The position numbers were made by a program, and so were the translations under genes. This document shows, piece after piece, positions 1 to 64,000 of a DNA stretch of 64,000 bases (positions within the stretch are counted from its first letter, which is position 1; every line of letters begins with the position of its first letter). The stretch lies in NCBI GenBank assembly GCA_045577175.1, contig JAZNHT010000017.1:18686-82685 (forward strand). The letters are read 5' to 3'. The notes under the pieces were generated by a model. It did no database searches. It had not been told where the DNA came from and worked only from the letters and a program-made list of their open reading frames with translations. This DNA comes from Eubacteriales bacterium. Lineage in GTDB: Bacteria > Bacillota > Clostridia > Oscillospirales > CAG-272.

Positions 1-173
1 CGGAGCTGTACGATAACATAGCGGCACTCAGACAGCTGCCGGAGGAGACGGTGCTTTGCATCCGCAGAATCTCCACGATGTCCGTGTTCAAGGGACAGAA
101 AAAAACCGAGGAAATGCACGCGCTGCATACCGCGCTGTTTGCCGCGCTCGTTTCGTTTGAATCGGCTGAATAA
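1..173 (+). CDS. 3' fragment of a hypothetical protein; the ORF enters from the left edge and stops at TAA 171-173
   Basis: Open frame 3 from position 3 to the stop. Translation ...ELYDNIAALRQLPEETVLCIRR...SFESAE has no recognisable family. Confidence 0.3.
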   Translation, partial: ELYDNIAALRQLPEETVLCIRRISTMSVFKGQKKTEEMHALHTALFAALVSFESAE

Positions 174-270
174 AAATAAACGGGGAACGGATGCCGTTTC
201 CCGTTTTTTATGGACAAAACCGAATCGGTGTGCTATAATGGATGAAAATGACACCGGACTGGAGATTTTT

Positions 271-999
271 ATGAGACTGCTTATCATCCGCCATGCGGAG
301 CCGGATTACGAAAACAATACGCTCACGGAAAAGGGATTTCGTGAGGCGGAAATGCTTGCCGACCGACTGAAAGACCGCACGATTGACGACATCTATTCCT
401 CGCCCTTGCCGCGCGCTGTCTATACCGCAGAGCCGACGGCGGCAAAGCTCGGCAAGGACGTGCACGTGCTTGAGTGGCTGCACGAATTTAAGGGCAGAGT
501 CATTATGCCGACGGGAGAGAGGGACATTGCGTGGAACATTCCGCCGCGCCTGTGGACACAGATGACCGAAATTTACCGCGCGGATACGTGGCAGAGCGCG
601 CCGATGTACGCATCCTTGAACGCACCCGAGGAATACAGGCGCGTTACGGGCGAATTTGATGCGCTTCTTGCAAAATACGGCATGACGCGCAAAAATCAGA
701 TATACACCTGCGCGAAAAATCCCGATACGACGGTCGCGATTTTCTGCCATTTCGCGCTCGGGATGGTACTGATCTCGCACCTGACGGGCATCTCGCCCGT
801 GCTGCTTTTGCAGACGATGTTTCTGCCGACGTCCTCTGTTACGGAGTTCGTCACAGAGGAGCGCGTGGAGGGCGAGGTCATCTTCAAATGTATGCAGATG
901 GGCGATACGTCGCATCTGTACGCGAAGGGCGAGCCGGTCTCCGCATCGGGACTGTACAGAGAATTTTTCGCCGGTGTGGATGCACCGCCGCAGGAATAA
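271..999 (+). CDS. histidine phosphatase family protein (phosphoglycerate-mutase-like)
   Basis: The N-terminus MRLLIIRHAEPDY is the RHG catalytic motif. GGAG lies 6 nt upstream of ATG 271. The track ORF 139..999 begins at an upstream TTG. Confidence 0.7.
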   Translation: MRLLIIRHAEPDYENNTLTEKGFREAEMLADRLKDRTIDDIYSSPLPRAVYTAEPTAAKLGKDVHVLEWLHEFKGRVIMPTGERDIAWNIPPRLWTQMTEIYRADTWQSAPMYASLNAPEEYRRVTGEFDALLAKYGMTRKNQIYTCAKNPDTTVAIFCHFALGMVLISHLTGISPVLLLQTMFLPTSSVTEFVTEERVEGEVIFKCMQMGDTSHLYAKGEPVSASGLYREFFAGVDAPPQE

Positions 1000-1008
1000 G
1001 GAGGAAGT

Positions 1009-2043
1009 ATGGCTGATATTTTGTTCATCGGTGCGGGCATGATGGCGTCCGCGCTCACGATTCCCGCATCGGAAAACGGGAATACCGTCCATCTGGCAGG
1101 CACGCCGCTGGATGACGGAATCATTGAGGAAATCCGAAAGACGGGCTATCACAAAACGCTGAAGCGTCAGCTTCCGCAGGACATCGATGCCTGCTTCACC
1201 GACGGGATTGCCGAACGGATCGGCAAGGCGGATTTGATTTTGTGCGGTGTGTCGAGCTTCGGTGTGGAGTGGTTCAAAAACGAGATCATTCCGATGATCC
1301 CCGAGTGCACGCCCGTGCTCGCCGTCACGAAGGGCATGATGCACGACGGCGAGGGATTTATCTCCTATCCCGAGTATTACGAAAAAACCACGGCGAAGAG
1401 GATCTCGTTTAACGCGATCGGCGGTCCGTGCACGAGCTACGAGCTGGCGGATCACGATCATTCCGCCGTCACCTTCTGCGGACGGGATATAGCCCTTCTA
1501 CGCACGCTCAAATCGTATTTTGAGACGGATTACTATCACGTCAGCCTTTCCACCGACATCCGCGGCGTGGAGTGTGCGGTCGCCTTGAAAAATGCGTATG
1601 CGCTCGCCGTCAGCTTTGCGATCGGGATGTCGTACAAGCGAGAGGGGCGCGAGTTTGAGCATTACAACTCGCAGGCGGCGCTGTTCGGGCAGGCGATCCG
1701 TGAGATGACGGGACTGCTTAACCTGTTCGGCGGCGACGGGTCGAATATCATGCTCGGCGCGGGGGATTTGTACGTCACGATTTTCGGCGGACGGACGCGC
1801 AAGCTCGGCACATTGCTCGGTATGGGGATGCCGTTTGACGAGGCGATGGACAAGCTCAGCGGCATCACGCTCGAATCGGTGGTGATTGCGGCGCGTACTG
1901 CGGAGGCACTCCGCCGTTTTGCCGCGGCAGGGAAGGCGAGAGTGGAGGACTATCCGCTGCTTTGCCACGTGGAGGAGCTGATTACGGGGAAATCCCTCGT
2001 GAATGTCCCGTGGGAGAAGTTCGAAAGCGAGTTCGTGAAATAA
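1009..2043 (+). CDS. NAD(P)H-dependent glycerol-3-phosphate dehydrogenase family protein (GpsA-like paralog)
   Basis: Rossmann N-terminus IGAGMMASALT. GpsA C-terminal signature GVECAVALKNAYALAVSFAIGM...GAGDLYVTIFGGRTRKLG. The gene follows the phosphatase after a 9-nt gap. Confidence 0.6.
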   Translation: MADILFIGAGMMASALTIPASENGNTVHLAGTPLDDGIIEEIRKTGYHKTLKRQLPQDIDACFTDGIAERIGKADLILCGVSSFGVEWFKNEIIPMIPECTPVLAVTKGMMHDGEGFISYPEYYEKTTAKRISFNAIGGPCTSYELADHDHSAVTFCGRDIALLRTLKSYFETDYYHVSLSTDIRGVECAVALKNAYALAVSFAIGMSYKREGREFEHYNSQAALFGQAIREMTGLLNLFGGDGSNIMLGAGDLYVTIFGGRTRKLGTLLGMGMPFDEAMDKLSGITLESVVIAARTAEALRRFAAAGKARVEDYPLLCHVEELITGKSLVNVPWEKFESEFVK

Positions 2044-2155
2044 AAAGAGCACCGACAGGTATCTGAAATACAGTAGGGCGGTGGCTTGCTGCCGCCGTAA
2101 CGAACTGTATAAAGCCAACTTTACGGCGGGAGCTAAACCCCCGCCCTACAAAAAA

Positions 2156-2188
2156 GGACAGAGAATTTACGGTTCTCTGTCCTTTTCG
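2156..2188. terminator. bidirectional intrinsic terminator between convergent genes
   Basis: Hairpin GGACAGAGAA-tttacgg-TTCTCTGTCC followed by TTTTCG, with an A-run upstream for the opposite strand. Confidence 0.6.
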
Positions 2189-2247
2189 TATGCCTTGCTA
2201 TCATATGCTGAAGCATGCAGGTGTTGTCGCGTGGCAGCAGGGCGGAA

Positions 2248-2901
2248 TCACTTACCTTCATTCTCTAAATAGTGCAATAAAGTTTGTCCCTCAGTACACA
2301 GTGACAGTGCTTGAACTGCCGTTTTTATGTTTCTGTCCGGATACTCAAATTCTGCGCTCCAATCGGCTTCGTCGAGCCGCTCCAAAAATCGCAATACCAG
2401 TATTTTTCCTAAAACAGCTTTGGCATACATATCGGTGTCGGTACAGCGTTCGATGACGGTTTCATAACGGCGCAAAGAATTTTCAATCAGTTCGTAAAAG
2501 AACGTACTGTTTGGGCTTTCTGATTGAATTTCGTCAAAAGCAAGTTGGTACTCTGCAAATGCCAGCCACTCCAAATAAGTATAATCGGTTGGATACGACA
2601 GAACTGCTTCTTTTGCCCACCAATAACTACTGCCATGATCTTGAGATGTTCTGTGTTTTTGCAATGCGGAATTGTATTTTTCCCTTGCCGGATCATGCTC
2701 AGCGTCGCTAATCCCCAAAAGTTCATCAGCCGATATACGGAGCGTCTTTGTCAGCGGTGCGATAAGAGAAATATCGGGACTTGATAAGCCGCATTCCCAT
2801 TTGGAAACCGCTTGATATGACACGCAAAGAGATTCGGCAAGTTTTTCTTGTGTCAGCCCGTTCTGCTTTCGTAACTGTTTAATTCTTTCACCTATCGTCA
2901 T
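2248..2901 (-). CDS. XRE-family HTH transcriptional regulator
   Basis: N-terminus MTIGERIKQLRKQNGLTQEKLAESLCVSYQAVSKWECG is a classic Cro/C1-type HTH. Confidence 0.8.
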   Translation of the reverse strand: MTIGERIKQLRKQNGLTQEKLAESLCVSYQAVSKWECGLSSPDISLIAPLTKTLRISADELLGISDAEHDPAREKYNSALQKHRTSQDHGSSYWWAKEAVLSYPTDYTYLEWLAFAEYQLAFDEIQSESPNSTFFYELIENSLRRYETVIERCTDTDMYAKAVLGKILVLRFLERLDEADWSAEFEYPDRNIKTAVQALSLCTEGQTLLHYLENEGK

Positions 2902-3009
2902 AAAAATCCCCTCTGAAATTCACTCGGTATCTTATCCCAATTATACTATATTCTGCGCACCAAAACAATAACTTATTTTTCGAAAAAATGGCAACCTGCG
3001 GTTGAGGCG

Positions 3010-3048
3010 GCAAAAAAACAGCGTACCTGCTGTATTGCCGGTACGCTG
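3010..3048 (-). terminator. intrinsic terminator for the his operon (read on the minus strand)
   Basis: Inverted repeat CAGCGTACC...GGTACGCTG. The A-run 3012-3018 on the plus strand is a T-run on the minus strand. It lies just downstream of the hisIE stop. Confidence 0.5.
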
Positions 3049-3065
3049 AGGGAGTTATTCTTTTT

Positions 3066-3716
3066 TCACTTCGTCATTTTCTCCTGCTTGACCTTGTGAT
3101 CGATCACGTGGCGGGAGGCGAGCTCCTTCAGAATATCCTCGTTGGAGATGCCCATTTCGACCATCAGAACCATTACATGGTACACGAGATCGGAGATCTC
3201 ATAGATCGTCTCCGCTTTGTCATCCGCCTTGCCTGCGATGATGACCTCGGTGCACTCCTCGCCGACCTTTTTGAGGATCTTATCGATGCCTTTTTCAAAC
3301 AGGTACGTCGTGTAGGAGCCCTCTTTCTTCTCCGTCTTGCGTCCGCGGATCAGCTCAAGAAGCGCGTCCGGCGAGAATGCGTTCTCCGTCTCGCTTACAT
3401 ATACATCATCGTTGAAGCAGGAATCCGCGCCCGTATGGCACGCCGGTCCCTCCTTGCGCACAAGAACGGTCAGCGCGTCATAATCGCAGTCCGCCGTGAT
3501 CTTCACGATGTGCTGGACGTTGCCGGACGTCTCGCCCTTGCGCCAAAGCTCCTTACGGGAGCGCGACCAGAAGCACGTGCGCCCCTCCTTCATGCTGATC
3601 TCCAGACTCTCGCGGTTCATGTACGCAAGCGTCAAAACCTTGCCCGTTTCCGCATCCGTTACGATCGCGGGAATCAGACCGTTTTCATCAAATTTCAACT
3701 TATCAACAGAAAGCAT
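3066..3716 (-). CDS. hisIE: bifunctional phosphoribosyl-AMP cyclohydrolase / phosphoribosyl-ATP pyrophosphatase
   Basis: 216 aa with a HisI cyclohydrolase N-terminal half and a HisE pyrophosphohydrolase C-terminal half. It is the last gene of the his cluster. Confidence 0.85.
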
Positions 3717-3733
3717 ATGTGTGTCCTCTTTTA

Positions 3734-4492
3734 TCAGATTCGTGCCGGAATGCCGGCGGTTTTGAGTGCGTGTTTGAGATCGGGGATCTTGACCTCCCCG
3801 AAGTGGAAGATCGATGCGGCAAGTCCTGCATCTACCTTCGGAAGTGCATTGAACAGCGTCACAAAATCTTCAATCTTACCCGCGCCGCCCGATGCGATTA
3901 CGGGAACGGAGACAACGCGGCACACCGCGTCCAGCATTTCGAGATCGAAGCCGCCCTTCACGCCGTCCGTGTCAATGCTGTTCAGAACGATCTCGCCCGC
4001 GCCGCTGTCTACGCCGCGGCGGATCCATTCGATTGCATCAATGCCTGTGTTCTCCCGTCCGCCTTTGGCGAACACGGTGAATTTACCGTCCACGCGCTTG
4101 ACGTCCACGGAGAGAACAACGCATTGGTCGCCGTATTTTTTTGCAGCCTCCCCGATGAGGAAAGGATTGCGGATCGCGCCCGAATTGACGCTCACCTTAT
4201 CCGCGCCGCATTTCAGCACGCGATCGAAATCGGCGACCGTATTGATGCCGCCGCCGACGGTCAGCGGAATGAAGATGGTCGATGCCACCTCGGTGAGGAT
4301 TTCGGTGAACAGGCCGCGTCCCTCCGCGGATGCGGTGATGTCGTAGAATACAAGCTCATCCGCACCGCAGTCGCTGTAATATTTCGCAAGCGAAACGGGG
4401 GAGGAAACGTCGTGCAGATCGAGAAAATTCGTGCCCTTGACCACGCGTCCGTCGCGCACGTCCAAACAGGGAATGATTCGTTTTGTTACCAT
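3734..4492 (-). CDS. hisF: imidazole glycerol phosphate synthase cyclase subunit
   Basis: [20 protein letters not shown]... is the canonical HisF N-terminus. The start is trimmed to MVTK. Confidence 0.9.
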
Positions 4493-4493
4493 G

Positions 4494-5219
4494 TCAGATA
4501 CCTCCCTCACGGGCGACGGCGAGTGCGTCCTCAAGTTTGAGTGCACCGGTGTAGAGCACCCGCCCGACGATGGCGCCGTACACGCCGAGCTCTCGCATCG
4601 CGCGGAGATCGTCCAAGGTGGAGATGCCGCCCGAGGCGATGATGTTCATGGAAAGCTCGTTTTTCAGACGTGCGTACAACTCGCGGTTTGTGCCGCCCTG
4701 CATCCCGTCGCGGGAAATGTCCGTGCTGATGACGGTACGGATGCCGAGCGACTCAAGCTCGCGGCAAAATTCGAAGCACTCGCGCCCCGATACCTCCGTC
4801 CAACCGCGCACAGCAACGTAGCCGTCCTTAATATCGACGCCGACAGCGATGTGCTCGCCGTACTCCTTAGCCGCCGCCTTCAGAAAATCGGGATTTTCAA
4901 TCGCCGCCGTGCCGAGGATTACGCGGTGCGCACCTGCGGAGAGATATGTTTCCACCGTATCGAGCGAGCGGATGCCGCCGCCGATTTCCGTTTCAAGCGG
5001 TGTTGCGGAGAGGATCGCGCGAATCGTGTCGAGATTTGCCGTCGTGCCGTCCTTGGCACCTTCGAGATCGACAACATGCAGTTTTGTCGCACCTGCGGCG
5101 TAAAACCGTTTCGCTACGCCGACAGGATCGTTGTCGTAAACGGTCATTTGCTTATAATCTCCGCGGGTGAGGCGCACAGCCTTGCCCTCGTAGAGATCGA
5201 TTGCGGGAAAAATAAACAT
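4494..5219 (-). CDS. hisA: 1-(5-phosphoribosyl)-5-[(5-phosphoribosylamino)methylideneamino]imidazole-4-carboxamide isomerase
   Basis: [25 protein letters not shown] precedes this ATG. An alternative ATG 12 nt upstream overlaps the hisH stop as ATGA. Confidence 0.85.
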
Positions 5220-5227
5220 ACCTGACC

Positions 5228-5866
5228 TCACTTTCCGATGCTTGCGGGATCACATCCGCAGAACGCGGCGAGAATGGCAAGACCGACCTTTCCGCTCTTT
5301 TCGGGATGGAACTGCATACCGCATACATTGCCGTCTGCGACCGCCGCGGTGATCTTCGCGCCGTAGTCGGTGTATGCGATCAGTGCGTCATCACAATCCA
5401 CGCCGCAGAACGAGTGGACGAAATAGACGCAGTCTCCCTCATTTATATAGCGGAAGACGGGATTTTTCTCCTTACCTTCGGGGAAGGCAAGCGCGTTCCA
5501 GCCGATGTGCGGGATTTTCATGCTGCCGTGCGTCAGATCGTCAATCGGGCGCACCGCCCCGTGGATCAGCCCCAGCCCGTCATGTTCGCCGTACTCGTAA
5601 CTTTTCTCAAACAGCATCTGCATACCGAGACAGATACCCATCAGCGGCTTGCCGGCTTTCGCTTCTTCAATTACAACGGTATCCAGTCCCGTTGCTCTGA
5701 GCTTTGCCGCCGCATCCCCGAATGCACCAACGCCTGGGAGGATGATTTTGTCCGCCTGGCGGATCACATCCGCGTCACCCGTGACGATGGCTTCCGCGCC
5801 GATGGCGGCGAGGGAGCTCTTCAGCGAGAACAGATTGCCAACGCCGTAGTCAACGATTGCGATCAT
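5228..5866 (-). CDS. hisH: imidazole glycerol phosphate synthase glutamine amidotransferase subunit
   Basis: MIAIVDYGVGNLFSL...; class-I GATase with GICLGMQ. Confidence 0.9.
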   Translation of the reverse strand: MIAIVDYGVGNLFSLKSSLAAIGAEAIVTGDADVIRQADKIILPGVGAFGDAAAKLRATGLDTVVIEEAKAGKPLMGICLGMQMLFEKSYEYGEHDGLGLIHGAVRPIDDLTHGSMKIPHIGWNALAFPEGKEKNPVFRYINEGDCVYFVHSFCGVDCDDALIAYTDYGAKITAAVADGNVCGMQFHPEKSGKVGLAILAAFCGCDPASIGK

Positions 5867-6462
5867 CAGAGGACTCCTTTGCTGGACGGGATCTCGCCCG
5901 CGGTGTCCGCGTCGATTTTCACAGCGGCACGGAGCACACGGGCGAACGATTTGAACGCGCCTTCGAGAATGTGGTGCGAGTTTTCGCCTGCCATCTGTCT
6001 GAGGTGGAGCGTCATCGCGGAGGTGCGCGTCAGTGCGAGGAAAAATTCCTTGCCGAGCTCGGTGTCAAACGTGCCGATTTTCGCCGCAGGAATAGCAAGC
6101 TCATACGCGAGATAGCCGCGTCCCGACAGATCGATGGCGCAGAGGATCAGCGCCTCGTCCATCGGCAGAAGCATCGAGCCGTAGCGGACGATGCCGCGTT
6201 TGTCGCCGAGGGCTTGGCGGATCGCCTCGCCGAGTGCGATACCGATGTCCTCGACGGAGTGGTGATCGTCCACATCCGTGTCGCCCGTGCATTTCACGGT
6301 CAGATCAAATCTGCCGTGGGAAGCAAACAGCGTCAGCATGTGATTGAGGAAGGGCACGCCCGTGTCAATGTCAGCCTTTCCCGTGCCGTCGAGATTCAGC
6401 TTCAGCGTAATATCCGTCTCCGCCGTCTTGCGGACGATGGATGCGATTCTTTCGTTATTCAT
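5866..6462 (-). CDS. hisB: imidazoleglycerol-phosphate dehydratase (monofunctional)
   Basis: 198 aa, RKTAETDI...HHSVEDIGIALG motifs. Confidence 0.9.
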   Translation of the reverse strand: MNNERIASIVRKTAETDITLKLNLDGTGKADIDTGVPFLNHMLTLFASHGRFDLTVKCTGDTDVDDHHSVEDIGIALGEAIRQALGDKRGIVRYGSMLLPMDEALILCAIDLSGRGYLAYELAIPAAKIGTFDTELGKEFFLALTRTSAMTLHLRQMAGENSHHILEGAFKSFARVLRAAVKIDADTAGEIPSSKGVL

Positions 6463-7532
6463 AAGGAACCTCCTTGGGGGAGAATTTCAGTCAGTGCATC
6501 GATCAGTGCCTGCATCTCCTCGGGCGCACCGACGGTGATGCGCAGATACGGAGAGATGCGATCCACACTGAAGTGACGGACGAGAACGCCGCGCGCCTTG
6601 AGCGCGAGATAAAGTGCTTCGCCGTCCATGGTGTTATGCTTCGCGAAGAGGAAATTCGCCTTGGAATCGGTCATCGTGAAGCCGAGCGTGGCGAGCTTTT
6701 TTGCCGTCCATGCGCGCGTCTCCATGATTTTTCGGCAATTGCCGTTATAGTAATCCTGCGCGGCGAGCGTTGCCTCGCCTGCCGCACACGTCAGTCGGTT
6801 GACGTTGTACGGATTCGTTGAAAATTTGATCTTGTTCAAGTCCGCAATCAGCGATGCGTTTCCGATCGCAAAGCCGAGACGGGCTCCTGCCATAGATCGG
6901 GATTTGGAAAACGTCTGCACGACGAGCAGATTGTCATGCTTCTTTGTAAGCGGTACGGCGGATTCCGCGCCGAAATCCACATACGCCTCATCAATCACAA
7001 CGACGTTGTTCGGATTGCGGCGGACGATCTCTTCGATTTCGGCAATTGCCAAAGTAATACCGGTCGGGGCGTTCGGATTGGCAATCACGACGGTTGCGCC
7101 TGCGCCGTAATAGTCCGAGGGACGGATGGTGAAATCCTCCGCAAGGGGAACGGCGGTATAGCGGATGCCGTACAGATTTGCATAGACTTTGTAAAATCCG
7201 TAAGAAATATCGGGGAACACCGCACCGCAGTCGGCATCGCAGAACGCCATAAACGCAAATGAAAGCGACTCATCCGAGCCGTTGGAGATGAACACGTTTT
7301 CAATCTCCACACCGTACTGCGCGGCAAGTGCCTCGCGCAATCGGCGGCATTCGGGATCGGAATACAGCTTCAGATTCCGCACCTCGAGGTCATTGATGCG
7401 CTCGATCACACCGGGCGCGGGCGGATAGGGGGATTCGTTCGTGTTCAGCTTAACGTATTTTTTGTCCTGCGGCTGCTCGCCCGGGACGTATTCCTTCAGA
7501 GAATCAAATCGGCGGCTGATAAAGCGGCTCAT
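6459..7532 (-). CDS. hisC: histidinol-phosphate aminotransferase
   Basis: 357 aa PLP class-II aminotransferase. The stop/start overlaps hisB by 4 nt. Confidence 0.85.
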   Translation of the reverse strand: MSRFISRRFDSLKEYVPGEQPQDKKYVKLNTNESPYPPAPGVIERINDLEVRNLKLYSDPECRRLREALAAQYGVEIENVFISNGSDESLSFAFMAFCDADCGAVFPDISYGFYKVYANLYGIRYTAVPLAEDFTIRPSDYYGAGATVVIANPNAPTGITLAIAEIEEIVRRNPNNVVVIDEAYVDFGAESAVPLTKKHDNLLVVQTFSKSRSMAGARLGFAIGNASLIADLNKIKFSTNPYNVNRLTCAAGEATLAAQDYYNGNCRKIMETRAWTAKKLATLGFTMTDSKANFLFAKHNTMDGEALYLALKARGVLVRHFSVDRISPYLRITVGAPEEMQALIDALTEILPQGGSL

Positions 7533-8812
7533 GCGTCAGCCTCCGTTTTCCGTGCGGTGGCACTCCGTCCGTGTGCGGACAGCCCCTCCGCCTCGGCGAA
7601 GTAGGCGATGTCATCCGCGACGGCGGCGAGTGCGTCTGCCGTATAGTAGGAGAACGCGGATTTCTTCACGAAATCGTCCACGGAAAGAGGGCTTGAGAAG
7701 CGCGCCGTGCCGCTTGTCGGGAGCGTGTGATTCGGTCCGGCAAAATAGTCGCCGAGTGCCTCGGGGCAGTTCTTTCCGAGGAAGATGGAGCCTGCGTTTT
7801 TGATCGAATCGAGATAGTCGAACGGATTGTCCACGCACACCTCAAGGTGCTCAGGCGCGATGCGGTTGGAGATTTCGATCGCCTCTTTAATGGATGCGCA
7901 GAGGATGATTTTTCCGTTATTATCAATGGACGCACGCGCGATCTCACGGCGGGGAAGTGCATCGATCTGCACCTCCAGCTCCGCTTGAACGGCAATTGCC
8001 AAAGATTCACTGTCCGTCACAAGAACGGCACTGGCAAGGCGGTCGTGCTCCGCCTGCGAGAGCAGATCTGCCGCGACAACGCGCGGATCGCACGTGCCGT
8101 CCGCGATGACGAGAATCTCGCTCGGACCGGCGATCATGTCGATGCCGACCTGCCCGAACACTTGCTTTTTTGCCTCGGCAACAAAGGCGTTTCCGGGACC
8201 TACGATTTTGTCAACCTGTGGGATTGTTTCCGTTCCGTATGCGAGTGCGGCAACAGCCTGCGCACCGCCGACCTTGAAAATGCGTCCGACGCCTGCAATT
8301 TTGGCAGCTGCCAAAATTACGGGATTGATCTTGCCGCCGAACGTCGGCGGGGAGACCATGACGATCTCGCCGACACCTGCGATTTTCGCAGGGAGGCAGT
8401 TCATCAGAACGGAGGAAGGGTAGCTGGCCGTGCCGCCGGGAACGTACAGACCGACCTTTTCAAGCGGAATGACCTTCTGCCCGAGAACGATGCCCTCGTT
8501 TTCGTTGATGATAAATCCGGAGCGCTTCTGATGCTCGTGGAAGGCGGTGATGTTCGCCGCACTTCTGCGCATCACCTCAAGCAGCTTCGGATCGGTTTTT
8601 GCGAATGCTTCCTCGATCTCCGCATCGGTTACTTCGATTGCGTCGAGCTTTGCGCGGTCAAACTTCTCCGAATACATGCGGAGTGCCGCATCCCCATCCT
8701 TGCGGACGGTTGCAATAATGTCGGCAACAACGCCTGACACGTCAGCGGCGGATACGTCTCTTGCGAAAATTTCCGCATCGGTGACGGTGCCGCGTTTGAA
8801 AATCTGTATCAT
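7529..8812 (-). CDS. hisD: histidinol dehydrogenase
   Basis: 427 aa; the stop/start overlaps hisC by 4 nt. Confidence 0.9.
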   Translation of the reverse strand: MIQIFKRGTVTDAEIFARDVSAADVSGVVADIIATVRKDGDAALRMYSEKFDRAKLDAIEVTDAEIEEAFAKTDPKLLEVMRRSAANITAFHEHQKRSGFIINENEGIVLGQKVIPLEKVGLYVPGGTASYPSSVLMNCLPAKIAGVGEIVMVSPPTFGGKINPVILAAAKIAGVGRIFKVGGAQAVAALAYGTETIPQVDKIVGPGNAFVAEAKKQVFGQVGIDMIAGPSEILVIADGTCDPRVVAADLLSQAEHDRLASAVLVTDSESLAIAVQAELEVQIDALPRREIARASIDNNGKIILCASIKEAIEISNRIAPEHLEVCVDNPFDYLDSIKNAGSIFLGKNCPEALGDYFAGPNHTLPTSGTARFSSPLSVDDFVKKSAFSYYTADALAAVADDIAYFAEAEGLSAHGRSATARKTEADA

Positions 8813-8829
8813 GGTAAATCCTCGCTTGG

Positions 8830-9468
8830 TTATTTCTTCTCGGCGCGCTGTGCCGTCAGCTCAGCCATTTTTGCGGCGAGTGCGGTGATTGCGTCGTTGT
8901 AGAATTTGTAGCTGACCTTGTTTGCGATCAGGCGTGCGCTGATCGGAACGATCGTTTCGATGACGGACAGATCGTTTTCCTTCAGCGTCGTGCCCGTTTC
9001 CACGATGTCCACGATCACGTCGGAAAGCCCGAGAATCGGGGCAAGCTCAATGGAGCCGTTCAACTTGATGATGTCGATGTCGCGGCTCTGCTCGTTGTAG
9101 AACGTGCGCGCGATGTTTACGAATTTCGTAGCCACGCGGAGCGTTTTGCCTGCGTCATAGCGGAAGCCGTTCTTCGCGGCGACTGCCATACGGCATTTTC
9201 CGACGTCGAGATCGCAAAGCTCATAGACGTCGGGCGTGTACTCAAGGAGAATATCCTTGCCTGCCACGCCTATGTCCGCCGCGCCGCGCTCGACGTAGAT
9301 TGCCACGTCGGACGGCTTTACCCAGAAGTAGCGCACGCCCGTCTCTTCGTTTTCGAAGATCAGCCGTCTGCCGCCTTCTTTGAGCGCGGGACATCCGTAC
9401 CCTGCCGCCTCAAACGTTTCGTATACCTTTTCTCCCAGCCGTCCCTTCGGCAGGGCAATATTAATCAT
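8830..9468 (-). CDS. hisG: ATP phosphoribosyltransferase, short form
   Basis: MINIALPKGRLGEK...; the short form is consistent with the adjacent hisZ. Start trimmed to MINIAL. Confidence 0.85.
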   Translation of the reverse strand: MINIALPKGRLGEKVYETFEAAGYGCPALKEGGRRLIFENEETGVRYFWVKPSDVAIYVERGAADIGVAGKDILLEYTPDVYELCDLDVGKCRMAVAAKNGFRYDAGKTLRVATKFVNIARTFYNEQSRDIDIIKLNGSIELAPILGLSDVIVDIVETGTTLKENDLSVIETIVPISARLIANKVSYKFYNDAITALAAKMAELTAQRAEKK

Positions 9469-10582
9469 GTGTTTCAAGAATCTCAAGCCCCCTGTCCTTC
9501 ATTGCGAGCAGCTGTCTGTAGCGGAATCCCTCGGGAATACGTCTCTGTGCGCGCACCGTTTTGCCGCTTTCTCCGAGCATTTTGACCGCGCGCGTCAGTG
9601 CGACCGCATCGGTATCTTCATCATAGAGAAGCAGAATGTCCGCATCAAAGCCGCGCTCGGGCGTGTTGTATCTTTCAAGCAGATCGAGATAGACCGCGAA
9701 GCCGATCGCACCGCCCGATTTGCCCATTTTTGTGAGCAGATTGTCGTACCGACCGCCTGCAAGCACCGCGTCGGGAATCCCCTCAATGAATCCGCTCAGG
9801 ATGATGCCGTTGTAGTACGACATATCGTTGACGGTGGAGAAATCCAGATTCACGTGCTCCGCATATCCTGCGGCATCCAGAACGGCGTGAACCGCTTCCA
9901 GCTCGTCAAGGGCATCGTTCTCCGCTTTGCCCATGCTGATCGCGCGGAGCTTGCCGATTGCCTCGGCAAACGGACCGTACAGCGTAGCCGCCGTCGTCAG
10001 CCGTGCACACGCATCCTCACCGATTCCGGCATCCTTACAGACGGCGGCGATCCCGTGCGCGTTTTTCTCACGGATGCATCCGATCAGTGCATCGCGCACG
10101 TCGCCCTCTGCACCGATTTCGTCGAGAAGGGCGGAGAGGAAGCCCATATGCGATATGTCGAGAATGTAATTTTCGCCGATTGTGGCAAGGCTCTGCACCG
10201 CGAGCAGGATGACCTCGCCCGTCTGATACAGATCGATTTCGCCGATGCACTCCAGACCGACCTGCATGATTTCGGAGATTTCGCGGCTGTCCTTCGACTC
10301 GCGGTAGACGTTTTCGGTGTAATACACCTTTTTCGTTTCCGCGCCGTCCCGTGCGTTTTTGACAATCGAGAGCGTAACGTCCGGACGGAGTGCCATCAGC
10401 CGTCCGCCGTCGGCGGTGAAGGTGATGATGCTGTCGCCGCGGAGAAAGCTCTTGTTCTTCGCGTACAGATCGTACTCCTCGAATTTGCTCATTTTGAAGC
10501 GGGCGTAGCCGTATCGGCTGTAGAGATCTCTGAGGGCAAAAACGGCACCCTCGCTGCCCAGACTCTCTTTCGTAATATCCAT
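9461..10582 (-). CDS. hisZ: ATP phosphoribosyltransferase regulatory subunit (HisRS paralog)
   Basis: HisRS-like catalytic core without an anticodon-binding domain. Overlaps hisG by 8 nt. The start MDITKES was chosen because the upstream ATG lies 5' of the predicted promoter -10. Confidence 0.8.
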   Translation of the reverse strand: MDITKESLGSEGAVFALRDLYSRYGYARFKMSKFEEYDLYAKNKSFLRGDSIITFTADGGRLMALRPDVTLSIVKNARDGAETKKVYYTENVYRESKDSREISEIMQVGLECIGEIDLYQTGEVILLAVQSLATIGENYILDISHMGFLSALLDEIGAEGDVRDALIGCIREKNAHGIAAVCKDAGIGEDACARLTTAATLYGPFAEAIGKLRAISMGKAENDALDELEAVHAVLDAAGYAEHVNLDFSTVNDMSYYNGIILSGFIEGIPDAVLAGGRYDNLLTKMGKSGGAIGFAVYLDLLERYNTPERGFDADILLLYDEDTDAVALTRAVKMLGESGKTVRAQRRIPEGFRYRQLLAMKDRGLEILETHD

Positions 10583-10624
10583 ATCGTAAACCTCGGTGGA
10601 ATGGGATTTTTTACTCTGCGGTAT

Positions 10625-10653
10625 AGTATAGCACACTTTAACGCTTTAGTCAA
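10625..10653 (-). promoter_or_regulatory. sigma-70-like promoter for the his operon
   Basis: On the minus strand: TTGACT, a 17-nt spacer, then TATACT, about 40 nt upstream of the hisZ start. Confidence 0.5.
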
Positions 10654-10689
10654 GTAAAGCGATAAAGTTTTTTGAGAATTTTTGCGAAA

Positions 10690-11241
10690 TTATTCAACAA
10701 ATCCCTTGAGCTTGACTGTGCGGGGTGTATGACGGACGGCAGGGAGGAATTTTTCGAGAATATCCGCCGTTCTGATTTTCAGACTGCTCGTGTTTTTGCA
10801 CGGATGGCAGCAGAGGTATTCGTCCTTCAGAATATCCTCGTCAATGATAAGCTGTACGCGCATTTCCTTGTCGTATGCAAGCCCGAGCACAGTCACCGAT
10901 CCGGGCGTGACGCCGAGGAGGGACTGCATATGCTCCTCGTCCGCAAAGGAGAGGCGCGTTGAGCCGATCTGGTGGGAGAGCTCCTTCGTTTTGAACGGCT
11001 TCTCGCCCGGCATAAGGAGCAGATAAAAGCAGGAGCCGTTGCTGTTTCTGAGAAAAAGATTTTTGCACATCGGCGTACCGAACGATTCGTCGATTGCGGC
11101 GCACGCTTCGATTGTGAAAGCCGCCTCGTGATCGACGCGGTCGTATTCGATGCCGAGGGAGTCGAGGAGGGTGTACGTTTCGCACTCGTGGGCGTCTCTA
11201 AATTCGTCGTGCGGATTGCCGTGATGGATTTCGTATGACAT
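10690..11241 (-). CDS. YbaK/ProX-type aminoacyl-tRNA deacylase domain protein
   Basis: KNLFLRN...GSCFYLLLMPGEK...LGVTPGSVTVLGL matches the YbaK/prolyl-tRNA-synthetase-associated domain pattern. Confidence 0.65.
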   Translation of the reverse strand: MSYEIHHGNPHDEFRDAHECETYTLLDSLGIEYDRVDHEAAFTIEACAAIDESFGTPMCKNLFLRNSNGSCFYLLLMPGEKPFKTKELSHQIGSTRLSFADEEHMQSLLGVTPGSVTVLGLAYDKEMRVQLIIDEDILKDEYLCCHPCKNTSSLKIRTADILEKFLPAVRHTPRTVKLKGFVE

Positions 11242-11440
11242 GGTTGTATATCCGTTTCTTTCATTTTAATATAATACGTCATTATATCACAGCGGTGGAA
11301 AAAAAGCAAGGTGCAAACGCGGTTTTCGGCAATCTTTTGTCCGAACAGGGAAAATTTACAAGTCATGCGGTGTTTGTTCATGTCCCGGTTGCAGTTTGGA
11401 GGTATAATAACAATACGAATTTCACAATTGGAGAACAGTA

Positions 11441-11851
11441 ATGTCAAACTGGAAACAAAAGATTGCCTCATTCCTGTACGGGCGGTACGGCTCCGATCAG
11501 CTTGGGCGCGCGCTTCTTTTTCTGTATCTCGTTTTTTATATCGTGTATGTCTTCACGCATATGTGGGTGTTTATCGTTTTATCGAATGTCGCTCTGATTT
11601 TCATGGTGTTTCGTATGTTTTCGCGCAAGTATGCCCGCCGCCGTCGGGAGAACGAATGGTTTCTCAAGCTGTGGAATCCGATCGTTTCATGGGTGAAGCT
11701 GCAATTTCACCGTGTACGTGACTGCCGCAGTTCCGTCTACCGCAAATGTCCGCACTGCAAGGCTGTTTTGAAGCTCCCTCGCCGTCGCGGAAGTCATACT
11801 GTCCGCTGTCCGCGCTGTTCCGAACGGTTTGATACGCGGGTTCTGTTTTAA
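11441..11851 (+). CDS. membrane protein with a C-terminal zinc ribbon (hypothetical)
   Basis: Two hydrophobic helices followed by CPHCK...CPRCSERF (Cx2C-x16-Cx2C). GGAGAA RBS. Confidence 0.5.
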   Translation: MSNWKQKIASFLYGRYGSDQLGRALLFLYLVFYIVYVFTHMWVFIVLSNVALIFMVFRMFSRKYARRRRENEWFLKLWNPIVSWVKLQFHRVRDCRSSVYRKCPHCKAVLKLPRRRGSHTVRCPRCSERFDTRVLF

Positions 11852-11900
11852 TTTGTCGAACTTATTTTTCATAAAAACGCAAAAAAATGTTCATATTTTA

Positions 11901-11929
11901 TTGACAAATCTCTGCGGATGCGGTATAAT
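11901..11929 (+). promoter_or_regulatory. consensus sigma-70 promoter
   Basis: TTGACA, an exact 17-nt spacer, then TATAAT, about 40 nt upstream of the 52-aa ORF. Confidence 0.7.
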
Positions 11930-11969
11930 AGTACAGGATCAATGGGAGAAAGGGAAGGAAGCGACACCG

Positions 11970-12128
11970 ATGCAGCTTTTGAATACATATTTAGCCGCCG
12001 TTATAGCCGGAATGGTGCCGCTGGCACCGATGACCGGTGACATCAACGTGATGATAATTGTTGCCGTAATTCTTATTGCCGCGTTTTTGATTTTCATTCT
12101 TCTGAAGGGAAATCGCCGCGGTCGGTAA
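11970..12128 (+). CDS. 52-aa small membrane peptide with a sorting-signal-like architecture
   Basis: MQLLNTYLAAVIAGMVPLAPMTGDINVMIIVAVILIAAFLIFILLKGNRRGR. It has its own consensus promoter and an AGGGAAGGA RBS, and a terminator follows directly. Confidence 0.45.
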   Translation: MQLLNTYLAAVIAGMVPLAPMTGDINVMIIVAVILIAAFLIFILLKGNRRGR

Positions 12129-12147
12129 CTGATTTTGAATAAATATG

Positions 12148-12180
12148 CCGGACTGTCTTTCGGGACTGTCCGGCTTTTTG
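12148..12180. terminator. bidirectional intrinsic terminator
   Basis: CCGGACTGTC-tttcgg-GACTGTCCGG (9 of 10 bp) followed by CTTTTTG. It sits between the small ORF on the plus strand and the minus-strand nucleotidyltransferase stop at 12184. Confidence 0.7.
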
Positions 12181-12183
12181 TAT

Positions 12184-13422
12184 CTACAGACCGACTTCTC
12201 TGAGCAGATTGCGGACGGTTTCGACCGTGTCTCTGTCGAGATTTCGGAGTGCGCGCAGCGTCCGTGCAGAGCGTTTGCGCGTTTTGGGGCTGAACAGACC
12301 GCACCAGCGCGCGATTTGGCAAAACGGTGTGAGGATGCGGTGCTTTTCCAAAACGGGATACTTCAGCTTCAGCTCTGCATACGGCATAAAAATACGCCCC
12401 AGAATGTATTGCCCCCTGCCTCCTGCGCGTTGCTGACGGACGGTTTCGAAATTCGACCGAGTGCCGTACGCGCCTCCCGACAGAATGAATTTCTGCATAT
12501 CTTCCGTAAGTGCAGTGTGCGCGTCCGAGCCGAACCACACACCGATCAGCGAGCAGACACAGCCGTAGAAGCGCAGAAGCCCGCTTTCTTTCAGCAAAGA
12601 CGTGAGCAGTGCGCGATCAGGCGAGGTGCCTTTTTCGAGAAGATACAGATCGATCAGCGGACGGATGCCGCATCCGCCGCTTTGAAAGTGATATGCCATG
12701 TGCGCGATCACGTGAAAGAGCAGATACGTGTCCGACTGCCGATACGTCATTCCGCCTTCCGTCATCGGAGCGCTGAATTTCCATACGCGACGCAGCAGGC
12801 GGTCGGGTGCGGACATATTTTCGCAGATGCTGAAATGGAGTTCAATCGGCAGACCGCACGGGGCAAAGAGCGCGGTGTCGTGATAATTCCGTTTTTCGGA
12901 TGCGCGATAGTGCAGGCGGTTTGTCAGCACCTGTGCCGCCTGTTCCAGATCCGATTCGTGCACAAGGATGTCAATATCACAGCTCGTGCGCATCCACGGC
13001 GCGGGATAGTATGCGCGGATTACTGCGCCCTTCAGCGGGATATGCGGGATTGCGGCATCCGTAAGTACGCGGCAGATTTCCTCAAGCTCGTAGCGGAACT
13101 GCTCGTGCCTGTATGCCGCTTCCGCAAGTGCTTGGCGAAAGAGCTCGGATGCGCCGCCGCTTTTCATAAGATGCGCGCGGGAGATCGCCTGTGCGGTGAT
13201 GTGCGCAAGATCGTGATTGCTTGCAAGGGAGTACAGCATACGCAAGTCCTCCTCCGTTACGGATTGCGGAAGAGAGCAGTCTTCCTCTGTACCGCAAATC
13301 TGCGATCTGAGGAGTGAAAACAGAATATCTTCGGTGTTCACGGATGTTTTTTTACCTCGCTTGGGATACGGATCGTCGTTTTCGGTGAGATTCAGTATAG
13401 CATATCTTGTGCAAAAAAGCAA
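12184..13422 (-). CDS. nucleotidyltransferase family protein (PF14907/NTP_transf_5-like)
   Basis: IPLKGAVIRAYYP...RTSCDIDILVHESDLEQA is the DxD nucleotidyltransferase signature of the 'uncharacterised nucleotidyltransferase' family. It is transcribed divergently from the giant gene. Confidence 0.7.
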   Translation of the reverse strand: MLFCTRYAILNLTENDDPYPKRGKKTSVNTEDILFSLLRSQICGTEEDCSLPQSVTEEDLRMLYSLASNHDLAHITAQAISRAHLMKSGGASELFRQALAEAAYRHEQFRYELEEICRVLTDAAIPHIPLKGAVIRAYYPAPWMRTSCDIDILVHESDLEQAAQVLTNRLHYRASEKRNYHDTALFAPCGLPIELHFSICENMSAPDRLLRRVWKFSAPMTEGGMTYRQSDTYLLFHVIAHMAYHFQSGGCGIRPLIDLYLLEKGTSPDRALLTSLLKESGLLRFYGCVCSLIGVWFGSDAHTALTEDMQKFILSGGAYGTRSNFETVRQQRAGGRGQYILGRIFMPYAELKLKYPVLEKHRILTPFCQIARWCGLFSPKTRKRSARTLRALRNLDRDTVETVRNLLREVGL

Positions 13423-13445
13423 TACGCGCTCGGAATTTACTTCAT

Positions 13446-13471
13446 TTTTTCGTTAATCAACTAACGAAAAA
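13446..13471. promoter_or_regulatory. perfect 10-bp inverted repeat (candidate operator)
   Basis: TTTTTCGTTA-atcaac-TAACGAAAAA, 3 nt upstream of the -35 box of the giant-gene promoter and within the divergent intergenic region. Confidence 0.45.
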
Positions 13472-13474
13472 TCG

Positions 13475-13503
13475 TTGACACGGCGGTTAACATGTGCTAT
13501 ACT
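13475..13503 (+). promoter_or_regulatory. sigma-70 promoter for the giant surface-protein operon
   Basis: TTGACA, a 17-nt spacer, then TATACT, about 110 nt upstream of ATG 13613. Confidence 0.6.
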
Positions 13504-13612
13504 ATAAACTGGGAATGGAGTCCGCTAAGTCGGGTTCGTTCTACATTATGGGTTGCATGGATATGTGAAACGTCGTGTCCGTGCGCTCGGACTTTCAGAA
13601 AGGAAAGACCCA

Positions 13613-16600
13613 ATGAAAAACACAGCAAAACGTTTATTTGGAATAGCATTGGTGTTTATCATGCTGTTCAGCATGTGGCTTGTCCCCACTGCTTTTGCAG
13701 AGGACAGCCTCAATGCGTGGGACGGTACGTCGGATACCTCGTGGTATAACGATACCGATACCGAATTTAGTTTGTCTACGGCAGAACAGCTTGCAGGCTT
13801 TGCAGAGCTTGTGAATGCCGGTAATACCTTCGGGGGGAAGACAGTTAAGCTGACAGCTGACATCAACCTCGGCGGTAAGACATGGACACCGATTGCATCC
13901 TTTGCAGGAAATTTTGTGGGAAACAACTGTACGATCAGTAATTTCCACATGGATGCAACGGAAAAAAGCAGCGGCTTTTTCGGCACTATTGCCGCAAGCA
14001 ACGGTCTGGAGGACGTAAAGGTCAAGGATCTTGTCCTCTCCGACGTGACTGCTGCTGTCGGCGCGTACCGCTTCGGTACACTCGCTAACAGTGTAAAAGG
14101 CGTTGTTCATAACGTTACTGTAAAGAATGTCACCGTTACTACCACCCATACAAGCGCTTGGGTTGGCGGTATGTGTGCCTTTATGGATTGGCCTTGGATG
14201 ACGAACTGCACGGTTGAAAATCTGACGGTGAATGCTGCCGCAGGCGCGGATTTGATTGGCGGATTTGCTTGCATTCTTCAGAAAAACAGCAACCATGTGT
14301 TTGACAACCTCGATGTCAACGGATTCAAGGTAACCGTAATCGATACGGATGCATCCGGATGCGGTGTCGGCGGCTTTGTTGCACAGACACAGCGCGGTTG
14401 GGAGTACCCCAAGGTTATAAACAGTGATGTTACCGGTATTGATGTTACAGCAGTCGGTCTTGTGGACGTCGGCGGCTTTATCGCATGGCCCGGTGCTCAC
14501 ACTACCGCTGAAAACTGCACTGCGCAGGGTAAGATCGACGTTACCGGCGTGACCTCTGCGGATTGCTTCGCAGGCGGCTTCTTCGGCAACCTCGGTTGGA
14601 ATGCAGACCTCGGTAAGATGGGCCACGTTGTCACCGGCTGCTCCGCAGATGTCGATATTATCACGAATGTGGCAGCTGCCGGCGGTTTTGTCGGCTCGGC
14701 TACCAACAGCAATAATGCAAGTATGTATGCAACTTTCACCGACTGCTCAGCAAGCGGTGATATTACCTCAAACGGTACTGCACCTGTCGGCGGCTTCGCA
14801 GGTGATGCGGATCGCGGTACATATAGTAACTGCTCTGCAACCGGCACCGTTGTCGGTGCGAACGGTGTAAGCGGCGGATTTATCGGTTATGTCAGTGACG
14901 TTACTCCGTCATATGATTCCCGTTATCCTGCCGGAACGCGCGACTATGCTGTCGAGTGCGTAACGTTTACCGACTGTACGGAAACTTCCGAGCTTCCGTT
15001 TTTCGGTGATGTGGATACAGCAAAACCGGCGGATGAGGTGGAAATCAGAAATTACGTCGCACAGGTCGGTGAGACTAAGTACGAAACCATCGCAGAGGCT
15101 ATCGCAAATGCTGCCGACGGTGACACTGTCGTAATTCTTCCCGGCGAATACGGCGCATTCAACATCAGCAACAAGAACATCACTATCAAGGGTACTGTTG
15201 GCGAGAACGGTGAGCTGCTTACCACCATCAAGGGTGGCAACCCCGCGATCACCGGTCACAATTTCAACGGTACTATTGCGGATTTGAAGATTGTGGATGC
15301 ATTTAAGGTTATGTATGCTGAACCTGCCGGAAACGTAACTGTTGATAATGTTTACGTAACAGGTGCTACATACGGCTTCCACCTTGTAGCTTATTCGACA
15401 GACTTGACGTGGACAATCCAAAACAGTTACATGGATTTGAGCTGGGCGAACTCCTTTGGCGTATATGATGGCGGCGATGCTGCTATCGTAGTTACGGGTA
15501 ATACTTTTGAGGCGACAAACCCGTATTATGAGGGCGGCTTTGTTTACCATGTAAATACATTCTTGCCGAATGTTACTGTTACAGAAAACATTTTTGGTGA
15601 AAATGCAAAGATTTTGATTCGGGACGCAGTAACAGATACCTCCAATATTAGAATTTTTGCGAACTATCATGCTGACGGCGTTGAGAATGCATTTGATGAA
15701 GACTCTTTAGAGGTCGCTATTGAATCTTACTACAGATCCGTTGATGAAAACGGCAATCTTACAGATCTTGTGACCGTTCCCACCGGCTCCAACTCTCCTG
15801 CATATACAAAGGAAGTTGACGGCTATGTTCGTATTTGGGGTGAGGGCAGCGGTAACGCTTCCGAAAGTTTCGTTCTGAAACTTTACTCCGAAGAAACTCT
15901 CATCGCTACCACCACGCTCAACAACGTTGGCGGAATCATCGACGGTGACGTTAACGTAACCTGGAACTTCTTCTATCCCAGCTCCAATGACGAATATTGG
16001 ACTACCACATGGGAAGAAGGGCATCCGAAAACAACTGCACAGCCCACCAAGGTTGAGCTTTACATCGACGGCACTCTCGTGGCTACCACAGATGCTCAGA
16101 TGAACGCTCCCGATAACCTCAATCCCGTTGTTTGGACCGAGCTCGGCGGTGTGGAAGCCGAAGTCATCGAAATTCGCACTTGGGATGATCTCAAGGCACT
16201 TGATGCACGCGTTGAAGGCGGTGATATGCTTGAGGGCGTGATCGTTAAGCTGATGAACGACATCGACCTGTACGAAATGGGTACAGACGGTGAGGCCGTA
16301 AGTTTTAACCCCATCGGTGCCAATAAGGCTTACTTCAAGGGTACATTTGACGGTCAGGGATACACCATCAGGAATATGTACCAGAGCGGTTGGGCGCTTG
16401 GCTATGACTGGTACAATTATGGTACCATCGGTCTGTTTGCATACCTTTGGGATGCAACGGTCAAGAATCTGACTATCGAAAATGCAGAATGCCTCGTTGA
16501 AGGCGGTAATGTAGCCGGTATTGCAGGTTGCGCGTGGGGCGACTGTACCTTCGAAAATATTACAATCAAAAATTCCACATTTGCAACCTACAACAACCGT

Positions 16601-19600
16601 GCAGCCGGTATCGTTGGTTACACCGGCGGCGAAGGCACCATGACCTTCAAAAATATTACGGTTGATGAGGATACTGTAATTGCCGCTCTGTGGGGCTCCT
16701 ACGATTGTACTCTCGGCGGCGTGGTCGGTTCCACACATAGCAACAATGTAACAAAATACGTCTTTGAAGATGTAACCGTTGCTTGTAAGCTTGATTGCTA
16801 TAATGACGTAACCGCATCTTATAAGTGGTATTCCTACAGAATGTGCGGTATGCTCATCGGCAGCATGAAAGCATTGCAGGAGGGAACAACCGACGTAGAT
16901 CCCCGCGATACCGTTACTCTGAAGAATGTCAATATTACCATCGGCGAATGGGCAAACCAGACATACATCTGGGACGACTCTCTCAGCAAGGGTTGTCAGC
17001 GCGTTGAAGCCGGCTATAGCTATGGCGGTGTGGATGTAAGCCAGTATCCCGATGCTGAGGTCGAAACCATCGGCTTTAACACCATTATCGGCGGTCCTCA
17101 GTCGCAGAGCTCCGGCTATTACGGCTCTGACATCACCAAACTTGAGGAACTCGAAGGCTTTGAAGAACAGGTAGCTGAATTGGATGTTACTGACATCGCA
17201 CTTGAGATCAGAAGCCGTGTCGCACAGGTTGGCGAGACGTACTTCACCAGCCTCCAGACTGCAATTGACAGCGCAAACGGCGAGACCGTAATTCTCATCG
17301 CTAACGCGACCGAGAACATCACGATTGCAGAAGGTGCAACTGTCGTAATCGACCTCGGCGGAAAGACGCTGAACGGTTATATTGCTCCTTGCTCGCCTGC
17401 TTCTCTGACGATTTCGAACGGTTCTGTCAAGAATACAGATTCTTCTGTCAGTGCGCTTGAGATCAACGCAGGCACGCTGACTCTCACAAATGTCAACATT
17501 GATTCCGCACGTCATGCAGTCCGCATCGACGGTGCGGTTACCGCAACCATCGACGGCGGTACCTACCGTTCTGCGATCGGTGAAGGTACCGGTACGTACC
17601 ATGCAGTAAATATCTCCGGCGATGCTTATGTTACCGTTAAGAACGGTACATTCGTGGGTCCGAAGGGCACTACTGCTGACAGCGGTTCTGCAATTTGCAC
17701 AAAAGCTGTAGTTATCATTGAAAACGGTTCATTCAGCGGCGGTAAGAACAGTACCCTGGTTACAAAAGACAGCGGTTCTGTTGTAATCACCGGCGGCACC
17801 TTCGATCAGGATCCCACTGCTTACGTGGCTGACGGCTACAAAGCTGTAGAGGCAGACGGTGTTTATACGGTTGTAATGGTTGTCTATGTCGCGGAGATGA
17901 ACGGAACGAAGTATGAAACTCTTGCCGAAGCCGTAGCTGCTGCCGGTGAGAATGACACTATCACTCTTATTAAAGACGTAGCTTTGACTGATACGCTGAC
18001 GATTCCTGCGGACAAGAAGATCATCCTTGACCTCGCAGGCTATACGGTCAGCCAGACGAAGGAACAGACCGCAGGCTATCAGATGATTCTCATTGACGGT
18101 ACGCTTACCGTGGAGGACTCTGTCGGCGGCGGTAAGATCAGCTATACCGACTCCGGCAACGGCGGCGAGTACATTTCCGATACGATTTACAACAGAGGCG
18201 TGCTCGTAATCAACGGCGGTACGATCGAAAACCTCAGCTCTGCTACGGTTGCATCGAACGGTTATCCGCACGCTGTGGATACGTATTCCGGTATCCGTGA
18301 TACTTCCGTTACGATCAACGGCGGCACGGTGTACTGCGCGGAATATTCCGCAATCCGTATGTTCTGCGTGAGCGAAACCTATAAGAACGATCTGACCATC
18401 ACAGGCGGTACGATCAAGGGTGCTGTGGATGCACAGAACGGTTCTAAGGATAAGGCTTGTGTCGGTGCGCTGAATATCACCGGCGGTACGTTTGAGACCA
18501 CTGCCAATGCAAACAACATCCGTATTGCAGACTGGCACTACTACGGCAGTACGGCTACCATCAGCGGTATCGAGGTTTCCGTTTCCGGCGGTAACTTCAA
18601 CGGCGGTATCTACAACAATATCGGTACGGTTGAAAAGTTCATCACCGGCGGTACGTTCACGGTTGACCCTTCGGCTTATGTGGTGTTCGGCTATGAAGCA
18701 ACGGAGAGCGAAGGCGTTTACGGCGTTGCTGCGTCCGCTATCATCAAAATCAACAATGCCGATGATCTCCTCGCATTTGCGGCTCTTGCCAATGCAGGCA
18801 ACACCTTCTCCGGCAAGACTGTCGAGCTTACGGACGACATCGATCTTGGCGGTATGACATGGACTCCCATTGCCAAGTTTGCGGGTAAGTTCTACGGTAA
18901 TGATTATACCATCAGCAACTTCGTGATCGATGCAACGGCTGCACACGGCGGTTTCTTCAACGTTCTGGAATGGGCAGTGATTGATGATCTGAATCTGGCT
19001 GACGTTACCGCAACTGTAGGCGCTTACCGTTTCGGTACGCTTGCCCGCAGCATCAATCAGACTTGTATCGGTGATGTTACAGTTAAAGACGTAACTGTTA
19101 CTACTACCAATTCTGAGGCTTTTGTGGCAGGCTTGTTCAGCCACGGTACCGTAAACTCCAATATGACGGTAAATAACTGCACGGTTGAGAATTTCACCGT
19201 TAATGCACAGAACGGTGCAATGCTGATCGGCGGTATTACGACCTTTGTTCAGAAAAACGGCACTGAGGCTGAAGACACAAACGTAATGGAGAACCTTCAT
19301 GTTAAGAACATCAAGGTTACCGTTAATGATACCGACGGTTATGCAGGCGTAGGCGGACTTATCGGTCAGACGCAGACTGTATGGCAGAATCCTCATTTCA
19401 AGAATTGCTCTGTAACCGGTCTTGATGTTACCGCAACAGGCACGGTTGACGTGGGCGGATTCATGTGCTATCCCGGCTCGTGGACCTATGCAACCGACTG
19501 CACAACCGAAGGTAAGATCGACGTTTCCGGCGTAACCTCTGCAAATAATTATGCAGGTGGTTTCTTCGGTGACTACGGTTGGGGTGATAACGTCGGCAAG

Positions 19601-20566
19601 GGTGACCACAAGATCACCAACTGTACGGCAGACGTCGATATTATCACCAAGTATGCGTCGGCAGGCGGCTTTGTCGGCTCCGGCACGAACTCCGAAGGTA
19701 GAAACAAAAACATTACCTTCACCGATTGTGAAGCGAAGGGCACTGTGACTCTCGCCGAGGGCGGCACTGCCAATATCGGCGGCTTCGCAGGCGAGGCGGA
19801 TCGCGGTATCTATATCGACTGTACCGCGGCACAGGAACCCTTCATCGGCGGTACTCTGAATGATTCGATCGAAATTCATAATTACGTCGCACAGATCGGT
19901 GACGTATCATACGACTCTCTCGATGAGGCACTTGCGGCCGCATCGAACGGACAGACGGTTAAACTGGTTGCCGATACGGAAACGGCGGCACTTGTGGTCA
20001 GCACCGGCATTACGGTTGATCTTGCAGGATACGATCTGACGGCAGGCTACGTCGTCACGTTCAAGGGTGCTGCCATCATCGACAGCAACAGTCAGATTGC
20101 CGATGCCGAGCTCGGCGCGCTCATCGCACCGCAGGATCTCGTCCGTCTGGACGGTCAGAACGCGAACTACTGTCCCGTATGGAACGGTACGGCGTACAAC
20201 TTCGGTTATGTATCCGTAAATGTAAGACAGTACGGTGTCAATGAGTCCGGTGCAGTTTACTATAACTTCCGTTATGACTTTACAGGTCAGAGAAGCGGTC
20301 TTGAGTCATTCTTTGCAAACGATGAGAGCACACTCGTTAAGGTGAAACTCACCTGGACAACGGTAAACGGAAATATCAGCGAGCAGAGCTTTACCATGCC
20401 GAGAGAGAAGGCACAGAGTATGGCAGAAATTCAGGATAAATTTGTTTCCCTTACCGTTACCGGTCTGAGCGGTATTCAGGATCTCAGCATTTGTGTAATT
20501 ATCGAATCCACTGCTACGCAGGTAGCGGTTGAAGGCGGCACTGTGACGCTCAGTGTTGCAGGTTAA
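13613..20566 (+). CDS. giant secreted protein (about 2317 aa) with GLUG-like repeat modules and beta-helix-like regions
   Basis: Signal peptide MKNTAKRLFGIALVFIMLFSMWLVPTAFA|ED. Recurrent GGF[AVI]G, GGLIG and GGFFG motifs. An N-terminal block of about 420 aa is duplicated near the C-terminus. There are four VAQVGET.Y.TL..A-type module onsets. No LPxTG motif or SLH domain. Confidence 0.8.
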   Translation: MKNTAKRLFGIALVFIMLFSMWLVPTAFAEDSLNAWDGTSDTSWYNDTDTEFSLSTAEQLAGFAELVNAGNTFGGKTVKLTADINLGGKTWTPIASFAGNFVGNNCTISNFHMDATEKSSGFFGTIAASNGLEDVKVKDLVLSDVTAAVGAYRFGTLANSVKGVVHNVTVKNVTVTTTHTSAWVGGMCAFMDWPWMTNCTVENLTVNAAAGADLIGGFACILQKNSNHVFDNLDVNGFKVTVIDTDASGCGVGGFVAQTQRGWEYPKVINSDVTGIDVTAVGLVDVGGFIAWPGAHTTAENCTAQGKIDVTGVTSADCFAGGFFGNLGWNADLGKMGHVVTGCSADVDIITNVAAAGGFVGSATNSNNASMYATFTDCSASGDITSNGTAPVGGFAGDADRGTYSNCSATGTVVGANGVSGGFIGYVSDVTPSYDSRYPAGTRDYAVECVTFTDCTETSELPFFGDVDTAKPADEVEIRNYVAQVGETKYETIAEAIANAADGDTVVILPGEYGAFNISNKNITIKGTVGENGELLTTIKGGNPAITGHNFNGTIADLKIVDAFKVMYAEPAGNVTVDNVYVTGATYGFHLVAYSTDLTWTIQNSYMDLSWANSFGVYDGGDAAIVVTGNTFEATNPYYEGGFVYHVNTFLPNVTVTENIFGENAKILIRDAVTDTSNIRIFANYHADGVENAFDEDSLEVAIESYYRSVDENGNLTDLVTVPTGSNSPAYTKEVDGYVRIWGEGSGNASESFVLKLYSEETLIATTTLNNVGGIIDGDVNVTWNFFYPSSNDEYWTTTWEEGHPKTTAQPTKVELYIDGTLVATTDAQMNAPDNLNPVVWTELGGVEAEVIEIRTWDDLKALDARVEGGDMLEGVIVKLMNDIDLYEMGTDGEAVSFNPIGANKAYFKGTFDGQGYTIRNMYQSGWALGYDWYNYGTIGLFAYLWDATVKNLTIENAECLVEGGNVAGIAGCAWGDCTFENITIKNSTFATYNNRAAGIVGYTGGEGTMTFKNITVDEDTVIAALWGSYDCTLGGVVGSTHSNNVTKYVFEDVTVACKLDCYNDVTASYKWYSYRMCGMLIGSMKALQEGTTDVDPRDTVTLKNVNITIGEWANQTYIWDDSLSKGCQRVEAGYSYGGVDVSQYPDAEVETIGFNTIIGGPQSQSSGYYGSDITKLEELEGFEEQVAELDVTDIALEIRSRVAQVGETYFTSLQTAIDSANGETVILIANATENITIAEGATVVIDLGGKTLNGYIAPCSPASLTISNGSVKNTDSSVSALEINAGTLTLTNVNIDSARHAVRIDGAVTATIDGGTYRSAIGEGTGTYHAVNISGDAYVTVKNGTFVGPKGTTADSGSAICTKAVVIIENGSFSGGKNSTLVTKDSGSVVITGGTFDQDPTAYVADGYKAVEADGVYTVVMVVYVAEMNGTKYETLAEAVAAAGENDTITLIKDVALTDTLTIPADKKIILDLAGYTVSQTKEQTAGYQMILIDGTLTVEDSVGGGKISYTDSGNGGEYISDTIYNRGVLVINGGTIENLSSATVASNGYPHAVDTYSGIRDTSVTINGGTVYCAEYSAIRMFCVSETYKNDLTITGGTIKGAVDAQNGSKDKACVGALNITGGTFETTANANNIRIADWHYYGSTATISGIEVSVSGGNFNGGIYNNIGTVEKFITGGTFTVDPSAYVVFGYEATESEGVYGVAASAIIKINNADDLLAFAALANAGNTFSGKTVELTDDIDLGGMTWTPIAKFAGKFYGNDYTISNFVIDATAAHGGFFNVLEWAVIDDLNLADVTATVGAYRFGTLARSINQTCIGDVTVKDVTVTTTNSEAFVAGLFSHGTVNSNMTVNNCTVENFTVNAQNGAMLIGGITTFVQKNGTEAEDTNVMENLHVKNIKVTVNDTDGYAGVGGLIGQTQTVWQNPHFKNCSVTGLDVTATGTVDVGGFMCYPGSWTYATDCTTEGKIDVSGVTSANNYAGGFFGDYGWGDNVGKGDHKITNCTADVDIITKYASAGGFVGSGTNSEGRNKNITFTDCEAKGTVTLAEGGTANIGGFAGEADRGIYIDCTAAQEPFIGGTLNDSIEIHNYVAQIGDVSYDSLDEALAAASNGQTVKLVADTETAALVVSTGITVDLAGYDLTAGYVVTFKGAAIIDSNSQIADAELGALIAPQDLVRLDGQNANYCPVWNGTAYNFGYVSVNVRQYGVNESGAVYYNFRYDFTGQRSGLESFFANDESTLVKVKLTWTTVNGNISEQSFTMPREKAQSMAEIQDKFVSLTVTGLSGIQDLSICVIIESTATQVAVEGGTVTLSVAG

Positions 20567-20589
20567 TTTAAGAACAGGAGAATAGAATC

Positions 20590-20715
20590 ATGAAGAAACT
20601 TTATCAGAAACCCGAAGCAGAGATCATCGGACTGCGTATCCGTGAGCCGATCGCCGATCAGGCAGGTGTCGGAAGCTGGGGCTCCGGCATCGATGAGGAT
20701 ATTGTAGACCCGTGA
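20590..20715 (+). CDS. unannotated 41-aa ORF, a candidate leader-bearing substrate peptide for the downstream kinase/PqqD pair
   Basis: MKKLYQKPEAEIIGLRIREPIADQAGVGSWGSGIDEDIVDP. AGGAGA RBS 7 nt upstream. It begins 23 nt after the giant-gene stop, and its TGA overlaps the kinase GTG as GTGA. Y5-x-x-P8-x-A-x-x-x-G14 resembles the lasso-leader RRE-binding motif YxxPxLxxxG. Confidence 0.55.
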   Translation: MKKLYQKPEAEIIGLRIREPIADQAGVGSWGSGIDEDIVDP

Positions 20716-21419
20716 TCTGTAAAATCGCAGATCTTACCGTGGATGTTCCGTCGGCGGGGGGGCTTTCCCCCCGCTTTACGGAATATCTGTACGAGTTTCG
20801 CGGGCAGACGGACATCCGAATCGATGCAGCGCAGTACCGTCACGCAAAATATCCGAACGCATCGGCAGAGCTTATCGCCTACATTGAATCCGGTATGCAG
20901 TTTCATCGGGAGATTCTGCGCTTTGACGGGATGATGCTTCATTCCTCCGCCGTTGCATTGGGCGGGTGGGCGTATCTCTTTTCAGGTCCTTGCGGCGAGG
21001 GAAAATCCACGCACGCAAAGCTATGGAAGGAGGTGTTCGGAAGTGAGGCGGTCATCATAAATGACGACAAGCCTACACTCCGCCGTCTGGATGGGAGATG
21101 GTTTGCCTACGGCACGCCGTGGTGCGGCAAGGATGGGATTAACGTGAATCGGAAAGTGCCGCTCGGCGGCATCTGCTTTTTGAAGCAGGGTACGGAAACC
21201 CGTATCCGCCGTCTTGAAAATCCCGAATCTACCGCCAACGTGATTCTGCAAACCATGCACAGATTCAAGGATGAAGAGAATCTGACCAGAATGCTGTCTC
21301 ACGTTGACAAGCTGGTGCGTGAGATTCCGATGTTTGAATTGGAAAATCAGCCCGTACCCGATGCCGCACGTCTCAGCTTTGAAACGATGCACCGTGCTTT
21401 GAAGGAGGCTTCACTGTGA
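20712..21419 (+). CDS. HprK-related P-loop kinase (HPr kinase C-terminal-domain-like)
   Basis: GTG start. Walker A LFSGPCGEGKSTHAKLW resembles the HprK/P GDSGVGKSE motif. 235 aa, i.e. kinase-domain size only. Confidence 0.65.
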   Translation: MICKIADLTVDVPSAGGLSPRFTEYLYEFRGQTDIRIDAAQYRHAKYPNASAELIAYIESGMQFHREILRFDGMMLHSSAVALGGWAYLFSGPCGEGKSTHAKLWKEVFGSEAVIINDDKPTLRRLDGRWFAYGTPWCGKDGINVNRKVPLGGICFLKQGTETRIRRLENPESTANVILQTMHRFKDEENLTRMLSHVDKLVREIPMFELENQPVPDAARLSFETMHRALKEASL

Positions 21420-21679
21420 AAATCAAAAATGGATTTGTGCTCCGCGAGGTTGCCGAGCATTGGTTTGTTCTGCCCGTCGGGCAGGCATCGGTCGATTTCA
21501 ACGGAATGATTTCTTTGAATGAGTCCGGTGTGCTCCTCTGGCAGACGCTTGAGGCAGGCGGAGATCGGGAAGCAATGTGCGAGGCTTTGCTTGCAGAATA
21601 TGAGGTGGAGCGCGCGCAGGCGCTTTCGGATGTGGATGCGTTCATCAAGGTATTGACGGACGCAGGCTGTATCGAATAA
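21416..21679 (+). CDS. PqqD-family protein (RiPP recognition element-like peptide chaperone)
   Basis: 87 aa, ...ISLNESGVLLWQTLEAGGDREAMCEALLAEYEVERAQALSDVDAFIKVLTDAGCI is the PqqD/RRE pattern. GTG start with AAGGAGG RBS. GTGA overlap with the kinase stop. Confidence 0.7.
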   Translation: MKIKNGFVLREVAEHWFVLPVGQASVDFNGMISLNESGVLLWQTLEAGGDREAMCEALLAEYEVERAQALSDVDAFIKVLTDAGCIE

Positions 21680-21762
21680 CAACAGATTTCAAACGCCGTG
21701 CGGGACGTGCAGATTCTGCAATACCAGCGCGGCGTTATCTGTCCGTTTTATGGAGGTATATT

Positions 21763-22725
21763 GTGAAAAAAAGATTACTTGCTTTTCTCGGGGCATTGCT
21801 TCTGCTTTTTTCCGCCGTCGCGGTACACGCTGCCGGATTTACAGCAAAGCAGCTTCGCATAGCTGACGCACTTCATCATGTCGGTCTGTTTCTCGGAACA
21901 GGCTCGGGGTATGAGTTGAACAGACAGCTAACCCGTACCGAGGGCATGGTGCTTCTTGTCCGCATGCTCGGACAGGAGCAGAATGTGCAAAGAGGCGGAT
22001 ACGAATGTCCGTTTACCGATGTCGCTGAGTGGGCGGTGAATTATGTCGGCTACGCATATGAGAACGGTATTACGCGCGGCTATTCGGACACGGAGTTCGG
22101 TGCCGAAGATCCGATGACGGATTATATGTTTCTGACGCTTACACTCCGTGCACTTGGCTATAACGATAAAGGTGCAAATACGGAATTTGTCTGGGACGAT
22201 CCGTATGCACTGGCACAGAAAATCGGACTGATTTCTTCGGGAAAATCGGATAAGGATTTTATTCGTGCCGATGCTGTGGAGGTTTTTTGGAACGCATTTA
22301 AGCAGAACGACTATGAGTTGGCGCATAAGCTCATCCGATGGGGCGTGTTTACCGAAAAGCAGCTCAGTGAAGCGATTGAAATTTACACCTACGGCAGGAT
22401 CGTGACGGAAGAAACCACACGGGACGCGGATGGGGACACAGATGATGCAACCCCCGAAGTAACCGCACCGAATACTCCGCCTGCACCGTCCATACCTCAG
22501 CAAACGGAAACGACAACGCTTCCGCCCGTGCCGAGCGGTTCGATCTCTTATGAGGAATATATAGCCATGAGCGGTGAGGAGCAGGAGGCGTACTTTATGC
22601 AGTTCTCCGATCCGATGGCGTTCTTTGTATGGCTGGAGACCGCTAAAGCAGAGTACGATGCCAAAAACCCGAGCATTGACATTGGTGACGATGGCAATAT
22701 TGATCTCGGCGGACTTGGAAGCTGA
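21763..22725 (+). CDS. secreted protein with SLH (S-layer homology)-like repeats
   Basis: Signal peptide MKKRLLAFLGALLLLFSAVAVHA. FTDVAEWAVNYVGYAYENGITRGYSDTEFG fits the SLH consensus. A Pro/Thr-rich linker follows. Confidence 0.6.
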   Translation: MKKRLLAFLGALLLLFSAVAVHAAGFTAKQLRIADALHHVGLFLGTGSGYELNRQLTRTEGMVLLVRMLGQEQNVQRGGYECPFTDVAEWAVNYVGYAYENGITRGYSDTEFGAEDPMTDYMFLTLTLRALGYNDKGANTEFVWDDPYALAQKIGLISSGKSDKDFIRADAVEVFWNAFKQNDYELAHKLIRWGVFTEKQLSEAIEIYTYGRIVTEETTRDADGDTDDATPEVTAPNTPPAPSIPQQTETTTLPPVPSGSISYEEYIAMSGEEQEAYFMQFSDPMAFFVWLETAKAEYDAKNPSIDIGDDGNIDLGGLGS

Positions 22726-23221
22726 TACTGCCACGGTGGAAACGGCAAAAATACAAGAGGTGTCGGTGACCGCTGTTTTTCCCGTGTTGGAGGAGCTTCT
22801 TTCCGTCGGGACGAGCGTGGAGATCACGGTCAGCGGAAACAGTATGTATCCGATGCTGAAGCATCAGATCAGCCGTGTACGTCTTGCTCCCGTCGGAGCT
22901 TTGCGGATAGGCGATCTTCCGCTTTACCGTAGGGAGAACGGCGCATATGTTCTGCACCGTATCGTCGGACGGAAGGAAGGCGGCTATGTCTGCTGCGGAG
23001 ACAATCAGCGCGAGCTTGAATTTGGCATCCGTCGGGAGCAGATTGTCGCTGTAGCGACCGATTATTACCGCAATGACCGTTGGCGATCCTGTGCATCATG
23101 GTCGTACAGGATGTATGCACGCGTGTGGATTGCGATTCGTCCGTGTCGCCACGCCTTTCTGTCGGTCGGTCGGTGGGTGTTTCGGCTTCTCAGGCGGGCG
23201 AAAAATCACTTCGAAAAGTAA
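22691..23221 (+). CDS. type I signal peptidase (S26) family protein; start uncertain
   Basis: VSGNSMYPML...GDLPLYRR...YVLHRIVG matches the SPase I boxes (SGxSMxPTL, GD, KRxIG). The track ORF begins at 22574 inside the SLH gene. Candidate starts are ATG 22691 or GTG near 22734. Confidence 0.55.
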   Translation: MAILISADLEADTATVETAKIQEVSVTAVFPVLEELLSVGTSVEITVSGNSMYPMLKHQISRVRLAPVGALRIGDLPLYRRENGAYVLHRIVGRKEGGYVCCGDNQRELEFGIRREQIVAVATDYYRNDRWRSCASWSYRMYARVWIAIRPCRHAFLSVGRWVFRLLRRAKNHFEK

Positions 23222-23256
23222 AAGAACCCTTGCTGCGCTATCGCAGCAAGGGTTTG

Positions 23257-24177
23257 TCATTTCATGATTTCAGCCGTCAGACGGCAGAAATCGAGGGGGG
23301 ATAGCTTCTCGCCGCGGATGTCCGTGCGGATACCGAGGGAGGCAAGCGCCGCCTCCGTTTTTTCTTTCGGAAACAGAGAAGAAAGCGCATTTGGGAGTGC
23401 CTTGCGCCGCATGACAAATGCCGTATCGATTACCGCAGTCAGCTTGTCAAAATACGGAGCGAACCCGTCACCCGTCGGGCAGTCGGGATACAGATCACGG
23501 AGCCCATTCGGATATGTGTCAATCTGTAAAACGGCGGATTCCACCTTCGGAACAGGATAGAAATTGCCTGCCGATACGGTAAAAGCACGCCTTGCGCACC
23601 CATGCAGAGCGAGCAGAACGGAGGTCGCGCTGTAATCGCGGTCGCCTGCCTCGGCGCACACGCGGTCAGCAAATTCGCGCTGTACGAGCAGCGTAATGCG
23701 CGTGATAGGCGATGTTCCGTCAGGGCGGTACGCATCCAGCAGAGCAGTGAGAATCGGCGTCGTGATGTAATACGGCAGATTTGCGCAGACGTGCACCGAT
23801 CCTCCGTCTGCGATCTCGCCGATCAGCGCGCGTGCGTCCGTTTTCATGAAATCGGCGTGGATGACGCGCACGTTTTCGCAGTCGGAAAGCGTCTCGGCGA
23901 GGACGGGGATCAGTCCGTCATCGATCTCCACCGCCGTGACGGCAGGATACCGTGCGGCAAGCTCGCGCGTCAAAGCCCCGATGCCGGGACCGATTTCGAG
24001 CACGCGCACGCTGTCCGCGTTTTCTCGCGCAAATACAGGCTCGGTATATGCCGAGGTGTCCGCAATTTCCTCGGGGATGGCGGCATTCACAAGAAAATTC
24101 TGCCCGAACGATTTGCGCGGCGCGATGCCGTGCTTTTCCATAAGGGCGCGGATTTCCGTAAGATTACATAAATTCAT
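23257..24177 (-). CDS. rsmA: 16S rRNA (adenine1518/1519-N6)-dimethyltransferase
   Basis: FGQNFL, VLEIGPGIGALT (SAM motif), NLPYYITTPI. Confidence 0.85.
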   Translation of the reverse strand: MNLCNLTEIRALMEKHGIAPRKSFGQNFLVNAAIPEEIADTSAYTEPVFARENADSVRVLEIGPGIGALTRELAARYPAVTAVEIDDGLIPVLAETLSDCENVRVIHADFMKTDARALIGEIADGGSVHVCANLPYYITTPILTALLDAYRPDGTSPITRITLLVQREFADRVCAEAGDRDYSATSVLLALHGCARRAFTVSAGNFYPVPKVESAVLQIDTYPNGLRDLYPDCPTGDGFAPYFDKLTAVIDTAFVMRRKALPNALSSLFPKEKTEAALASLGIRTDIRGEKLSPLDFCRLTAEIMK

Positions 24178-24225
24178 ATCGTACACCTGATGCAAGAAAG
24201 GGGGGCTGTATGCCCCCCGATTTGA

Positions 24226-25602
24226 TTAAAATGCGATCTTTTCTGCGATGTAGGACTCAAGATCCGCGATCGGAATACGAACCTGCTCCATCGTGTCGCG
24301 GTCGCGCACGGTGACACAGCCGTCCTCTTTGGATTCAAAGTCGTAGGTGATGCAAAGCGGCGTGCCGATCTCGTCCTCGCGGCGGTAGCGCTTGCCGATC
24401 GAGCCTGCGTCATCGTAGTCCACCATGAACGTCTTGGACAGACGTGCGTAGATTTCGCCTGCCTCCTCAGAGAGCTTTTTCGAAAGCGGCAGAACGGCAG
24501 CCTTGAACGGAGCCAGTGCCGGATGCAGGTGCATGACAACGCGTACATCGTTTTTCTCTGCGTCAATGATTTCCTCATCGTATGCCTCAACGAGGAATGC
24601 GAGCGTTACGCGGTCTGCGCCGAGCGACGGCTCAACAACGTAAGGGACGTATTTTTCGTTCGTTTCGGGATCGAAGTACTCCATCGGCTCGCCGGAGTGA
24701 TTCTGGTGCTGGGTGAGGTCGTAGTCCGTGCGGTCAGCGATACCCCACAGCTCGCCCCAACCGAACGGGAACATGAACTCGAAGTCCGTCGTAGCCTTGG
24801 AGTAGAAGGAGAGCTCCTCCGGATCGTGGTCGCGCAGGCGGAGATTCTCCTTGGCGATGCCGAGATTGTAAAGGAAATCAGCGCAGTATCCTCTCCAGTA
24901 GGTGAACCACTCCAGGTCGGTGCCGGGCTTGCAGAAGAACTCCAGCTCCATCTGCTCAAACTCGCGCGTACGGAACGTGAAGTTACCGGGCGTGATCTCG
25001 TTGCGGAAGGACTTACCGATCTGCGCAACGCCGAAGGGAACCTTCTTGCGGGAGGTGCGGGCGATATTTTTGAAGTTGACGAAGATGCCCTGTGCCGTTT
25101 CGGGACGGAGATACAGCGTGTTTGTGCTGTCCTCGGTAACGCCCTGGAACGTCTTGAACATCAGGTTGAACTTACGGATGTCGGTGAAATCCTTCGAACC
25201 GCAGTCGGGGCAGACGATGCCGTGCTCTGCGATGTATGCGGAGAGCTGCTCGTTCGACCAGCCGCCCGGGTTGTCGGCGAGACCGTTTGCGGCGGCATAA
25301 TCCTCAATCAGCTTGTCCGCGCGGTGACGGGTCTTACATGCCTTACAGTCCATCAGCGGATCGGAGAAGCCGCCGAGGTGACCGGAGGCCACCCACGTCT
25401 CGGGATTCATCAGAATGGCGGAGTCAAGACCGACGTTGTACGGGCTCTCCTGCACGAATTTCTTCCACCAGGCGCGCTTGACGTTGTTCTTCAGTTCAAC
25501 GCCGAGAGGACCGTAGTCCCAGGAATTGGCGAGACCGCCGTAGATTTCGGAGCCTGCGTAAACGAAGCCTCTGTTTTTGCAGAGAGCAACGACTTTTTCC
25601 AT
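24226..25602 (-). CDS. glyQS: glycine--tRNA ligase (alpha2 type)
   Basis: [34 protein letters not shown]. The start could instead be the upstream ATG at 25635. Confidence 0.85.
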
Positions 25603-25675
25603 CGTTTTTTCGGTGTTGGGCATGCGTGTACTCATAGTGTGGAGTATCCTTTCGAAGATATATGATTATGTTTGA

Positions 25676-26803
25676 TTAACTGTTGTTTGTGCCTATGACC
25701 TTGCGATAGCTTTTGAACATAACGATACCGGACGCGGTGCTCGGAGAAAACCAGGCATTTTCCGTCTCTGTTGCGGATATGTATCTGCCGGGATAGTCCA
25801 GCGTTTTGACTGTGAAGGTATCACTGCTTATCGCACAGATGAGCTCCATACGGGACACGAGATCCTTTGTCGTGAAATTCGAGTCAATCCAGCCGCTTTC
25901 ATAGATTTTGTCGTAGAATGCGGTAAATTCCGCCTGCGGAAGTGCGGTAACCTTTGTCAAAATCGCGGAGAGAATGTCCACTAAAAGATCGTTTCGATCC
26001 GCGAGTGCCGCAGCGGAGGAGTAGTCCTCCCACATCATCAATGCGATCGAGCCGGCACCGTCAATGGTGTTGCTTCCGATCGTGTAAAACGGTTCCGTGA
26101 AGCCATCCTCCGGCCTCTGCGAGGTGGAAACGCGACCGTCGTAGTACAGTTCTTCCTTCAGATAGAGTGGGAAGCCGCCCATTTCAAAGACGATGTCGTA
26201 AAGCTCGGTCACGTTGACGTGCAGATGAAAATCAATGGTAAGACCGGTCATCGCGGCGACCTGATCGACGATGTAATTTTTACCGTACAGGTTATAAAGA
26301 TCGCCGAGCGTGTGATCGCCTGTCGGCGTGTTTACACGTGTGATGGCAGGGAAGACGGTGTATGTAAATTCTTTCCGTTCCTTGTCTGCGCGGAGAAGCA
26401 CGGTAGCCACGGCACGCGGATAGCGGTACTCTTTGCCGAGAAGCCCGAACTCTCCCGTTTCTCCCGCTTCCAGCTGTTCCTTGAGCGTGTCCTGATCGGG
26501 GAAGTAATCGTCAAACATATCGGACTGATAATCCGTTACGATAAAGAGCATGTTGAAGGAGTCACCCTGGATGGACGCATCCGGGTCGTCATTGACGGAG
26601 GGATTGTCGGGCACAGAGGTGTCGGACGGGGACGGATTGCCGCTGTTTTCGGGAGTGAGAATCCCCTCCAGCTCACTGGATTCCGCCGCGAAAATGCCCG
26701 TGATCGTGTTGGTGAGGAATTTCGTGGCAAAATATGCCGCCGAGCCGAAAATGAGCGCAGCAATCAGAAAGGTTATGAAAAAATTCTTCAGTGCCGAGAG
26801 CAT
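25676..26803 (-). CDS. membrane-anchored hypothetical protein
   Basis: N-terminal TM helix, an acidic low-complexity linker, then a globular domain with no recognisable catalytic motif. Confidence 0.4.
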   Translation of the reverse strand: MLSALKNFFITFLIAALIFGSAAYFATKFLTNTITGIFAAESSELEGILTPENSGNPSPSDTSVPDNPSVNDDPDASIQGDSFNMLFIVTDYQSDMFDDYFPDQDTLKEQLEAGETGEFGLLGKEYRYPRAVATVLLRADKERKEFTYTVFPAITRVNTPTGDHTLGDLYNLYGKNYIVDQVAAMTGLTIDFHLHVNVTELYDIVFEMGGFPLYLKEELYYDGRVSTSQRPEDGFTEPFYTIGSNTIDGAGSIALMMWEDYSSAAALADRNDLLVDILSAILTKVTALPQAEFTAFYDKIYESGWIDSNFTTKDLVSRMELICAISSDTFTVKTLDYPGRYISATETENAWFSPSTASGIVMFKSYRKVIGTNNS

Positions 26804-26947
26804 ACAAAACCTCCTTTACTGTACCATACCAATAATTATATAATAATTTTCAGGAAAAAGCAATAGGTAAATTTGTGAAGTACGGTATTTCAGACGAAAA
26901 AACGGAAAAAATGTTTCCGTAAAGAGCGGTTTGGCGAGAAAAAACTC

Positions 26948-26976
26948 TTGACAAAAAAAGCCGCTCGTTGTATAAT
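26948..26976 (+). promoter_or_regulatory. consensus sigma-70 promoter for the crh-like gene
   Basis: TTGACA, a 17-nt spacer, then TATAAT. Confidence 0.65.
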
Positions 26977-27040
26977 GATTTGTGTAAGGTTTTGGTAAAA
27001 TATCAAACTTATACGAATTCACCTAAAGGAGATGCTTGCT

Positions 27041-27283
27041 ATGAAAGAAGTAAAAATTCGTTTGTCCTCTATTCAGGACGTCCGTACGTTTGTGGATACG
27101 GTGACCAAGTATAATATCGATATAGATCTGTCCTCCGGACGTTACGTGGTTGATGCGAAATCTATCATGGGTATCTTCAGTCTGGATCTGCTCAGTCCGA
27201 TTACGCTGGTTGCACAGACGGACGATGCCGCGCAGGTAGAGGCACTTCTTGCCGATCTGAAGGATTTCATCGTAGAGGAATAA
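27041..27283 (+). CDS. HPr-like phosphocarrier-domain protein lacking His15 (Crh-like)
   Basis: MKEVKIRLSSIQDVRTF.. has Q where HPr has GLHARPA. AKSIMGIFSL retains Ser46. C-terminal LVAQTDDAAQVEALLADLKDF parallels Crh. AAAGGAG RBS. Confidence 0.65.
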   Translation: MKEVKIRLSSIQDVRTFVDTVTKYNIDIDLSSGRYVVDAKSIMGIFSLDLLSPITLVAQTDDAAQVEALLADLKDFIVEE

Positions 27284-27295
27284 AGAAAAGCAAAA

Positions 27296-27325
27296 GAAAA
27301 AGGACGGGTGACCGTCCTTTTTTGT
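27296..27325. terminator. bidirectional intrinsic terminator
   Basis: A-run, GGACGG-gtga-CCGTCC, then TTTTTTG. Confidence 0.65.
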
Positions 27326-27326
27326 T

Positions 27327-29075
27327 TTACTGTGCGAACTGGCTGTTGTACAGATTTGCGTAAAATCCGTCTTTGGCGAGCAGCTCGCCGTGCCGTCCCT
27401 GCTCGACGATGTTGCCGTCACGCATCACGAGGATTACATCCGCCTCACGGATTGTGGAGAGACGGTGCGCCACGATGAAGCTCGTGCGTCCTTTCATCAT
27501 GCGTGCAAACGCCTCCTGAATCTTTGCTTCGGTGCGCGTGTCGATCGAGGAGGTCGCCTCGTCCAGAATCAGAATCGGCGGCAGGCAGAGCATCACGCGT
27601 GTGATACAGAGCAGCTGCTTTTGTCCCGCGGACAGGCTGCCTCCGTCCTCGCCGATTACGGTATCGTATCCGTCGGGCAGACGGCGGATGAAGCTGTGCG
27701 CGTGTGCCGCTTTCGCCGCATCGATCATTTCTTCGTCGGTTGCGTCGGGACGTCCCATTTTGATGTTCTCGCGGATCGTGCCCGATTTCAGCCACGTGTC
27801 CTGGAGTACCATACCGATGTTCTGCCTCAGCGAGGCGCGTGTGAGAGCGCGGATGTCCGTGCCGTCGGCAAGGATGGCACCGGCATCTACGTCGTAAAAA
27901 CGCATCAGCAGATTGATGACCGTCGTTTTTCCGCATCCGGTCGGTCCGACAATGGCGACGCGCTGTCCCGGGCGCACGTGCAGATTGAAATCGCGGATCA
28001 GCGGTCGCTCGGGTACGTAGGAGAACGATACCTCCTTTACGTCAATTTCTCCTGAGGCTTCCGTTAAAACGGCGGCGTCCGCTTGGTCGGGCGTCTCCGT
28101 CGGCGCTTCGATCAGCTCAAACAGACGGGAGGCACACGCCAGCGCATTTTGCAGCTCCGTGATGACGCCCGAGATTTCGTTGAAAGGCTTCGCGTACTGC
28201 GTTGCGTAGCTGAGAAAGCACGTCAGTCCGCCGACCGTGATCGCACCCAAAAGGGCGGCAAACGCGCCCGAAAGCGCAACGGCGGCGTAGATCAGGTTGT
28301 TCAGCACTCTTGTGCTCGGATTGACCAGGGAAGAGAAGAACACCGCCTTGAGGGAGCATTTTTCGAGCCTATCCCCAATCTCATCGAATTGCAGAAGTAC
28401 GTCGTCCTCCTTTGAAAATGCCTGCACGACCTTCTGCCCGGAGAGCATTTCGTCAATCAGCGCGGTCTGCTCACCGCGCACCTCCGACTGCGCACGGAAG
28501 AAACGGTACGTTTTTGTTGCGATAAACCGTGCCAGAAGGAGCGACATCGGCGTCAGAACAACGACCACCGCCGTGATGCCCACGTGGATTGTCAGCATGA
28601 ATACAAGCGTGCCGAGGATCGTTACAACGCCGGTGAACAGCTGTGTGAAGCCCATCAGAAGCCCGTCTGCCAGCTGATCCGCGTCGGTGATGACACGGCT
28701 GACCGTCGCGCCTGTCGGATGCGTGTCGGTGTAGGAAAGCGGCAGCTTCTGAATCCGTGAGAACGCTTCGTTTCTGAGATCGCGTACCACGCCGTAGGTA
28801 ATGCGGTTGTTTATCATGTTCATGATCCACTGCGAAAGTGCCGCGCCGGCAACAATCACGATAATCTTCAAAAGAAGCGGTCGGATCACGTCAAAGCGCA
28901 CCGCCCCCGCCTCGGTGATTGCGTCGATTGCCTCACCGATGAGGATCGGGACGTAGAGCGACAGTGCCACGGTTACGGTGGCAAGCAGCAGGGAGAAAAT
29001 CAGAAAAACGCGGTATTTTTTGATGTGAGACAGCACCTTTCCGAGCGTGCCGCGCGAGGCTTTTTCTTTTGCCAT
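27327..29075 (-). CDS. ABC transporter ATP-binding/permease protein (type I exporter half-transporter)
   Basis: Six-helix TMD followed by an NBD with Walker A GPTGCGKTT and LSAGQKQ. Start MAKEKAS. ATGA overlap with the upstream partner. Confidence 0.8.
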   Translation of the reverse strand: MAKEKASRGTLGKVLSHIKKYRVFLIFSLLLATVTVALSLYVPILIGEAIDAITEAGAVRFDVIRPLLLKIIVIVAGAALSQWIMNMINNRITYGVVRDLRNEAFSRIQKLPLSYTDTHPTGATVSRVITDADQLADGLLMGFTQLFTGVVTILGTLVFMLTIHVGITAVVVVLTPMSLLLARFIATKTYRFFRAQSEVRGEQTALIDEMLSGQKVVQAFSKEDDVLLQFDEIGDRLEKCSLKAVFFSSLVNPSTRVLNNLIYAAVALSGAFAALLGAITVGGLTCFLSYATQYAKPFNEISGVITELQNALACASRLFELIEAPTETPDQADAAVLTEASGEIDVKEVSFSYVPERPLIRDFNLHVRPGQRVAIVGPTGCGKTTVINLLMRFYDVDAGAILADGTDIRALTRASLRQNIGMVLQDTWLKSGTIRENIKMGRPDATDEEMIDAAKAAHAHSFIRRLPDGYDTVIGEDGGSLSAGQKQLLCITRVMLCLPPILILDEATSSIDTRTEAKIQEAFARMMKGRTSFIVAHRLSTIREADVILVMRDGNIVEQGRHGELLAKDGFYANLYNSQFAQ

Positions 29076-30808
29076 CAGACTGCCGCCTCCTTTTTGAACT
29101 GGGAATCGTAGATCTCGCGGTAGATTTCGCACGTTTCAAGCAGAGATTCGTGCGTGCCGATCGCGGCAATCTCGCCGTCATCAAGCACGATGATCTGATC
29201 CGCGTGCGCGATCGATGAGGTGCGCTGGGAGACGATGAATACGGTCATCTCGCCGTCCAGTGCCTTGAGCGCACGGCGGAGGGCGGCATCCGTTGCAAAA
29301 TCGAGCGCGGATGCGCTGTCGTCCAGAATCAGAATCTCCGGCTTCCGCACAAGCGCCCGTGCAATCGTCAAACGCTGTCTCTGTCCGCCGGACAGATTCC
29401 GTCCGCCTGCCTCAATCACGAAGTCCAGACCGCCGTCCTTGTCCTCCACGACCTTCTTTGCCTGCGCGGTCTCCAGTGCCGCCCACAGCTCTGCATCCGT
29501 CGCGTCGGGATTGCCGTAGAGAAGATTCTCGCGCACGGTGCCGCGGAAAAGGAGTGCCTTTTGCGGTACGGTGCCGATCTTTTTGCGGAGCACGTCCGTG
29601 TCATAGGCGCGGACATCCACGCCGCCGACCGTCACACAGCCCTCGCTTACGTCATAGAATCGCGGGATCAGGTTCACGAGCGATGTTTTGCCGCTGCCCG
29701 TGCCGCCGATTACGCCGACAGTCTCTCCTTTTTTTACGGAGAGGGAAATTTTCTCCAGCGAGGGCGCACCTGCACCGCGGTAGGTGAGCATCACGTTTTC
29801 AAAACGTACCGCATCATCGTTTTTGACATCTGCCGAAATTTCGGGATACTCCTTCATCCCCGCAGGGATTTCGAGCACCGCCTCCACGCGGTTTCCGCAG
29901 GCGACCGCTTTCGTGATCGTGATAAACAGATCCGCCGCCTTGATAAGCTCAATAAGAATCTGCGACATATAGTTGTACAAAGCAATCACGGCACCCTGCG
30001 TGAGGATACCTGCCTGAACGCGGAGCGCGCCCTTGTGAATCAGCCATACGGTTGCGAGATTGATGATGACGAACGTCACGGGATTCATGAGTGCGGAGAT
30101 GCGCCCGACAAATTTCTGCCGTGCGGTGAGCGCGTCGTTCTTTTCGCGGAAATCCGCCTCCTCCGTCTTTTCTCGGCAGAACGCGCGGATCACACGGATG
30201 CCCGTGAGATTCTCGCGCACCGATCTGAGCACGCCGTCAAGTGCCTTCTGCACCTTTTTGTAAAGCGGAATGCTTGCAAGCATCACGCTGAAAACAACGA
30301 CGAAAAGGGCAGGGATGGCGACCGCAAACGTGAGCGCGGCCTTCGTGTCGATCGTGAACGCCATGACCATTGCGCCGAACACGACGAACGGCGAACGGAG
30401 CAGCAGGCGGAGCGAGAGATTCACACCCGTCTGAATCTGATTCATGTCGCTCGTGATACGGGTAATCATCGTGGAGGTGCCAAGCGTGTCGAGCTCCTCA
30501 TAGGAGAGCTTGCCCAGATGTGCAAACAAAGCGTGCTTGACGCGCGTGACGAATCCGACCGCGGTTTTGGCGGCGAAATACTGCGCCGTGATCGAAAACA
30601 GATACCCGACAATGCCGAGTGCGGCGAGAAGCAGGCACATCCGCAGGATGTAGCCCTTGTCCGCGTTCCCGATGCCCTTGTCAATTACGTTGGCGATTAC
30701 CAGCGGCACGAGCAGCTCCAAGGTCGCCTCAATCAGCTTGAAAAGCGGACTCAGAACGATCGCGCGTCCGTACCCCTTCATGTATACAAACAGCTTTTTC
30801 ACAGTCAA
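29075..30808 (-). CDS. ABC transporter ATP-binding/permease protein (partner half-transporter)
   Basis: TMD plus NBD with GGTGSGKTS and LSGGQRQ; forms a heterodimeric exporter pair with the gene above. Confidence 0.8.
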   Translation of the reverse strand: MTVKKLFVYMKGYGRAIVLSPLFKLIEATLELLVPLVIANVIDKGIGNADKGYILRMCLLLAALGIVGYLFSITAQYFAAKTAVGFVTRVKHALFAHLGKLSYEELDTLGTSTMITRITSDMNQIQTGVNLSLRLLLRSPFVVFGAMVMAFTIDTKAALTFAVAIPALFVVVFSVMLASIPLYKKVQKALDGVLRSVRENLTGIRVIRAFCREKTEEADFREKNDALTARQKFVGRISALMNPVTFVIINLATVWLIHKGALRVQAGILTQGAVIALYNYMSQILIELIKAADLFITITKAVACGNRVEAVLEIPAGMKEYPEISADVKNDDAVRFENVMLTYRGAGAPSLEKISLSVKKGETVGVIGGTGSGKTSLVNLIPRFYDVSEGCVTVGGVDVRAYDTDVLRKKIGTVPQKALLFRGTVRENLLYGNPDATDAELWAALETAQAKKVVEDKDGGLDFVIEAGGRNLSGGQRQRLTIARALVRKPEILILDDSASALDFATDAALRRALKALDGEMTVFIVSQRTSSIAHADQIIVLDDGEIAAIGTHESLLETCEIYREIYDSQFKKEAAV

Positions 30809-30893
30809 ATCCTTTTCTGTCTGAATTTTTACCTATACAGTATAGCATAAAATTTCCCGTTTGAAAAGTGCCTTTTTGATTTTCGCCGTACTC

Positions 30894-30922
30894 TTGACAA
30901 AAACGTGCGTATGCGGTACAAT
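30894..30922 (+). promoter_or_regulatory. sigma-70 promoter for the aminopeptidase gene
   Basis: TTGACA, a 17-nt spacer, then TACAAT. Confidence 0.55.
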
Positions 30923-30955
30923 TTTATCATAAGATGTACCGAGAGGAGAATCATT

Positions 30956-32254
30956 ATGTCTAAGTCTACAACGGAAAAGCTACTTTCCTTTATTGAAAAA
31001 TGCCCCTCCGCATTTCATGCGGCAGAGACTGTTGCAAGCCGATTGAAAGATGCCGGATTTACCGCGCTCAGCGAGGGTGACGCGTGGGAGATCGTGCCGG
31101 GCGGCAAATATTTCGTTACGCGCGGAGGCTCGTCCGTGATCGCGTTTGCCGTACCGACGGGAGACGTGCGCTCTTTTATGATGTGCGCGTCGCACACCGA
31201 CAGCCCCACGTTCAAGCTGAAGGAGAATCCCGAAAAGGAGTCCGCAGGATATATCCAGCTTCATACGGAACGATACGGCGGTATGCTCTGCGCATCGTGG
31301 TTTGATCGACCGCTGTCCGTGGCGGGACGTGTCGCTGTCCGTGCGGACGGACGGATTCTCACGAAAACGGTCGCTATCGACCGCGATCTTGTTATGATCC
31401 CCAGCGTGGCGATTCACATGAACCGAAACGCCAACGACGGCGCGAGCTATAATGCCAACGTCGATATGTTCCCCTTGTTCGGTGATGCCGCCGATCGCGG
31501 CGGTGTCCGTGCGATGATCGCAAAGGAAGCAGATGTCGCCGAGGAGGATATTCTCGGCGCAGATCTGTTCCTTTATAACCGTCAGCCGGGTACCGTGTGG
31601 GGCGCGGCTGAGCAATACGTGTCCGCGCCGCGTCTGGATGATCTCCAGTGCGCGTTTGCGTCGCTTGAGGCATTTGTCGCCGCGGAAGCCGGTGAGTCGA
31701 TCCCCGTTCTCGCCGTTCTCGATAACGAGGAGGTCGGCAGTCAGACGAAGCAGGGCGCGGCATCTACGTTTCTGTTCGATGTGCTTACCCGTGCCGCCGA
31801 GGCACTCTCGCTTGATTACCGCCGCCTGATTGCCGCATCCTTCCTCGTGTCCGCCGATAACGCGCACGCCGTGCATCCGAATCATCCCGAATTTGCCGAT
31901 GCATACCACCGTCCGCGAATGAATGGCGGTATCGTTATCAAGCAAAATGCGAACCAGCGGTATACCACCGATGCCGTCTCGCAGGCGATCTTTGCCGAAA
32001 TCTGTAAATCGGCGGACGTGCCCGTGCAGTTTTTTGCCAACCGTTCCGATATGGTCGGCGGCTCCACACTCGGCAATATCGCGAATACGCAGGTGTCGCT
32101 CAATACTGTCGATGTCGGACTTGCCCAGCTTGCCATGCATTCCTCTTATGAGACGGCAGGCGTTGCGGATACCGATTACATGATCCGTGCGCTCACAAAG
32201 CTGTTCTCCTCCTCACTGAAGGCGAACGGCGACGGCTCGTACACGATCTGCTGA
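30956..32254 (+). CDS. M18-family aminopeptidase
   Basis: MSKSTTEKLLSFIEKCPSAFHA...; GAGAGGAG RBS; overall M18/M42-like architecture. Confidence 0.7.
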   Translation: MSKSTTEKLLSFIEKCPSAFHAAETVASRLKDAGFTALSEGDAWEIVPGGKYFVTRGGSSVIAFAVPTGDVRSFMMCASHTDSPTFKLKENPEKESAGYIQLHTERYGGMLCASWFDRPLSVAGRVAVRADGRILTKTVAIDRDLVMIPSVAIHMNRNANDGASYNANVDMFPLFGDAADRGGVRAMIAKEADVAEEDILGADLFLYNRQPGTVWGAAEQYVSAPRLDDLQCAFASLEAFVAAEAGESIPVLAVLDNEEVGSQTKQGAASTFLFDVLTRAAEALSLDYRRLIAASFLVSADNAHAVHPNHPEFADAYHRPRMNGGIVIKQNANQRYTTDAVSQAIFAEICKSADVPVQFFANRSDMVGGSTLGNIANTQVSLNTVDVGLAQLAMHSSYETAGVADTDYMIRALTKLFSSSLKANGDGSYTIC

Positions 32255-32335
32255 CCCTGTTGAAAAGTTTTCGTCCGCCTTTTTCAAAAGGCGGCAGGAT
32301 CCAAGGGCGGCGCCCTTGGTCGCACCTTACTCCCA

Positions 32336-32366
32336 TACCTCGCTTCGGCGAGGTATATTTTTTTCT
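32336..32366 (+). terminator. intrinsic terminator after the aminopeptidase gene
   Basis: ACCTCGC-ttcg-GCGAGGT followed by ATATTTTTTTCTGTTTTT. Two further hairpins precede it. Confidence 0.6.
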
Positions 32367-32465
32367 GTTTTTCATACAATTTTGTGGAAAGGGGGCGTTA
32401 TTTTGCATTTTGGACGACAATCGCGGCGGAGAACGGAAGCACCGCCGTGCCGGAAGGCGAATCCC

Positions 32466-32795
32466 TTGCGCCTGTATGCTGCGAATACGGTTGCCGTGAT
32501 CGGGTGCGTTGTGTGCGTGCTGTTTTTCTGTGCCTCTGTCAGCGGATACGTCCCCGATACGGACTATCCCGAGGAGAAATCATACGCGGCGGTCGGCGCG
32601 TTTCTGCGCGATCACGGGGCGATTGCGGATGTGCTCGGCATCGACGAATACTTTCCGCAAGAGAGTGTCAGCGTCGGTGCCTTTTCCACACGCGGGGAGG
32701 ATGCGTACCGCGCGTTTATTGAGGAAACCGAACGCAAATGGACGTTCTCCGATTACCTCCGTGATGCGTGGCGGTCACTTTTCGGACTGTCTTGA
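32466..32795 (+). CDS. possible small membrane protein; start unresolved
   Basis: Open frame with one hydrophobic helix (AVIGCVVCVLFFCASVSGYV). No ATG in frame; the TTG/GTG candidates lie at 32466-32496. Overlaps the M50 gene by 28 nt. Confidence 0.25.
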   Translation: MRLYAANTVAVIGCVVCVLFFCASVSGYVPDTDYPEEKSYAAVGAFLRDHGAIADVLGIDEYFPQESVSVGAFSTRGEDAYRAFIEETERKWTFSDYLRDAWRSLFGLS

Positions 32796-33328
32796 GACAC
32801 ATTCTGTTCTTTGCGGCAGGCTGGTCGATGCTCAACGGTTTTGCCGATACGTTGCCCGTTCTGCTTGCCGTTTTGCTCCATGAGATCGGGCATCTGATCG
32901 CTTGCCGTCTGCTCGGTGTGCGCGTGCATACGCTTCGCCCAACCGCCGCAGGTGCAGTGATCGGATACGATGCCGCATCCCTCTCCTACCCGAGAGAGAT
33001 TGCCGCCGCTTTTGCAGGTCCTCTCGTCAATTTTCTCTCGTTTTTCCTCGTTCTCGGATGTCACGGACGCACCGCAGTGCTTTTCGGGATCACCTCGCTT
33101 ACCCTTGCGCTTTTTAATCTCCTGCCGCATAAGCGTCTGGACGGCGGCGTGATTTTGTCTGCGATCCTTTCGTGTCGGTTCGGTGCGGATACTGCCGCCC
33201 GTTTCGTGCATATTCTTTCGGGAGTGCTCACCGTTCTTCTGTGGATGACCGCCGCCGCCGTCCAGATGCGGTGCGGTGGGAATCTGTCGCTTCTGCTCGT
33301 TTCCGTCTATTTGCTGATGACGATGTAA
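32768..33328 (+). CDS. small M50/site-2-protease family metalloprotease
   Basis: LLHEIGH (HExxH) in TM1 and NLLPHKRLDGG (the LDG motif). Confidence 0.65.
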   Translation: MAVTFRTVLRHILFFAAGWSMLNGFADTLPVLLAVLLHEIGHLIACRLLGVRVHTLRPTAAGAVIGYDAASLSYPREIAAAFAGPLVNFLSFFLVLGCHGRTAVLFGITSLTLALFNLLPHKRLDGGVILSAILSCRFGADTAARFVHILSGVLTVLLWMTAAAVQMRCGGNLSLLLVSVYLLMTM

Positions 33329-33474
33329 TGGTGGCATAATCTTACAAAATTTGCGAAAAAATATAAAAAAATATTGCAAAAGGGGCGCGTATATGTTACA
33401 ATTACTCAGCGCCTTTTTTTGCGCGGTCTCCGTGGAAGGAAAAGGACGCAATTTAGGAAAGAACGAGGACGAAA

Positions 33475-34581
33475 ATGGAAAAAAACAAGCTGGTTGAGCT
33501 GAAGAACATCGTCAAGGCTTTTGACGGAGAACCTGTTCTCCGCGGAATCGATCTGGATATTCATGACAACGAGTTCATGACGCTTCTCGGACCGTCCGGC
33601 TGCGGTAAAACAACCCTGCTCAGAATTATCGGCGGCTTTGCTACCGCGGATACCGGTGACGTATTCTTCGACGGCGTGCGAATCAACGATGTGCCTCCGC
33701 ACAAGCGCCAGGTTAACACAGTATTTCAGAAGTACGCACTTTTCCCCCATCTCAACGTGTATGAGAATGTGGCATTTGCCCTGCGGCTGAAAAAGACACC
33801 CGAGAAGGAAGTCGCTCAGCGTGTGGCGGAGATGCTCGATCTTGTCAATCTCCGCGGCTTTGAAAAACGTGGCGTTAATCATCTCTCCGGCGGACAGCAG
33901 CAAAGAGTTGCGATTGCCCGTGCATTGATCAGTAATCCCCGTGTGCTTTTGCTTGATGAGCCGCTGGGTGCGCTGGATCTCAAGCTGCGAAAGGACATGC
34001 AGACGGAGCTGAAGGCTTTGCAGCAGCGAACGGGAATTACCTTTATTTACGTAACACATGACCAGGAGGAGGCACTCACGATGAGCGATACCGTCGTTGT
34101 CATGAACGGCGGCGTCATTCAGCAGATCGGTACGCCTCAGGATATATATAACGAACCGACGAATATCTTCTGCGCGACGTTTATCGGGGAATCGAACATT
34201 CTCCCCGGTATCATGCACCGCGATTTTATGGTAGAGTTCGCCGGCAATAACTTCGCCTGCGTGGACAGCGGCTTTGAGCCAATGGAGCCGGTCAACGTCG
34301 TCATCCGCCCCGAGGATATTACGGTGGTGGAAGCAACGGAGGACACGATCAACGGCGTCGTCCGCCGCGTCACGTTCAAGGGCGTACATTACGAAATTAT
34401 TGTGGAGGCGTGCTCTGTGGATTGGACGATCCATTCCACCAAGGCACCCGAGGTGGGCTCCGTTGTGGGCATCACCTTCACACCGCAGGATATTCATATC
34501 ATGCACCGCTTTGAGGACGACGTCCGGGCAGGTGCGGATATTGTGCACCAATCCGGTGCGGCGGAGGCATCCGCCCAGTAA
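33475..34581 (+). CDS. potA: spermidine/putrescine ABC transporter ATP-binding protein
   Basis: [17 protein letters not shown], and a C-terminal TOBE-like domain. Confidence 0.85.
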
Positions 34582-34671
34582 AGACTATGGCAGAGTACAG
34601 TATCCGCCGTATTTGTGCCTGCGCCCGATAGGGCAAATCTTTTCTGATTCCGGCGGGGAAACGGAGTAACA

Positions 34672-35607
34672 TTGAACAAGAATGCAAAATTTGCCGCTTT
34701 TCCGTACCTTCTTTGGATGGCGGTGTTCATTATCGTGCCGCTTGCGCTGATCGTGGTGTTTGCGTTTACCACCACGGTTACGGTCGATGCCGACGGCAAT
34801 ATCCTCTCCGAAGAGGAGATTGTGGAAGTGCAGAGCGCATTTTACGAGGAATACGGTGACGATGCCGATATAGCCGAGCTCGGCCTTTCGGAAAAAACGG
34901 TGTTCACCATTCAGAATATCCTTGACGTGAGCAAGTATATGAATACCTTGCTCAACTCCATCTGGCTTGCGCTGATCGCTACGGTGATCTGCCTTTTGCT
35001 TGCGTATCCGGTGGCGTATTTTATCTCACGCCTCCATTTTACCAAGCAGAAGATGATGCTCATGCTTGCCATTCTTCCCATGTGGATGAATTTCCTTTTG
35101 CGTACCTATGCGTGGATGACGATCCTCGAGCGCAACGGTCTCTTGAACCGTCTGTTCGCGCTCGTGGGACTCGGCCCGTTTGAAATGATTAATACGCAGG
35201 GCGCGGTCGTCCTCGGCATGGTGTATAACTACCTGCCGTTCATGATTCTGCCCTTGTATTCCGTCATGACGAAGATCGACTCCCGTACAATTGAGGCGGC
35301 ACAGGATCTCGGCGCGAACGGAATGACCGTCATCGGACGCGTGATTCTGCCTCTGTCCGTGCCGGGTATCACCTCAGGCATCACGATGGTGTTTGTGCCG
35401 GCGGTCAGTACGTTTATCATCTCCCGTATGCTCGGCGGCGGTACGAACATGCTGATCGGTGACCTTATCGATTTGCAGTTCCTCGGCAACGCGTACAATC
35501 CGAACCTCGGTGCCGCAATGTCGCTTGTTCTGATGGTCTTTATCCTGCTTTGCATGACGATTACCAACTCCATTGATGACGAGGGAACGGAGGTGAGTAT
35601 GCTGTGA
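34672..35607 (+). CDS. potB: spermidine/putrescine ABC transporter permease
   Basis: Six-TM permease of the PotB type. Confidence 0.8.
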   Translation: MNKNAKFAAFPYLLWMAVFIIVPLALIVVFAFTTTVTVDADGNILSEEEIVEVQSAFYEEYGDDADIAELGLSEKTVFTIQNILDVSKYMNTLLNSIWLALIATVICLLLAYPVAYFISRLHFTKQKMMLMLAILPMWMNFLLRTYAWMTILERNGLLNRLFALVGLGPFEMINTQGAVVLGMVYNYLPFMILPLYSVMTKIDSRTIEAAQDLGANGMTVIGRVILPLSVPGITSGITMVFVPAVSTFIISRMLGGGTNMLIGDLIDLQFLGNAYNPNLGAAMSLVLMVFILLCMTITNSIDDEGTEVSML

Positions 35608-36398
35608 AAACCAATCGCTTTTCGTTTTCCAAGCTGTTTACAATCCTCATTTTCGTGTTTCTCTATGCACCGATCTTTGTGCTGATCGCCAATTCGTTCA
35701 ATGCATCCAAAAGCCGTACCATGTGGACAGGCTTTACGCTGGATTGGTATGCCAAGCTGTTCCATAACGAAACGATTCTCACAAGCCTTGCCAATTCGCT
35801 GATAGTTGCCCTCGTGGCGGCGGTCTGCGCAACGATTCTCGGCACACTTGCCGCAATCGGTATCTACAACATGAAGCCGCTGACGAGACGCGCTGTTATG
35901 AGTGTGACGAATCTTCCGAACATCAACCCCGAGATCGTCACCGGTGTGTCGCTGATGCTTTTGTTTGTCGGTCTGAATATCGAGTTCGGCTTTACCACGC
36001 TGATTCTTTCGCATATCGTGTTCTGTGTGCCGTACGTCATTCTGAACGTCATGCCGAAGCTCAGACAGATGAACGTCAGCCTTTGCGAGGCCGCGATGGA
36101 TCTCGGCTGCAACCAGCTGCAGGTGTTCCGCAAGGTCATCATTCCCGAGATCACGCCCGGCATCATTACAGGCTTCCTTATGGCGTTTACGTATTCGATC
36201 GATGACTTCGTTATCAGCTACTTCACCTACGGTGCCAAAGCGCAGACGTTGTCTATCACGATTTTCTCCATGACGCGCCGCAAGGTCAGCCCCGAGGTCA
36301 ACGCACTCTCCGCGATCATTTTTGTTGTCGTGCTCGTTATCCTTCTGATTATCAATATTATGGATATTCGTAAGCATAAAAAGGAGGCAAGACGATGA
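35604..36398 (+). CDS. potC: spermidine/putrescine ABC transporter permease
   Basis: PotC type; 4-nt overlaps with potB and potD. Confidence 0.8.
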   Translation: MKTNRFSFSKLFTILIFVFLYAPIFVLIANSFNASKSRTMWTGFTLDWYAKLFHNETILTSLANSLIVALVAAVCATILGTLAAIGIYNMKPLTRRAVMSVTNLPNINPEIVTGVSLMLLFVGLNIEFGFTTLILSHIVFCVPYVILNVMPKLRQMNVSLCEAAMDLGCNQLQVFRKVIIPEITPGIITGFLMAFTYSIDDFVISYFTYGAKAQTLSITIFSMTRRKVSPEVNALSAIIFVVVLVILLIINIMDIRKHKKEARR

Positions 36399-37624
36399 AG
36401 AAGATTTTTGCACTCCTTATGCTTGCCGTATTGCTTCTCTCCCTTGTGCCGTCTGCGGCTGCCGTTGAATCAGGCTGGGAGATCGACTACTCCGACAGTG
36501 TGGATTGGAACAAGTTCCGCGATCAGGGGATTACCTTGAACGTCTACAACTGGGGCGAATACATCGCCGTGGACGACGGTGAGGAGGGCGCGTTTGATGT
36601 CAATGCCGCATTTGAGGAGCTTACGGGCATCGATGTCGTGTACTCCAACTTCGCCTCCAATGAGGAATTGTACGCCAAACTAAAAATGGGCGGCAGTCAG
36701 TACGACATTATCATTCCGTCCGACTATATGGTTTCGCGTATGATTAACGAGGGGATGCTGAACAAGCTGAACTACGACAACATTCCCAATTTTGCATACA
36801 CGAATCCGCAGTTTGTAAACCCCGATTACGATCCCACAAACGAGTACTCCGTGCCGTATCTGTGGGGAATTGTCGGTATCATCTATAATACGACGCTTGT
36901 GGATGCAGATGATGACGTGTTTTCGTGGGATATTCTCTGGAACGAGAAATATGCGAACAATATTCTGATGTTCTCCAACTCCCGCGATACGTTTGGCATC
37001 GCATTGAAGAGGCTTGGCTATTCCTTCAATACAACGGATGAGAGCGCGATCCGTGCGGCGGCACAGTCGCTCATTGAGCAGAAGCCGATCGTGCAGGCAT
37101 ACGTCATGGATGAGATTTTCGATAAAATGATCGGCGGTGAGGCAGCACTTGCACCGTATTACGCCGGCGACGCGATCACCATGATGGAGGACAATCCCGA
37201 TCTCGCATTTGCCGTTCCTCAAGAGGGCACGAACATTTTTGTGGATGCGATGTGCATTCCGAAAACTGCCAAGAATCAAGAAGCAGCCGAGATGTACATC
37301 AACTTCATGTGCGAGACGCTCGTGGCACTGAAAAATGCGGAATATGTCGGCTATGCAACGCCGCATACCGAAGCGTTTACGTATCTGGATGAAGAAACGC
37401 AGATGTCCGTCACGTATCCGGATGACGATGTTCTGGGAATCTCGGAGGCATTTATTGCTCTCCCTGACGTAACGACAACGCTTCTGGACGGTCTTTGGAC
37501 GGATATTCTCAGCACCGGTGAATCCAGCCCGTGGGTGACGCCGATATTTCTTGTCATCTGTATCGCGCTCACGCTTGCGATCAACGCATTCAAGCGGCAG
37601 AGAAAGAAAAAGACAAACTTCTGA
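36395..37624 (+). CDS. potD: spermidine/putrescine ABC transporter substrate-binding protein
   Basis: Signal peptide plus a PotD/PotF-like SBP. The unusual C-terminus has an extra TM helix (WVTPIFLVICIALTLAINAF). Confidence 0.75.
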   Translation: MKKIFALLMLAVLLLSLVPSAAAVESGWEIDYSDSVDWNKFRDQGITLNVYNWGEYIAVDDGEEGAFDVNAAFEELTGIDVVYSNFASNEELYAKLKMGGSQYDIIIPSDYMVSRMINEGMLNKLNYDNIPNFAYTNPQFVNPDYDPTNEYSVPYLWGIVGIIYNTTLVDADDDVFSWDILWNEKYANNILMFSNSRDTFGIALKRLGYSFNTTDESAIRAAAQSLIEQKPIVQAYVMDEIFDKMIGGEAALAPYYAGDAITMMEDNPDLAFAVPQEGTNIFVDAMCIPKTAKNQEAAEMYINFMCETLVALKNAEYVGYATPHTEAFTYLDEETQMSVTYPDDDVLGISEAFIALPDVTTTLLDGLWTDILSTGESSPWVTPIFLVICIALTLAINAFKRQRKKKTNF

Positions 37625-37662
37625 TAAAAAAAGAGCACTGCTTCAACAGTGCTCTTTTTGTT
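37625..37662. terminator. bidirectional intrinsic terminator (potD and rnfB)
   Basis: AGAGCACTG-cttcaa-CAGTGCTCT flanked by an A-run and a T-run. Confidence 0.7.
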
Positions 37663-37671
37663 CGCTTTTTC

Positions 37672-38466
37672 TCAAGCGGGATTCTCAACTTGAATGATAC
37701 CGCGTGGGCATTTGGATACGCACGTGCCGCAACCGGTGCATTTTTCGTAATCGATTACGGCGATCTTGCCGTCCGCGAGGGTGATCGCGCCGATCGGGCA
37801 GGATTTTTCGCAAAGGCGGCAGCTGATACAGCCTGCTTCGCACTGCATACGTACCGTTTTTCCCTTCTCGGGGGAGGCACACCGCACGAAATAGTGGCTG
37901 TCGTACGGGATCATGCGGATGATTCCCTTCGGGCAGATGTCCACGCACACACCGCAGCTGCGGCATTTGTCCCGATCCGCTACCGCAACGCCGTCAACGA
38001 TGGCGAGCGCACCGTACACGCATTTTTCTACGCAGCTGCCGAGACCGATGCATCCGGCGGCACAGAATTTGTCTCCGCCGCCGAGCACCTCTGCCGCATG
38101 GCAGTCCGTGATGTCCTGGTAGTGGAAACGGTGTTTTGCCGTGCCGTACGCGCCGGAGCAGAGGACGTGCGCGACCATTTTGCGCTGCTTTTCGACCTTC
38201 ACGCCCATGATCTCACCGATTTTTGTGACGTCATCGGTGGAGGGGCAGGCAGTTGGCTTGGCCTCGCCCTTCACGATTGCCTCTGCGAGAGAGGCGCAGC
38301 CTGCGTAGCCGCATCCGCCGCAGTTTGCACCCGGCAGACACTCAATAATTTCATCAATACGCGGATCGCGCGTGACGCGCAAGAGCTTGGAGGCGATCGC
38401 AAGGATCAGTCCCGTGGCGATGCCAAGTCCCGCAAAGATGAGAACGGGAAGAAGAATTTCTTTCAT
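37672..38466 (-). CDS. rnfB: Rnf complex subunit B (polyferredoxin)
   Basis: N-terminal TM, CGGCGYAGC, and multiple CxxCxxCxxxCP clusters. Confidence 0.85.
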   Translation of the reverse strand: MKEILLPVLIFAGLGIATGLILAIASKLLRVTRDPRIDEIIECLPGANCGGCGYAGCASLAEAIVKGEAKPTACPSTDDVTKIGEIMGVKVEKQRKMVAHVLCSGAYGTAKHRFHYQDITDCHAAEVLGGGDKFCAAGCIGLGSCVEKCVYGALAIVDGVAVADRDKCRSCGVCVDICPKGIIRMIPYDSHYFVRCASPEKGKTVRMQCEAGCISCRLCEKSCPIGAITLADGKIAVIDYEKCTGCGTCVSKCPRGIIQVENPA

Positions 38467-38485
38467 ATCGTATCTCCCTTCCGGC

Positions 38486-39067
38486 TCAGGCGAAGCTGAT
38501 GCCGCTGAAGCCCGAGAATGCCATGGCGACCAGTCCTGCCGCAATCAGAATGAGGGGGAATCCGGCAAAGGATTTCGGCGGATGCGCGTACTTCATGCGC
38601 TCGCGCACACCGGCAAAGATTACGATTGCCAATGTGAAGCCGAGGGCGGCGGAGAAGCCGTAGACGACCGATTCAATGAACGTATATCCCTCGCTTACGT
38701 TCAGAAGTGCCGCACCGAGGACGGCGCAGTTCGTCGTAATCAGCGGCAGATAAATGCCGAGCGCACTGTAGAGCGCGGGGATGAATTTTCTGAGGAACAT
38801 CTCAATGAACTGCACGAGCGTCGCAATAATCAGAATAAACGCGATCGTCGTGAGGTATTCGATCTTCGCCGGGACAAGTATGTAGTGGTATACCGCATAG
38901 GTGACCGCGCCGGAGATCGTCATGACGAAGGTGACAGCCATGCCCATGCCGAGGGCGGTGTCCGGCTTTTCCGATACACCGATGAAGGGGCAGATCCCGT
39001 AGAACTTCGAGAAGATGAAGTTTTCCGTCAGAATCGCACCCAGCATCAAAATGAAAATTTCACTCAT
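38486..39067 (-). CDS. rnfA: Rnf complex subunit A
   Basis: MSEIFILMLGAILTENFIF. Confidence 0.9.
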   Translation of the reverse strand: MSEIFILMLGAILTENFIFSKFYGICPFIGVSEKPDTALGMGMAVTFVMTISGAVTYAVYHYILVPAKIEYLTTIAFILIIATLVQFIEMFLRKFIPALYSALGIYLPLITTNCAVLGAALLNVSEGYTFIESVVYGFSAALGFTLAIVIFAGVRERMKYAHPPKSFAGFPLILIAAGLVAMAFSGFSGISFA

Positions 39068-39735
39068 GTGTCTGCCTCCTTCGCCCGTTCGGCTTTTGCT
39101 TTTTCACGTTTTTCGCTCCATGTACGGTATTTGTTAAATGCCGCACAAAGGAAGCCGAGCGTCAGAAATGCGCCTGCCGGCATGATAAAGATCGTTGCGG
39201 GCGGATACCAATCGCCAAGCACGCGGATACCGCCGCTGCCGTCCGCTGCGGCAAAGAGGATGCCCGTGCCGAGCAGCTCGCGCACGAAAGCGAGTGCAAT
39301 CAAGGCGAGTGTGTAGCCGACGCCGGAGGCAAGACCGTCAATAATGGAGGGCAGGGGCTTGTTTTTCGATGCAAAGGATTCCGCCTTTGCGAGAATGATG
39401 CAGTTTACAACGATCAGCGGAATAAACAAACCGAGTGATTTGTCAAGCGCAGGCAGAAAAGCCCGCACGATCAGCTCGACCGCCGTGACGAATCCCGAAA
39501 TAATCAGGATAAACGCCGCAATGCGCACCTGCTTCGGGATACAGTGCCGCAGGATGGAAATAAACAGATTGGAAAAGATGAGCACGGCAGTGAAGGAAAG
39601 TCCCATGCCGATGGCATTTGTGACGGAGGTCGTGACGGCGAGTGTGGAGCACATGCCCAAAAACTGCACCAGTACCGGGTTGTTTGTCACAATGCCGTCC
39701 TTCATCTGGGAGAGGAAGGTTGGTTTTTTGTTCAT
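39064..39735 (-). CDS. rnfE: Rnf complex subunit E
   Basis: NNPVLVQFLGMCSTLAVTT. Confidence 0.9.
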   Translation of the reverse strand: MNKKPTFLSQMKDGIVTNNPVLVQFLGMCSTLAVTTSVTNAIGMGLSFTAVLIFSNLFISILRHCIPKQVRIAAFILIISGFVTAVELIVRAFLPALDKSLGLFIPLIVVNCIILAKAESFASKNKPLPSIIDGLASGVGYTLALIALAFVRELLGTGILFAAADGSGGIRVLGDWYPPATIFIMPAGAFLTLGFLCAAFNKYRTWSEKREKAKAERAKEADT

Positions 39736-39768
39736 AAAGGATTGCTGCCTTTCTGAGAGGTTAGCGGA

Positions 39769-41322
39769 TTAAAATTCGAAGGAATCATCGGAAGTTTCGG
39801 CTTCTTCGGTCGTTTCGGGAGAAGAATATACGGGGGATGAATATTCGGGCTCTGTGTCTGTTTCCGCGGAGGTGTCCTCGGGAAGTGTTTTTGCTTCTGT
39901 TTCGGTTTCCGTTTCGGGGGATGTGTCCTCCGCAAGCGGTTCCGTGTCGGTTTCCGGTGCAACGGTTTCTTCTTCCGGTTCCGTTTCGGGCGGATCTGTT
40001 TCCTCCGGTACGGGATCGGTATCATCAGGGACAGGCACCGTTTCCGGCGGTTCTGTCGTTTCATCTGCGAAGACTGTATCGGAGCCGGCGATGATTACGT
40101 TGTTCGTCTCCTCTGCGGTATCGATCGGATCGACGGAGGGGAGCGTTTCCTCGGCGGAGGTGTCCGCCGATCCTGTTGTTTCGGCGGCGGTGTCCTCGGG
40201 GATCGGCTCTGTTTCCGGTTCCGCAGGTGCTGTATCGGCAGGCGTTGTATCCGCTGCCGGCGTATCGGTGACGGGCGGCGGAGCAGTCTGTGCTGTGCTG
40301 ACCGTCAGGCTGTTTTCTGCCGCGATTTTCCGTGCATCAAGATCGAGAGAAAGGGCGGCGTTTACCGCGCGGGTTACGGCACGGGAGGATACGGTAGCAC
40401 CTGAGATGGCGTCAATATTTTCACCGATTACAAACAGTTCACTTCCGCGGAACTGATCGAGGAAGGAGGGACTTTTTGTTTTTGTTCCGATGCCGGGGGT
40501 TTCCGCCATGGATATGATTTCGATGCCGCAGACGGCACCGTTTGTGTCAAGTCCGACCATCAGCGACATAACACCGCCGAATCCGTTCTCCGTTACGGAT
40601 ATACAGAATCCGACAAGCTCGTTTTCACGGATGGCGAGATACGTTTCACGACCGCCCTCCGTGTTGTACAGGGAGGCGTATGTAGCCTCTGTGAAGATCG
40701 CCAAAACAGCGTTTTGCTTTTCCTGTGCGGCGTTGTGGGCGATCCGATCCTTCGTGACAGCGTTGACCGCCGCAAGCATCAGCGATACCGCGATGCAGAT
40801 AATAACCAGCGGCAGGCAGATGGCGAGAATGCCGGCTTCTTTTTTCTCGGGTTTGGCAGGCGGCACCGATGTGGGGAGTTCCTTTTCCTCCGAAGTTTCT
40901 TCTCTTTTCGGGGGGGATTCGGGTGCAATGCCTTTTTCCTTTTGTTTTTTCTTCTTCTTATCAGCCGTGTTCGGTCGCGAGGGCTTTTCCTCTTTCGGTG
41001 CGACATCAACCGGCGCAGGTTCTGCGATAGGCTCGGGCTCTGCGATCGGCTCGGGCTCGGCGATCGGCACGGGCTCGGCAACCGATGCAGGCACGGAGGT
41101 TGGTTCTTCTGCGGCTTCGGGAGCACTTTCCGCGACGATATTGGCTTCCGTGTCGTCCGTGATTACCAGATCGTCTGTAATATTCAGATGATCGGCGACA
41201 TCGGGGTCGTACGTGATTTCCAGATCGTCCCAGCTGTCCGCCTTTTCAGCGTTTTTCTTGACATCGGACGGTACCGCGGGCTTCTTTTCCTCGGTCTGTG
41301 CGTTATTTTTCTTTTCTTTCAC
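39769..41322 (-). CDS. rnfG: Rnf complex subunit G with long N- and C-terminal low-complexity extensions
   Basis: Central FMN-binding domain (SGATVSSRAV). There are three PIAEPE repeats N-terminally and an acidic T/E/P/D-rich tail of about 190 aa. Confidence 0.75.
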   Translation of the reverse strand: MKEKKNNAQTEEKKPAVPSDVKKNAEKADSWDDLEITYDPDVADHLNITDDLVITDDTEANIVAESAPEAAEEPTSVPASVAEPVPIAEPEPIAEPEPIAEPAPVDVAPKEEKPSRPNTADKKKKKQKEKGIAPESPPKREETSEEKELPTSVPPAKPEKKEAGILAICLPLVIICIAVSLMLAAVNAVTKDRIAHNAAQEKQNAVLAIFTEATYASLYNTEGGRETYLAIRENELVGFCISVTENGFGGVMSLMVGLDTNGAVCGIEIISMAETPGIGTKTKSPSFLDQFRGSELFVIGENIDAISGATVSSRAVTRAVNAALSLDLDARKIAAENSLTVSTAQTAPPPVTDTPAADTTPADTAPAEPETEPIPEDTAAETTGSADTSAEETLPSVDPIDTAEETNNVIIAGSDTVFADETTEPPETVPVPDDTDPVPEETDPPETEPEEETVAPETDTEPLAEDTSPETETETEAKTLPEDTSAETDTEPEYSSPVYSSPETTEEAETSDDSFEF

Positions 41323-42418
41323 GGTTGTAACCTCCGAATCGTACGGGCATTGTATAGCGGTCGATGTACCATACGAACAAATTCATAATGAGAATCGAGA
41401 AGGACACGCCCTCAACATAGCCGCCGAAATAGCGGATGAACACGGTAATCAGTCCGCATCCGATGCCGAAGATCACACGCCCCTTGGCGGTGACGGGCGA
41501 TGTCGCGTAATCCGTTGCCATGAAGAACGCACCGAGCATCAGACCGCCGGAGAGGAGCTCACACAGCATAAAATCGATCGGCGTGGAGGACGCACGGGGG
41601 AAGAAAAGCGTGAGCGCGGCGACCGTGCCGAGATAGGCGACGGGAATGTGCCACGTAATCACACGGCGGATCAGGAGATACACACCGCCCGCGATCAGAA
41701 GCAGGGAGGAGACTTCACCGATACATCCCCCGATATTGCCGAAAAAGAGATCGGTCATCGTGACATCGGGGAGTACACCTGCTTTCAGGGAAGCAAGAGG
41801 TGTGGCGGAAGCCACAACATCCGCAGAGGCAAGCGTAGTCAGCTTTGTGCCGAACGCAGGGAAGGTGCCCATCTCATTCGGCCACGCAAAGAGGAATACG
41901 CGTGCCGCTAAGGCGGGGTTTACAATATTTTTGCCGATGCCGCCGAAAAGCTGCTTTACGACAATGATGGCGAAGAATGCGCCAACGATGGGAATCCAGA
42001 TCGGAACGGCAACGGAGAGATTCATCGCAAGCAGCAGACCGGTCACGGCGGCGGAAAAATCGCCGATTGTGACGGGACGGCGAAGAATGAGCTGGAACAG
42101 TGCTTCAAACAGCACACAGGCGGCAACGGAGACGATGCCGATCATCAGTGCGCGGAGACCGAATACGTAGACGCCCCAGATAAACGCTGGGAGCAGTGCG
42201 AGGATTACGTCCAGCATGACGGTGCGTGTAGTATCGTGCGTACGCAGATGCGGCGCGGGAGAAATGATCGGGATATACGTCCCCTCCGCAAGCAGAGCGT
42301 CTGTCCGTGCTTTCGCTTCGGCTGCCGGATCGGACTCAGCCTGCGCCGTCTCGGCGGTGTCCGCCGTTTCGGTCACTTCGACCGTTTCCTCTGCCGTGTT
42401 TTTTTCGTTCATATCCAT
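41303..42418 (-). CDS. rnfD: Rnf complex subunit D
   Basis: NqrB/RnfD family core with an acidic N-terminal extension of about 50 aa. Start taken at MDMNEK. Confidence 0.85.
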   Translation of the reverse strand: MDMNEKNTAEETVEVTETADTAETAQAESDPAAEAKARTDALLAEGTYIPIISPAPHLRTHDTTRTVMLDVILALLPAFIWGVYVFGLRALMIGIVSVAACVLFEALFQLILRRPVTIGDFSAAVTGLLLAMNLSVAVPIWIPIVGAFFAIIVVKQLFGGIGKNIVNPALAARVFLFAWPNEMGTFPAFGTKLTTLASADVVASATPLASLKAGVLPDVTMTDLFFGNIGGCIGEVSSLLLIAGGVYLLIRRVITWHIPVAYLGTVAALTLFFPRASSTPIDFMLCELLSGGLMLGAFFMATDYATSPVTAKGRVIFGIGCGLITVFIRYFGGYVEGVSFSILIMNLFVWYIDRYTMPVRFGGYNRERKEK

Positions 42419-42450
42419 AAAAGGCAGTATGTCCTTTCGTTTTGATGGGA

Positions 42451-43782
42451 TTATTTTTTCAGAAGGGCGAGCTTTTTGATGCCCGTCTTGGCGATACGGA
42501 TGTCGTTGGTCAGCTCCAGTCCGCCCGGGCAGTTGTAGGAGCACGTGCCGCATTCCACGCAGGACATCGCGCCGAACTGCTCCGCACGGTCAAATTCACG
42601 GGAGCGGGAGAACTGCGCGATATAATTCGGCATCAGAAACATCGGGCAGTTTTTGACGCACCGACCGCAGCGGATGCAGGCAGGCGGCGTGCCGTCCGTA
42701 TAGACGTGCTTCTGGGAAAGGAGCAAAATTGCGGACGTGCCCTTGGTGACGGACATGTTCGGATCCCACACAGCACGTCCCATCATGGGACCGCCGGTGA
42801 CGATTTTCTTTGGCGTCTTTGTCAGACCGCCGCAGAAATCGATCAGATCGCGGAAGGAAGCGCCGATCGGCGCAAGCACGTTCTTCGGCTCGGCGATACA
42901 GTCGCCGTCCACGGTAACGATGCGCTTGACAAGCGGCATACCGTGCGCGAACGCATTGAACACGGCGGCGCACGTCTCCGCGTTGAAGATCACACAGCCG
43001 ACCTCGGCGGGGAGCTTGCCGGCAGGCAGCTCGCGTCCGGTCAGTGCGTAGATGAGCTGACGCTCGTCTCCCTGCGGATACTTCGTTTTCAGAATCTTCA
43101 CGGAGATCATCTCACTGCCTGCGATGAGGGCTTCAATCTTGTTTGCCGCGTCGAGCTTGTTGTCTTCGATGGCGATGTATGCCGTATGTACGCCGAGTGC
43201 CTTGAGCAGAATCTTCACGCCGTTAATGAGCGAGGCGGGATTTTCCAGCATCAGGCGGTGGTTGGCGCAGATGAACGGCTCGCACTCCGCGCAGTTTATG
43301 ATGATCCGATCCGCCTTGCCGATCGCGGAGGAAATTTTTGCGTGGGTGGGGAAGGTGGCACCGCCCATGCCGGAGATGCCGGCCTTCTTCACGATTTCGA
43401 TGATTTCCTTCGGTGAGGTATCCGTGAGTGCCTTGTCAAACGGCTTCACGGTGTCGGCAGGGGTGTCCAGCATATCGTTTTCGATCACGATGTTCGGGAG
43501 CTTGTTGCCGAAGGGAGCGTATTTTTCCTCAATAGCGATTACCTTGCCCGATACACTTGCATGGACGGGACAGGAAAGACCGCTCGGTGCCTCGCCGATG
43601 CACTGTCCGACTGAGACCGTGTCACCGACCTTGACCGTCGGGGTGCAGGGAGCACCGATGTGCTGGAGAAGCGGAATGGATACCGTTTTGGGGGACGGAA
43701 GCGTTTCGATCCGTTTTCCGCGTGTGTTTTTATGTTCTTCAAGATGAATGCCGCTGCGGAAGGTATAAGCCAAAAATATCAC
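42451..43782 (-). CDS. rnfC: Rnf complex subunit C
   Basis: NADH-binding SGMGGATFPTH motif and two 4Fe-4S motifs. Confidence 0.9.
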   Translation of the reverse strand: MIFLAYTFRSGIHLEEHKNTRGKRIETLPSPKTVSIPLLQHIGAPCTPTVKVGDTVSVGQCIGEAPSGLSCPVHASVSGKVIAIEEKYAPFGNKLPNIVIENDMLDTPADTVKPFDKALTDTSPKEIIEIVKKAGISGMGGATFPTHAKISSAIGKADRIIINCAECEPFICANHRLMLENPASLINGVKILLKALGVHTAYIAIEDNKLDAANKIEALIAGSEMISVKILKTKYPQGDERQLIYALTGRELPAGKLPAEVGCVIFNAETCAAVFNAFAHGMPLVKRIVTVDGDCIAEPKNVLAPIGASFRDLIDFCGGLTKTPKKIVTGGPMMGRAVWDPNMSVTKGTSAILLLSQKHVYTDGTPPACIRCGRCVKNCPMFLMPNYIAQFSRSREFDRAEQFGAMSCVECGTCSYNCPGGLELTNDIRIAKTGIKKLALLKK

Positions 43783-43930
43783 CTCTTGCGGTTTTATGTA
43801 TTGTAATGATAATATTATACAATATATGCGAACAAATTACAATAGGTATTCGGCAAAAATGCAAAAAGAAAGCGCAAAAAAGAGCACGGATCGGGGGCAT
43901 TCCGTGCTCTTTTGGCTCAATTTAAGCGTT

Positions 43931-45199
43931 TCAGCCGTATACGAACCAGATATAGAGATACGCAGGAATGATTGCTGCAAGCGTGAACGGGATACCGATG
44001 CGGAAGAAGTCACCGTTTTTCACGGTGTATCCCTCACGGCGGAGAATGCCGATGCCCGTGATATTCGCGGAAGCGCCGATCGGTGTGCAGTTGCCGCCGA
44101 GCGTTGCGCCGGAGAGGAGTCCGAAATAAAGCACGGTCGGATCCATGCTCAAAGAGGCGGCGAGTCCGCCGATAACGGGGATCATCGTGGCAACGTACGG
44201 GATGTTGTCAATAAATGCGGAGATCACCACCGATGCCCATACGATCAGCGTGTACAGGAGGAATACGTTGCCGCCGCCCAGCGATTTGAGCAGGTTTGCC
44301 GCCGCATCGATCACGCCCATGTGGTCGATACCGCCGATCATCAGAAACAGACCGAACAGAAGCCCGATCGTTTCAAAATCGATTGCTTTCAGAGGTGCAA
44401 TTGCCGCCTTTGCCGACTTGTTTTTGATGCACGTGTACAAAAGCCCGATGAGTAAAAGACCCATGCAGATGAGACCGTTGGTAGTGTCCGGCTTGTTTTC
44501 GATAAAGGAGGCAGCGACGAGCAGTGCGATGGTTGCAAGCAGGAGAACGGTCGGGACGAAATCGGTGACGACGGTGCGCTGACCGGTCTGCTCCACTCTG
44601 CCTTTCTCTTTGCGGAACAGATAGGCGAGAATCAGTGCCGAGATAACCGCACCGAGCTCTACTGCGAAGAAAATACTCGGTCTGCCCTTGTACCAGAAGA
44701 AATCAAGGAAGCTCATGCCGGCCTCCGAGCCGAGCATGATCGCCGTTGTGTCACCGACGAGCGTAGCCGCGCCCTGCAGGTTCGACGATACCGCGATGCC
44801 GATAATGAACGGCACGGGGTTTGTGTTCAGCTTTTTGCAGATGGCGAGCGCGACGGGGGCGACCATCAGAACTGTTGCCACGTTATCCACAAAGGCGGAG
44901 ATAATGCCGGAAAACAGGGCAAGGGAAACCGCCGCCATCTGCACATTCGGCACTTTTTCCATCACGAGATCGGCAAGCAGCGCAGGCATTTTGCTGTCGA
45001 TGAACAATTGCACAAGTCCCATTGTACCGGCAATCATAAGGAGCACGTTGAAGTCGATTGCGCCAAAGAAATTTCCGTACGGAAGCATTCCTGTGACGAG
45101 AAAGACAGCCGCGGAAGCGATGGCGATCCACGGACGCCATTTCGAGAAGACGAGCATCAGGACGTAGGTGACGGCAAACAGAATGATTGCGTAGATCAT
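43931..45199 (-). CDS. ArsB/NhaD/CitMHS-superfamily anion permease
   Basis: About 12 TM helices with a duplicated permease fold; GGAGG RBS before MIYAIILF. Confidence 0.6.
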   Translation of the reverse strand: MIYAIILFAVTYVLMLVFSKWRPWIAIASAAVFLVTGMLPYGNFFGAIDFNVLLMIAGTMGLVQLFIDSKMPALLADLVMEKVPNVQMAAVSLALFSGIISAFVDNVATVLMVAPVALAICKKLNTNPVPFIIGIAVSSNLQGAATLVGDTTAIMLGSEAGMSFLDFFWYKGRPSIFFAVELGAVISALILAYLFRKEKGRVEQTGQRTVVTDFVPTVLLLATIALLVAASFIENKPDTTNGLICMGLLLIGLLYTCIKNKSAKAAIAPLKAIDFETIGLLFGLFLMIGGIDHMGVIDAAANLLKSLGGGNVFLLYTLIVWASVVISAFIDNIPYVATMIPVIGGLAASLSMDPTVLYFGLLSGATLGGNCTPIGASANITGIGILRREGYTVKNGDFFRIGIPFTLAAIIPAYLYIWFVYG

Positions 45200-45272
45200 G
45201 GGGTGCCTCCAAAATATATGGTTTGATTGGGAAAACAGATTGGTCGAAAAGCAGGGAGGACAGTTGTTTTTG

Positions 45273-46169
45273 TCAGTTCTCACTCCGCAAGTCATTCAGA
45301 AGCATACCGCTGTACATCGGTACGCCAAAACGGTCGGAAAAGAGCTTGCATTTGCACATGAAAATGTAGTATACGTTCATGCCGCAGCCGCGGAGTGTTT
45401 CAAAATTCGCCTGCCCCTTGGCGAGGATCACATCTGCCGCTGAAAGTTTTTCGACCGTGACCTCCGAGACATCCGTCAGGCACGTTCCGGCGATTGCAGA
45501 GCCGTTATCGCTTACCGGCAGAAGATCGCCCAGACCGACCTGCGCGGCATCGTCTGTGGTCGCATCGTTCAAAACGGGTGCGCCGCGCACGATTGCCTCT
45601 GCCTGAATGTGCGGAAACTGCCGTAAAATCTCGGCGATCAGGATTTTGTCGAGCACGATCTCGCCGCAGTTGTCCGTGAGAAAAACAAGCCGTTTTGCGC
45701 GTGCGAGATCGTCCTTGAGACGGGCAAATTCCGCATCGCTGTAAACGAGATTCCTTGCGCCGTCAAGCATGGCGGAGAGCTTTTTTTCGTCAATCTTCGC
45801 CACCGTGCCGAAGTCGATATAGTTGCCGAGCATCGAGTAGGAAAGCGCAAGCCGCAAGGGATCTTCTGCTTCGTGTACCGCGTTTGCGAGCGTCTTGGCG
45901 CGTGCCGACATCAGATCGTTGAAATACCGCTTCGCCTCGCTCACATCCTCCACCGTTCCGAAGATTTCCTTCGCGGCGGCGGTGAATTTTGCAACCAGCT
46001 CGGGCGCGCTTTTGTCCATTGTCGATTCCGCGAGCGTGCGGCAGACTGCCTGCCTGTAGCGGATGATGTCTGCCTCGCTTGCGTCTGCCGGATGCTTGTG
46101 CAGATATTTCTCCGCAAGACAGGAGATACACAGCGATGTCAGACGGGTAACGGGTTTTATATGCGTCAT
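45273..46169 (-). CDS. DUF89/ARMT1-like damage-control phosphatase family protein
   Basis: N-terminal CISC motif and DUF89-like length; weak by-eye assignment. Confidence 0.45.
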   Translation of the reverse strand: MTHIKPVTRLTSLCISCLAEKYLHKHPADASEADIIRYRQAVCRTLAESTMDKSAPELVAKFTAAAKEIFGTVEDVSEAKRYFNDLMSARAKTLANAVHEAEDPLRLALSYSMLGNYIDFGTVAKIDEKKLSAMLDGARNLVYSDAEFARLKDDLARAKRLVFLTDNCGEIVLDKILIAEILRQFPHIQAEAIVRGAPVLNDATTDDAAQVGLGDLLPVSDNGSAIAGTCLTDVSEVTVEKLSAADVILAKGQANFETLRGCGMNVYYIFMCKCKLFSDRFGVPMYSGMLLNDLRSEN

Positions 46170-47068
46170 GATTTATCCTCCGGAAAGATCGGTTGAGGTA
46201 CGGTCAGCTTTTTGCGAAACTGCTTCGGGGTGATCCCTCGGTGCTTTTTGAACAGCGAGATAAAATGGCTTGCGCTGGAGAAGCCTGCGGCAAGCGCGAT
46301 GTCCGTCACGCTGTCCTCCGTGGAGATGAGCAGCTTCTCCGCTTCGTGTATGCGCAGAATCTGGATATAATCGAGAAAGCTCTGACCGGTCCATTTGCGG
46401 AACGCGGCGGAGAAGTAGTGGTACGTCAGTCCGCACGCTTCGGCAGTGGTCTGCTCCGTTACGGTCGGGAGATTCTGCGAGATGTGCGCGAGCGCCTTTT
46501 TCATCGTTTCCGATGGCTGTACATGCGGAATTGTCAGATCGTTTTTGCTCCAGTATCGGAAAATCGCTGCAAAAATTTTCAGAATGTCCGCACGGATGAT
46601 TAGCTCGTAGGCTGTCTTTTTTCTCTCCCATTCGCGCATGATCTCCTTAGTGAGCTGCTGCGTTTTCGTGCCGCGGAGCTGCTCCTTTGTGAAAAATTTC
46701 GGCAGCGGTGTCTGGGAGATGAACGGGATCAGATACTTCAGCTCAAGCAGTGCCTGCTCGTCCGCGTACAGGATGCCGGGGGAAAATTTGACGCAGATGT
46801 ATTCCGCCTCCGCATCAAACGTGACTGTGTGATAGTCGCCCGAGTTGATGATGACCAGATCGCCCTCGCCGAGCGGGTGGCAGGTGCCGCTGATCCATAC
46901 GTTTGCACCGGGCTTGATTCCGTAGAGAAATTCTATGTAATCGTGGTAATGATACCGCGGCGCGGTATATTGCCGTACCTCGGTTATATGAAACCGCAGG
47001 CAGTGAATCCAGCTTTTTACACCGCCTATGACAAACGGTTCTTCCGCAAAAGCGTTCATAATTTTCAT
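46166..47068 (-). CDS. AraC-family transcriptional regulator (cupin plus HTH)
   Basis: C-terminal AraC HTH (ALAAGFSSASHFISLFKKHRGITPKQFR) and an N-terminal cupin sugar-binding domain. Confidence 0.8.
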   Translation of the reverse strand: MKIMNAFAEEPFVIGGVKSWIHCLRFHITEVRQYTAPRYHYHDYIEFLYGIKPGANVWISGTCHPLGEGDLVIINSGDYHTVTFDAEAEYICVKFSPGILYADEQALLELKYLIPFISQTPLPKFFTKEQLRGTKTQQLTKEIMREWERKKTAYELIIRADILKIFAAIFRYWSKNDLTIPHVQPSETMKKALAHISQNLPTVTEQTTAEACGLTYHYFSAAFRKWTGQSFLDYIQILRIHEAEKLLISTEDSVTDIALAAGFSSASHFISLFKKHRGITPKQFRKKLTVPQPIFPEDKS

Positions 47069-47175
47069 CCAATCGTAAAAATTTGATATTTTACTGTAAA
47101 GATATTATATCATATTCGCGCGTGATGTGCTATACTTTTTTCAGAAATATTTATCCGAGAGGAGATTTTTTTACT

Positions 47176-48243
47176 ATGGCAAAGAAACTGAACGTGGGAC
47201 TGATCGGTCTCGGCGGTATCATGAAGGGGGCGCACATGCCCGGCTACGCTCGCATGGATGACGTGGAGATCACGGCAATCTGCGACATCGTGCCGGAGAA
47301 AATCGAGGCGTTCAAGGCGCAGTTCAACATGCCCGATGTGGCATCCTTCACGGACTTTAATGAGCTGATCGCCAAGGCGGATGTGGACTTCGTTGACATC
47401 GCAACGCCGAACTATCTGCACTCCACTATTGCTGTGGCCGCACTGAACGGCGGCAAGCACGTCTTCTGCGAGAAGCCGGATGCGGTATCCGTGGCGGAGG
47501 CTGAAAAGATGCAGGCGGCTGCCGAGACATCCGGCAAGCATCTGATGTTCATGCGCAACAACCGTTACCGCAAGACGTCAAAGTATCTGAAGAAGTTCAT
47601 CGCGGAAGGCAAGATGGGCGAGATCTACTGCGGCCGCTGCGGCTGGCAGAGACGGCGCGGTATCCCCGGCAAGGGAGGCTGGTTTACGACGAAGGAGCAG
47701 TCCGGCGGCGGTCCGCTCATTGACCTCGGCGTACATATGATCGACCTCACCGTATGGCTGATGGGCAATCCGACGCCTGTGGCTGTATCCGGCTGTACCT
47801 ATATGAAGTTTGCCGATAACGACGCTTCCGATTCCGTCCACTCCGCATTCGGTGAGAAGAAGGCGGACGGTATCTTCGATGTGGAGGATCTCGCTATGGG
47901 CTTTATCAAATTCGATAACGGCGCCTGCCTGCAGATCGAGTTCTCCTGGGCATCCAATATTGAGAAAGAGAAGATGTTCGTAGAGCTTCGCGGCACAAAA
48001 GCCGGCTCTACCTTCACCGACAACGGACTCGACATCTATACGGAGACGGACGGCGTTCTGGAAAATCTGCATCCCTGCGTCACCGATCCCGATACGATCC
48101 ACGGCGACAATCTCCGCCACTTTGCCGACGTGCTTCTCGGCAAGTGCGAGCCCGACTTCGTCCCCGTACAGGGCGTCAATATGATTAAGATTCTCGAAGC
48201 TATGTATAAATCCGCCGAAACCGGCATGGAGGTAAGACTGTAA
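47176..48243 (+). CDS. Gfo/Idh/MocA-family oxidoreductase
   Basis: [18 protein letters not shown] Rossmann motif and EKP motif; GAGAGGAG RBS. Confidence 0.8.
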
Positions 48244-48959
48244 TGAAGGTACTTGTCTGGAACGAAAACGAACACGAGAAGCAGGAGCCGATTATTGAAA
48301 CGATTTACCCCGGCAGACTGCACGGCTATATCGCAAACTTCCTCAGAAGTGACGACGTGGAGGTATCCACCGCTACGCTTGACGATCCCGAATGCGGACT
48401 GACCGAGGAGGTTCTCGCCGAGACGGACGTCCTCATCTGGTGGGGACATATCGCACACAAGAACGTGCCCGACGAGGTTGTCGAGAGAGTGCACAAGCAC
48501 GTGCTCGGCGGCATGGGACTGATCGTTCTGCACTCCGGTCACTTCTCCAAGATTTTCAAAAAGCTGATGGGTACGACCTGCTCGCTCAAGTGGAGAGACC
48601 ACACGAGAGAGCGCGTCTGGACGATCATGCCGAACCATCCGATCGCAGAGGGCGTCGATGAGACGTTCGTGCTTGAGGATGAGGAGATGTACGGCGAGCC
48701 TTTTGACATCGCAAAGCCGGATGAGGTCATCTTCCTCTCGTGGTTCAACGGCGGCGAGGTCTTCCGCAGCGGCTGCACGTGGACGCGCGGTCACGGCAAG
48801 ATTTTCTACTTCCAGCCCGGTCACGAGACGAATACCGCTTTCCAAAACGCAAACGTGCAGAGAATCATCAAAAACGCGGTCAGGTGGGCATGTCCGATCA
48901 AGAAAAACATTGAGATCATCTGCCCGAAATTCATGCCGCTTGAGAACGTGGAGGGATAA
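48243..48959 (+). CDS. ThuA-like (trehalose-utilisation) domain protein
   Basis: [12 protein letters not shown]...DVLIWWGH... matches the ThuA/GATase1-like pattern. Confidence 0.65.
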
Positions 48960-48961
48960 AT

Positions 48962-49927
48962 ATGGAACTGTCCGTCATGTCTCCCGTTCTGAATCAGATG
49001 AATACCGAGGACGCGATCAAGTATCTTGCAAGCCTCGGCGTGGACAGTCTTGAAATCGGTGCCGGCGGATACCCCGGCAAGGCGCACCTCGATCCGAAGG
49101 AGCTGCTCGCCGATCCCGCAAAGATCGACGCATTCAAGGCTCTGCTTCAGAAATACAACATGAAGCTCTCCGCCGTTGCGTGCCACGGCAATCCCGTGCA
49201 CCCGAATAAGGAAATCGCTGCGAGATTCCACGAGGAATTTGTGGATGCCATGAAGGTTGCCGCCGCCCTCGGTGTCGATACGGTTATCGGCTTTTCCGGA
49301 TGCCCCGGTGACTGCGAAAATTCCGAGAATCCGAACTGGGTAACGTGCGCATGGCCGCCGGAGTACGTCGATATTCTTGAGTGGCAGTGGAACGAGGTCA
49401 TCATCCCGTACTGGAAGGAGACCGCGAAGCTGGCAAAGGAGATCGGCGTGGGGAAAATCGCGTTTGAGATGCACCCCGGCTTCTGCGTGTACAATCCCGC
49501 AACGCTTCTGAAGCTCCGTGCCGCCGTCGGTGACATCATAGGCGCAAATGTTGATCCGAGTCACTTGTTCTGGCAGGGCATCGATCCGTGCGAGGCGATC
49601 AAAGTCCTCGGTGACGCGATCTACCATTTCCACGCAAAGGACACGAAGATTGACGAGGCGAACACGGCAAAGAACGGCGTGCTCGATACGCAGAATTACG
49701 GCGATATTCTCTCCCGCAGCTGGGTGTTCCGTACCGTCGGCTACGGTCATTCTCCCGAGGTCTGGAAGAACATCATCAGCACGCTGAAGTGCGTCGGCTA
49801 CGACGGCGCAATCAGCATCGAGCACGAGGACGGACTGATGTCCCCGAAGGAGGGACTGGAGAAAGCCATCGCGTTCCTCAAGGATACGATTATTTATGAA
49901 AAAGCAGGTGAAATGTGGTGGGCGTAA
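48962..49927 (+). CDS. sugar phosphate isomerase/epimerase (xylose-isomerase-like TIM barrel)
   Basis: AP-endonuclease-2/xylose-isomerase-like TIM-barrel pattern: IAFEMHPG, HAKD, SIEHED. Confidence 0.7.
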   Translation: MELSVMSPVLNQMNTEDAIKYLASLGVDSLEIGAGGYPGKAHLDPKELLADPAKIDAFKALLQKYNMKLSAVACHGNPVHPNKEIAARFHEEFVDAMKVAAALGVDTVIGFSGCPGDCENSENPNWVTCAWPPEYVDILEWQWNEVIIPYWKETAKLAKEIGVGKIAFEMHPGFCVYNPATLLKLRAAVGDIIGANVDPSHLFWQGIDPCEAIKVLGDAIYHFHAKDTKIDEANTAKNGVLDTQNYGDILSRSWVFRTVGYGHSPEVWKNIISTLKCVGYDGAISIEHEDGLMSPKEGLEKAIAFLKDTIIYEKAGEMWWA

Positions 49928-50991
49928 AGGTTCATAAGCTCGGCATTATCGGCTTCGGCGGTATCGCGCGCTGGCATATCGATACGATGAAGGACGCCGG
50001 ATACGGGCGCGTTGAGCTGAAGGGCGTGTACGATCTCGCGGAGTCCGCACAGCAGGCGGCGCGTGACCGCGGCTTTATCGCGTATGAGTCGCAAGAGGCA
50101 CTGCTCAACGATCCCGAAATCGACGTCGTCATGGTCGCAACGACCAACGAGGTGCATAAGTCGATCTGCATCGACGTCATGCGTGCCCGAAAGCACGTCA
50201 TCTCCGAAAAGCCGATCACGGTTACCTCCGCCGAATTGGAGGAGGCGATCGCTGTCGCAAAAGAGACGGGCATGGTCTATACCGTCGATCAGAACCGCCG
50301 CACCAACCGCGATTTTATCGTGATGAAGCGGAGCGTGGAGGCAGGTCTGATCGGAAAACCGCTTGTGATCGAGTCCCGCGTCGAAGGATCGCGCGGTATG
50401 CCGAAGGGCTGGCGCACGATCAAGCGTCTCGGCGGCGGCATGATGCTCGACTGGGGCGTGCACCTGATCGATCAGTTCCTCTACATGATCCCCGAAAAGG
50501 TCACCGAGGTCTACTGCAAGATGCTCAGCGTCCAGTATCCCGAGGTGGAGGACAATTTCCACCTCATGATGACGTTTGAATCCGGTCTGATCGGCGTGAT
50601 CGAGGTCGGTACGAATCATTTCATCACGCATCCGCGCTGGTACGTGATGGGTGAGCAGGGAACCTTGCAGGTCGATGACTGGAACTGCGGCGGACGCATC
50701 GTTCGCTGTACGAATCCCGAAAACGAGTGGGATGAGGAGATCATCTACACGATGGCGGGACCGACGAAAACGATGGCACCGCGCAACAAAAAATCCACCG
50801 AGACCATCGAGCTTTCCGCACCGACGGACGTGGTGGACGATATTACGGTTGTGTTCGATCAGTTCCTTGATGCCGTGGAAGGGAAGGCTCCCCTCACGAT
50901 CAAGCCGGAGCAGGCACTCCGCACCATGAAGGTCATGGAAGCCGCATTTGTCTCTGCGGAGGAAAAGCGTTCCGTGAACGTGAATATCTGA
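49915..50991 (+). CDS. Gfo/Idh/MocA-family oxidoreductase (second copy)
   Basis: LGIIGFGGIARWH, EKP. Confidence 0.8.
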   Translation: MVGVKVHKLGIIGFGGIARWHIDTMKDAGYGRVELKGVYDLAESAQQAARDRGFIAYESQEALLNDPEIDVVMVATTNEVHKSICIDVMRARKHVISEKPITVTSAELEEAIAVAKETGMVYTVDQNRRTNRDFIVMKRSVEAGLIGKPLVIESRVEGSRGMPKGWRTIKRLGGGMMLDWGVHLIDQFLYMIPEKVTEVYCKMLSVQYPEVEDNFHLMMTFESGLIGVIEVGTNHFITHPRWYVMGEQGTLQVDDWNCGGRIVRCTNPENEWDEEIIYTMAGPTKTMAPRNKKSTETIELSAPTDVVDDITVVFDQFLDAVEGKAPLTIKPEQALRTMKVMEAAFVSAEEKRSVNVNI

Positions 50992-51027
50992 ACCAAAAAA
51001 CCCACGGCTCGGCCGTCGGTTTTTTTG

Positions 51028-51501
51028 TCAGTCTCTCTGTGCCTCAATGCACGCGTCGATGACGAGCACGACCGCAAGCGCGGTGACCGCGTCCACGTGC
51101 TCGGCGATGGAGATTTCGTATGCGTCTCCCCACGTGAACCATTCCTTCGAAACGCTCGCTACCGTTCCCATACCGTTCGTGATTTCATACTCGTGATTGA
51201 AGAAATCCCCGTGCACCTGCCAGCCGAGTCCCTCCACTGTGTACTCCTGTCGGAAAAACGTAAATTCCTTCACAACCGTTGCAACCTCTGTGCCGCCGCG
51301 GGAGATGTGGTACTTCGGCAGAAACGTCAGTACCTCCTGCTCAATGAATGCAAGCTCATGCTCGGACAGATCGTACAGGTGCAGCTTTTTGCCCCAGGTA
51401 AAGACCTCGCCCTCGACGAAGAACTTTTCGTTTCCTGCCTCGTCGTATATGGAAAATTTATCTCCCCACGTGAAGATGTGCTGCTTGATGTACAGTTTCA
51501 T
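51028..51501 (-). CDS. LURP-one-related/YxjI-like (tubby-fold) protein
   Basis: 157 aa with repeated FTWGDKF...FTWGKK...FTWGDAY motifs. Confidence 0.5.
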   Translation of the reverse strand: MKLYIKQHIFTWGDKFSIYDEAGNEKFFVEGEVFTWGKKLHLYDLSEHELAFIEQEVLTFLPKYHISRGGTEVATVVKEFTFFRQEYTVEGLGWQVHGDFFNHEYEITNGMGTVASVSKEWFTWGDAYEISIAEHVDAVTALAVVLVIDACIEAQRD

Positions 51502-51673
51502 GGATTCTTCCTCTCTGCGAATGGATTTCTCGGTATTATCATATCATAAAATCCGTCCGAGTGCAACCTTGATCGGAAAATATATGCGCAGATGATTGCA
51601 TGTGTCTTTGCGATATGATATAATTAAGTAAGAACCGAGATGAAAAAATTTTTGAAAAATCTAAAGAAACCTA

Positions 51674-51702
51674 TTGACAATCACGTGACTGTGTGATATA
51701 AT
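51674..51702 (+). promoter_or_regulatory. consensus sigma-70 promoter with a spacer palindrome
   Basis: TTGACA-atcacgtgactgtgtga-TATAAT; the spacer contains ATCAC-N8-GTGAT / TCACGTGA. Confidence 0.6.
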
Positions 51703-51774
51703 TATTACACCGCGATAAGGTGGCGTGCGCGGCAGAGCGCGTACGGAAGATATTTTTGAGAAAGGAGAAACAGT

Positions 51775-52395
51775 ATGTTTGCAGAGTGGTGGAATTTACT
51801 GGATGCGGCATCGCAGGTGTTTTACTGTATAGCGATTCCGGCAACGCTTGTCCTCGTGATCCAGACGGTGATGCTGTTCATCGGTCTCGGAGAAGCTGGA
51901 GACGGTACGGACGGGATCGACGGCATCGATGAAATCGGCGAGCTCGGTGCGGACAGCAGTGCAGATGCGCACGATCTTTCCGATTTTGACGGGCTTCGCG
52001 TGATTACGGTTCGCGGAATCATTGCGTTTTTCGTCGTGTTCGGCTGGGTAGGTATTGCCATGCGTGCGTCCGACGTCGCCCTTGCGATCACGATTCCCGT
52101 CGCGCTTGTCTGCGGCGCGGCAGTCATGGTCGGGATTGCCTATCTTCTGCGCGCCGTCATGAAGCTGCGCGGCGACGGCAATATCGATAACAAAAACGCG
52201 GTCGGTATGCCGTGCAAGGTGCATCTGACCGTTCCGTCAGGGCGATCGGGGCAGGGCAAGGTGCATCTGATGCTCCAGGGCTCGTACGTGGAGCGAGATG
52301 CCGTAACCGATCAGTCCGAGCCGATCGTCACGGGCAGTGAAGCCGTTGTTGTCGGCGTGAGCGGACAGACAACGCTCGTTATTGAAAAGAAATAA
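51775..52395 (+). CDS. NfeD-family membrane protein
   Basis: N-terminal TM helices, a C-terminal OB-fold, and a position upstream of the flotillin gene. Confidence 0.6.
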   Translation: MFAEWWNLLDAASQVFYCIAIPATLVLVIQTVMLFIGLGEAGDGTDGIDGIDEIGELGADSSADAHDLSDFDGLRVITVRGIIAFFVVFGWVGIAMRASDVALAITIPVALVCGAAVMVGIAYLLRAVMKLRGDGNIDNKNAVGMPCKVHLTVPSGRSGQGKVHLMLQGSYVERDAVTDQSEPIVTGSEAVVVGVSGQTTLVIEKK

Positions 52396-52413
52396 TTTTC
52401 CGGAGGAAAACAA

Positions 52414-53835
52414 ATGAAGCAAGAGTACATCATTTTAATCAGCGCACTCGTTCTGGTCGTTCTTTCCTTTCTTGCATGGATCTGCTCCCGCTACAAGAAA
52501 TGTCCGTCCGATAAGATCATGGTCATCTACGGTTCGATCGGTAAAAACAAGGATGGCACCAACCGCAGTGCAAAGTGTATCCACGGCGGTGCGGAGTTCG
52601 TCATCCCCGTATTCCAGTCGTATGCGTACCTCGATCTGACGCCGATTTCCATTCAGGTCGATCTCAAGAATGCGCTCTCCCGACAGAACATCCGTATCGA
52701 CGTTCCGTCCCGTTTCACCGTCGGTATTTCCACCGAGCCCGGTGTCATGCAGAACGCGGCTGAGCGACTTCTCGGACTTCAGCTTTCCGAGATTCAGGAG
52801 CTTTCCAAGGATATTATCTTCGGTCAGCTTCGTCTGATTATCGCCACGATGGATATTGAGGAGATCAATACCGACCGCGATAAGTTCCTTGCCGCTGTCA
52901 GCAGCAACGTCGAGACGGAGCTGAAAAAGATCGGTCTGCGCCTCATCAACGTAAACGTCACCGATATAAGCGATGAGTCCGGCTACATCGCCGCGCTCGG
53001 TAAGGAAGCCGCCGCAAAGGCAATCAACGATGCGAAGAAGAGCGTCGCAGAGCAGGACCGTGACGGTTCTATCGGTGAGGCTGCGGCAAAAATGGATCAG
53101 CGTATCAAGGTTTCCGAGGCGGATTCCATCGCAATCCAGGGTGAGAACGAGGCGAAGATGAAGATCGCCATGTCCGAGGCTGCCCTGAAGGAAAAAGAAG
53201 CGGAAGCGCTGAAGATCGCTACCACGGCAGAGAAGATTCAGGCGGCGAGAGCCCTTGAGGAATCCTACGCGGCGGAGCAGGCGGCAGAGGAAGCAAGACG
53301 CGCCAAGGAGCAGGCTACGCTTGAGGCGGACATCATCGTTCGTGCAGAGGCGAGAAAGAAAGAGATCGAGCTTGCCGCCGAGGCGGAAGCCGAGCAGATG
53401 CGCCGCATTGCGAAGGGTGAAGCGGACGCGATCTATGCGAAGATGGAAGCCGAGGCACGCGGTGCGGAGGAAATCCTGAGAAAGCAGGCAGCCGGTTTCG
53501 CCGAGATCGTGAAATCCGCAGGCGGAGATGCCGATGCGGCTCTGAAGCTGCTCATCGCCGACAAGCTGGAGGAGCTGATGCGCGTACAGGTTGACGCGAT
53601 CAAGAACATCAAGATCGACAAGGTTACCGTCTGGGACGGCGGCCAGGGCGGCGACGGCAAAACGTCCACCGCGAACTTTATCTCCGGCATGATGAAATCC
53701 GTGCCGCCACTGGATGAGGTGTTCGCCATGGCAGGGATGAGTCTGCCCTCGCTTCTCGGACAGAAATTGCCTGCGGAAACGGCGGAAGCTGTACCTGCGG
53801 AAGCGGATGCACAGGCTGAGCCCGAAGCGGAATAA
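52414..53835 (+). CDS. flotillin/SPFH (band-7) family protein
   Basis: N-terminal TM, SPFH domain, then an A/E-rich coiled coil. Confidence 0.8.
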   Translation: MKQEYIILISALVLVVLSFLAWICSRYKKCPSDKIMVIYGSIGKNKDGTNRSAKCIHGGAEFVIPVFQSYAYLDLTPISIQVDLKNALSRQNIRIDVPSRFTVGISTEPGVMQNAAERLLGLQLSEIQELSKDIIFGQLRLIIATMDIEEINTDRDKFLAAVSSNVETELKKIGLRLINVNVTDISDESGYIAALGKEAAAKAINDAKKSVAEQDRDGSIGEAAAKMDQRIKVSEADSIAIQGENEAKMKIAMSEAALKEKEAEALKIATTAEKIQAARALEESYAAEQAAEEARRAKEQATLEADIIVRAEARKKEIELAAEAEAEQMRRIAKGEADAIYAKMEAEARGAEEILRKQAAGFAEIVKSAGGDADAALKLLIADKLEELMRVQVDAIKNIKIDKVTVWDGGQGGDGKTSTANFISGMMKSVPPLDEVFAMAGMSLPSLLGQKLPAETAEAVPAEADAQAEPEAE

Positions 53836-53848
53836 TCAATTCAAAAAT

Positions 53849-53885
53849 CGCCCGACGTGTACGCGTCGGGCGATTTCGTTTGCCG
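53849..53885 (+). terminator. intrinsic terminator after the flotillin gene
   Basis: CGCCCGACG-tgtacg-CGTCGGGCG followed by ATTTCGTTTG. Confidence 0.6.
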
Positions 53886-53950
53886 TATGGGTTGAAAAAT
53901 AACGGAGAATGTAGTATAATAAATCATATATTCCACTTGCGGAGGGACGG

Positions 53951-55492
53951 ATGAGACGGATTTTTTGCGTGCTTTGCGTGCTTTGTATGCTCGGCATTTC
54001 TGCGGTTTCGGCGGCAGAGGAAGGTACGGCACGGGATATTACCAAGGCGGTGACAGTTACGGCGAACGGATTTGCTGACGCGTATCTTTTGACGGACGGG
54101 GCGGCATCCTCGCCTGCCATCTGCGCCGCCGAGGGCAGGATTACGGTGGAAGCTGAGGAGAATATCGGTGCGCTGTATGTGAAATTCCATACCGCGCCCG
54201 AATCGTGGAGCGTCTCGGACGGCGGAGGAGAGATTGCGTGCGGCGGCAGCGGATTTTATCACGAATACGTGGACGTGTCAGCGCAGCTCGGCGCGGTCAC
54301 GAGTGTGACGCTCTCGTTTGCACACGGCGCGGAGATCAGCGAGATCATCGTTTTGTCCGAAGGGGATCGCCCTGCCGACGTGCAGGTGTGGCAGCCTCCG
54401 TGCAAAGAGGCGGAGCTTCTTTTGTTCTCCGCCCATTCGGATGACGATCAGCTCTATTTTGCCGGACTTATCCCCTACTACACCGCGCGCGGATACGACG
54501 TGCAGGTGGTGTATCTCACAAATCATCCGTACAATCCGGTGCGCCGTCACGAGGCACTGGACGGGCTGTGGGCGGCAGGATTGCGCTCGTACCCGATTTT
54601 TGGAGAATTTGCCGATTTCCGTCTGGACGATTACGATCAGACAGTAGCAGAATACGCACGCCTCGGCACCTCTTATGAAACGCTGGAAGCCTTTGCGGTG
54701 GAGGCGATCCGCCGCACAAAGCCGCTTGTTGTCGTCACGCATGATGTGGACGGCGAATACGGACACGGGATGCACCTCGTTTTGTCCGATGTCGTACAAA
54801 GTGCTGTCGGAAAATCGGGAGAAGCGTCGTATCCCGAATCGGCGGAGATGTACGGCACGTGGACGGTGCAGAAAACGTATATTCATCTGTACGGGGAGGG
54901 GAAGATCGTTCTGCCGATCGATGCACCGATTGCGTGTTTCGGCGGTCGGAGTGCCTTTCAGGTGTCGCAGGATGCCTTCCGCTATCACAAATCCCAGCAC
55001 TGGATGATGTTTTACGAATGGCTGTACGGTGAGTGGGGCGAGATCACAAAATCGTCGCAGATCAGAGACTACAATCCCGCATATTACGGGCTGTACGCAA
55101 GCGAGGTCGGCGCGGATGGACTCGGGTGCGATATGTTTGAAAATTTAGAGATGCACCTTGCCCGCCGCGGCATCGGTGAGATGAGCGATACTTTTTTGCA
55201 AATGGAAGAGGAGCTTTCTTCCGCCGCAGTGGAAAACAGTGCGCTCGCCGAGCAAATCGCTGCATTGGAATCGGAGATAGCCGAGGCGGAGCAGACCATC
55301 GCGGCACTGGAGGAGGAGCTTCTTGCCGAGCGCGCCGAAGGGGAACAAACGGACACAAACCGCACGGAGGAGATCGAAAAACTGCGTGCGGAGAGGGAGA
55401 GGATGCGTGTCACGGCAGCCGTGCTCGGCGGTGCGCTGATCCTTTCTGTAGTGGCGGTATTCTTCCTTGCCGTGCGTCAAAGAAAGAAATAA
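53951..55492 (+). CDS. secreted PIG-L/LmbE-family deacetylase with a C-terminal coiled coil and membrane anchor
   Basis: Signal peptide, LLLFSAHSDDDQLYFAG (PIG-L motif), coiled coil (AALESEIAEAEQTIAALEEEL), and a terminal TM helix. Confidence 0.65.
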   Translation: MRRIFCVLCVLCMLGISAVSAAEEGTARDITKAVTVTANGFADAYLLTDGAASSPAICAAEGRITVEAEENIGALYVKFHTAPESWSVSDGGGEIACGGSGFYHEYVDVSAQLGAVTSVTLSFAHGAEISEIIVLSEGDRPADVQVWQPPCKEAELLLFSAHSDDDQLYFAGLIPYYTARGYDVQVVYLTNHPYNPVRRHEALDGLWAAGLRSYPIFGEFADFRLDDYDQTVAEYARLGTSYETLEAFAVEAIRRTKPLVVVTHDVDGEYGHGMHLVLSDVVQSAVGKSGEASYPESAEMYGTWTVQKTYIHLYGEGKIVLPIDAPIACFGGRSAFQVSQDAFRYHKSQHWMMFYEWLYGEWGEITKSSQIRDYNPAYYGLYASEVGADGLGCDMFENLEMHLARRGIGEMSDTFLQMEEELSSAAVENSALAEQIAALESEIAEAEQTIAALEEELLAERAEGEQTDTNRTEEIEKLRAERERMRVTAAVLGGALILSVVAVFFLAVRQRKK

Positions 55493-55497
55493 AACAA

Positions 55498-55526
55498 CTC
55501 CCGACGGATAGCCGTCGGGAGTTTTG
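55498..55526. terminator. bidirectional intrinsic terminator
   Basis: CTCCCGACGG-atag-CCGTCGGGAG followed by TTTTG. Confidence 0.7.
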
Positions 55527-55527
55527 C

Positions 55528-56610
55528 TTACACTTCGTTTGTCATGTTCCAAGTCGGATACAGCTCGCGCCATACGTCGGTGTGGGCCTCACAGTCGAGA
55601 TAGTGCGCAAAGCGCTGGATTTTTCGCTCCTCGTCGCACGCCTCAAGAATCGGGACGTGGTAGATTTTTCGGGAGGGGCTTGTGCAGAACGCTTTCCAAC
55701 CGTCCTTCCACGTACCGTCCCTCAAAGATGCATTGCGCGCTTCAAACGCCGCCATGATTTCCTCCGCCTTCTCGCCTTTCGCAAGATCGCATCCCGTTTC
55801 CGTCTCCACGATCGGGATAAAGCGGGGCGTGATTCCGTCCTCGACCGTCAGCTCGATGAGCAGCGCGTAGTGCCAGCCTTCCTCGGCAAAATCGGGCCAG
55901 ACAAAGTTGAAATTGCCCTGTCCGTACACGATGTGCGCACCTTCAAATTCTTCATAACAGCCGATGCAGTGGCTGTGCTGGGCGATCACGACGTCCGCGC
56001 CGCAGTAGACCATCTCGTGCGCGAGATTGTACAGACGCGGAGAGGGGTATTTGCAGTGCTCCTTGCCGCCGTGGTAGATCGCGATCAGGTAGTCGCATTG
56101 CTTTTTCGCCTCGCGGATGTCCTGCATCGTAAGAAACGGATCAAACGGATTCGCACCCATGCGGTTCGGGAGCGCGTAGGTGTATTCGTGCTCGCATACG
56201 TTCACGATGCCGATCGTCTTGCCGCCCTCGGTGAAAAAGTGCGGCTTTCTTGAATCGGTGTCGTTTTCGCCGATGCCGGTGTAGGGAATCCCTGCCGCAT
56301 CGAGTGCCGCCGCTGTGTCACGGAGACCTTGAGAACCGAAATCGAACGTGTGATTGTTGCTGAGAAGCACATCGGTTACGCCGAACGCCTTCAGTCCGTT
56401 CGTGCACTTAGGATCGCACTTCAGATTCGGACCGAATTTCGCGATGGCAGTGTCGGCCGTCGTCAGCGCACACTCCAGATTTACGAGGATTCTGTCCGCC
56501 TGTGCCGCAATGCCGCAGAGATCGCCGAACAGTGCCTCAGCGTCGCCGTTTACAAAGTATTGCTCCGTTTGCGCGGTCGGTACCGTATCCGCGCCGATCA
56601 AAATTTTCAT
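55528..56610 (-). CDS. CapA/PGA-synthesis-type metallophosphatase family protein
   Basis: MKILIGADTVP..., NNHTFDFG, GGKEH match the CapA family. Confidence 0.7.
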   Translation of the reverse strand: MKILIGADTVPTAQTEQYFVNGDAEALFGDLCGIAAQADRILVNLECALTTADTAIAKFGPNLKCDPKCTNGLKAFGVTDVLLSNNHTFDFGSQGLRDTAAALDAAGIPYTGIGENDTDSRKPHFFTEGGKTIGIVNVCEHEYTYALPNRMGANPFDPFLTMQDIREAKKQCDYLIAIYHGGKEHCKYPSPRLYNLAHEMVYCGADVVIAQHSHCIGCYEEFEGAHIVYGQGNFNFVWPDFAEEGWHYALLIELTVEDGITPRFIPIVETETGCDLAKGEKAEEIMAAFEARNASLRDGTWKDGWKAFCTSPSRKIYHVPILEACDEERKIQRFAHYLDCEAHTDVWRELYPTWNMTNEV

Positions 56611-56711
56611 AAAAATCTCCCGATTTTGTTATTTGTGAGAAAAGTATAGCAGAATAGAACAATCAAGTCAATAGGAAACAGGAAAAAAACTGTATTTTTT
56701 CGAAATTGCTC

Positions 56712-57551
56712 TCAGCCCACTTGGATTTTGCACTCCGATTTCGGGTCATCGCGGATGATTTCACCGACCGACGGGACGCAGATCGTGCCGCTTGCGGGAT
56801 TTTTGATGCTGATGACGGGCGTCTTGATTTCGGCATATACATCCGATTTCTCAAACGCGAGATCCGCCCCGTGCATTTCGCATCCGATCAGCTTCAGATT
56901 CTTGCAGTAGCACAGCGGCTGTGTGCCGGTGATTACACAGTTTTCAAACGTCACGTTTTCCGAGTACCAGGCGAGATATTCTCCGTTGACGGTGCTGTTT
57001 CGTACCGTGACGTTTTTTGCGTGCCAGAAGGCGTCCTTGGTGTCAAAACGGCAATTGTCGAAAACGCAGTCCTCGATATATTGGAACGAATATTTTCCGA
57101 TGAGGGAAGTGTCCGTACAGCGGATGTTCCGACTCCGCATCATGAAATATTCTCCCGATGCCTGTACACGATCCATGGCGATGCCCTCGCAGAACCAGCC
57201 GAACTCGGCAGAGTCCACGGTGCAGTCCGTAAGTCGGATGTCTTTGCATTCGCGCAGTGCCTTGATGCCGCACAGTCGGCTGTCTGTGACCGTGATTTTG
57301 TCCGAATACCACAGCGCGGCGCGGCAAAGCGGTGTCATCTCGCAGTGCTCGATTGCGACGCAGCTGTCATGCCAGAACGGGTAGCGAAGGTTGAAAAAGC
57401 AGCTCTCCGCCCGTATGTTTCGGGATTCCTTAAACGCGCTTTCGCCGTCCGTGGGACCGTCAAAACGGCAGCGAACGGCTTCCGCGCCGTCGCTTCCGTA
57501 CAGGGCGCGCTCTTCGTCAAAGGTTTCGTTTTCAATTCGTTTTATGTACAC
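56712..57551 (-). CDS. parallel beta-helix repeat protein (DUF3737-like)
   Basis: Repeated ...C.F.N... rungs typical of right-handed beta-helix proteins; family assignment tentative. Confidence 0.45.
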   Translation of the reverse strand: MYIKRIENETFDEERALYGSDGAEAVRCRFDGPTDGESAFKESRNIRAESCFFNLRYPFWHDSCVAIEHCEMTPLCRAALWYSDKITVTDSRLCGIKALRECKDIRLTDCTVDSAEFGWFCEGIAMDRVQASGEYFMMRSRNIRCTDTSLIGKYSFQYIEDCVFDNCRFDTKDAFWHAKNVTVRNSTVNGEYLAWYSENVTFENCVITGTQPLCYCKNLKLIGCEMHGADLAFEKSDVYAEIKTPVISIKNPASGTICVPSVGEIIRDDPKSECKIQVG

Positions 57552-57792
57552 GGTACTGTCTCCTTGTGTCCGCAGTTCGGATCAGCTATACAGTATACCA
57601 TATTTTTGTCGGATTTGCAACTTTTTTGTTATTTCCGCCTGTGCCGGTACGAGTTTCATACATTAATAATAAAAAATATTTGGCGGTTTTCTGAAAAAAC
57701 TATTGCTATTTACAAGAAAATATTGTATAATTTATAATTGGAGTAGCGTAACATCCATATATATTCAAAAAACTATGATGAGGGAAAATGCT

Positions 57793-60700
57793 ATGAAGAA
57801 ACTTTTGGCTCTTGTGCTCTGTCTTTCCATGGTGTTCTCGGCGATCCTCCCCGTGTTTGCGGAGGATGAGACCGAGGACTATATCATGACGCTGACAGAC
57901 GACAGCGCCGCGTTTACCATCGGTAACACGGCAACGACAGTCTATCTGATGGACTTTTTGAACAATCAGACCGGACTGAAAAACTTCAACGGAGAGGGCG
58001 TGACGAACTCAATAGCCGGGTACTCGGCTTGGCAGAATGCTTCGTATCTGACGTTTTACGGTTACGAGAATCTCTGGACGGACGTAAGCTACCAGGCTCC
58101 GTTTACGATCGAGGAGGACGGCTACTATTCGTTTGCGTTCCTCGGCGGCTCCGGAAACAAAAGCGGTGAGGTCAGCTATATCCCCGTTTATATTGATGAC
58201 GGTCCGACGTATCAGGTTCAAATGACTGCGGGTACGTCCTTGTCCCGTCCGTACTACGGCATGAATCATGTTTGGCTGGAAGCCGGTCAGCACGTATTCC
58301 ATGTAAAGAGAAACGTCGGGAGCACCGCAACACAGTATTACTACGGATTCAAGTTCGTAAAAGAGGGCAATCTCACGGAGAGCTTTGAGCTGCCCGATAC
58401 GTTTGTCGATGCTGAGTTTGTGGCGGCGGCAGACCGTGTGGCAATCGATAACCCTACGCTTTCGCATTATACGATTAATCAGAACACGAATTGGGAGATT
58501 TTTGACGGTACGGTGTATCTGCAAAGTCAGAACTCTCAGTACGCGTTCAAGTTTACCGCGCCTGTGTCGGGTACGTATGAGTTCGCCATCCGTATGATCG
58601 GCGATACCCATACGGAACGTACGCTTCCGAAAATTTCGGTGGACGGCACGTCGTTTGTGTATTCGCTGATCCCGAGCGGTACGGCTTCATTCCCGAGTTA
58701 TGTTTATTATACCGGCATGAGAATGGATCTGGTTGAGGGCGAGCACACCGTGTACATCACGCCGAGCGCTTCGACCGCGTACTTCCAGGGCTTCTATTTC
58801 GTGTGCACGGAGGAAAAGCCGAATCTGGAGTTCGATTTCACCAAGAGCGCACTTGGTACGACGCATGAGGTCAGCGACGCATTTGCGAATGCCTCTACGG
58901 TATACGCGTACAAATTCTACGATGATGACGTCGTTGCCGCAAACATCGCAAACGGTCTTGTACAGAGTGACGGCGTTCTTAGCGCAAAAGAGTGGGATTT
59001 CGGCGTGGAGCGTTATGCAGACTACAACCGTTACGACGCCGTAACAATGTCCCCCCATGCAACAAAGGCATATACCGTTGAGTTTACGGTTCCGACGGAC
59101 GGCATGTACGAATTTCGCTATGACTTCATTTCCGACGGAAACGGACGCGGTGCGTATCTGCAAATCGACGGCGGAGACGTCTATTATGCCTCCCTCGCGG
59201 CATCCTGGCCGAATCCTGTGTGTGTCTACGGTATCAAGGTAAACCTCACCGCCGGTACGCACACGTTCAAGCTGTATGCAAACCTCGGTAAGAGTTGTGC
59301 ATATTCCCGCGGCTTCGCTTTCGTCAAGCTGGAGGATACGGTCAGCACGACGAACATGTTCGACGGCGCGAATACGGTCGCCTTCTACGACTTCCACAAC
59401 ACAGGCCTTAACGTCATGACGCCTGACGGCGGCAGAACGTATAACTATTACTGTTGGAATCCCTCCGACTATGAGGGCACTCTGCCGGGCAGATACGGCA
59501 TTTGGCTGAACAACTCGACTGAGTACAAGCTCACCTTCACGCCTGAAACAACAGGCTTGTATGATCTCGGCGTGTTCCTGGCACACAACTACTCTGCTAC
59601 CAACAAAAATTCCACTTACAACATTACGTTGCGGGATGCATCCGGCATTGTCGGCGCGTATTCGCTTCCCGAGATTGATGCTTTCGTCGGCTACAAGCTG
59701 TATTATAAGTTTGCCGAGGATGTTGAGTTGCAGTCGGGCGTTACTTACACCATCGGCTTCTCCCGTGAGAGCAGCACTTCCAGTACGCTTGTGGATTTCT
59801 ACTACATGCAGACGGGCAGTGTAGGCTCCGAAACGGTTCCCGCAGGCTTTGAGGATGCAGGCGTTGTCAATCTGCGCGAGCAGGAGGCAGCAAATCTTGC
59901 AACCGGCTCCACCACCTACTGGCCGTGGAATTCGGGAGACTACGCTACCGATCTCGGCAAAGACGGCGTTCTTCTCAGCGGTACTTCCTTCATTTATAAT
60001 ATAACCTTTACTCCCGAAACGGACGGTATGTACTCTTTTGCCGCGTACCTTGTAAATAGCGGCAGGGGAAGTTCTGCCGGCTCCCGCCATATCCGTCTGA
60101 GCGATGAAAACGGCGAAATCGCAACGTATACGCTGTATGACCGTACACCCGGAAGCATTAACAGCAAGCTGTATTACAAGTTTGCGGACGGCGTAGAACT
60201 GAAGGGTGGCACGACCTACACGGTCGGATTCTTCACGCACGAGATCAGCGAAACAACGATCGTTGATTTCCTGTACGACCGTACCGGCGATATTTCTTAT
60301 GATGAAGATGCTGTCAAATGCGGTGAGGATCTCGCGTGGACGCTCGGCACTGACGGTACTCTCTACGTATACGGCACAGGCGCAATGTATGATTACGCAA
60401 ACGCTGCGGATACACCGTGGTACGATGTAAAGAACAGCATTCTCGCTGTGAATATCGGTGCCGGTGTTACGTCCGTCGGTGCACATGCGTTTGAAGCTGT
60501 TCCCAATCTTGCTTCTGTATATCTCGCAGAGAGCGTAACGGCGATCCATAGCAGTGCATTTGCATACTGCACGTCTCTCTCGACGATTACGCTTCCCACC
60601 TATCTTACGACGATCGGTGATAACGCTTTCTGCGGATGCTCTGTCCTTGGCGATGTGACGGTTCCCGCATACGTAACGTCGATTGCTGCCGGTGCGTTTG

Positions 60701-63700
60701 CCGACTGTGATTCGCTTTCGGGCATTCATGTTCCCGCATCTGTTGCGACGATCGGCAACGGCGCGTTTGCAGGCTGTAATTCGCTTACCGCGATCACTGT
60801 GGATGCCTCCAATTCCGTTTATACAAGTGATGCTTTCGGCGTGCTTTACAACAAAGCAACGTCTGTACTTGTTCAGTACCCGGCAGGTATGAGCGCATCG
60901 TCTTGTACCGTTCGTTCTTCTGTCAGCGCGATTGCGGATTCCGCTTTCGCAGGTGCCGTGAATCTGGTTGCGGTTGATCTGGCACAGGTTACGACGGTCG
61001 GCGCAAACGCCTTCAGCGGATGTGTGAATCTTTCCGCTGTGACGATTCCCGCAACTGTTGTCACCATCGGTGACGGTGCATTTGAGTCTTGCGCACTTAC
61101 GGCAGTGGAGATTCCCTCTTCCGTTCAGTATGTCGGCGGCCGTGCCTTCGGCGGATGCGCAAATCTTTCCTCCGTAACCGTTTCCTCCGATACGGTTTGC
61201 CTTGCTGCCAATGCGTTTGCAGGATGTGAATCTACTCTGGAAATCCGTGCAAATGCAGGTACTACCGCAGCCGTCCACGCGGCACAGAACGGCTATACAT
61301 TTACTCAGATTTCCGCATCTGCAATCGTTGCTTCCGGCGTTTACGGCGGTAATATTGTATGGTCGGTGGATTCCAACGGTCAGCTTGTCATCGCCGGTAG
61401 CGGTGCGATGGCGGATCCGATCGTGATCTCTTCGATTCCGTGGTTTGCGTACAGAGATTCCGTGAAAACCGTGAGCATCCAAAGCGGTGTGACTTCCATC
61501 TGTGATTACGCATTCTATGAGTTTACCGCAATGACGAGCTTGTCCATTCCTCAGACGGTTACAAGCATCGGTGCGTATGCATTCGCGCGTTGTCCCGGCA
61601 TCAAGACGCTTGCGATTCCGGAAGGTGTAACGTCTGTCGGAACATTTGCGTTTGCGTATATGAGCAAACTTCTTACCGTTTCTATTCCTTCAACTGTAAC
61701 AAATATCGGAAAACGTGCATTTGCGGAGAACCCTGTTCTTGTCAGAATTTCGGTAAATGAAGCCAATACGGCATATGCCTCCGATGCAAACGGTGTTCTC
61801 TACGATAAGGGTATGACTACCCTGATTCAGTATCCGCTCGGACTTCGTAACACTGCGTACACGATCCAGACTACCGTTACGACGATTGAAGCGTTTGCGT
61901 TTGCAGCGAATCCGTATCTTACCTCGATTACAGTTCCGACAGGTGTAACGTCGATCGGTGCTCACGCCTTTGACGGATGCTCCGCTCTGACGAGTGCGAC
62001 TGTTCCCGCGGGTGTGACGAATCTTTCGAATCACACGTTCGCAAATTGTACCGCCCTTTCTACGCTTACGATCAACTCGGGCGTTTCCTCGATTGGCGCA
62101 TTTGCTTTCGCGAATTGTACGTCCCTCGCAAGCGTGACTCTCCCTGTGAGCGTGTCGACGCTTTCCTCCGGCGCATTCCAAAACTGTACGGCACTGACAA
62201 CAGTCACTGTACCGCAGGAGCTGGAGACGATCGACATCGCTGCGTTCGAAGGCTGTACAAATCTTTCCGCTGTTTCGATTCCGGACAGCGTTACTACGCT
62301 CGGTGCACGCGCGTTTGATTCCTGTGCAAGCCTTACGTCAGCATCCATTCCTACCGGAATGACGGACATCAGCGCATACCTCTTTAATGACTGTACAAGT
62401 CTTGCAAGCGTGACCGTTCCCGAAACTGTAACGACGATCAAGGACGGTGCTTTCTACGGCTGTACCGCACTTTCGTCTGCGCCGATTCCTGCTGCAACGG
62501 AAACCATCGGTTACTTTGCTTTCTATAACTGTGACGCAATCAAGACGGTAGCGATTCCGGCAACTGTGTCGGTGATCCGTTCGATGGCATTTGCTTCCTG
62601 TAACGCTGTTACCGCTTTCACTGTTGATGAGGCGAACGAGACCTACTCCAACGATGATAAGGGTATCCTGTTCAATAAAGCCCAGACATCTCTTCTGCAG
62701 TATCCGCTGAACAGAACGGGCGGCGTTTACAGTGTTTACAGTATTCCTTCTACTGTTACGAACATCGGTATCGGTGCCTTTATGGGCTCTACGAGACTGA
62801 TGAACGTAAGTATCCCGACATCGGTTACCACTGTTAATGCATTTGCTTTTGCCGGATGTACAAAACTGGCGTACACCACAGTGACGAAGAACGTTACTTA
62901 CATCGGCTACGGTGCATACGCGAACTGTACGGCTTTGTCCACTGTAACGCTTTATGATAACCTTTTGAAGATCTCTCCGTACGCGTTTGCAAACTGTACG
63001 AAGATCACGAAACTTACGCTTCCCGAAACGCTGCAACGCATTGAATATCAGGCCTTCTCCGGCTGTACGAAGCTTACTTCGATTACGGTGAACTCTCCTG
63101 CCGTTGTCCTCGGGTACGGCGCATTCCCGGCTTCCGGTTCTGCGCTTACTGTAAGTGCTCCTGCCGGCTCTTCGGCTGAGGTTTACGCAGCGGATTACGG
63201 TCATACCTTTGTGGCTACTACGGAAGCGGAAGATACAGGCACTTCCGGTACGTGCGGTGATTCTGCCGTTTGGGAACTCACCAATGACGGCGTTCTTACC
63301 ATCACCGGTACGGGCACTATGGCGGATTACGCATACGGCGAGACTCCGTGGCATACTTACAGAGAGGACATCAAGCGCGTTGTTATCTCCGAAGGTGTGA
63401 CGAGCGTTGGAAGTTATGCGTTCTACAACTGCACAGCACTTGAGGATGTAGTGTTCCCGACGACAGTTGCGACGGTCGGTACACATGCATTTGTGAATAC
63501 CGCTCTCACCAATGTGGAGATTGCGGATACGGTTACCTCAATCGGTGCCGGTGCATTCGCAATCAACCCCTATCTCTCTGAAATCTTTATTTACGGTACG
63601 GCGACTGCAATCGGTGACGATGCATTTGCACATGCGGCAGAGAACTTCACCGTATACGGCTACAGAGCTTCTACGGCAAAAACGTATGCAGACGCAAACG

Positions 63701-64000
63701 GCCACACGTTTGTTTCTTTGGATCCCGATCACGTATGTGACTTCACCTACGCAACCGAGACGGACGAGGCTCACCCGCACGCTGTATACGGCGTCTGCGA
63801 GTGCGGCGAGAAGCAGATCACTGCTGAAAGCTCCGACAATGCAAGCTGTCTCGTATGCAATCCGTTCGAGCTGTTCGGTTCTTCGATGACACTGGGCAAC
63901 GCACTGGATGTAAACTTCTTTGTTAATATCTCCGATATTCCGGCAGGCACTACCGATTACTACATCTCCATCACGAAAACGTACGCAGACGGCAGAGCTG
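57793..64000 (+). CDS. giant BspA-type leucine-rich-repeat cell-surface protein, 3'-truncated by the window edge
   Basis: Signal peptide MKKLLALVLCLSMVFSAILPVFA. Frame 1 is open from 57793 to the window end and absent from the track because it has no stop. About 45 LRR_5 units ([IV]TIP.SVT.IG..AF..C..L). Repeated N-terminal modules of about 150 aa. Confidence 0.85.
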   Translation, partial: MKKLLALVLCLSMVFSAILPVFAEDETEDYIMTLTDDSAAFTIGNTATTVYLMDFLNNQTGLKNFNGEGVTNSIAGYSAWQNASYLTFYGYENLWTDVSYQAPFTIEEDGYYSFAFLGGSGNKSGEVSYIPVYIDDGPTYQVQMTAGTSLSRPYYGMNHVWLEAGQHVFHVKRNVGSTATQYYYGFKFVKEGNLTESFELPDTFVDAEFVAAADRVAIDNPTLSHYTINQNTNWEIFDGTVYLQSQNSQYAFKFTAPVSGTYEFAIRMIGDTHTERTLPKISVDGTSFVYSLIPSGTASFPSYVYYTGMRMDLVEGEHTVYITPSASTAYFQGFYFVCTEEKPNLEFDFTKSALGTTHEVSDAFANASTVYAYKFYDDDVVAANIANGLVQSDGVLSAKEWDFGVERYADYNRYDAVTMSPHATKAYTVEFTVPTDGMYEFRYDFISDGNGRGAYLQIDGGDVYYASLAASWPNPVCVYGIKVNLTAGTHTFKLYANLGKSCAYSRGFAFVKLEDTVSTTNMFDGANTVAFYDFHNTGLNVMTPDGGRTYNYYCWNPSDYEGTLPGRYGIWLNNSTEYKLTFTPETTGLYDLGVFLAHNYSATNKNSTYNITLRDASGIVGAYSLPEIDAFVGYKLYYKFAEDVELQSGVTYTIGFSRESSTSSTLVDFYYMQTGSVGSETVPAGFEDAGVVNLREQEAANLATGSTTYWPWNSGDYATDLGKDGVLLSGTSFIYNITFTPETDGMYSFAAYLVNSGRGSSAGSRHIRLSDENGEIATYTLYDRTPGSINSKLYYKFADGVELKGGTTYTVGFFTHEISETTIVDFLYDRTGDISYDEDAVKCGEDLAWTLGTDGTLYVYGTGAMYDYANAADTPWYDVKNSILAVNIGAGVTSVGAHAFEAVPNLASVYLAESVTAIHSSAFAYCTSLSTITLPTYLTTIGDNAFCGCSVLGDVTVPAYVTSIAAGAFADCDSLSGIHVPASVATIGNGAFAGCNSLTAITVDASNSVYTSDAFGVLYNKATSVLVQYPAGMSASSCTVRSSVSAIADSAFAGAVNLVAVDLAQVTTVGANAFSGCVNLSAVTIPATVVTIGDGAFESCALTAVEIPSSVQYVGGRAFGGCANLSSVTVSSDTVCLAANAFAGCESTLEIRANAGTTAAVHAAQNGYTFTQISASAIVASGVYGGNIVWSVDSNGQLVIAGSGAMADPIVISSIPWFAYRDSVKTVSIQSGVTSICDYAFYEFTAMTSLSIPQTVTSIGAYAFARCPGIKTLAIPEGVTSVGTFAFAYMSKLLTVSIPSTVTNIGKRAFAENPVLVRISVNEANTAYASDANGVLYDKGMTTLIQYPLGLRNTAYTIQTTVTTIEAFAFAANPYLTSITVPTGVTSIGAHAFDGCSALTSATVPAGVTNLSNHTFANCTALSTLTINSGVSSIGAFAFANCTSLASVTLPVSVSTLSSGAFQNCTALTTVTVPQELETIDIAAFEGCTNLSAVSIPDSVTTLGARAFDSCASLTSASIPTGMTDISAYLFNDCTSLASVTVPETVTTIKDGAFYGCTALSSAPIPAATETIGYFAFYNCDAIKTVAIPATVSVIRSMAFASCNAVTAFTVDEANETYSNDDKGILFNKAQTSLLQYPLNRTGGVYSVYSIPSTVTNIGIGAFMGSTRLMNVSIPTSVTTVNAFAFAGCTKLAYTTVTKNVTYIGYGAYANCTALSTVTLYDNLLKISPYAFANCTKITKLTLPETLQRIEYQAFSGCTKLTSITVNSPAVVLGYGAFPASGSALTVSAPAGSSAEVYAADYGHTFVATTEAEDTGTSGTCGDSAVWELTNDGVLTITGTGTMADYAYGETPWHTYREDIKRVVISEGVTSVGSYAFYNCTALEDVVFPTTVATVGTHAFVNTALTNVEIADTVTSIGAGAFAINPYLSEIFIYGTATAIGDDAFAHAAENFTVYGYRASTAKTYADANGHTFVSLDPDHVCDFTYATETDEAHPHAVYGVCECGEKQITAESSDNASCLVCNPFELFGSSMTLGNALDVNFFVNISDIPAGTTDYYISITKTYADGRA

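Follow-up and report, generated by a model that had tools for sequence, protein, structure and literature searches.

A probable LPP-type RiPP cluster of Clostridia in which the precursor gene adjoins the gene of a giant secreted protein

The window analysed here is a stretch of 64,000 nucleotides from a Eubacteriales contig, and the module of interest lies in its first half (Table 1). Every gene listed in an earlier note on this DNA was found where it had been placed. Its proposal that a triad of nucleotidyltransferase, kinase and PqqD genes forms a joint unit with a small ORF was borne out, the three genes being genuine. The span given to this unit, 12184-21679, does contain the triad, but it leaves out protein X and the SipW-like peptidase.

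Table 1. Genes and other features of the module, with their positions in the window
Feature	Position	Strand	Evidence
PF14907 (NTP_transf_5) nucleotidyltransferase, LppN-like tailoring enzyme	12184..13422	-	Pfam E 6.4e-42, 144 bits
Divergent intergenic region, 190 bp	13423..13612	.	Promoter within
Giant secreted protein, 2317 aa	13613..20566	+	Translation, Pfam
C-terminal domain (CTD) of the giant protein, ~230 aa	19874..20563	+	blastp of C-termini; HMM i-E 3.8e-65
Precursor peptide, LppA-like, 41 aa	20590..20715	+	AGGAG ribosome-binding site
HprK-fold P-loop Ser kinase, LppK-like	20712..21419	+	AF2 fold, PDB matches
Discrete PqqD/RRE leader-binding protein, LppB-like	21416..21679	+	PF05402 E 2.2e-17
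Strong intergenic stem-loop, PqqD/X junction	21682..21742	+	-34.3 kcal/mol
Protein X, 320 aa	21763..22725	+	Signal peptide, weak SLH, C-terminal domain HMM
Soluble SipW/archaeal-type signal-peptidase-I-like leader peptidase, LppS-like, 161 aa	22736..23221	+	LppS identity
Bidirectional terminator hairpin, module end	23224..23255	.	-25.5 kcal/mol

The divergent gap of 190 bp between the nucleotidyltransferase and the giant gene was confirmed at 13423-13612. The start of the PF14907 gene is uncertain, either TTG 13422 (the mechanical call) or GTG 13341, and its homologs in related loci are placed either downstream of the cassette or upstream in divergent orientation. A near-consensus sigma-70 promoter (13475-13503, TTGACA-17-TATACT with a TG extension) points to the giant gene, the real start of which is ATG 13613 and the end 20566. 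No Rfam family was matched in a scan of positions 11000-24000, and thus no c-di-GMP or other riboswitch is recognised ahead of the giant gene. No terminator was found at the giant gene/peptide junction either, where the hairpin (z -0.69) is no better than shuffled and is not conserved. Co-transcription of the giant gene with the peptide, kinase and PqqD genes looks plausible. The peptide stop overlaps the GTG start of the kinase gene as GTGA, and an overlap of the same 4 nt joins the kinase and PqqD genes. The stem-loop that follows at 21682-21742 (z -4.3, with equally good folding in none of 200 shuffles) has counterparts at the PqqD/X junction of three related loci (L001, L005 and L017), and is possibly an attenuator or a terminator. 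The hairpin that closes the module at 23224-23255 (z -6.1) is a terminator common to the module and the convergent ksgA gene.

The 41-residue product of the small ORF reads MKKLYQKPEAEIIGLRIREPIA followed by DQAGVGSWGSGIDEDIVDP, the presumed cleavage point being drawn between the two; it comprises a leader with a YxxP motif and then an acidic Ser/Gly core. Cleavage would be expected near E-x-I-[A/T], around residue 22. The YQKP of the peptide, at residues 5-8, matches the [Y/W]xxP motif in the RRE-binding leaders of the linear polyphosphorylated peptide (LPP) family. The same leader is kept across a family of 55 peptides from related loci, each with at least one Ser in its core, and the leader substitutions between the window and the L001 peptide are synonymous or conservative. 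The motif in the window clade can be written Px6[F/L]x3[E/D]x[I/L][T/A/M]. A paeninodin lasso-peptide model was weakly matched by 2 of 39 peptides.

The first description of the LPP family dates from 2026, and its final product and biological role are explicitly said to be unknown (Popov et al., Nat Commun 2026, PMC13381572). Experimentally, LppK polyphosphorylates one core Ser, and LppS together with LppB cuts off the leader (PMC13381572). The lppA-K-B-S-D-N cluster of Paenibacillus alginolyticus resembles the window locus in its YxxP precursor, HprK-like kinase, PqqD RRE, SipW-like peptidase and PF14907 protein, and LPP clusters and the window locus alike have no macrolactam cyclase. The gene order of the related loci, A-K-B-(X)-S-D-N with an MsbA-type exporter, matches the published lppAKBSDN. 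The hosts are Clostridia here (Oscillospiraceae-type gut and rumen MAGs), whereas the published clusters are from Bacilli; the cores of the window clade are strongly acidic instead of basic or Gly-Asn-rich, a secreted protein X is inserted between B and S, and the window has no adjacent exporter. The published precursors follow Px9Fx[T/A] (YxxPxVLxHQxIxFETxxS) and carry their phospho-Ser as the third core residue (PMC13381572). Neither this motif nor a conserved Ser at core +3 was found in the related peptides, and this difference in leader spacing and in the +3 Ser points to a divergent subfamily. The supplement of the LPP paper (PMC13381572) lists, without analysing it, a Ruminococcus peptidase/RRE pair (SSN cluster 9), which is 32-35% identical to the peptidase and PqqD protein of the window.

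The enzymes of the module are consistent with this kinship. The peptidase is 29% identical to LppS (E 1e-11); its S36, H74 and D89 are invariant in all 54 homologs, a TM segment is absent, and its match to TIGR02228 (27 bits) is under the cutoff. The PqqD protein is 24% identical to LppB (pairwise E 6e-6) and 32% identical to the Ruminococcus RRE of the LPP supplement. Against the PDB (phmmer E values), its nearest relatives are TbiB1 (0.004), TfuB1 (0.016), PbaB1 (0.25) and LppB (0.41), so that in this comparison it is no nearer LppB than the lasso B1 proteins. The kinase had been called HprK-related, which holds by fold, since its AF2 model (pLDDT 89.9) retrieves HprK/P structures as all of its top 15 PDB matches (Foldseek), although the TIGR04352 cutoff is missed. 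A fold search was needed to reach this relationship because the kinase profile, when compared with the PDB by sequence alone, returned P-loops of ABC transporters and nothing else. The kinase homologs share an invariant Walker A motif, GPCGxGKST.

No exporter gene was found inside the window's module, whereas in many related loci one follows immediately after the peptidase gene. Two ABC exporters are encoded at 27327-30808 on the minus strand, 4-7 kb from the module; they share only ~28% identity with the exporters that accompany the cassette in related loci. Their membership of the module is unsupported, and they were not counted in it because housekeeping genes intervene and the orientation is opposite.

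A second family of clusters has to be compared, the paeninodin/pseudomycoidin-type lasso clusters of Bacillota. These share a YxxP-type leader, a PqqD protein (B1), an HPr-kinase homolog that phosphorylates a precursor Ser, and a PF14907-type nucleotidyltransferase; in one of them, PsmN puts a hexose on the phosphoserine. Neither a lasso cyclase (Asn-synthetase-like) nor a B2 protease (a transglutaminase-like cysteine protease) is present among the genes at 5228-32254 of the window or among the called genes of loci L001, L003 and L005, and the product should thus be linear. Unlike in the paeninodin-type clusters, the phosphorylated Ser would not necessarily be C-terminal.

The giant protein, described earlier as a secreted GLUG-repeat protein of 2317 aa, does carry a Sec-type signal peptide and GLUG/beta-helix-type repeats, with a weak Glug match; Pfam adds a weak Peptidase_M26_N match and nothing else, and no recognised wall anchor was seen. 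The presence of a surface-protein gene in the cassette, to which the earlier note had drawn attention, turned out to be recurrent and conserved in homologous loci. In 34 of the 37 related loci, the protein encoded directly upstream of the peptide has the ~230-aa CTD, usually at its C-terminal end, on carrier proteins that are otherwise unrelated and measure from 400 to more than 5300 aa. The gap between the two genes is only 6-30 nt, and one locus, L014, contains the domain protein and peptide twice in tandem. In the reverse direction, the peptide adjoins five of six informative CTD carriers, the sixth being a prophage tail protein. That prophage, a case known from a single contig, has two CTD copies in the receptor-binding position, between tail genes and holin/endolysin genes. 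The terminal position on unrelated proteins and the prophage copies suggest that the CTD is a surface binder. As judged from gene neighbourhoods, the peptide gene and the gene of a CTD-bearing large secreted protein are shown to be a travelling two-gene pair in this clade, a tight linkage that is not mentioned in PMC13381572. Distant loci (L065-L086) keep K-B-S-D-N without a giant protein or X.

The CTD itself has no match in Pfam, the PDB or PHROG, and a PDB profile search stayed at chance level; its single-sequence AF2 model (pLDDT 45.8) is too poor for a fold search. A HMMER representative search gave 1644 homologous representatives at E<=1e-3. In a word-indexed homolog search, the CTD alone gave nothing and a 30-sequence CTD profile just 3 weak short matches. 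INPHARED and IMG/VR contained no match to the CTD or to the prophage protein P0158. The similarity of peptide cores follows that of the CTD more than that of the kinase (partial Mantel r 0.52 vs 0.29), a co-variation that could be explained by linkage alone.

Protein X consists of a signal peptide, a weak SLH match (E 3.5e-7), a Pro/Thr-rich linker and a conserved C-terminal domain of ~65 aa (HMM E 4e-29), the latter being confined to the clade of loci L001-L067. Its homologs carry a signal peptide, a lipobox or SLH, varying by locus, and X is, to judge by these signals, extracytoplasmic, secreted and anchored. Its C-terminal domain belongs to no Pfam or PDB family, with a PDB profile search at chance level. 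The Pfam HMG_box, sub-threshold in 9 of 26 members, was discarded as a helix-pattern coincidence.

The explanation retained for the whole, to which we give somewhat better than an even chance, is that of a clostridial LPP-type RiPP cluster whose peptide is paired with a CTD-bearing giant protein, which has gained X, and for which an adaptor role is inferred. The steps of the pathway are taken by homology from the published LPP and paeninodin systems. The substrate would be the 41-aa peptide, the YxxP leader of which would be bound by the PqqD protein. The HprK-fold kinase would then phosphorylate, and probably polyphosphorylate, one Ser of the acidic core, and the PF14907 enzyme may add to this phosphate, for instance a sugar. 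The soluble SipW-like Ser/His/Asp peptidase would remove the leader, assisted by the PqqD protein. Once exported, the anionic phospho(glyco)peptide, free or on a wall polymer, could be the ligand or adaptor bound by the CTD, and X may participate in this binding. In this way the giant protein, otherwise anchorless, would be kept at the cell surface or put together there.

Non-covalent anchoring of Gram-positive surface proteins through anionic wall polymers is the role of SLH, CWB2, GW and choline-binding domains. The CTD recalls these modules by analogy only, as a terminal domain on diverse large secreted proteins, and also on a phage tail protein, with a putatively anionic, phosphate-rich partner encoded beside it. 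In contrast to those modules, the CTD would have a ribosomal phosphopeptide as its ligand, and not a teichoic acid or a polysaccharide. A more specific proposal is that the CTD binds the polyphosphorylated peptide as its dedicated ligand or adaptor, together with X, in a hitherto unrecognised surface-display system of gut Clostridia from which phage tails borrowed the domain; it is tentative and taken by itself improbable.

The closest competitor of the explanation retained supposes that the two genes are merely co-regulated: the peptide would be an independent secreted phosphopeptide, active in the biofilm matrix, in signalling or in antagonism, that shares an operon with giant adhesins for the sole reason that both serve the surface or the biofilm, without any direct interaction. 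LPP clusters of Bacilli occur inside capsule loci, and a biofilm role has been speculated on (PMC13381572); the distant loci that do without a giant protein or X point the same way, as does a core/CTD co-variation that may reflect linkage. The association is, however, with one specific domain and not with any surface protein, it is found in both directions, and the pair, with its short gaps, has been duplicated as a unit in L014. Co-regulation alone is rather unlikely. The client of the cassette is almost certainly the small peptide rather than the giant protein. Adjacency and a common promoter region had favoured the idea that the kinase and the PF14907 enzyme phosphorylate or nucleotidylate the giant protein itself, which now seems very improbable. 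The giant protein is exported through a Sec signal peptide and is devoid of a YxxP leader, while none of the enzymes bears an export signal; YxxP leaders are what the PqqD protein binds, and the small ORF has a conserved one of the lasso/LPP type. A leader HMM found no leader within large proteins, by which a peptide-giant protein fusion is also rejected. A dedicated peptide exists, with its stop overlapping the kinase start, and the precursor peptide is the substrate of LppK (PMC13381572). The other option raised in the earlier note, a modified peptide acting at the cell surface, is still tenable.

The identity of the cassette was weighed in the same manner. The label of HPr-rel-A system, given in the earlier note, was not upheld, and neither was an assignment to SynChlorMet (Scm); the LPP pathway, which in addition requires a SipW-like peptidase, fits better. 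Both systems do combine an HprK-related P-loop kinase with a PqqD-family partner, and the kinase homologs carry the precomputed Pfam PF27840 'ScmC'. The kinase nevertheless reaches only 18.3 bits for TIGR04352 (cutoff 200) and 26 for the ScmC model TIGR04249 (cutoff 125), and the match to the ScmD model TIGR04248 is 19 bits (cutoff 100), all far under these equivalog cutoffs; the HPr-rel-A PqqD model TIGR04353 is absent from the matches at E<=0.01, and no radical-SAM ScmE/F genes occur among the window neighbours. The context also differs by its small peptide, SipW-like peptidase and giant protein, and such an identity appears highly improbable. A decayed and non-functional lasso cluster, now bereft of cyclase and B2 protease, could account for the leader akin to the paeninodin type and for the lasso B1 proteins as nearest solved RREs. 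This reading is hardly credible in view of a kinase family of more than 1800 clusters at 90% identity with intact genes, invariant catalytic residues, a leader under purifying selection and a dedicated alternative peptidase; a cyclase-less LPP pathway does work (PMC13381572).

The locus and its approximately 50 relatives, seen as an LPP-type cluster, show a precursor peptide inherited as a pair with huge CTD proteins in Oscillospiraceae-type gut and rumen bacteria. They define two new protein domains, the CTD and the X domain, and a large new precursor family, and the coupling of CTD and peptide offers a testable lead on the purpose of LPPs. If the link is physical, it would provide Gram-positive bacteria with a new means of mounting giant adhesins, and RiPPs with a new functional class. 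If the adaptor reading is true, LPP RiPPs would have a structural function in the cell envelope, as opposed to an antibiotic or signalling one.

The cassette is best understood by comparison with the linear polyphosphorylated peptides (LPPs) recently defined by Popov et al. (Nat Commun 2026, PMC13381572). In their biosynthetic cluster, lppA-K-B-S-D-N, the precursor bears a YxxP leader and the kinase, which is HprK-like, adds several phosphates to a single Ser of the core; the leader peptidase, a soluble SipW-like enzyme of the Ser/His/Asp type, depends on a discrete RRE, and the cluster further encodes an MsbA-like exporter and an NTP-transferase of unassigned action. The window peptidase shares 29% identity with LppS (E 1e-11) and the PqqD protein 24% with LppB; the two also show 32-35% identity to a Ruminococcus pair (SSN cluster 9) present in the supplement of that study but not analyzed there. 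The full published gene order is found in related loci, with an ABC exporter right 3' of the peptidase and PF14907 next, and neither a lasso cyclase nor a B2 protease is seen among the genes examined around the cassette in the window and related loci. Together, these features point to an LPP-type RiPP cluster, a very likely assignment in which the PqqD protein does not demonstrably fall within the LPP RRE clade, and to the 41-aa ORF as its predicted substrate.

The earlier note had used the name HPr-rel-A for this triad. This label is not borne out, since the kinase scores 18.3 bits against TIGR04352 (HprK_rel_A, cutoff 200); it reaches 26.2 bits against TIGR04249 (ScmC, cutoff 125), and the best NCBIfam matches of the PqqD protein are lasso-peptide PqqD chaperones, all below cutoff. 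The kinase is nevertheless HprK-like by its predicted fold: in an AlphaFold2 model based on an alignment of 20 homologs (pLDDT 89.9), the 15 best PDB matches are all HprK/P, followed by PEP carboxykinases, and the Walker motif GPCGxGKSTH is invariant. The peptidase scores below cutoff against TIGR02228 (27 bits); its residues S36, H74 and D89 are invariant across 54 homologs, none of which has a segment hydrophobic enough for a membrane helix.

Features of the window module
Feature	Position	Strand or orientation	Remarks
PF14907 nucleotidyltransferase	12184-13422	minus	Pfam E 6e-42
Divergent gap, 190 bp	promoter 13475-13503		near-consensus promoter
Giant secreted protein, 2317 aa	ATG 13613 to 20566		clear signal peptide; weak GLUG and Peptidase_M26_N matches
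Precursor ORF, 41 aa	20590-20715		good ribosome-binding site
Kinase, P-loop protein, 235 aa	20712-21419		
PqqD protein, 87 aa	21416-21679		PF05402 E 2e-17
Protein X	21763-22725	co-oriented, downstream of PqqD	signal peptide, weak SLH match
Peptidase, 161 aa	22736-23221	co-oriented, downstream of PqqD	SGNSMYP, LHRI and GDN boxes of archaeal/ER-type signal peptidase I

All the elements listed in the earlier note, from the PF14907 gene to PqqD, were recovered at the positions it gave; the genes of X and the peptidase lie outside its span (12184-21679). The peptide/kinase and kinase/PqqD junctions are both 4-nt GTGA overlaps. The 23-nt gap 3' of the giant gene contains no convincing terminator, its hairpin folding like shuffled sequence (z -0.69) and not being conserved in the three related loci inspected, in keeping with the common transcript which the earlier note had envisaged. 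A very stable stem-loop (21682-21742, -34.3 kcal/mol, z -4.3) occupies the gap between PqqD and X, and hairpins of different sequence are found at the same junction in three related loci (L001:10982-11026, L005:10971-11022, L017:10984-11060), followed in L005 by a U-rich tail. Attenuation may thus divide the module into giant-peptide-kinase-PqqD and X-peptidase expression units.

No exporter gene lies inside the window module. Two adjacent ABC exporter genes (27327-30808, minus strand; 601 and 577 aa, ABC_membrane and ABC_tran) are located at a distance of 4-7 kb, with ksgA, a class-II tRNA-synthetase gene and a LytR gene between them and the cassette; they share only about 25-30% identity with the exporters directly 3' of the peptidase in related loci. 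On the other side, in the interval from a YbaK-like gene to the cassette, lies a 136-aa ORF (11441-11851, plus strand) that matches nothing in Pfam; its product contains two hydrophobic stretches and, at the C-terminus, a zinc-ribbon-like motif CxxC...CxxC. Next comes a 52-aa hydrophobic ORF (11971-12129, MQLLNTYLAAVIAGMVPLAPMTGDINVMIIVAVILIAAFLIFILLKGNRRGR), driven by a sigma-70 promoter in perfect agreement with the consensus (TTGACA-17-TATAAT, 11901-11929); it is followed by a terminator-like hairpin (12160-12173) just past the PF14907 gene on its 3' side. G+C is about 50-52% over the cassette and giant gene (10000-22000), compared with 55-58% for the his-operon and tRNA-synthetase regions on either side, a difference which could reflect horizontal acquisition or the composition bias of a repeat protein.

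The 86 loci gathered around kinase homologs come from MAGs of gut and rumen Clostridia, among them Oscillospiraceae and Faecousia. The resulting peptide family comprises 55 small ORFs, five of them found later beside proteins carrying the domain described below. All share the leader MKKxYxKPExExIx[F/L]xxx[E/D]x[I/L][T/A/M], followed by hypervariable cores (25% Asp/Glu, 17% Gly, 3% Lys/Arg) with at least one Ser in each and an aromatic residue near the C-terminus in 43. Between the window and its 84% relative, codon changes in the leader are solely synonymous or conservative. A paeninodin lasso-peptide model weakly matched 2 of 39 peptides. In contrast, published LPP precursors have a Px9Fx[T/A] motif, Ser at +3 and basic Gly/Asn-rich cores. 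Because of this different motif spacing and of their acidic cores, the clostridial precursors are, as judged from their sequences, a distinct LPP subfamily.

The earlier note regarded a surface-protein gene in such a cassette as unusual, yet a large protein recurs upstream of the peptide. In three homologous loci (kinases 84%, 61% and 59% identical to that of the window), a protein of 3018 to more than 5345 aa precedes the small ORF and kinase-PqqD-X-peptidase. These large proteins are dissimilar apart from a domain of about 230 aa at their extreme C-terminus (19874-20563 in the window), with no family match in Pfam, PDB or PHROG. HMM analysis covered the 37 non-redundant loci that contain a family peptide and extend at least 1.5 kb upstream; in 34 of them, the protein directly preceding the peptide carries this domain, which is N-terminal or duplicated in a few proteins and is absent from loci with no upstream peptide. 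Conversely, starting from domain proteins, a family peptide lies directly downstream in five of six informative cases, three of which also show the kinase. A full HMMER search retrieved 1644 cluster representatives with the domain, 498 of them at E<=1e-10; they measure 250-7230 aa, and most have it at the very C-terminus. The association of the peptide with this domain of large secreted proteins is almost certainly real. In L014 (2015-5028), two tandem units, each a domain protein of about 420-430 aa plus a nearly identical 39-aa precursor, precede one kinase gene; in L038, a 3015-aa protein is followed by two peptide copies. The window giant protein is internally duplicated, its N-terminal GLUG-type module of about 450 aa (residues 60-500 or so) recurring near 1650-2090, and the first 60 or so residues of its C-terminal domain (VAxxG..Y.tL.eAl..A..G.TV.L) are present three further times. 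No wall anchor was recognized in it.

Protein X is confined to loci L001-L067, the same clade in which domain proteins occur. Its N-terminal part varies (signal peptide, lipobox, or signal peptide plus SLH) and precedes a Pro/Thr/Ser-rich linker and a conserved C-terminal domain of about 65 aa (TYEEYxAMSxxEQQAFFESF...FFxWYNxAKAxYExENPxIEIGGDGxIDLGD), for which no credible Pfam or PDB relative was found. Sub-threshold HMG_box matches (9 of 26 domains, namely window 22540-22725 and 25 homologs; best E 6.5e-5) and a match to PDB HMG-D (E 0.003 over 24 residues) are probably a helix-pattern coincidence. Comparison of gene content across the loci shows the peptide to be consistently paired with one particular domain found on large secreted proteins, and X to be recruited to the module.

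Siphophage receptor-binding proteins are usually encoded after the tail genes, just before holin/endolysin. This is where the prophage contig L088, the exception among the six informative cases, encodes P0158 (526 aa, 4796-6376), in which the domain occurs twice, after the tape-measure, Dit and minor-tail genes, in a tail module which also contains a resolvase gene. On this single contig, such a position suggests a binding target for the domain at the cell surface. Neither peptide nor kinase lies near P0158, and phage collections gave no further match.

By homology with experimentally studied systems, the RRE would bind the peptide leader, the kinase would (poly)phosphorylate Ser of the peptide, and the soluble SipW-like peptidase would take off the leader with RRE assistance. 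The PF14907 enzyme might extend the phosphate; for comparison, PsmN puts a hexose on phosphoserine in pseudomycoidin. The exported anionic product could then serve the domain, possibly together with X, as a ligand or adaptor for retaining or assembling the giant protein at the cell surface. This mechanism of surface retention is put forward tentatively, as a possibility on the unlikely side. Its main rival is co-regulation of the cassette and the giant protein without direct interaction. Peptide-core similarity correlates more strongly with similarity of the domain (r 0.62; partial r 0.52 with the kinase controlled for) than with that of the kinase (partial r 0.29), which fits a co-inherited or co-evolving pair, but linkage alone could yield the same signal. 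One of the options raised in the earlier note, that the giant protein is itself a client of the enzymes, looks unlikely, since this protein is exported by Sec, has no leader, and a dedicated peptide substrate exists.

A triad with its peptide has been a known kind of system since 2026. What sets the clostridial subfamily apart is its acidic cores, protein X, and a new domain that links it systematically to giant surface proteins. No description of this subfamily was found in the searchable literature, where the main text of the sole LPP paper (PMC13381572) refers to no Clostridia and no surface proteins. The link to giant proteins provides a concrete starting point for finding out what LPP RiPPs do.

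Follow-up and report, generated by a model that had tools for sequence, protein, structure and literature searches.

Linear polyphosphorylated peptides (LPPs) have been described in Bacilli by Popov et al. (Nat Commun, 20 May 2026; PMC13381572), where the published clusters are embedded in capsule loci and contain no macrolactam cyclase. The cluster of Paenibacillus alginolyticus has the gene order lppA-K-B-S-D-N, and the partners of the precursor LppA include an HprK-like kinase (LppK), a discrete RRE (LppB), an MsbA-like exporter (LppD) and an NTP transferase (LppN) (PMC13381572). The leader of LppA follows the consensus YxxPxVLxHQxIxFET, after which comes xxS in the core, and upon heterologous expression LppK puts one to four phosphates on Ser3 of the core (PMC13381572). 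The RRE presents the precursor: D70 of LppB is the hydrogen-bond partner of the Tyr hydroxyl, and D70, N33 and F74 hold the Tyr and the Pro of the leader (PMC13381572). The leader is cut after T-1 by LppS, a protein similar to signal peptidase I (SpI) with the catalytic residues S29, H68 and D93, and only in the presence of LppB; LppN was silent in the heterologous host (PMC13381572). The lasso precursors of paeninodin, pseudomycoidin (PMC6993621) and BsfA (PMC10368454), reported from 2016 to 2023, are likewise known substrates of sets that combine a kinase, a PqqD protein and a PF14907 protein, and for one characterized PF14907 relative, PsmN-dependent addition of a hexose onto the phosphate has been demonstrated (PMC6993621).

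The DNA analyzed here, to which we refer as the window, is the entire stretch of 64,000 nucleotides. It contains a 41-codon ORF at positions 20590-20715 which, with a probability that we estimate at about 80%, is the precursor gene for a variant of the LPP pathway from gut Clostridia and belongs to a known type of system; its product would be an LppA-type precursor, giving rise to a linear, post-translationally modified peptide of ribosomal origin and of the LPP kind. The ORF is part of the following locus:

12184-13422, minus strand: gene for an LppN-like PF14907 nucleotidyltransferase (PF14907, E 6e-42), divergent from the giant gene
13475-13503, plus strand: promoter-like site, TTGACA-17-TATACT with TG, 11/12 consensus matches (a consensus match only)
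13613-20566, plus strand: gene for a giant secreted Glug-repeat protein (start ATG 13613, about 2317 aa) that has a signal peptide and Glug and M26_N-like regions
20576-20581, plus strand: ribosome-binding site AGGAGA, 8 nt 5' of ATG 20590
20590-20715, plus strand: LppA-like precursor peptide gene, 41 aa, ATG 20590, TGA 20715
20712-21419, plus strand: gene for an LppK-like kinase of the HprK fold (PF27840 ScmC in Pfam), its translation coupled to that of the peptide gene
21416-21679, plus strand: gene for an LppB-like discrete RRE of the PqqD family (PF05402, E 2e-17)
21763-22725, plus strand: secreted-protein gene; the product has a signal peptide and an SLH domain, and its C-terminal domain, about 60 aa long, is conserved
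22736-23221, plus strand: gene for an LppS-like, archaeal-type signal peptidase I homologue, the putative leader peptidase (GNSM, LHRIV, GDNQ)
23225-23254, no strand assigned: hairpin, stem of 13 bp, in the space that separates the peptidase gene from the convergent ksgA

A preliminary description of this DNA held that no substrate had been described for kinase/PqqD/PF14907 sets, and that the ORF could be the missing precursor. The first statement is contradicted by the lasso precursors (PMC6993621, PMC10368454) and by the linear LppA (PMC13381572); since substrates of such sets are known, the second stands only insofar as the ORF encodes a genuine precursor-type peptide, and not as that of an orphan triad.

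Re-reading of the sequence confirmed the layout that had been proposed for the ORF. The giant ORF, which comprises 2337 codons, ends at position 20566, 23 nt before the peptide ATG at 20590; the AGGAGA ribosome-binding site lies in this gap; and the TGA of the peptide gene overlaps the GTG start codon of the kinase gene (ORF 20712-21419, 235 aa) by 4 nt, as GTGA. The translation of ORF 20590-20715 is MKKLYQKPEAEIIGLRIREPIADQAGVGSWGSGIDEDIVDP. The leader corresponds approximately to residues 1-22, MKKLYQKPEAEIIGLRIREPIA, and the core to residues 23-41; the core is acidic, contains Gly and Ser, and has S29 (in the context G-S-W-G) and S32 as its sole hydroxyl residues. The peptide and three of its relatives yielded nothing meaningful in Pfam and NCBIfam scans, and all relatives of the peptide in the public collections searched lack a name or a Pfam domain. 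The precursor family consists of genes that encode 35-58 aa.

The partner genes are present in the window, are homologous to the characterized LPP proteins and retain the catalytic and binding residues of the latter. The kinase has 1874 detectable homologues; it had no match in one copy of Pfam, its NCBIfam matches to ScmC and HprK-related kinase A were weak, and comparison of its profile with PDB sequences gave only Walker A matches to ABC transporters. Because the PDB sequence search provided no useful match, the fold was established through AF2 and Foldseek. The AF2 model, built with 23 homologues, has a pLDDT of 92, and its top Foldseek matches are the HprK/P structures 2qmh, 1knx and 1kkm, followed by PEP carboxykinases, the best structural match being the catalytic domain of HPr kinase/phosphorylase. 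As judged from this model, the kinase has the HprK/P fold, in agreement with the earlier designation of an HprK-related kinase coupled to the peptide. Seven residues, H77, G95, G97, K98, S99, D118 and D119, which comprise the His, the Walker A motif GxGKS and the Asp-Asp pair, are invariant in the kinase family, and the residues that the lasso kinase BsfK was shown by mutagenesis to require correspond to this set (PMC10368454). For reference, we used a control locus from Paenibacillus whose LppS is 97% identical to the published LppS and in which the genes are ordered precursor (72 aa), kinase, PqqD, SpI, ABC and PF14907. The window kinase aligns with the LppK orthologue from Paenibacillus at 28% identity over 147 aa (E 3e-12), and both belong to PF27840 ScmC, whereas the alignment with the kinase of the adjacent Paenibacillus lasso cluster (PF07475) is restricted to the Walker A stretch. 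By these sequence comparisons, the kinase is of the LppK type rather than of the lasso type.

The PqqD/RRE gene lies two genes downstream of the peptide gene, where it had been placed before. The encoded RRE is 42.5% identical to an RRE from Desulfosporosinus and 25-30% identical to LppB, and retains the equivalents of N33, Y60, D70 and F74 of LppB; in PbaB1, a Trp-specific lasso RRE, the position of D70 is taken by Gln. The next gene but one encodes the putative leader peptidase, for which the start codon, GTG 22736, was inferred by alignment with the ATG of the homologous gene in locus L001, the closest relative of the window. The peptidase contains a Ser in GNSM, a His in LHRIV and an Asp in GDNQ, all conserved in 53 homologues. 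It matches TIGR02228 (SipW-like) with E 5.5e-6, under the curated cut-off, and is 33% identical to LppS over 93 aa in BLASTP (E 9e-10); the identity with clostridial RRE-linked SpIs from the published survey is 32-35%, with E from 1e-21 to 6e-26 (Supplementary Data 1, PMC13381572). Both the SpI and the RRE of the window are closest to SSN clusters 4 and 9 of that survey, whose members were listed with RREs filed as "others" and precursors as "not determined" (PMC13381572). The signal-peptidase-like gene 22736-23221, which had been overlooked in the preliminary description, identifies the system as one of the LPP type. The earlier mechanistic idea is largely right and the claim of novelty is wrong.

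The PF14907 partner expected from that description is indeed encoded in the window, on the minus strand, 8 kb upstream of the cluster; the gene that follows PqqD instead encodes the secreted SLH-domain protein. The PF14907 protein is 25% identical to the LppN orthologue of Paenibacillus over 175 aa (E 3e-8), and in other loci the PF14907 gene is found downstream, on the same strand and adjacent to the cluster. No dedicated exporter adjoins the cluster in the window. An ABC pair at 27327-30808 is 24-29% identical to the cluster-adjacent exporters of related loci and 26-30% identical to LppD; we do not take it for the LppD exporter, the similarity being generic. Exporters that are orthologous to each other follow the peptidase gene in several of the 24 loci that contain an ABC homologue, and in L001 the peptidase gene is followed by a P-type ATPase gene on the other strand, which is not an exporter of this kind. 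The plus-strand genes of the window are bracketed by the promoter-like site and the hairpin; judging from its consensus match, the former is likely to be the start of the operon, and the latter is likely its terminator.

A scan of species-representative genomes revealed at least 519 stretches related to the cassette, of which 80 loci were fetched; these come from assemblies of Oscillospiraceae, Clostridia or Eubacteriales, nearly all of them metagenome-assembled genomes from the animal or human gut and the rumen; L044, which stems from isolate POC01, is the single record among the 80 without the MAG label. The preliminary description had called for a conserved small ORF at the equivalent position in homologous loci, and such an ORF was found in 62 of the 80. 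A simple screen for ATG-started ORFs that end near the kinase start retrieved peptides of the form MKKxYxKPxxExIxF..., and an HMM of the leader, comprising the first 25 residues, was then run against every stop-to-stop segment on both strands of all loci. It detected a homologous small ORF just 5' of the kinase homologue in the 62 loci and once in the window, in most of the 62 with the end of the ORF 0-25 nt from the kinase start; in the searched loci there were no other matches except for second copies in three loci. A relaxed search of the 18 HMM-negative loci, 15 of which have enough upstream DNA and 3 of which have none, found no precursor. In metagenome contigs L081-L084, independent gene callers annotate the peptide ORF. 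The small ORF is a genuine, conserved gene.

Among the 65 distinct peptides, the N-terminal consensus is MKKxYxKPxxExIxF...ExI. Y5 and P8 never vary, position 10 is occupied by A, V, I or L, and E11, I/V13, F/L15, E19 and I/L21 are strongly conserved, with a branch-specific motif, ExI(A/M/T)(D/N), at residues 19-23. Of the leader motif YxxPxLxxxG that had been pointed out in the window peptide, the Tyr and the Pro are thus conserved; the last residue of the motif is a different matter, given that position 14 is D, S, E or K in the relatives and the Gly of the window is not conserved, so that the G14 part of the match is coincidental. Past approximately residue 23 the peptides cannot be aligned. 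The cores, about 18 aa in length, are hypervariable and acidic (D 14%, E 9%, G 18%, S 9%, P 7%, no Cys, Lys and Arg nearly absent), with a mean net charge of -4.3. A Ser is present in all 65 distinct cores, when 12.4 Ser-free cores would be expected from composition and length (P about 7e-7). The motif [S/T]-hydrophobic-G around S29 is weakly enriched (13 observed versus 7.1 expected; 38 of 2000 shuffles reach 13). These observations support the identification of a precursor-type peptide that has a YxxP leader of the RRE-binding kind and is coupled to a kinase of the HprK fold and to a discrete RRE of the PqqD type.

Homology with the published pathway is the basis on which we infer the phosphorylation and its acceptor, the place of cleavage, the export and the biological role. 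The leader, anchored by Y5 and P8, would bind the PqqD-type RRE (21416-21679) as an added beta-strand, and the LppK-type kinase would then phosphorylate the RRE-bound precursor, possibly several times on one Ser. The acceptor is expected in the acidic C-terminal core, with S29 in G-S-W-G as the best candidate and S32 as the second. The earlier suggestion of Ser phosphorylation in the C-terminal half agrees well with this scheme, considering that the chemistry has been proven in the homologous LPP system (PMC13381572). The SpI-like serine protease (22736-23221), together with the RRE, would cleave off the leader close to where the conserved region ends, at about I21-A22-D23; the cut probably falls near the ExI(A/M/T)(D/N) motif at residues 19-23, although the exact placement is a guess. 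The phosphate may receive an additional group from the PF14907 enzyme (12184-13422). The proposal that this group is AMP is without support; the characterized relative is needed for addition of a hexose onto the phosphate (PMC6993621). An ABC exporter would finally release the product.

Clustering of all ORFs against all in the 81 loci (the 80 that were fetched plus the window) yielded a fixed gene order: giant protein (54 loci), peptide, kinase (81), PqqD (76), secreted protein (73) and signal-peptidase-like protein (54). The genes on the 3' side are variable and include an ABC exporter (24 loci), PF14907 (21), Wzz and BY-kinase (18-19) and CpsB (9). This gene neighborhood bears on the alternative that survives best, although we consider it unlikely, namely that the kinase and the RRE do act on the peptide but that its chemistry or fate differs from Ser polyphosphorylation of a free peptide. 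The peptide could be a surface partner of the giant or the SLH protein, or its phosphate could be a handle for a glycan that depends on the PF14907 and polysaccharide genes. Such a fate would fit with the homologue of the giant secreted protein being encoded directly 5' of the peptide gene in 54 of the 81 loci, counting the window, at a distance of 12-25 nt (L081 and L083 share this arrangement), with the conserved secreted-protein gene inside the cassette, and with the cpsB/C/D-type or LCP genes nearby. In L011 and L015, the surface-protein gene and the peptide gene have been duplicated together in tandem, and the peptide has been kept almost identical. Hexose addition onto phosphate is, moreover, known for PsmN (PMC6993621), and the final product is not established in the published LPP system either (PMC13381572). 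However, synteny in related genomes can stem from common descent, and the published Bacilli clusters lack both extra genes. The duplications in L011 and L015, along with the other peculiarities of the branch, hint at a functional tie between the peptide and the surface protein, but shared ancestry would explain them equally well.

The LPP-type reading itself can accommodate such a tie. It is conceivable, if doubtful, that in Oscillospiraceae-type gut bacteria the LPP cassette has become fixed in the operon of a giant surface protein and of a secreted protein, in some cases anchored by SLH, and that the short, acidic phosphopeptide acts at the cell surface instead of being a free antimicrobial. 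If so, the peptide could be, for example, a partner, a cofactor or a maturation signal for the giant protein, which would offer a first handle on the biological role of LPPs and would set apart a clostridial subfamily that has a leader-cleavage code of its own.

It is far less probable that the ORF is translated without being modified and controls expression of the kinase operon, as an upstream ORF or a coupling device, or that it is a chance ORF. The 4-nt overlap with the kinase start and the lack of a Pfam or NCBIfam family match would be compatible with this explanation, but the conservation is at the amino-acid level, with an invariant Y, an invariant P and a 20-residue leader maintained across strongly diverged DNA. 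In the comparison of the window with L001, where the kinases are 84% identical, most of the changes in the leader are synonymous, and the flanking intergenic DNA is far more diverged than the peptide ORF. In addition, the Ser in the core is obligatory, and the RRE keeps its Tyr- and Pro-binding residues; both features argue for a modified peptide.

We also looked for the enzymes of lasso peptide formation. Neither an Asn_synthase cyclase nor a Transglut_core3/B2 protease was found among the 40 window ORFs scanned against Pfam (about 34 likely genes), among the conserved neighbors in the 80 loci, or within 10 kb on either side in L081 and L083; in the Paenibacillus locus, which served as a control, the lasso cyclase and B2 were readily seen. 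A lasso precursor of the paeninodin or Bsf type, tailored by the kinase, the RRE and the PF14907 protein, with the cyclase and B2 encoded elsewhere in the genome, is the least credible explanation and is rejected, because no cyclase or B2 turned up in the regions scanned, and also considering that the kinase is of the LppK type, that an SpI-type peptidase fills the role of the leader peptidase, that the cores have no conserved residue at position 1 or acidic residue at positions 7-9, and that the peptide matches no NCBIfam lasso precursor model, even though the YxxP motif is common to lasso leaders (PMC13381572, PMC10368454), the best NCBIfam matches of the RRE are lasso PqqD models (far below their cut-offs), and the window peptide would permit a ring to be drawn, for instance G28-D35.

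Two further systems came into consideration through weak profile similarity. The SynChlorMet systems and the HprK-related kinase A/PqqD systems are both linked to an unidentified precursor in their TIGRFAMs descriptions. Similarity to the SynChlorMet cassette (TIGR04248/TIGR04249) is weak and amounts to a kinase score of 26.2 bits against TIGR04249 ScmC (cut-off 125), an RRE score of 19.4 bits against ScmD (cut-off 100) and the Pfam name "ScmC" for PF27840; no radical-SAM/SPASM genes, of which SynChlorMet needs two, were found among the neighbors. For the HprK-related kinase A system (TIGR04352) the score was 18.3 bits, the cut-off being 200. With scores below the cut-offs and missing partners, membership in either system was rejected.

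Compared with the phosphorylated lasso peptides, the locus is similar in that an HprK-like kinase with the same catalytic residues would act on a leader-containing precursor, that a YxxP-type leader would be bound by the RRE (B1 in the lasso systems, where it speeds phosphorylation), and that a PF14907-like N gene is present. It differs in the absence of a cyclase and of the cysteine protease B2, the putative leader peptidase here being a serine SpI homologue; in the branch, there is also no conserved C-terminal Ser, and the kinase alignment is limited to the surroundings of Walker A.

From the published LPP systems, the branch differs in several respects. The hosts are uncultured gut and rumen Clostridia (Oscillospiraceae-like), in contrast to the Bacilli of the published clusters. 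In the leader, only 4 residues precede the Tyr, and an ExI(A/M/T)(D/N) motif of its own is present; the cores, at about 18 aa, are short and strongly acidic, whereas the published cores are rich in Gly, Asn and Lys. Between B and S, the branch has an extra secreted-protein gene that the Paenibacillus lpp cluster lacks, and directly 5' of the precursor gene it has the giant secreted-protein gene, which is missing from the published Bacilli clusters. In the window, N lies 8 kb upstream in divergent orientation, and the cluster has no dedicated exporter next to it. A profile-profile comparison (hhalign) of 46 leaders from the branch with 12 published LppA sequences aligned 22 N-terminal columns with a 3-residue gap, a weak similarity (E 1e-4, probability 58%). 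The alignment with the 12 LppA sequences showed no conserved counterpart in the branch of the FET cleavage motif, of HQxIxFET or of the Ser at core position 3; since HQxIxFET and the position-3 acceptor are not conserved, the cleavage site and the phosphorylation site cannot be transferred by homology.

The similarities to LPPs concern both gene content and gene order. The genes of the window follow each other as A-K-B-(X)-S, in agreement with lppA-K-B-S; there is a PF14907 NTP transferase, and no macrolactam cyclase was found among the scanned ORFs; and the cluster lies among cell-envelope and polysaccharide genes. The precursor is small, with a conserved N-terminal YxxP leader and a hypervariable C-terminus, and its gene adjoins that of a kinase of the LppK type; the RRE has the equivalents of D70, N33 and F74 of LppB; and an archaeal-type SpI with the Ser/His/Asp triad is co-localized with the RRE. 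The context of S29 in the window peptide, G-S-W-G, resembles Q-S-W-N-x-G around the acceptor of the published LPP. The analysis supplies precursor sequences for a branch for which the discoverers of LPPs listed the precursors as "not determined", and the conserved link to giant surface proteins and to a secreted protein provides a lead on LPP function. The 65 natural precursor variants, the candidate acceptor Ser and the two extra conserved partners constitute material for testing the role of the phosphopeptide. In general, the comparison with the clusters of Bacilli extends LPP-type machinery to a large group of gut anaerobes.

The gene for the LppA-like precursor peptide is paired with a gene encoding a giant secreted protein, and this pair is conserved in 54 of the 81 loci, the window included. 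The protein contains Glug repeats, a beta-helix and LRR_5 domains, and is 2317 aa long in the window vs 3278 aa and >5345 aa in relatives. The gap between the end of the giant gene and the start of the precursor gene is always 12-25 nt; in the window, the last codons of the giant gene contain a weak hairpin (20535-20559).

Giant secreted protein genes
13613-20566, + strand: window
L081 (metagenome contig), 9-9845: relative
L083 (metagenome contig), 1-9856: relative

Three loci carry two near-identical precursor copies each, and in L011 and L015 each copy is preceded by a surface-protein gene of its own. At the DNA level, the two duplicated stretches share 92% identity in L011 but only 72% in L015, where the two peptides nevertheless differ in only 2 residues.

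Duplicated precursor genes
L011: 464-595 and 5870-6001
L015: 3321-3452 and 4774-4905
L059: 5627-5761 and 5853-5984

In 15 kinase/RRE loci with ample upstream DNA (L007, L017, L020, L024, L026, L027, L040, L041, L050, L053, L063, L071, L072, L074 and L080), no precursor ORF was detected in the 6 kb to each side. These loci may have their precursor gene at another site, as reported for some Bacilli (PMC13381572), or a precursor that has diverged too far to be recognized by the profile.

The window harbors a second very large ORF, which is full of BspA-type leucine-rich repeats (PF13306, E 1e-220); as far as the window extends, this ORF has no visible peptide/kinase cassette next to it.

57703-64000, + strand: second very large ORF, >2099 aa, continuing past the window end

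Downstream of the cluster lies a hairpin that is flanked by T-runs on both sides and probably functions as a bidirectional terminator. The window further encodes Rnf complex components (RnfC, RnfD and the FMN-binding subunit), histidine biosynthesis enzymes, hisZ/hisS-like genes, glyS, ksgA and a member of the LCP family. Such an ordinary housekeeping context is consistent with a chromosomal location rather than a mobile element.

23225-23254: hairpin, perfect 13-bp stem, separating ksgA from the peptidase-like gene, which converges on it
39769-43782 and 6459-10636, both - strand: housekeeping genes

Another secreted protein is encoded between the RRE and peptidase genes and is retained in 73 of the 81 loci. 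Conservation in this family is restricted to the signal peptide and to ~60 aa that form a C-terminal domain (consensus ..YEEYxAMSxEEQxAYFxxF....FFxWxxxAKxxY......IEIGxDGxIDxGD) that matches no Pfam family; the middle region is variable and, in the window copy, includes an SLH domain.

21763-22725, + strand: secreted protein gene

In the Paenibacillus frigoriresistens control locus (L085, 11488-16456), Wzz and BY-kinase genes lie upstream, and the lpp cluster is directly followed, as in the published arrangement, by a paeninodin-type lasso cluster (Asn_synthase cyclase, 44-aa precursor, PF07475 kinase, PqqD, Transglut_core3 and PF14907). The secreted protein gene that the 73 loci carry between the RRE and peptidase genes is missing from the Paenibacillus lpp cluster.
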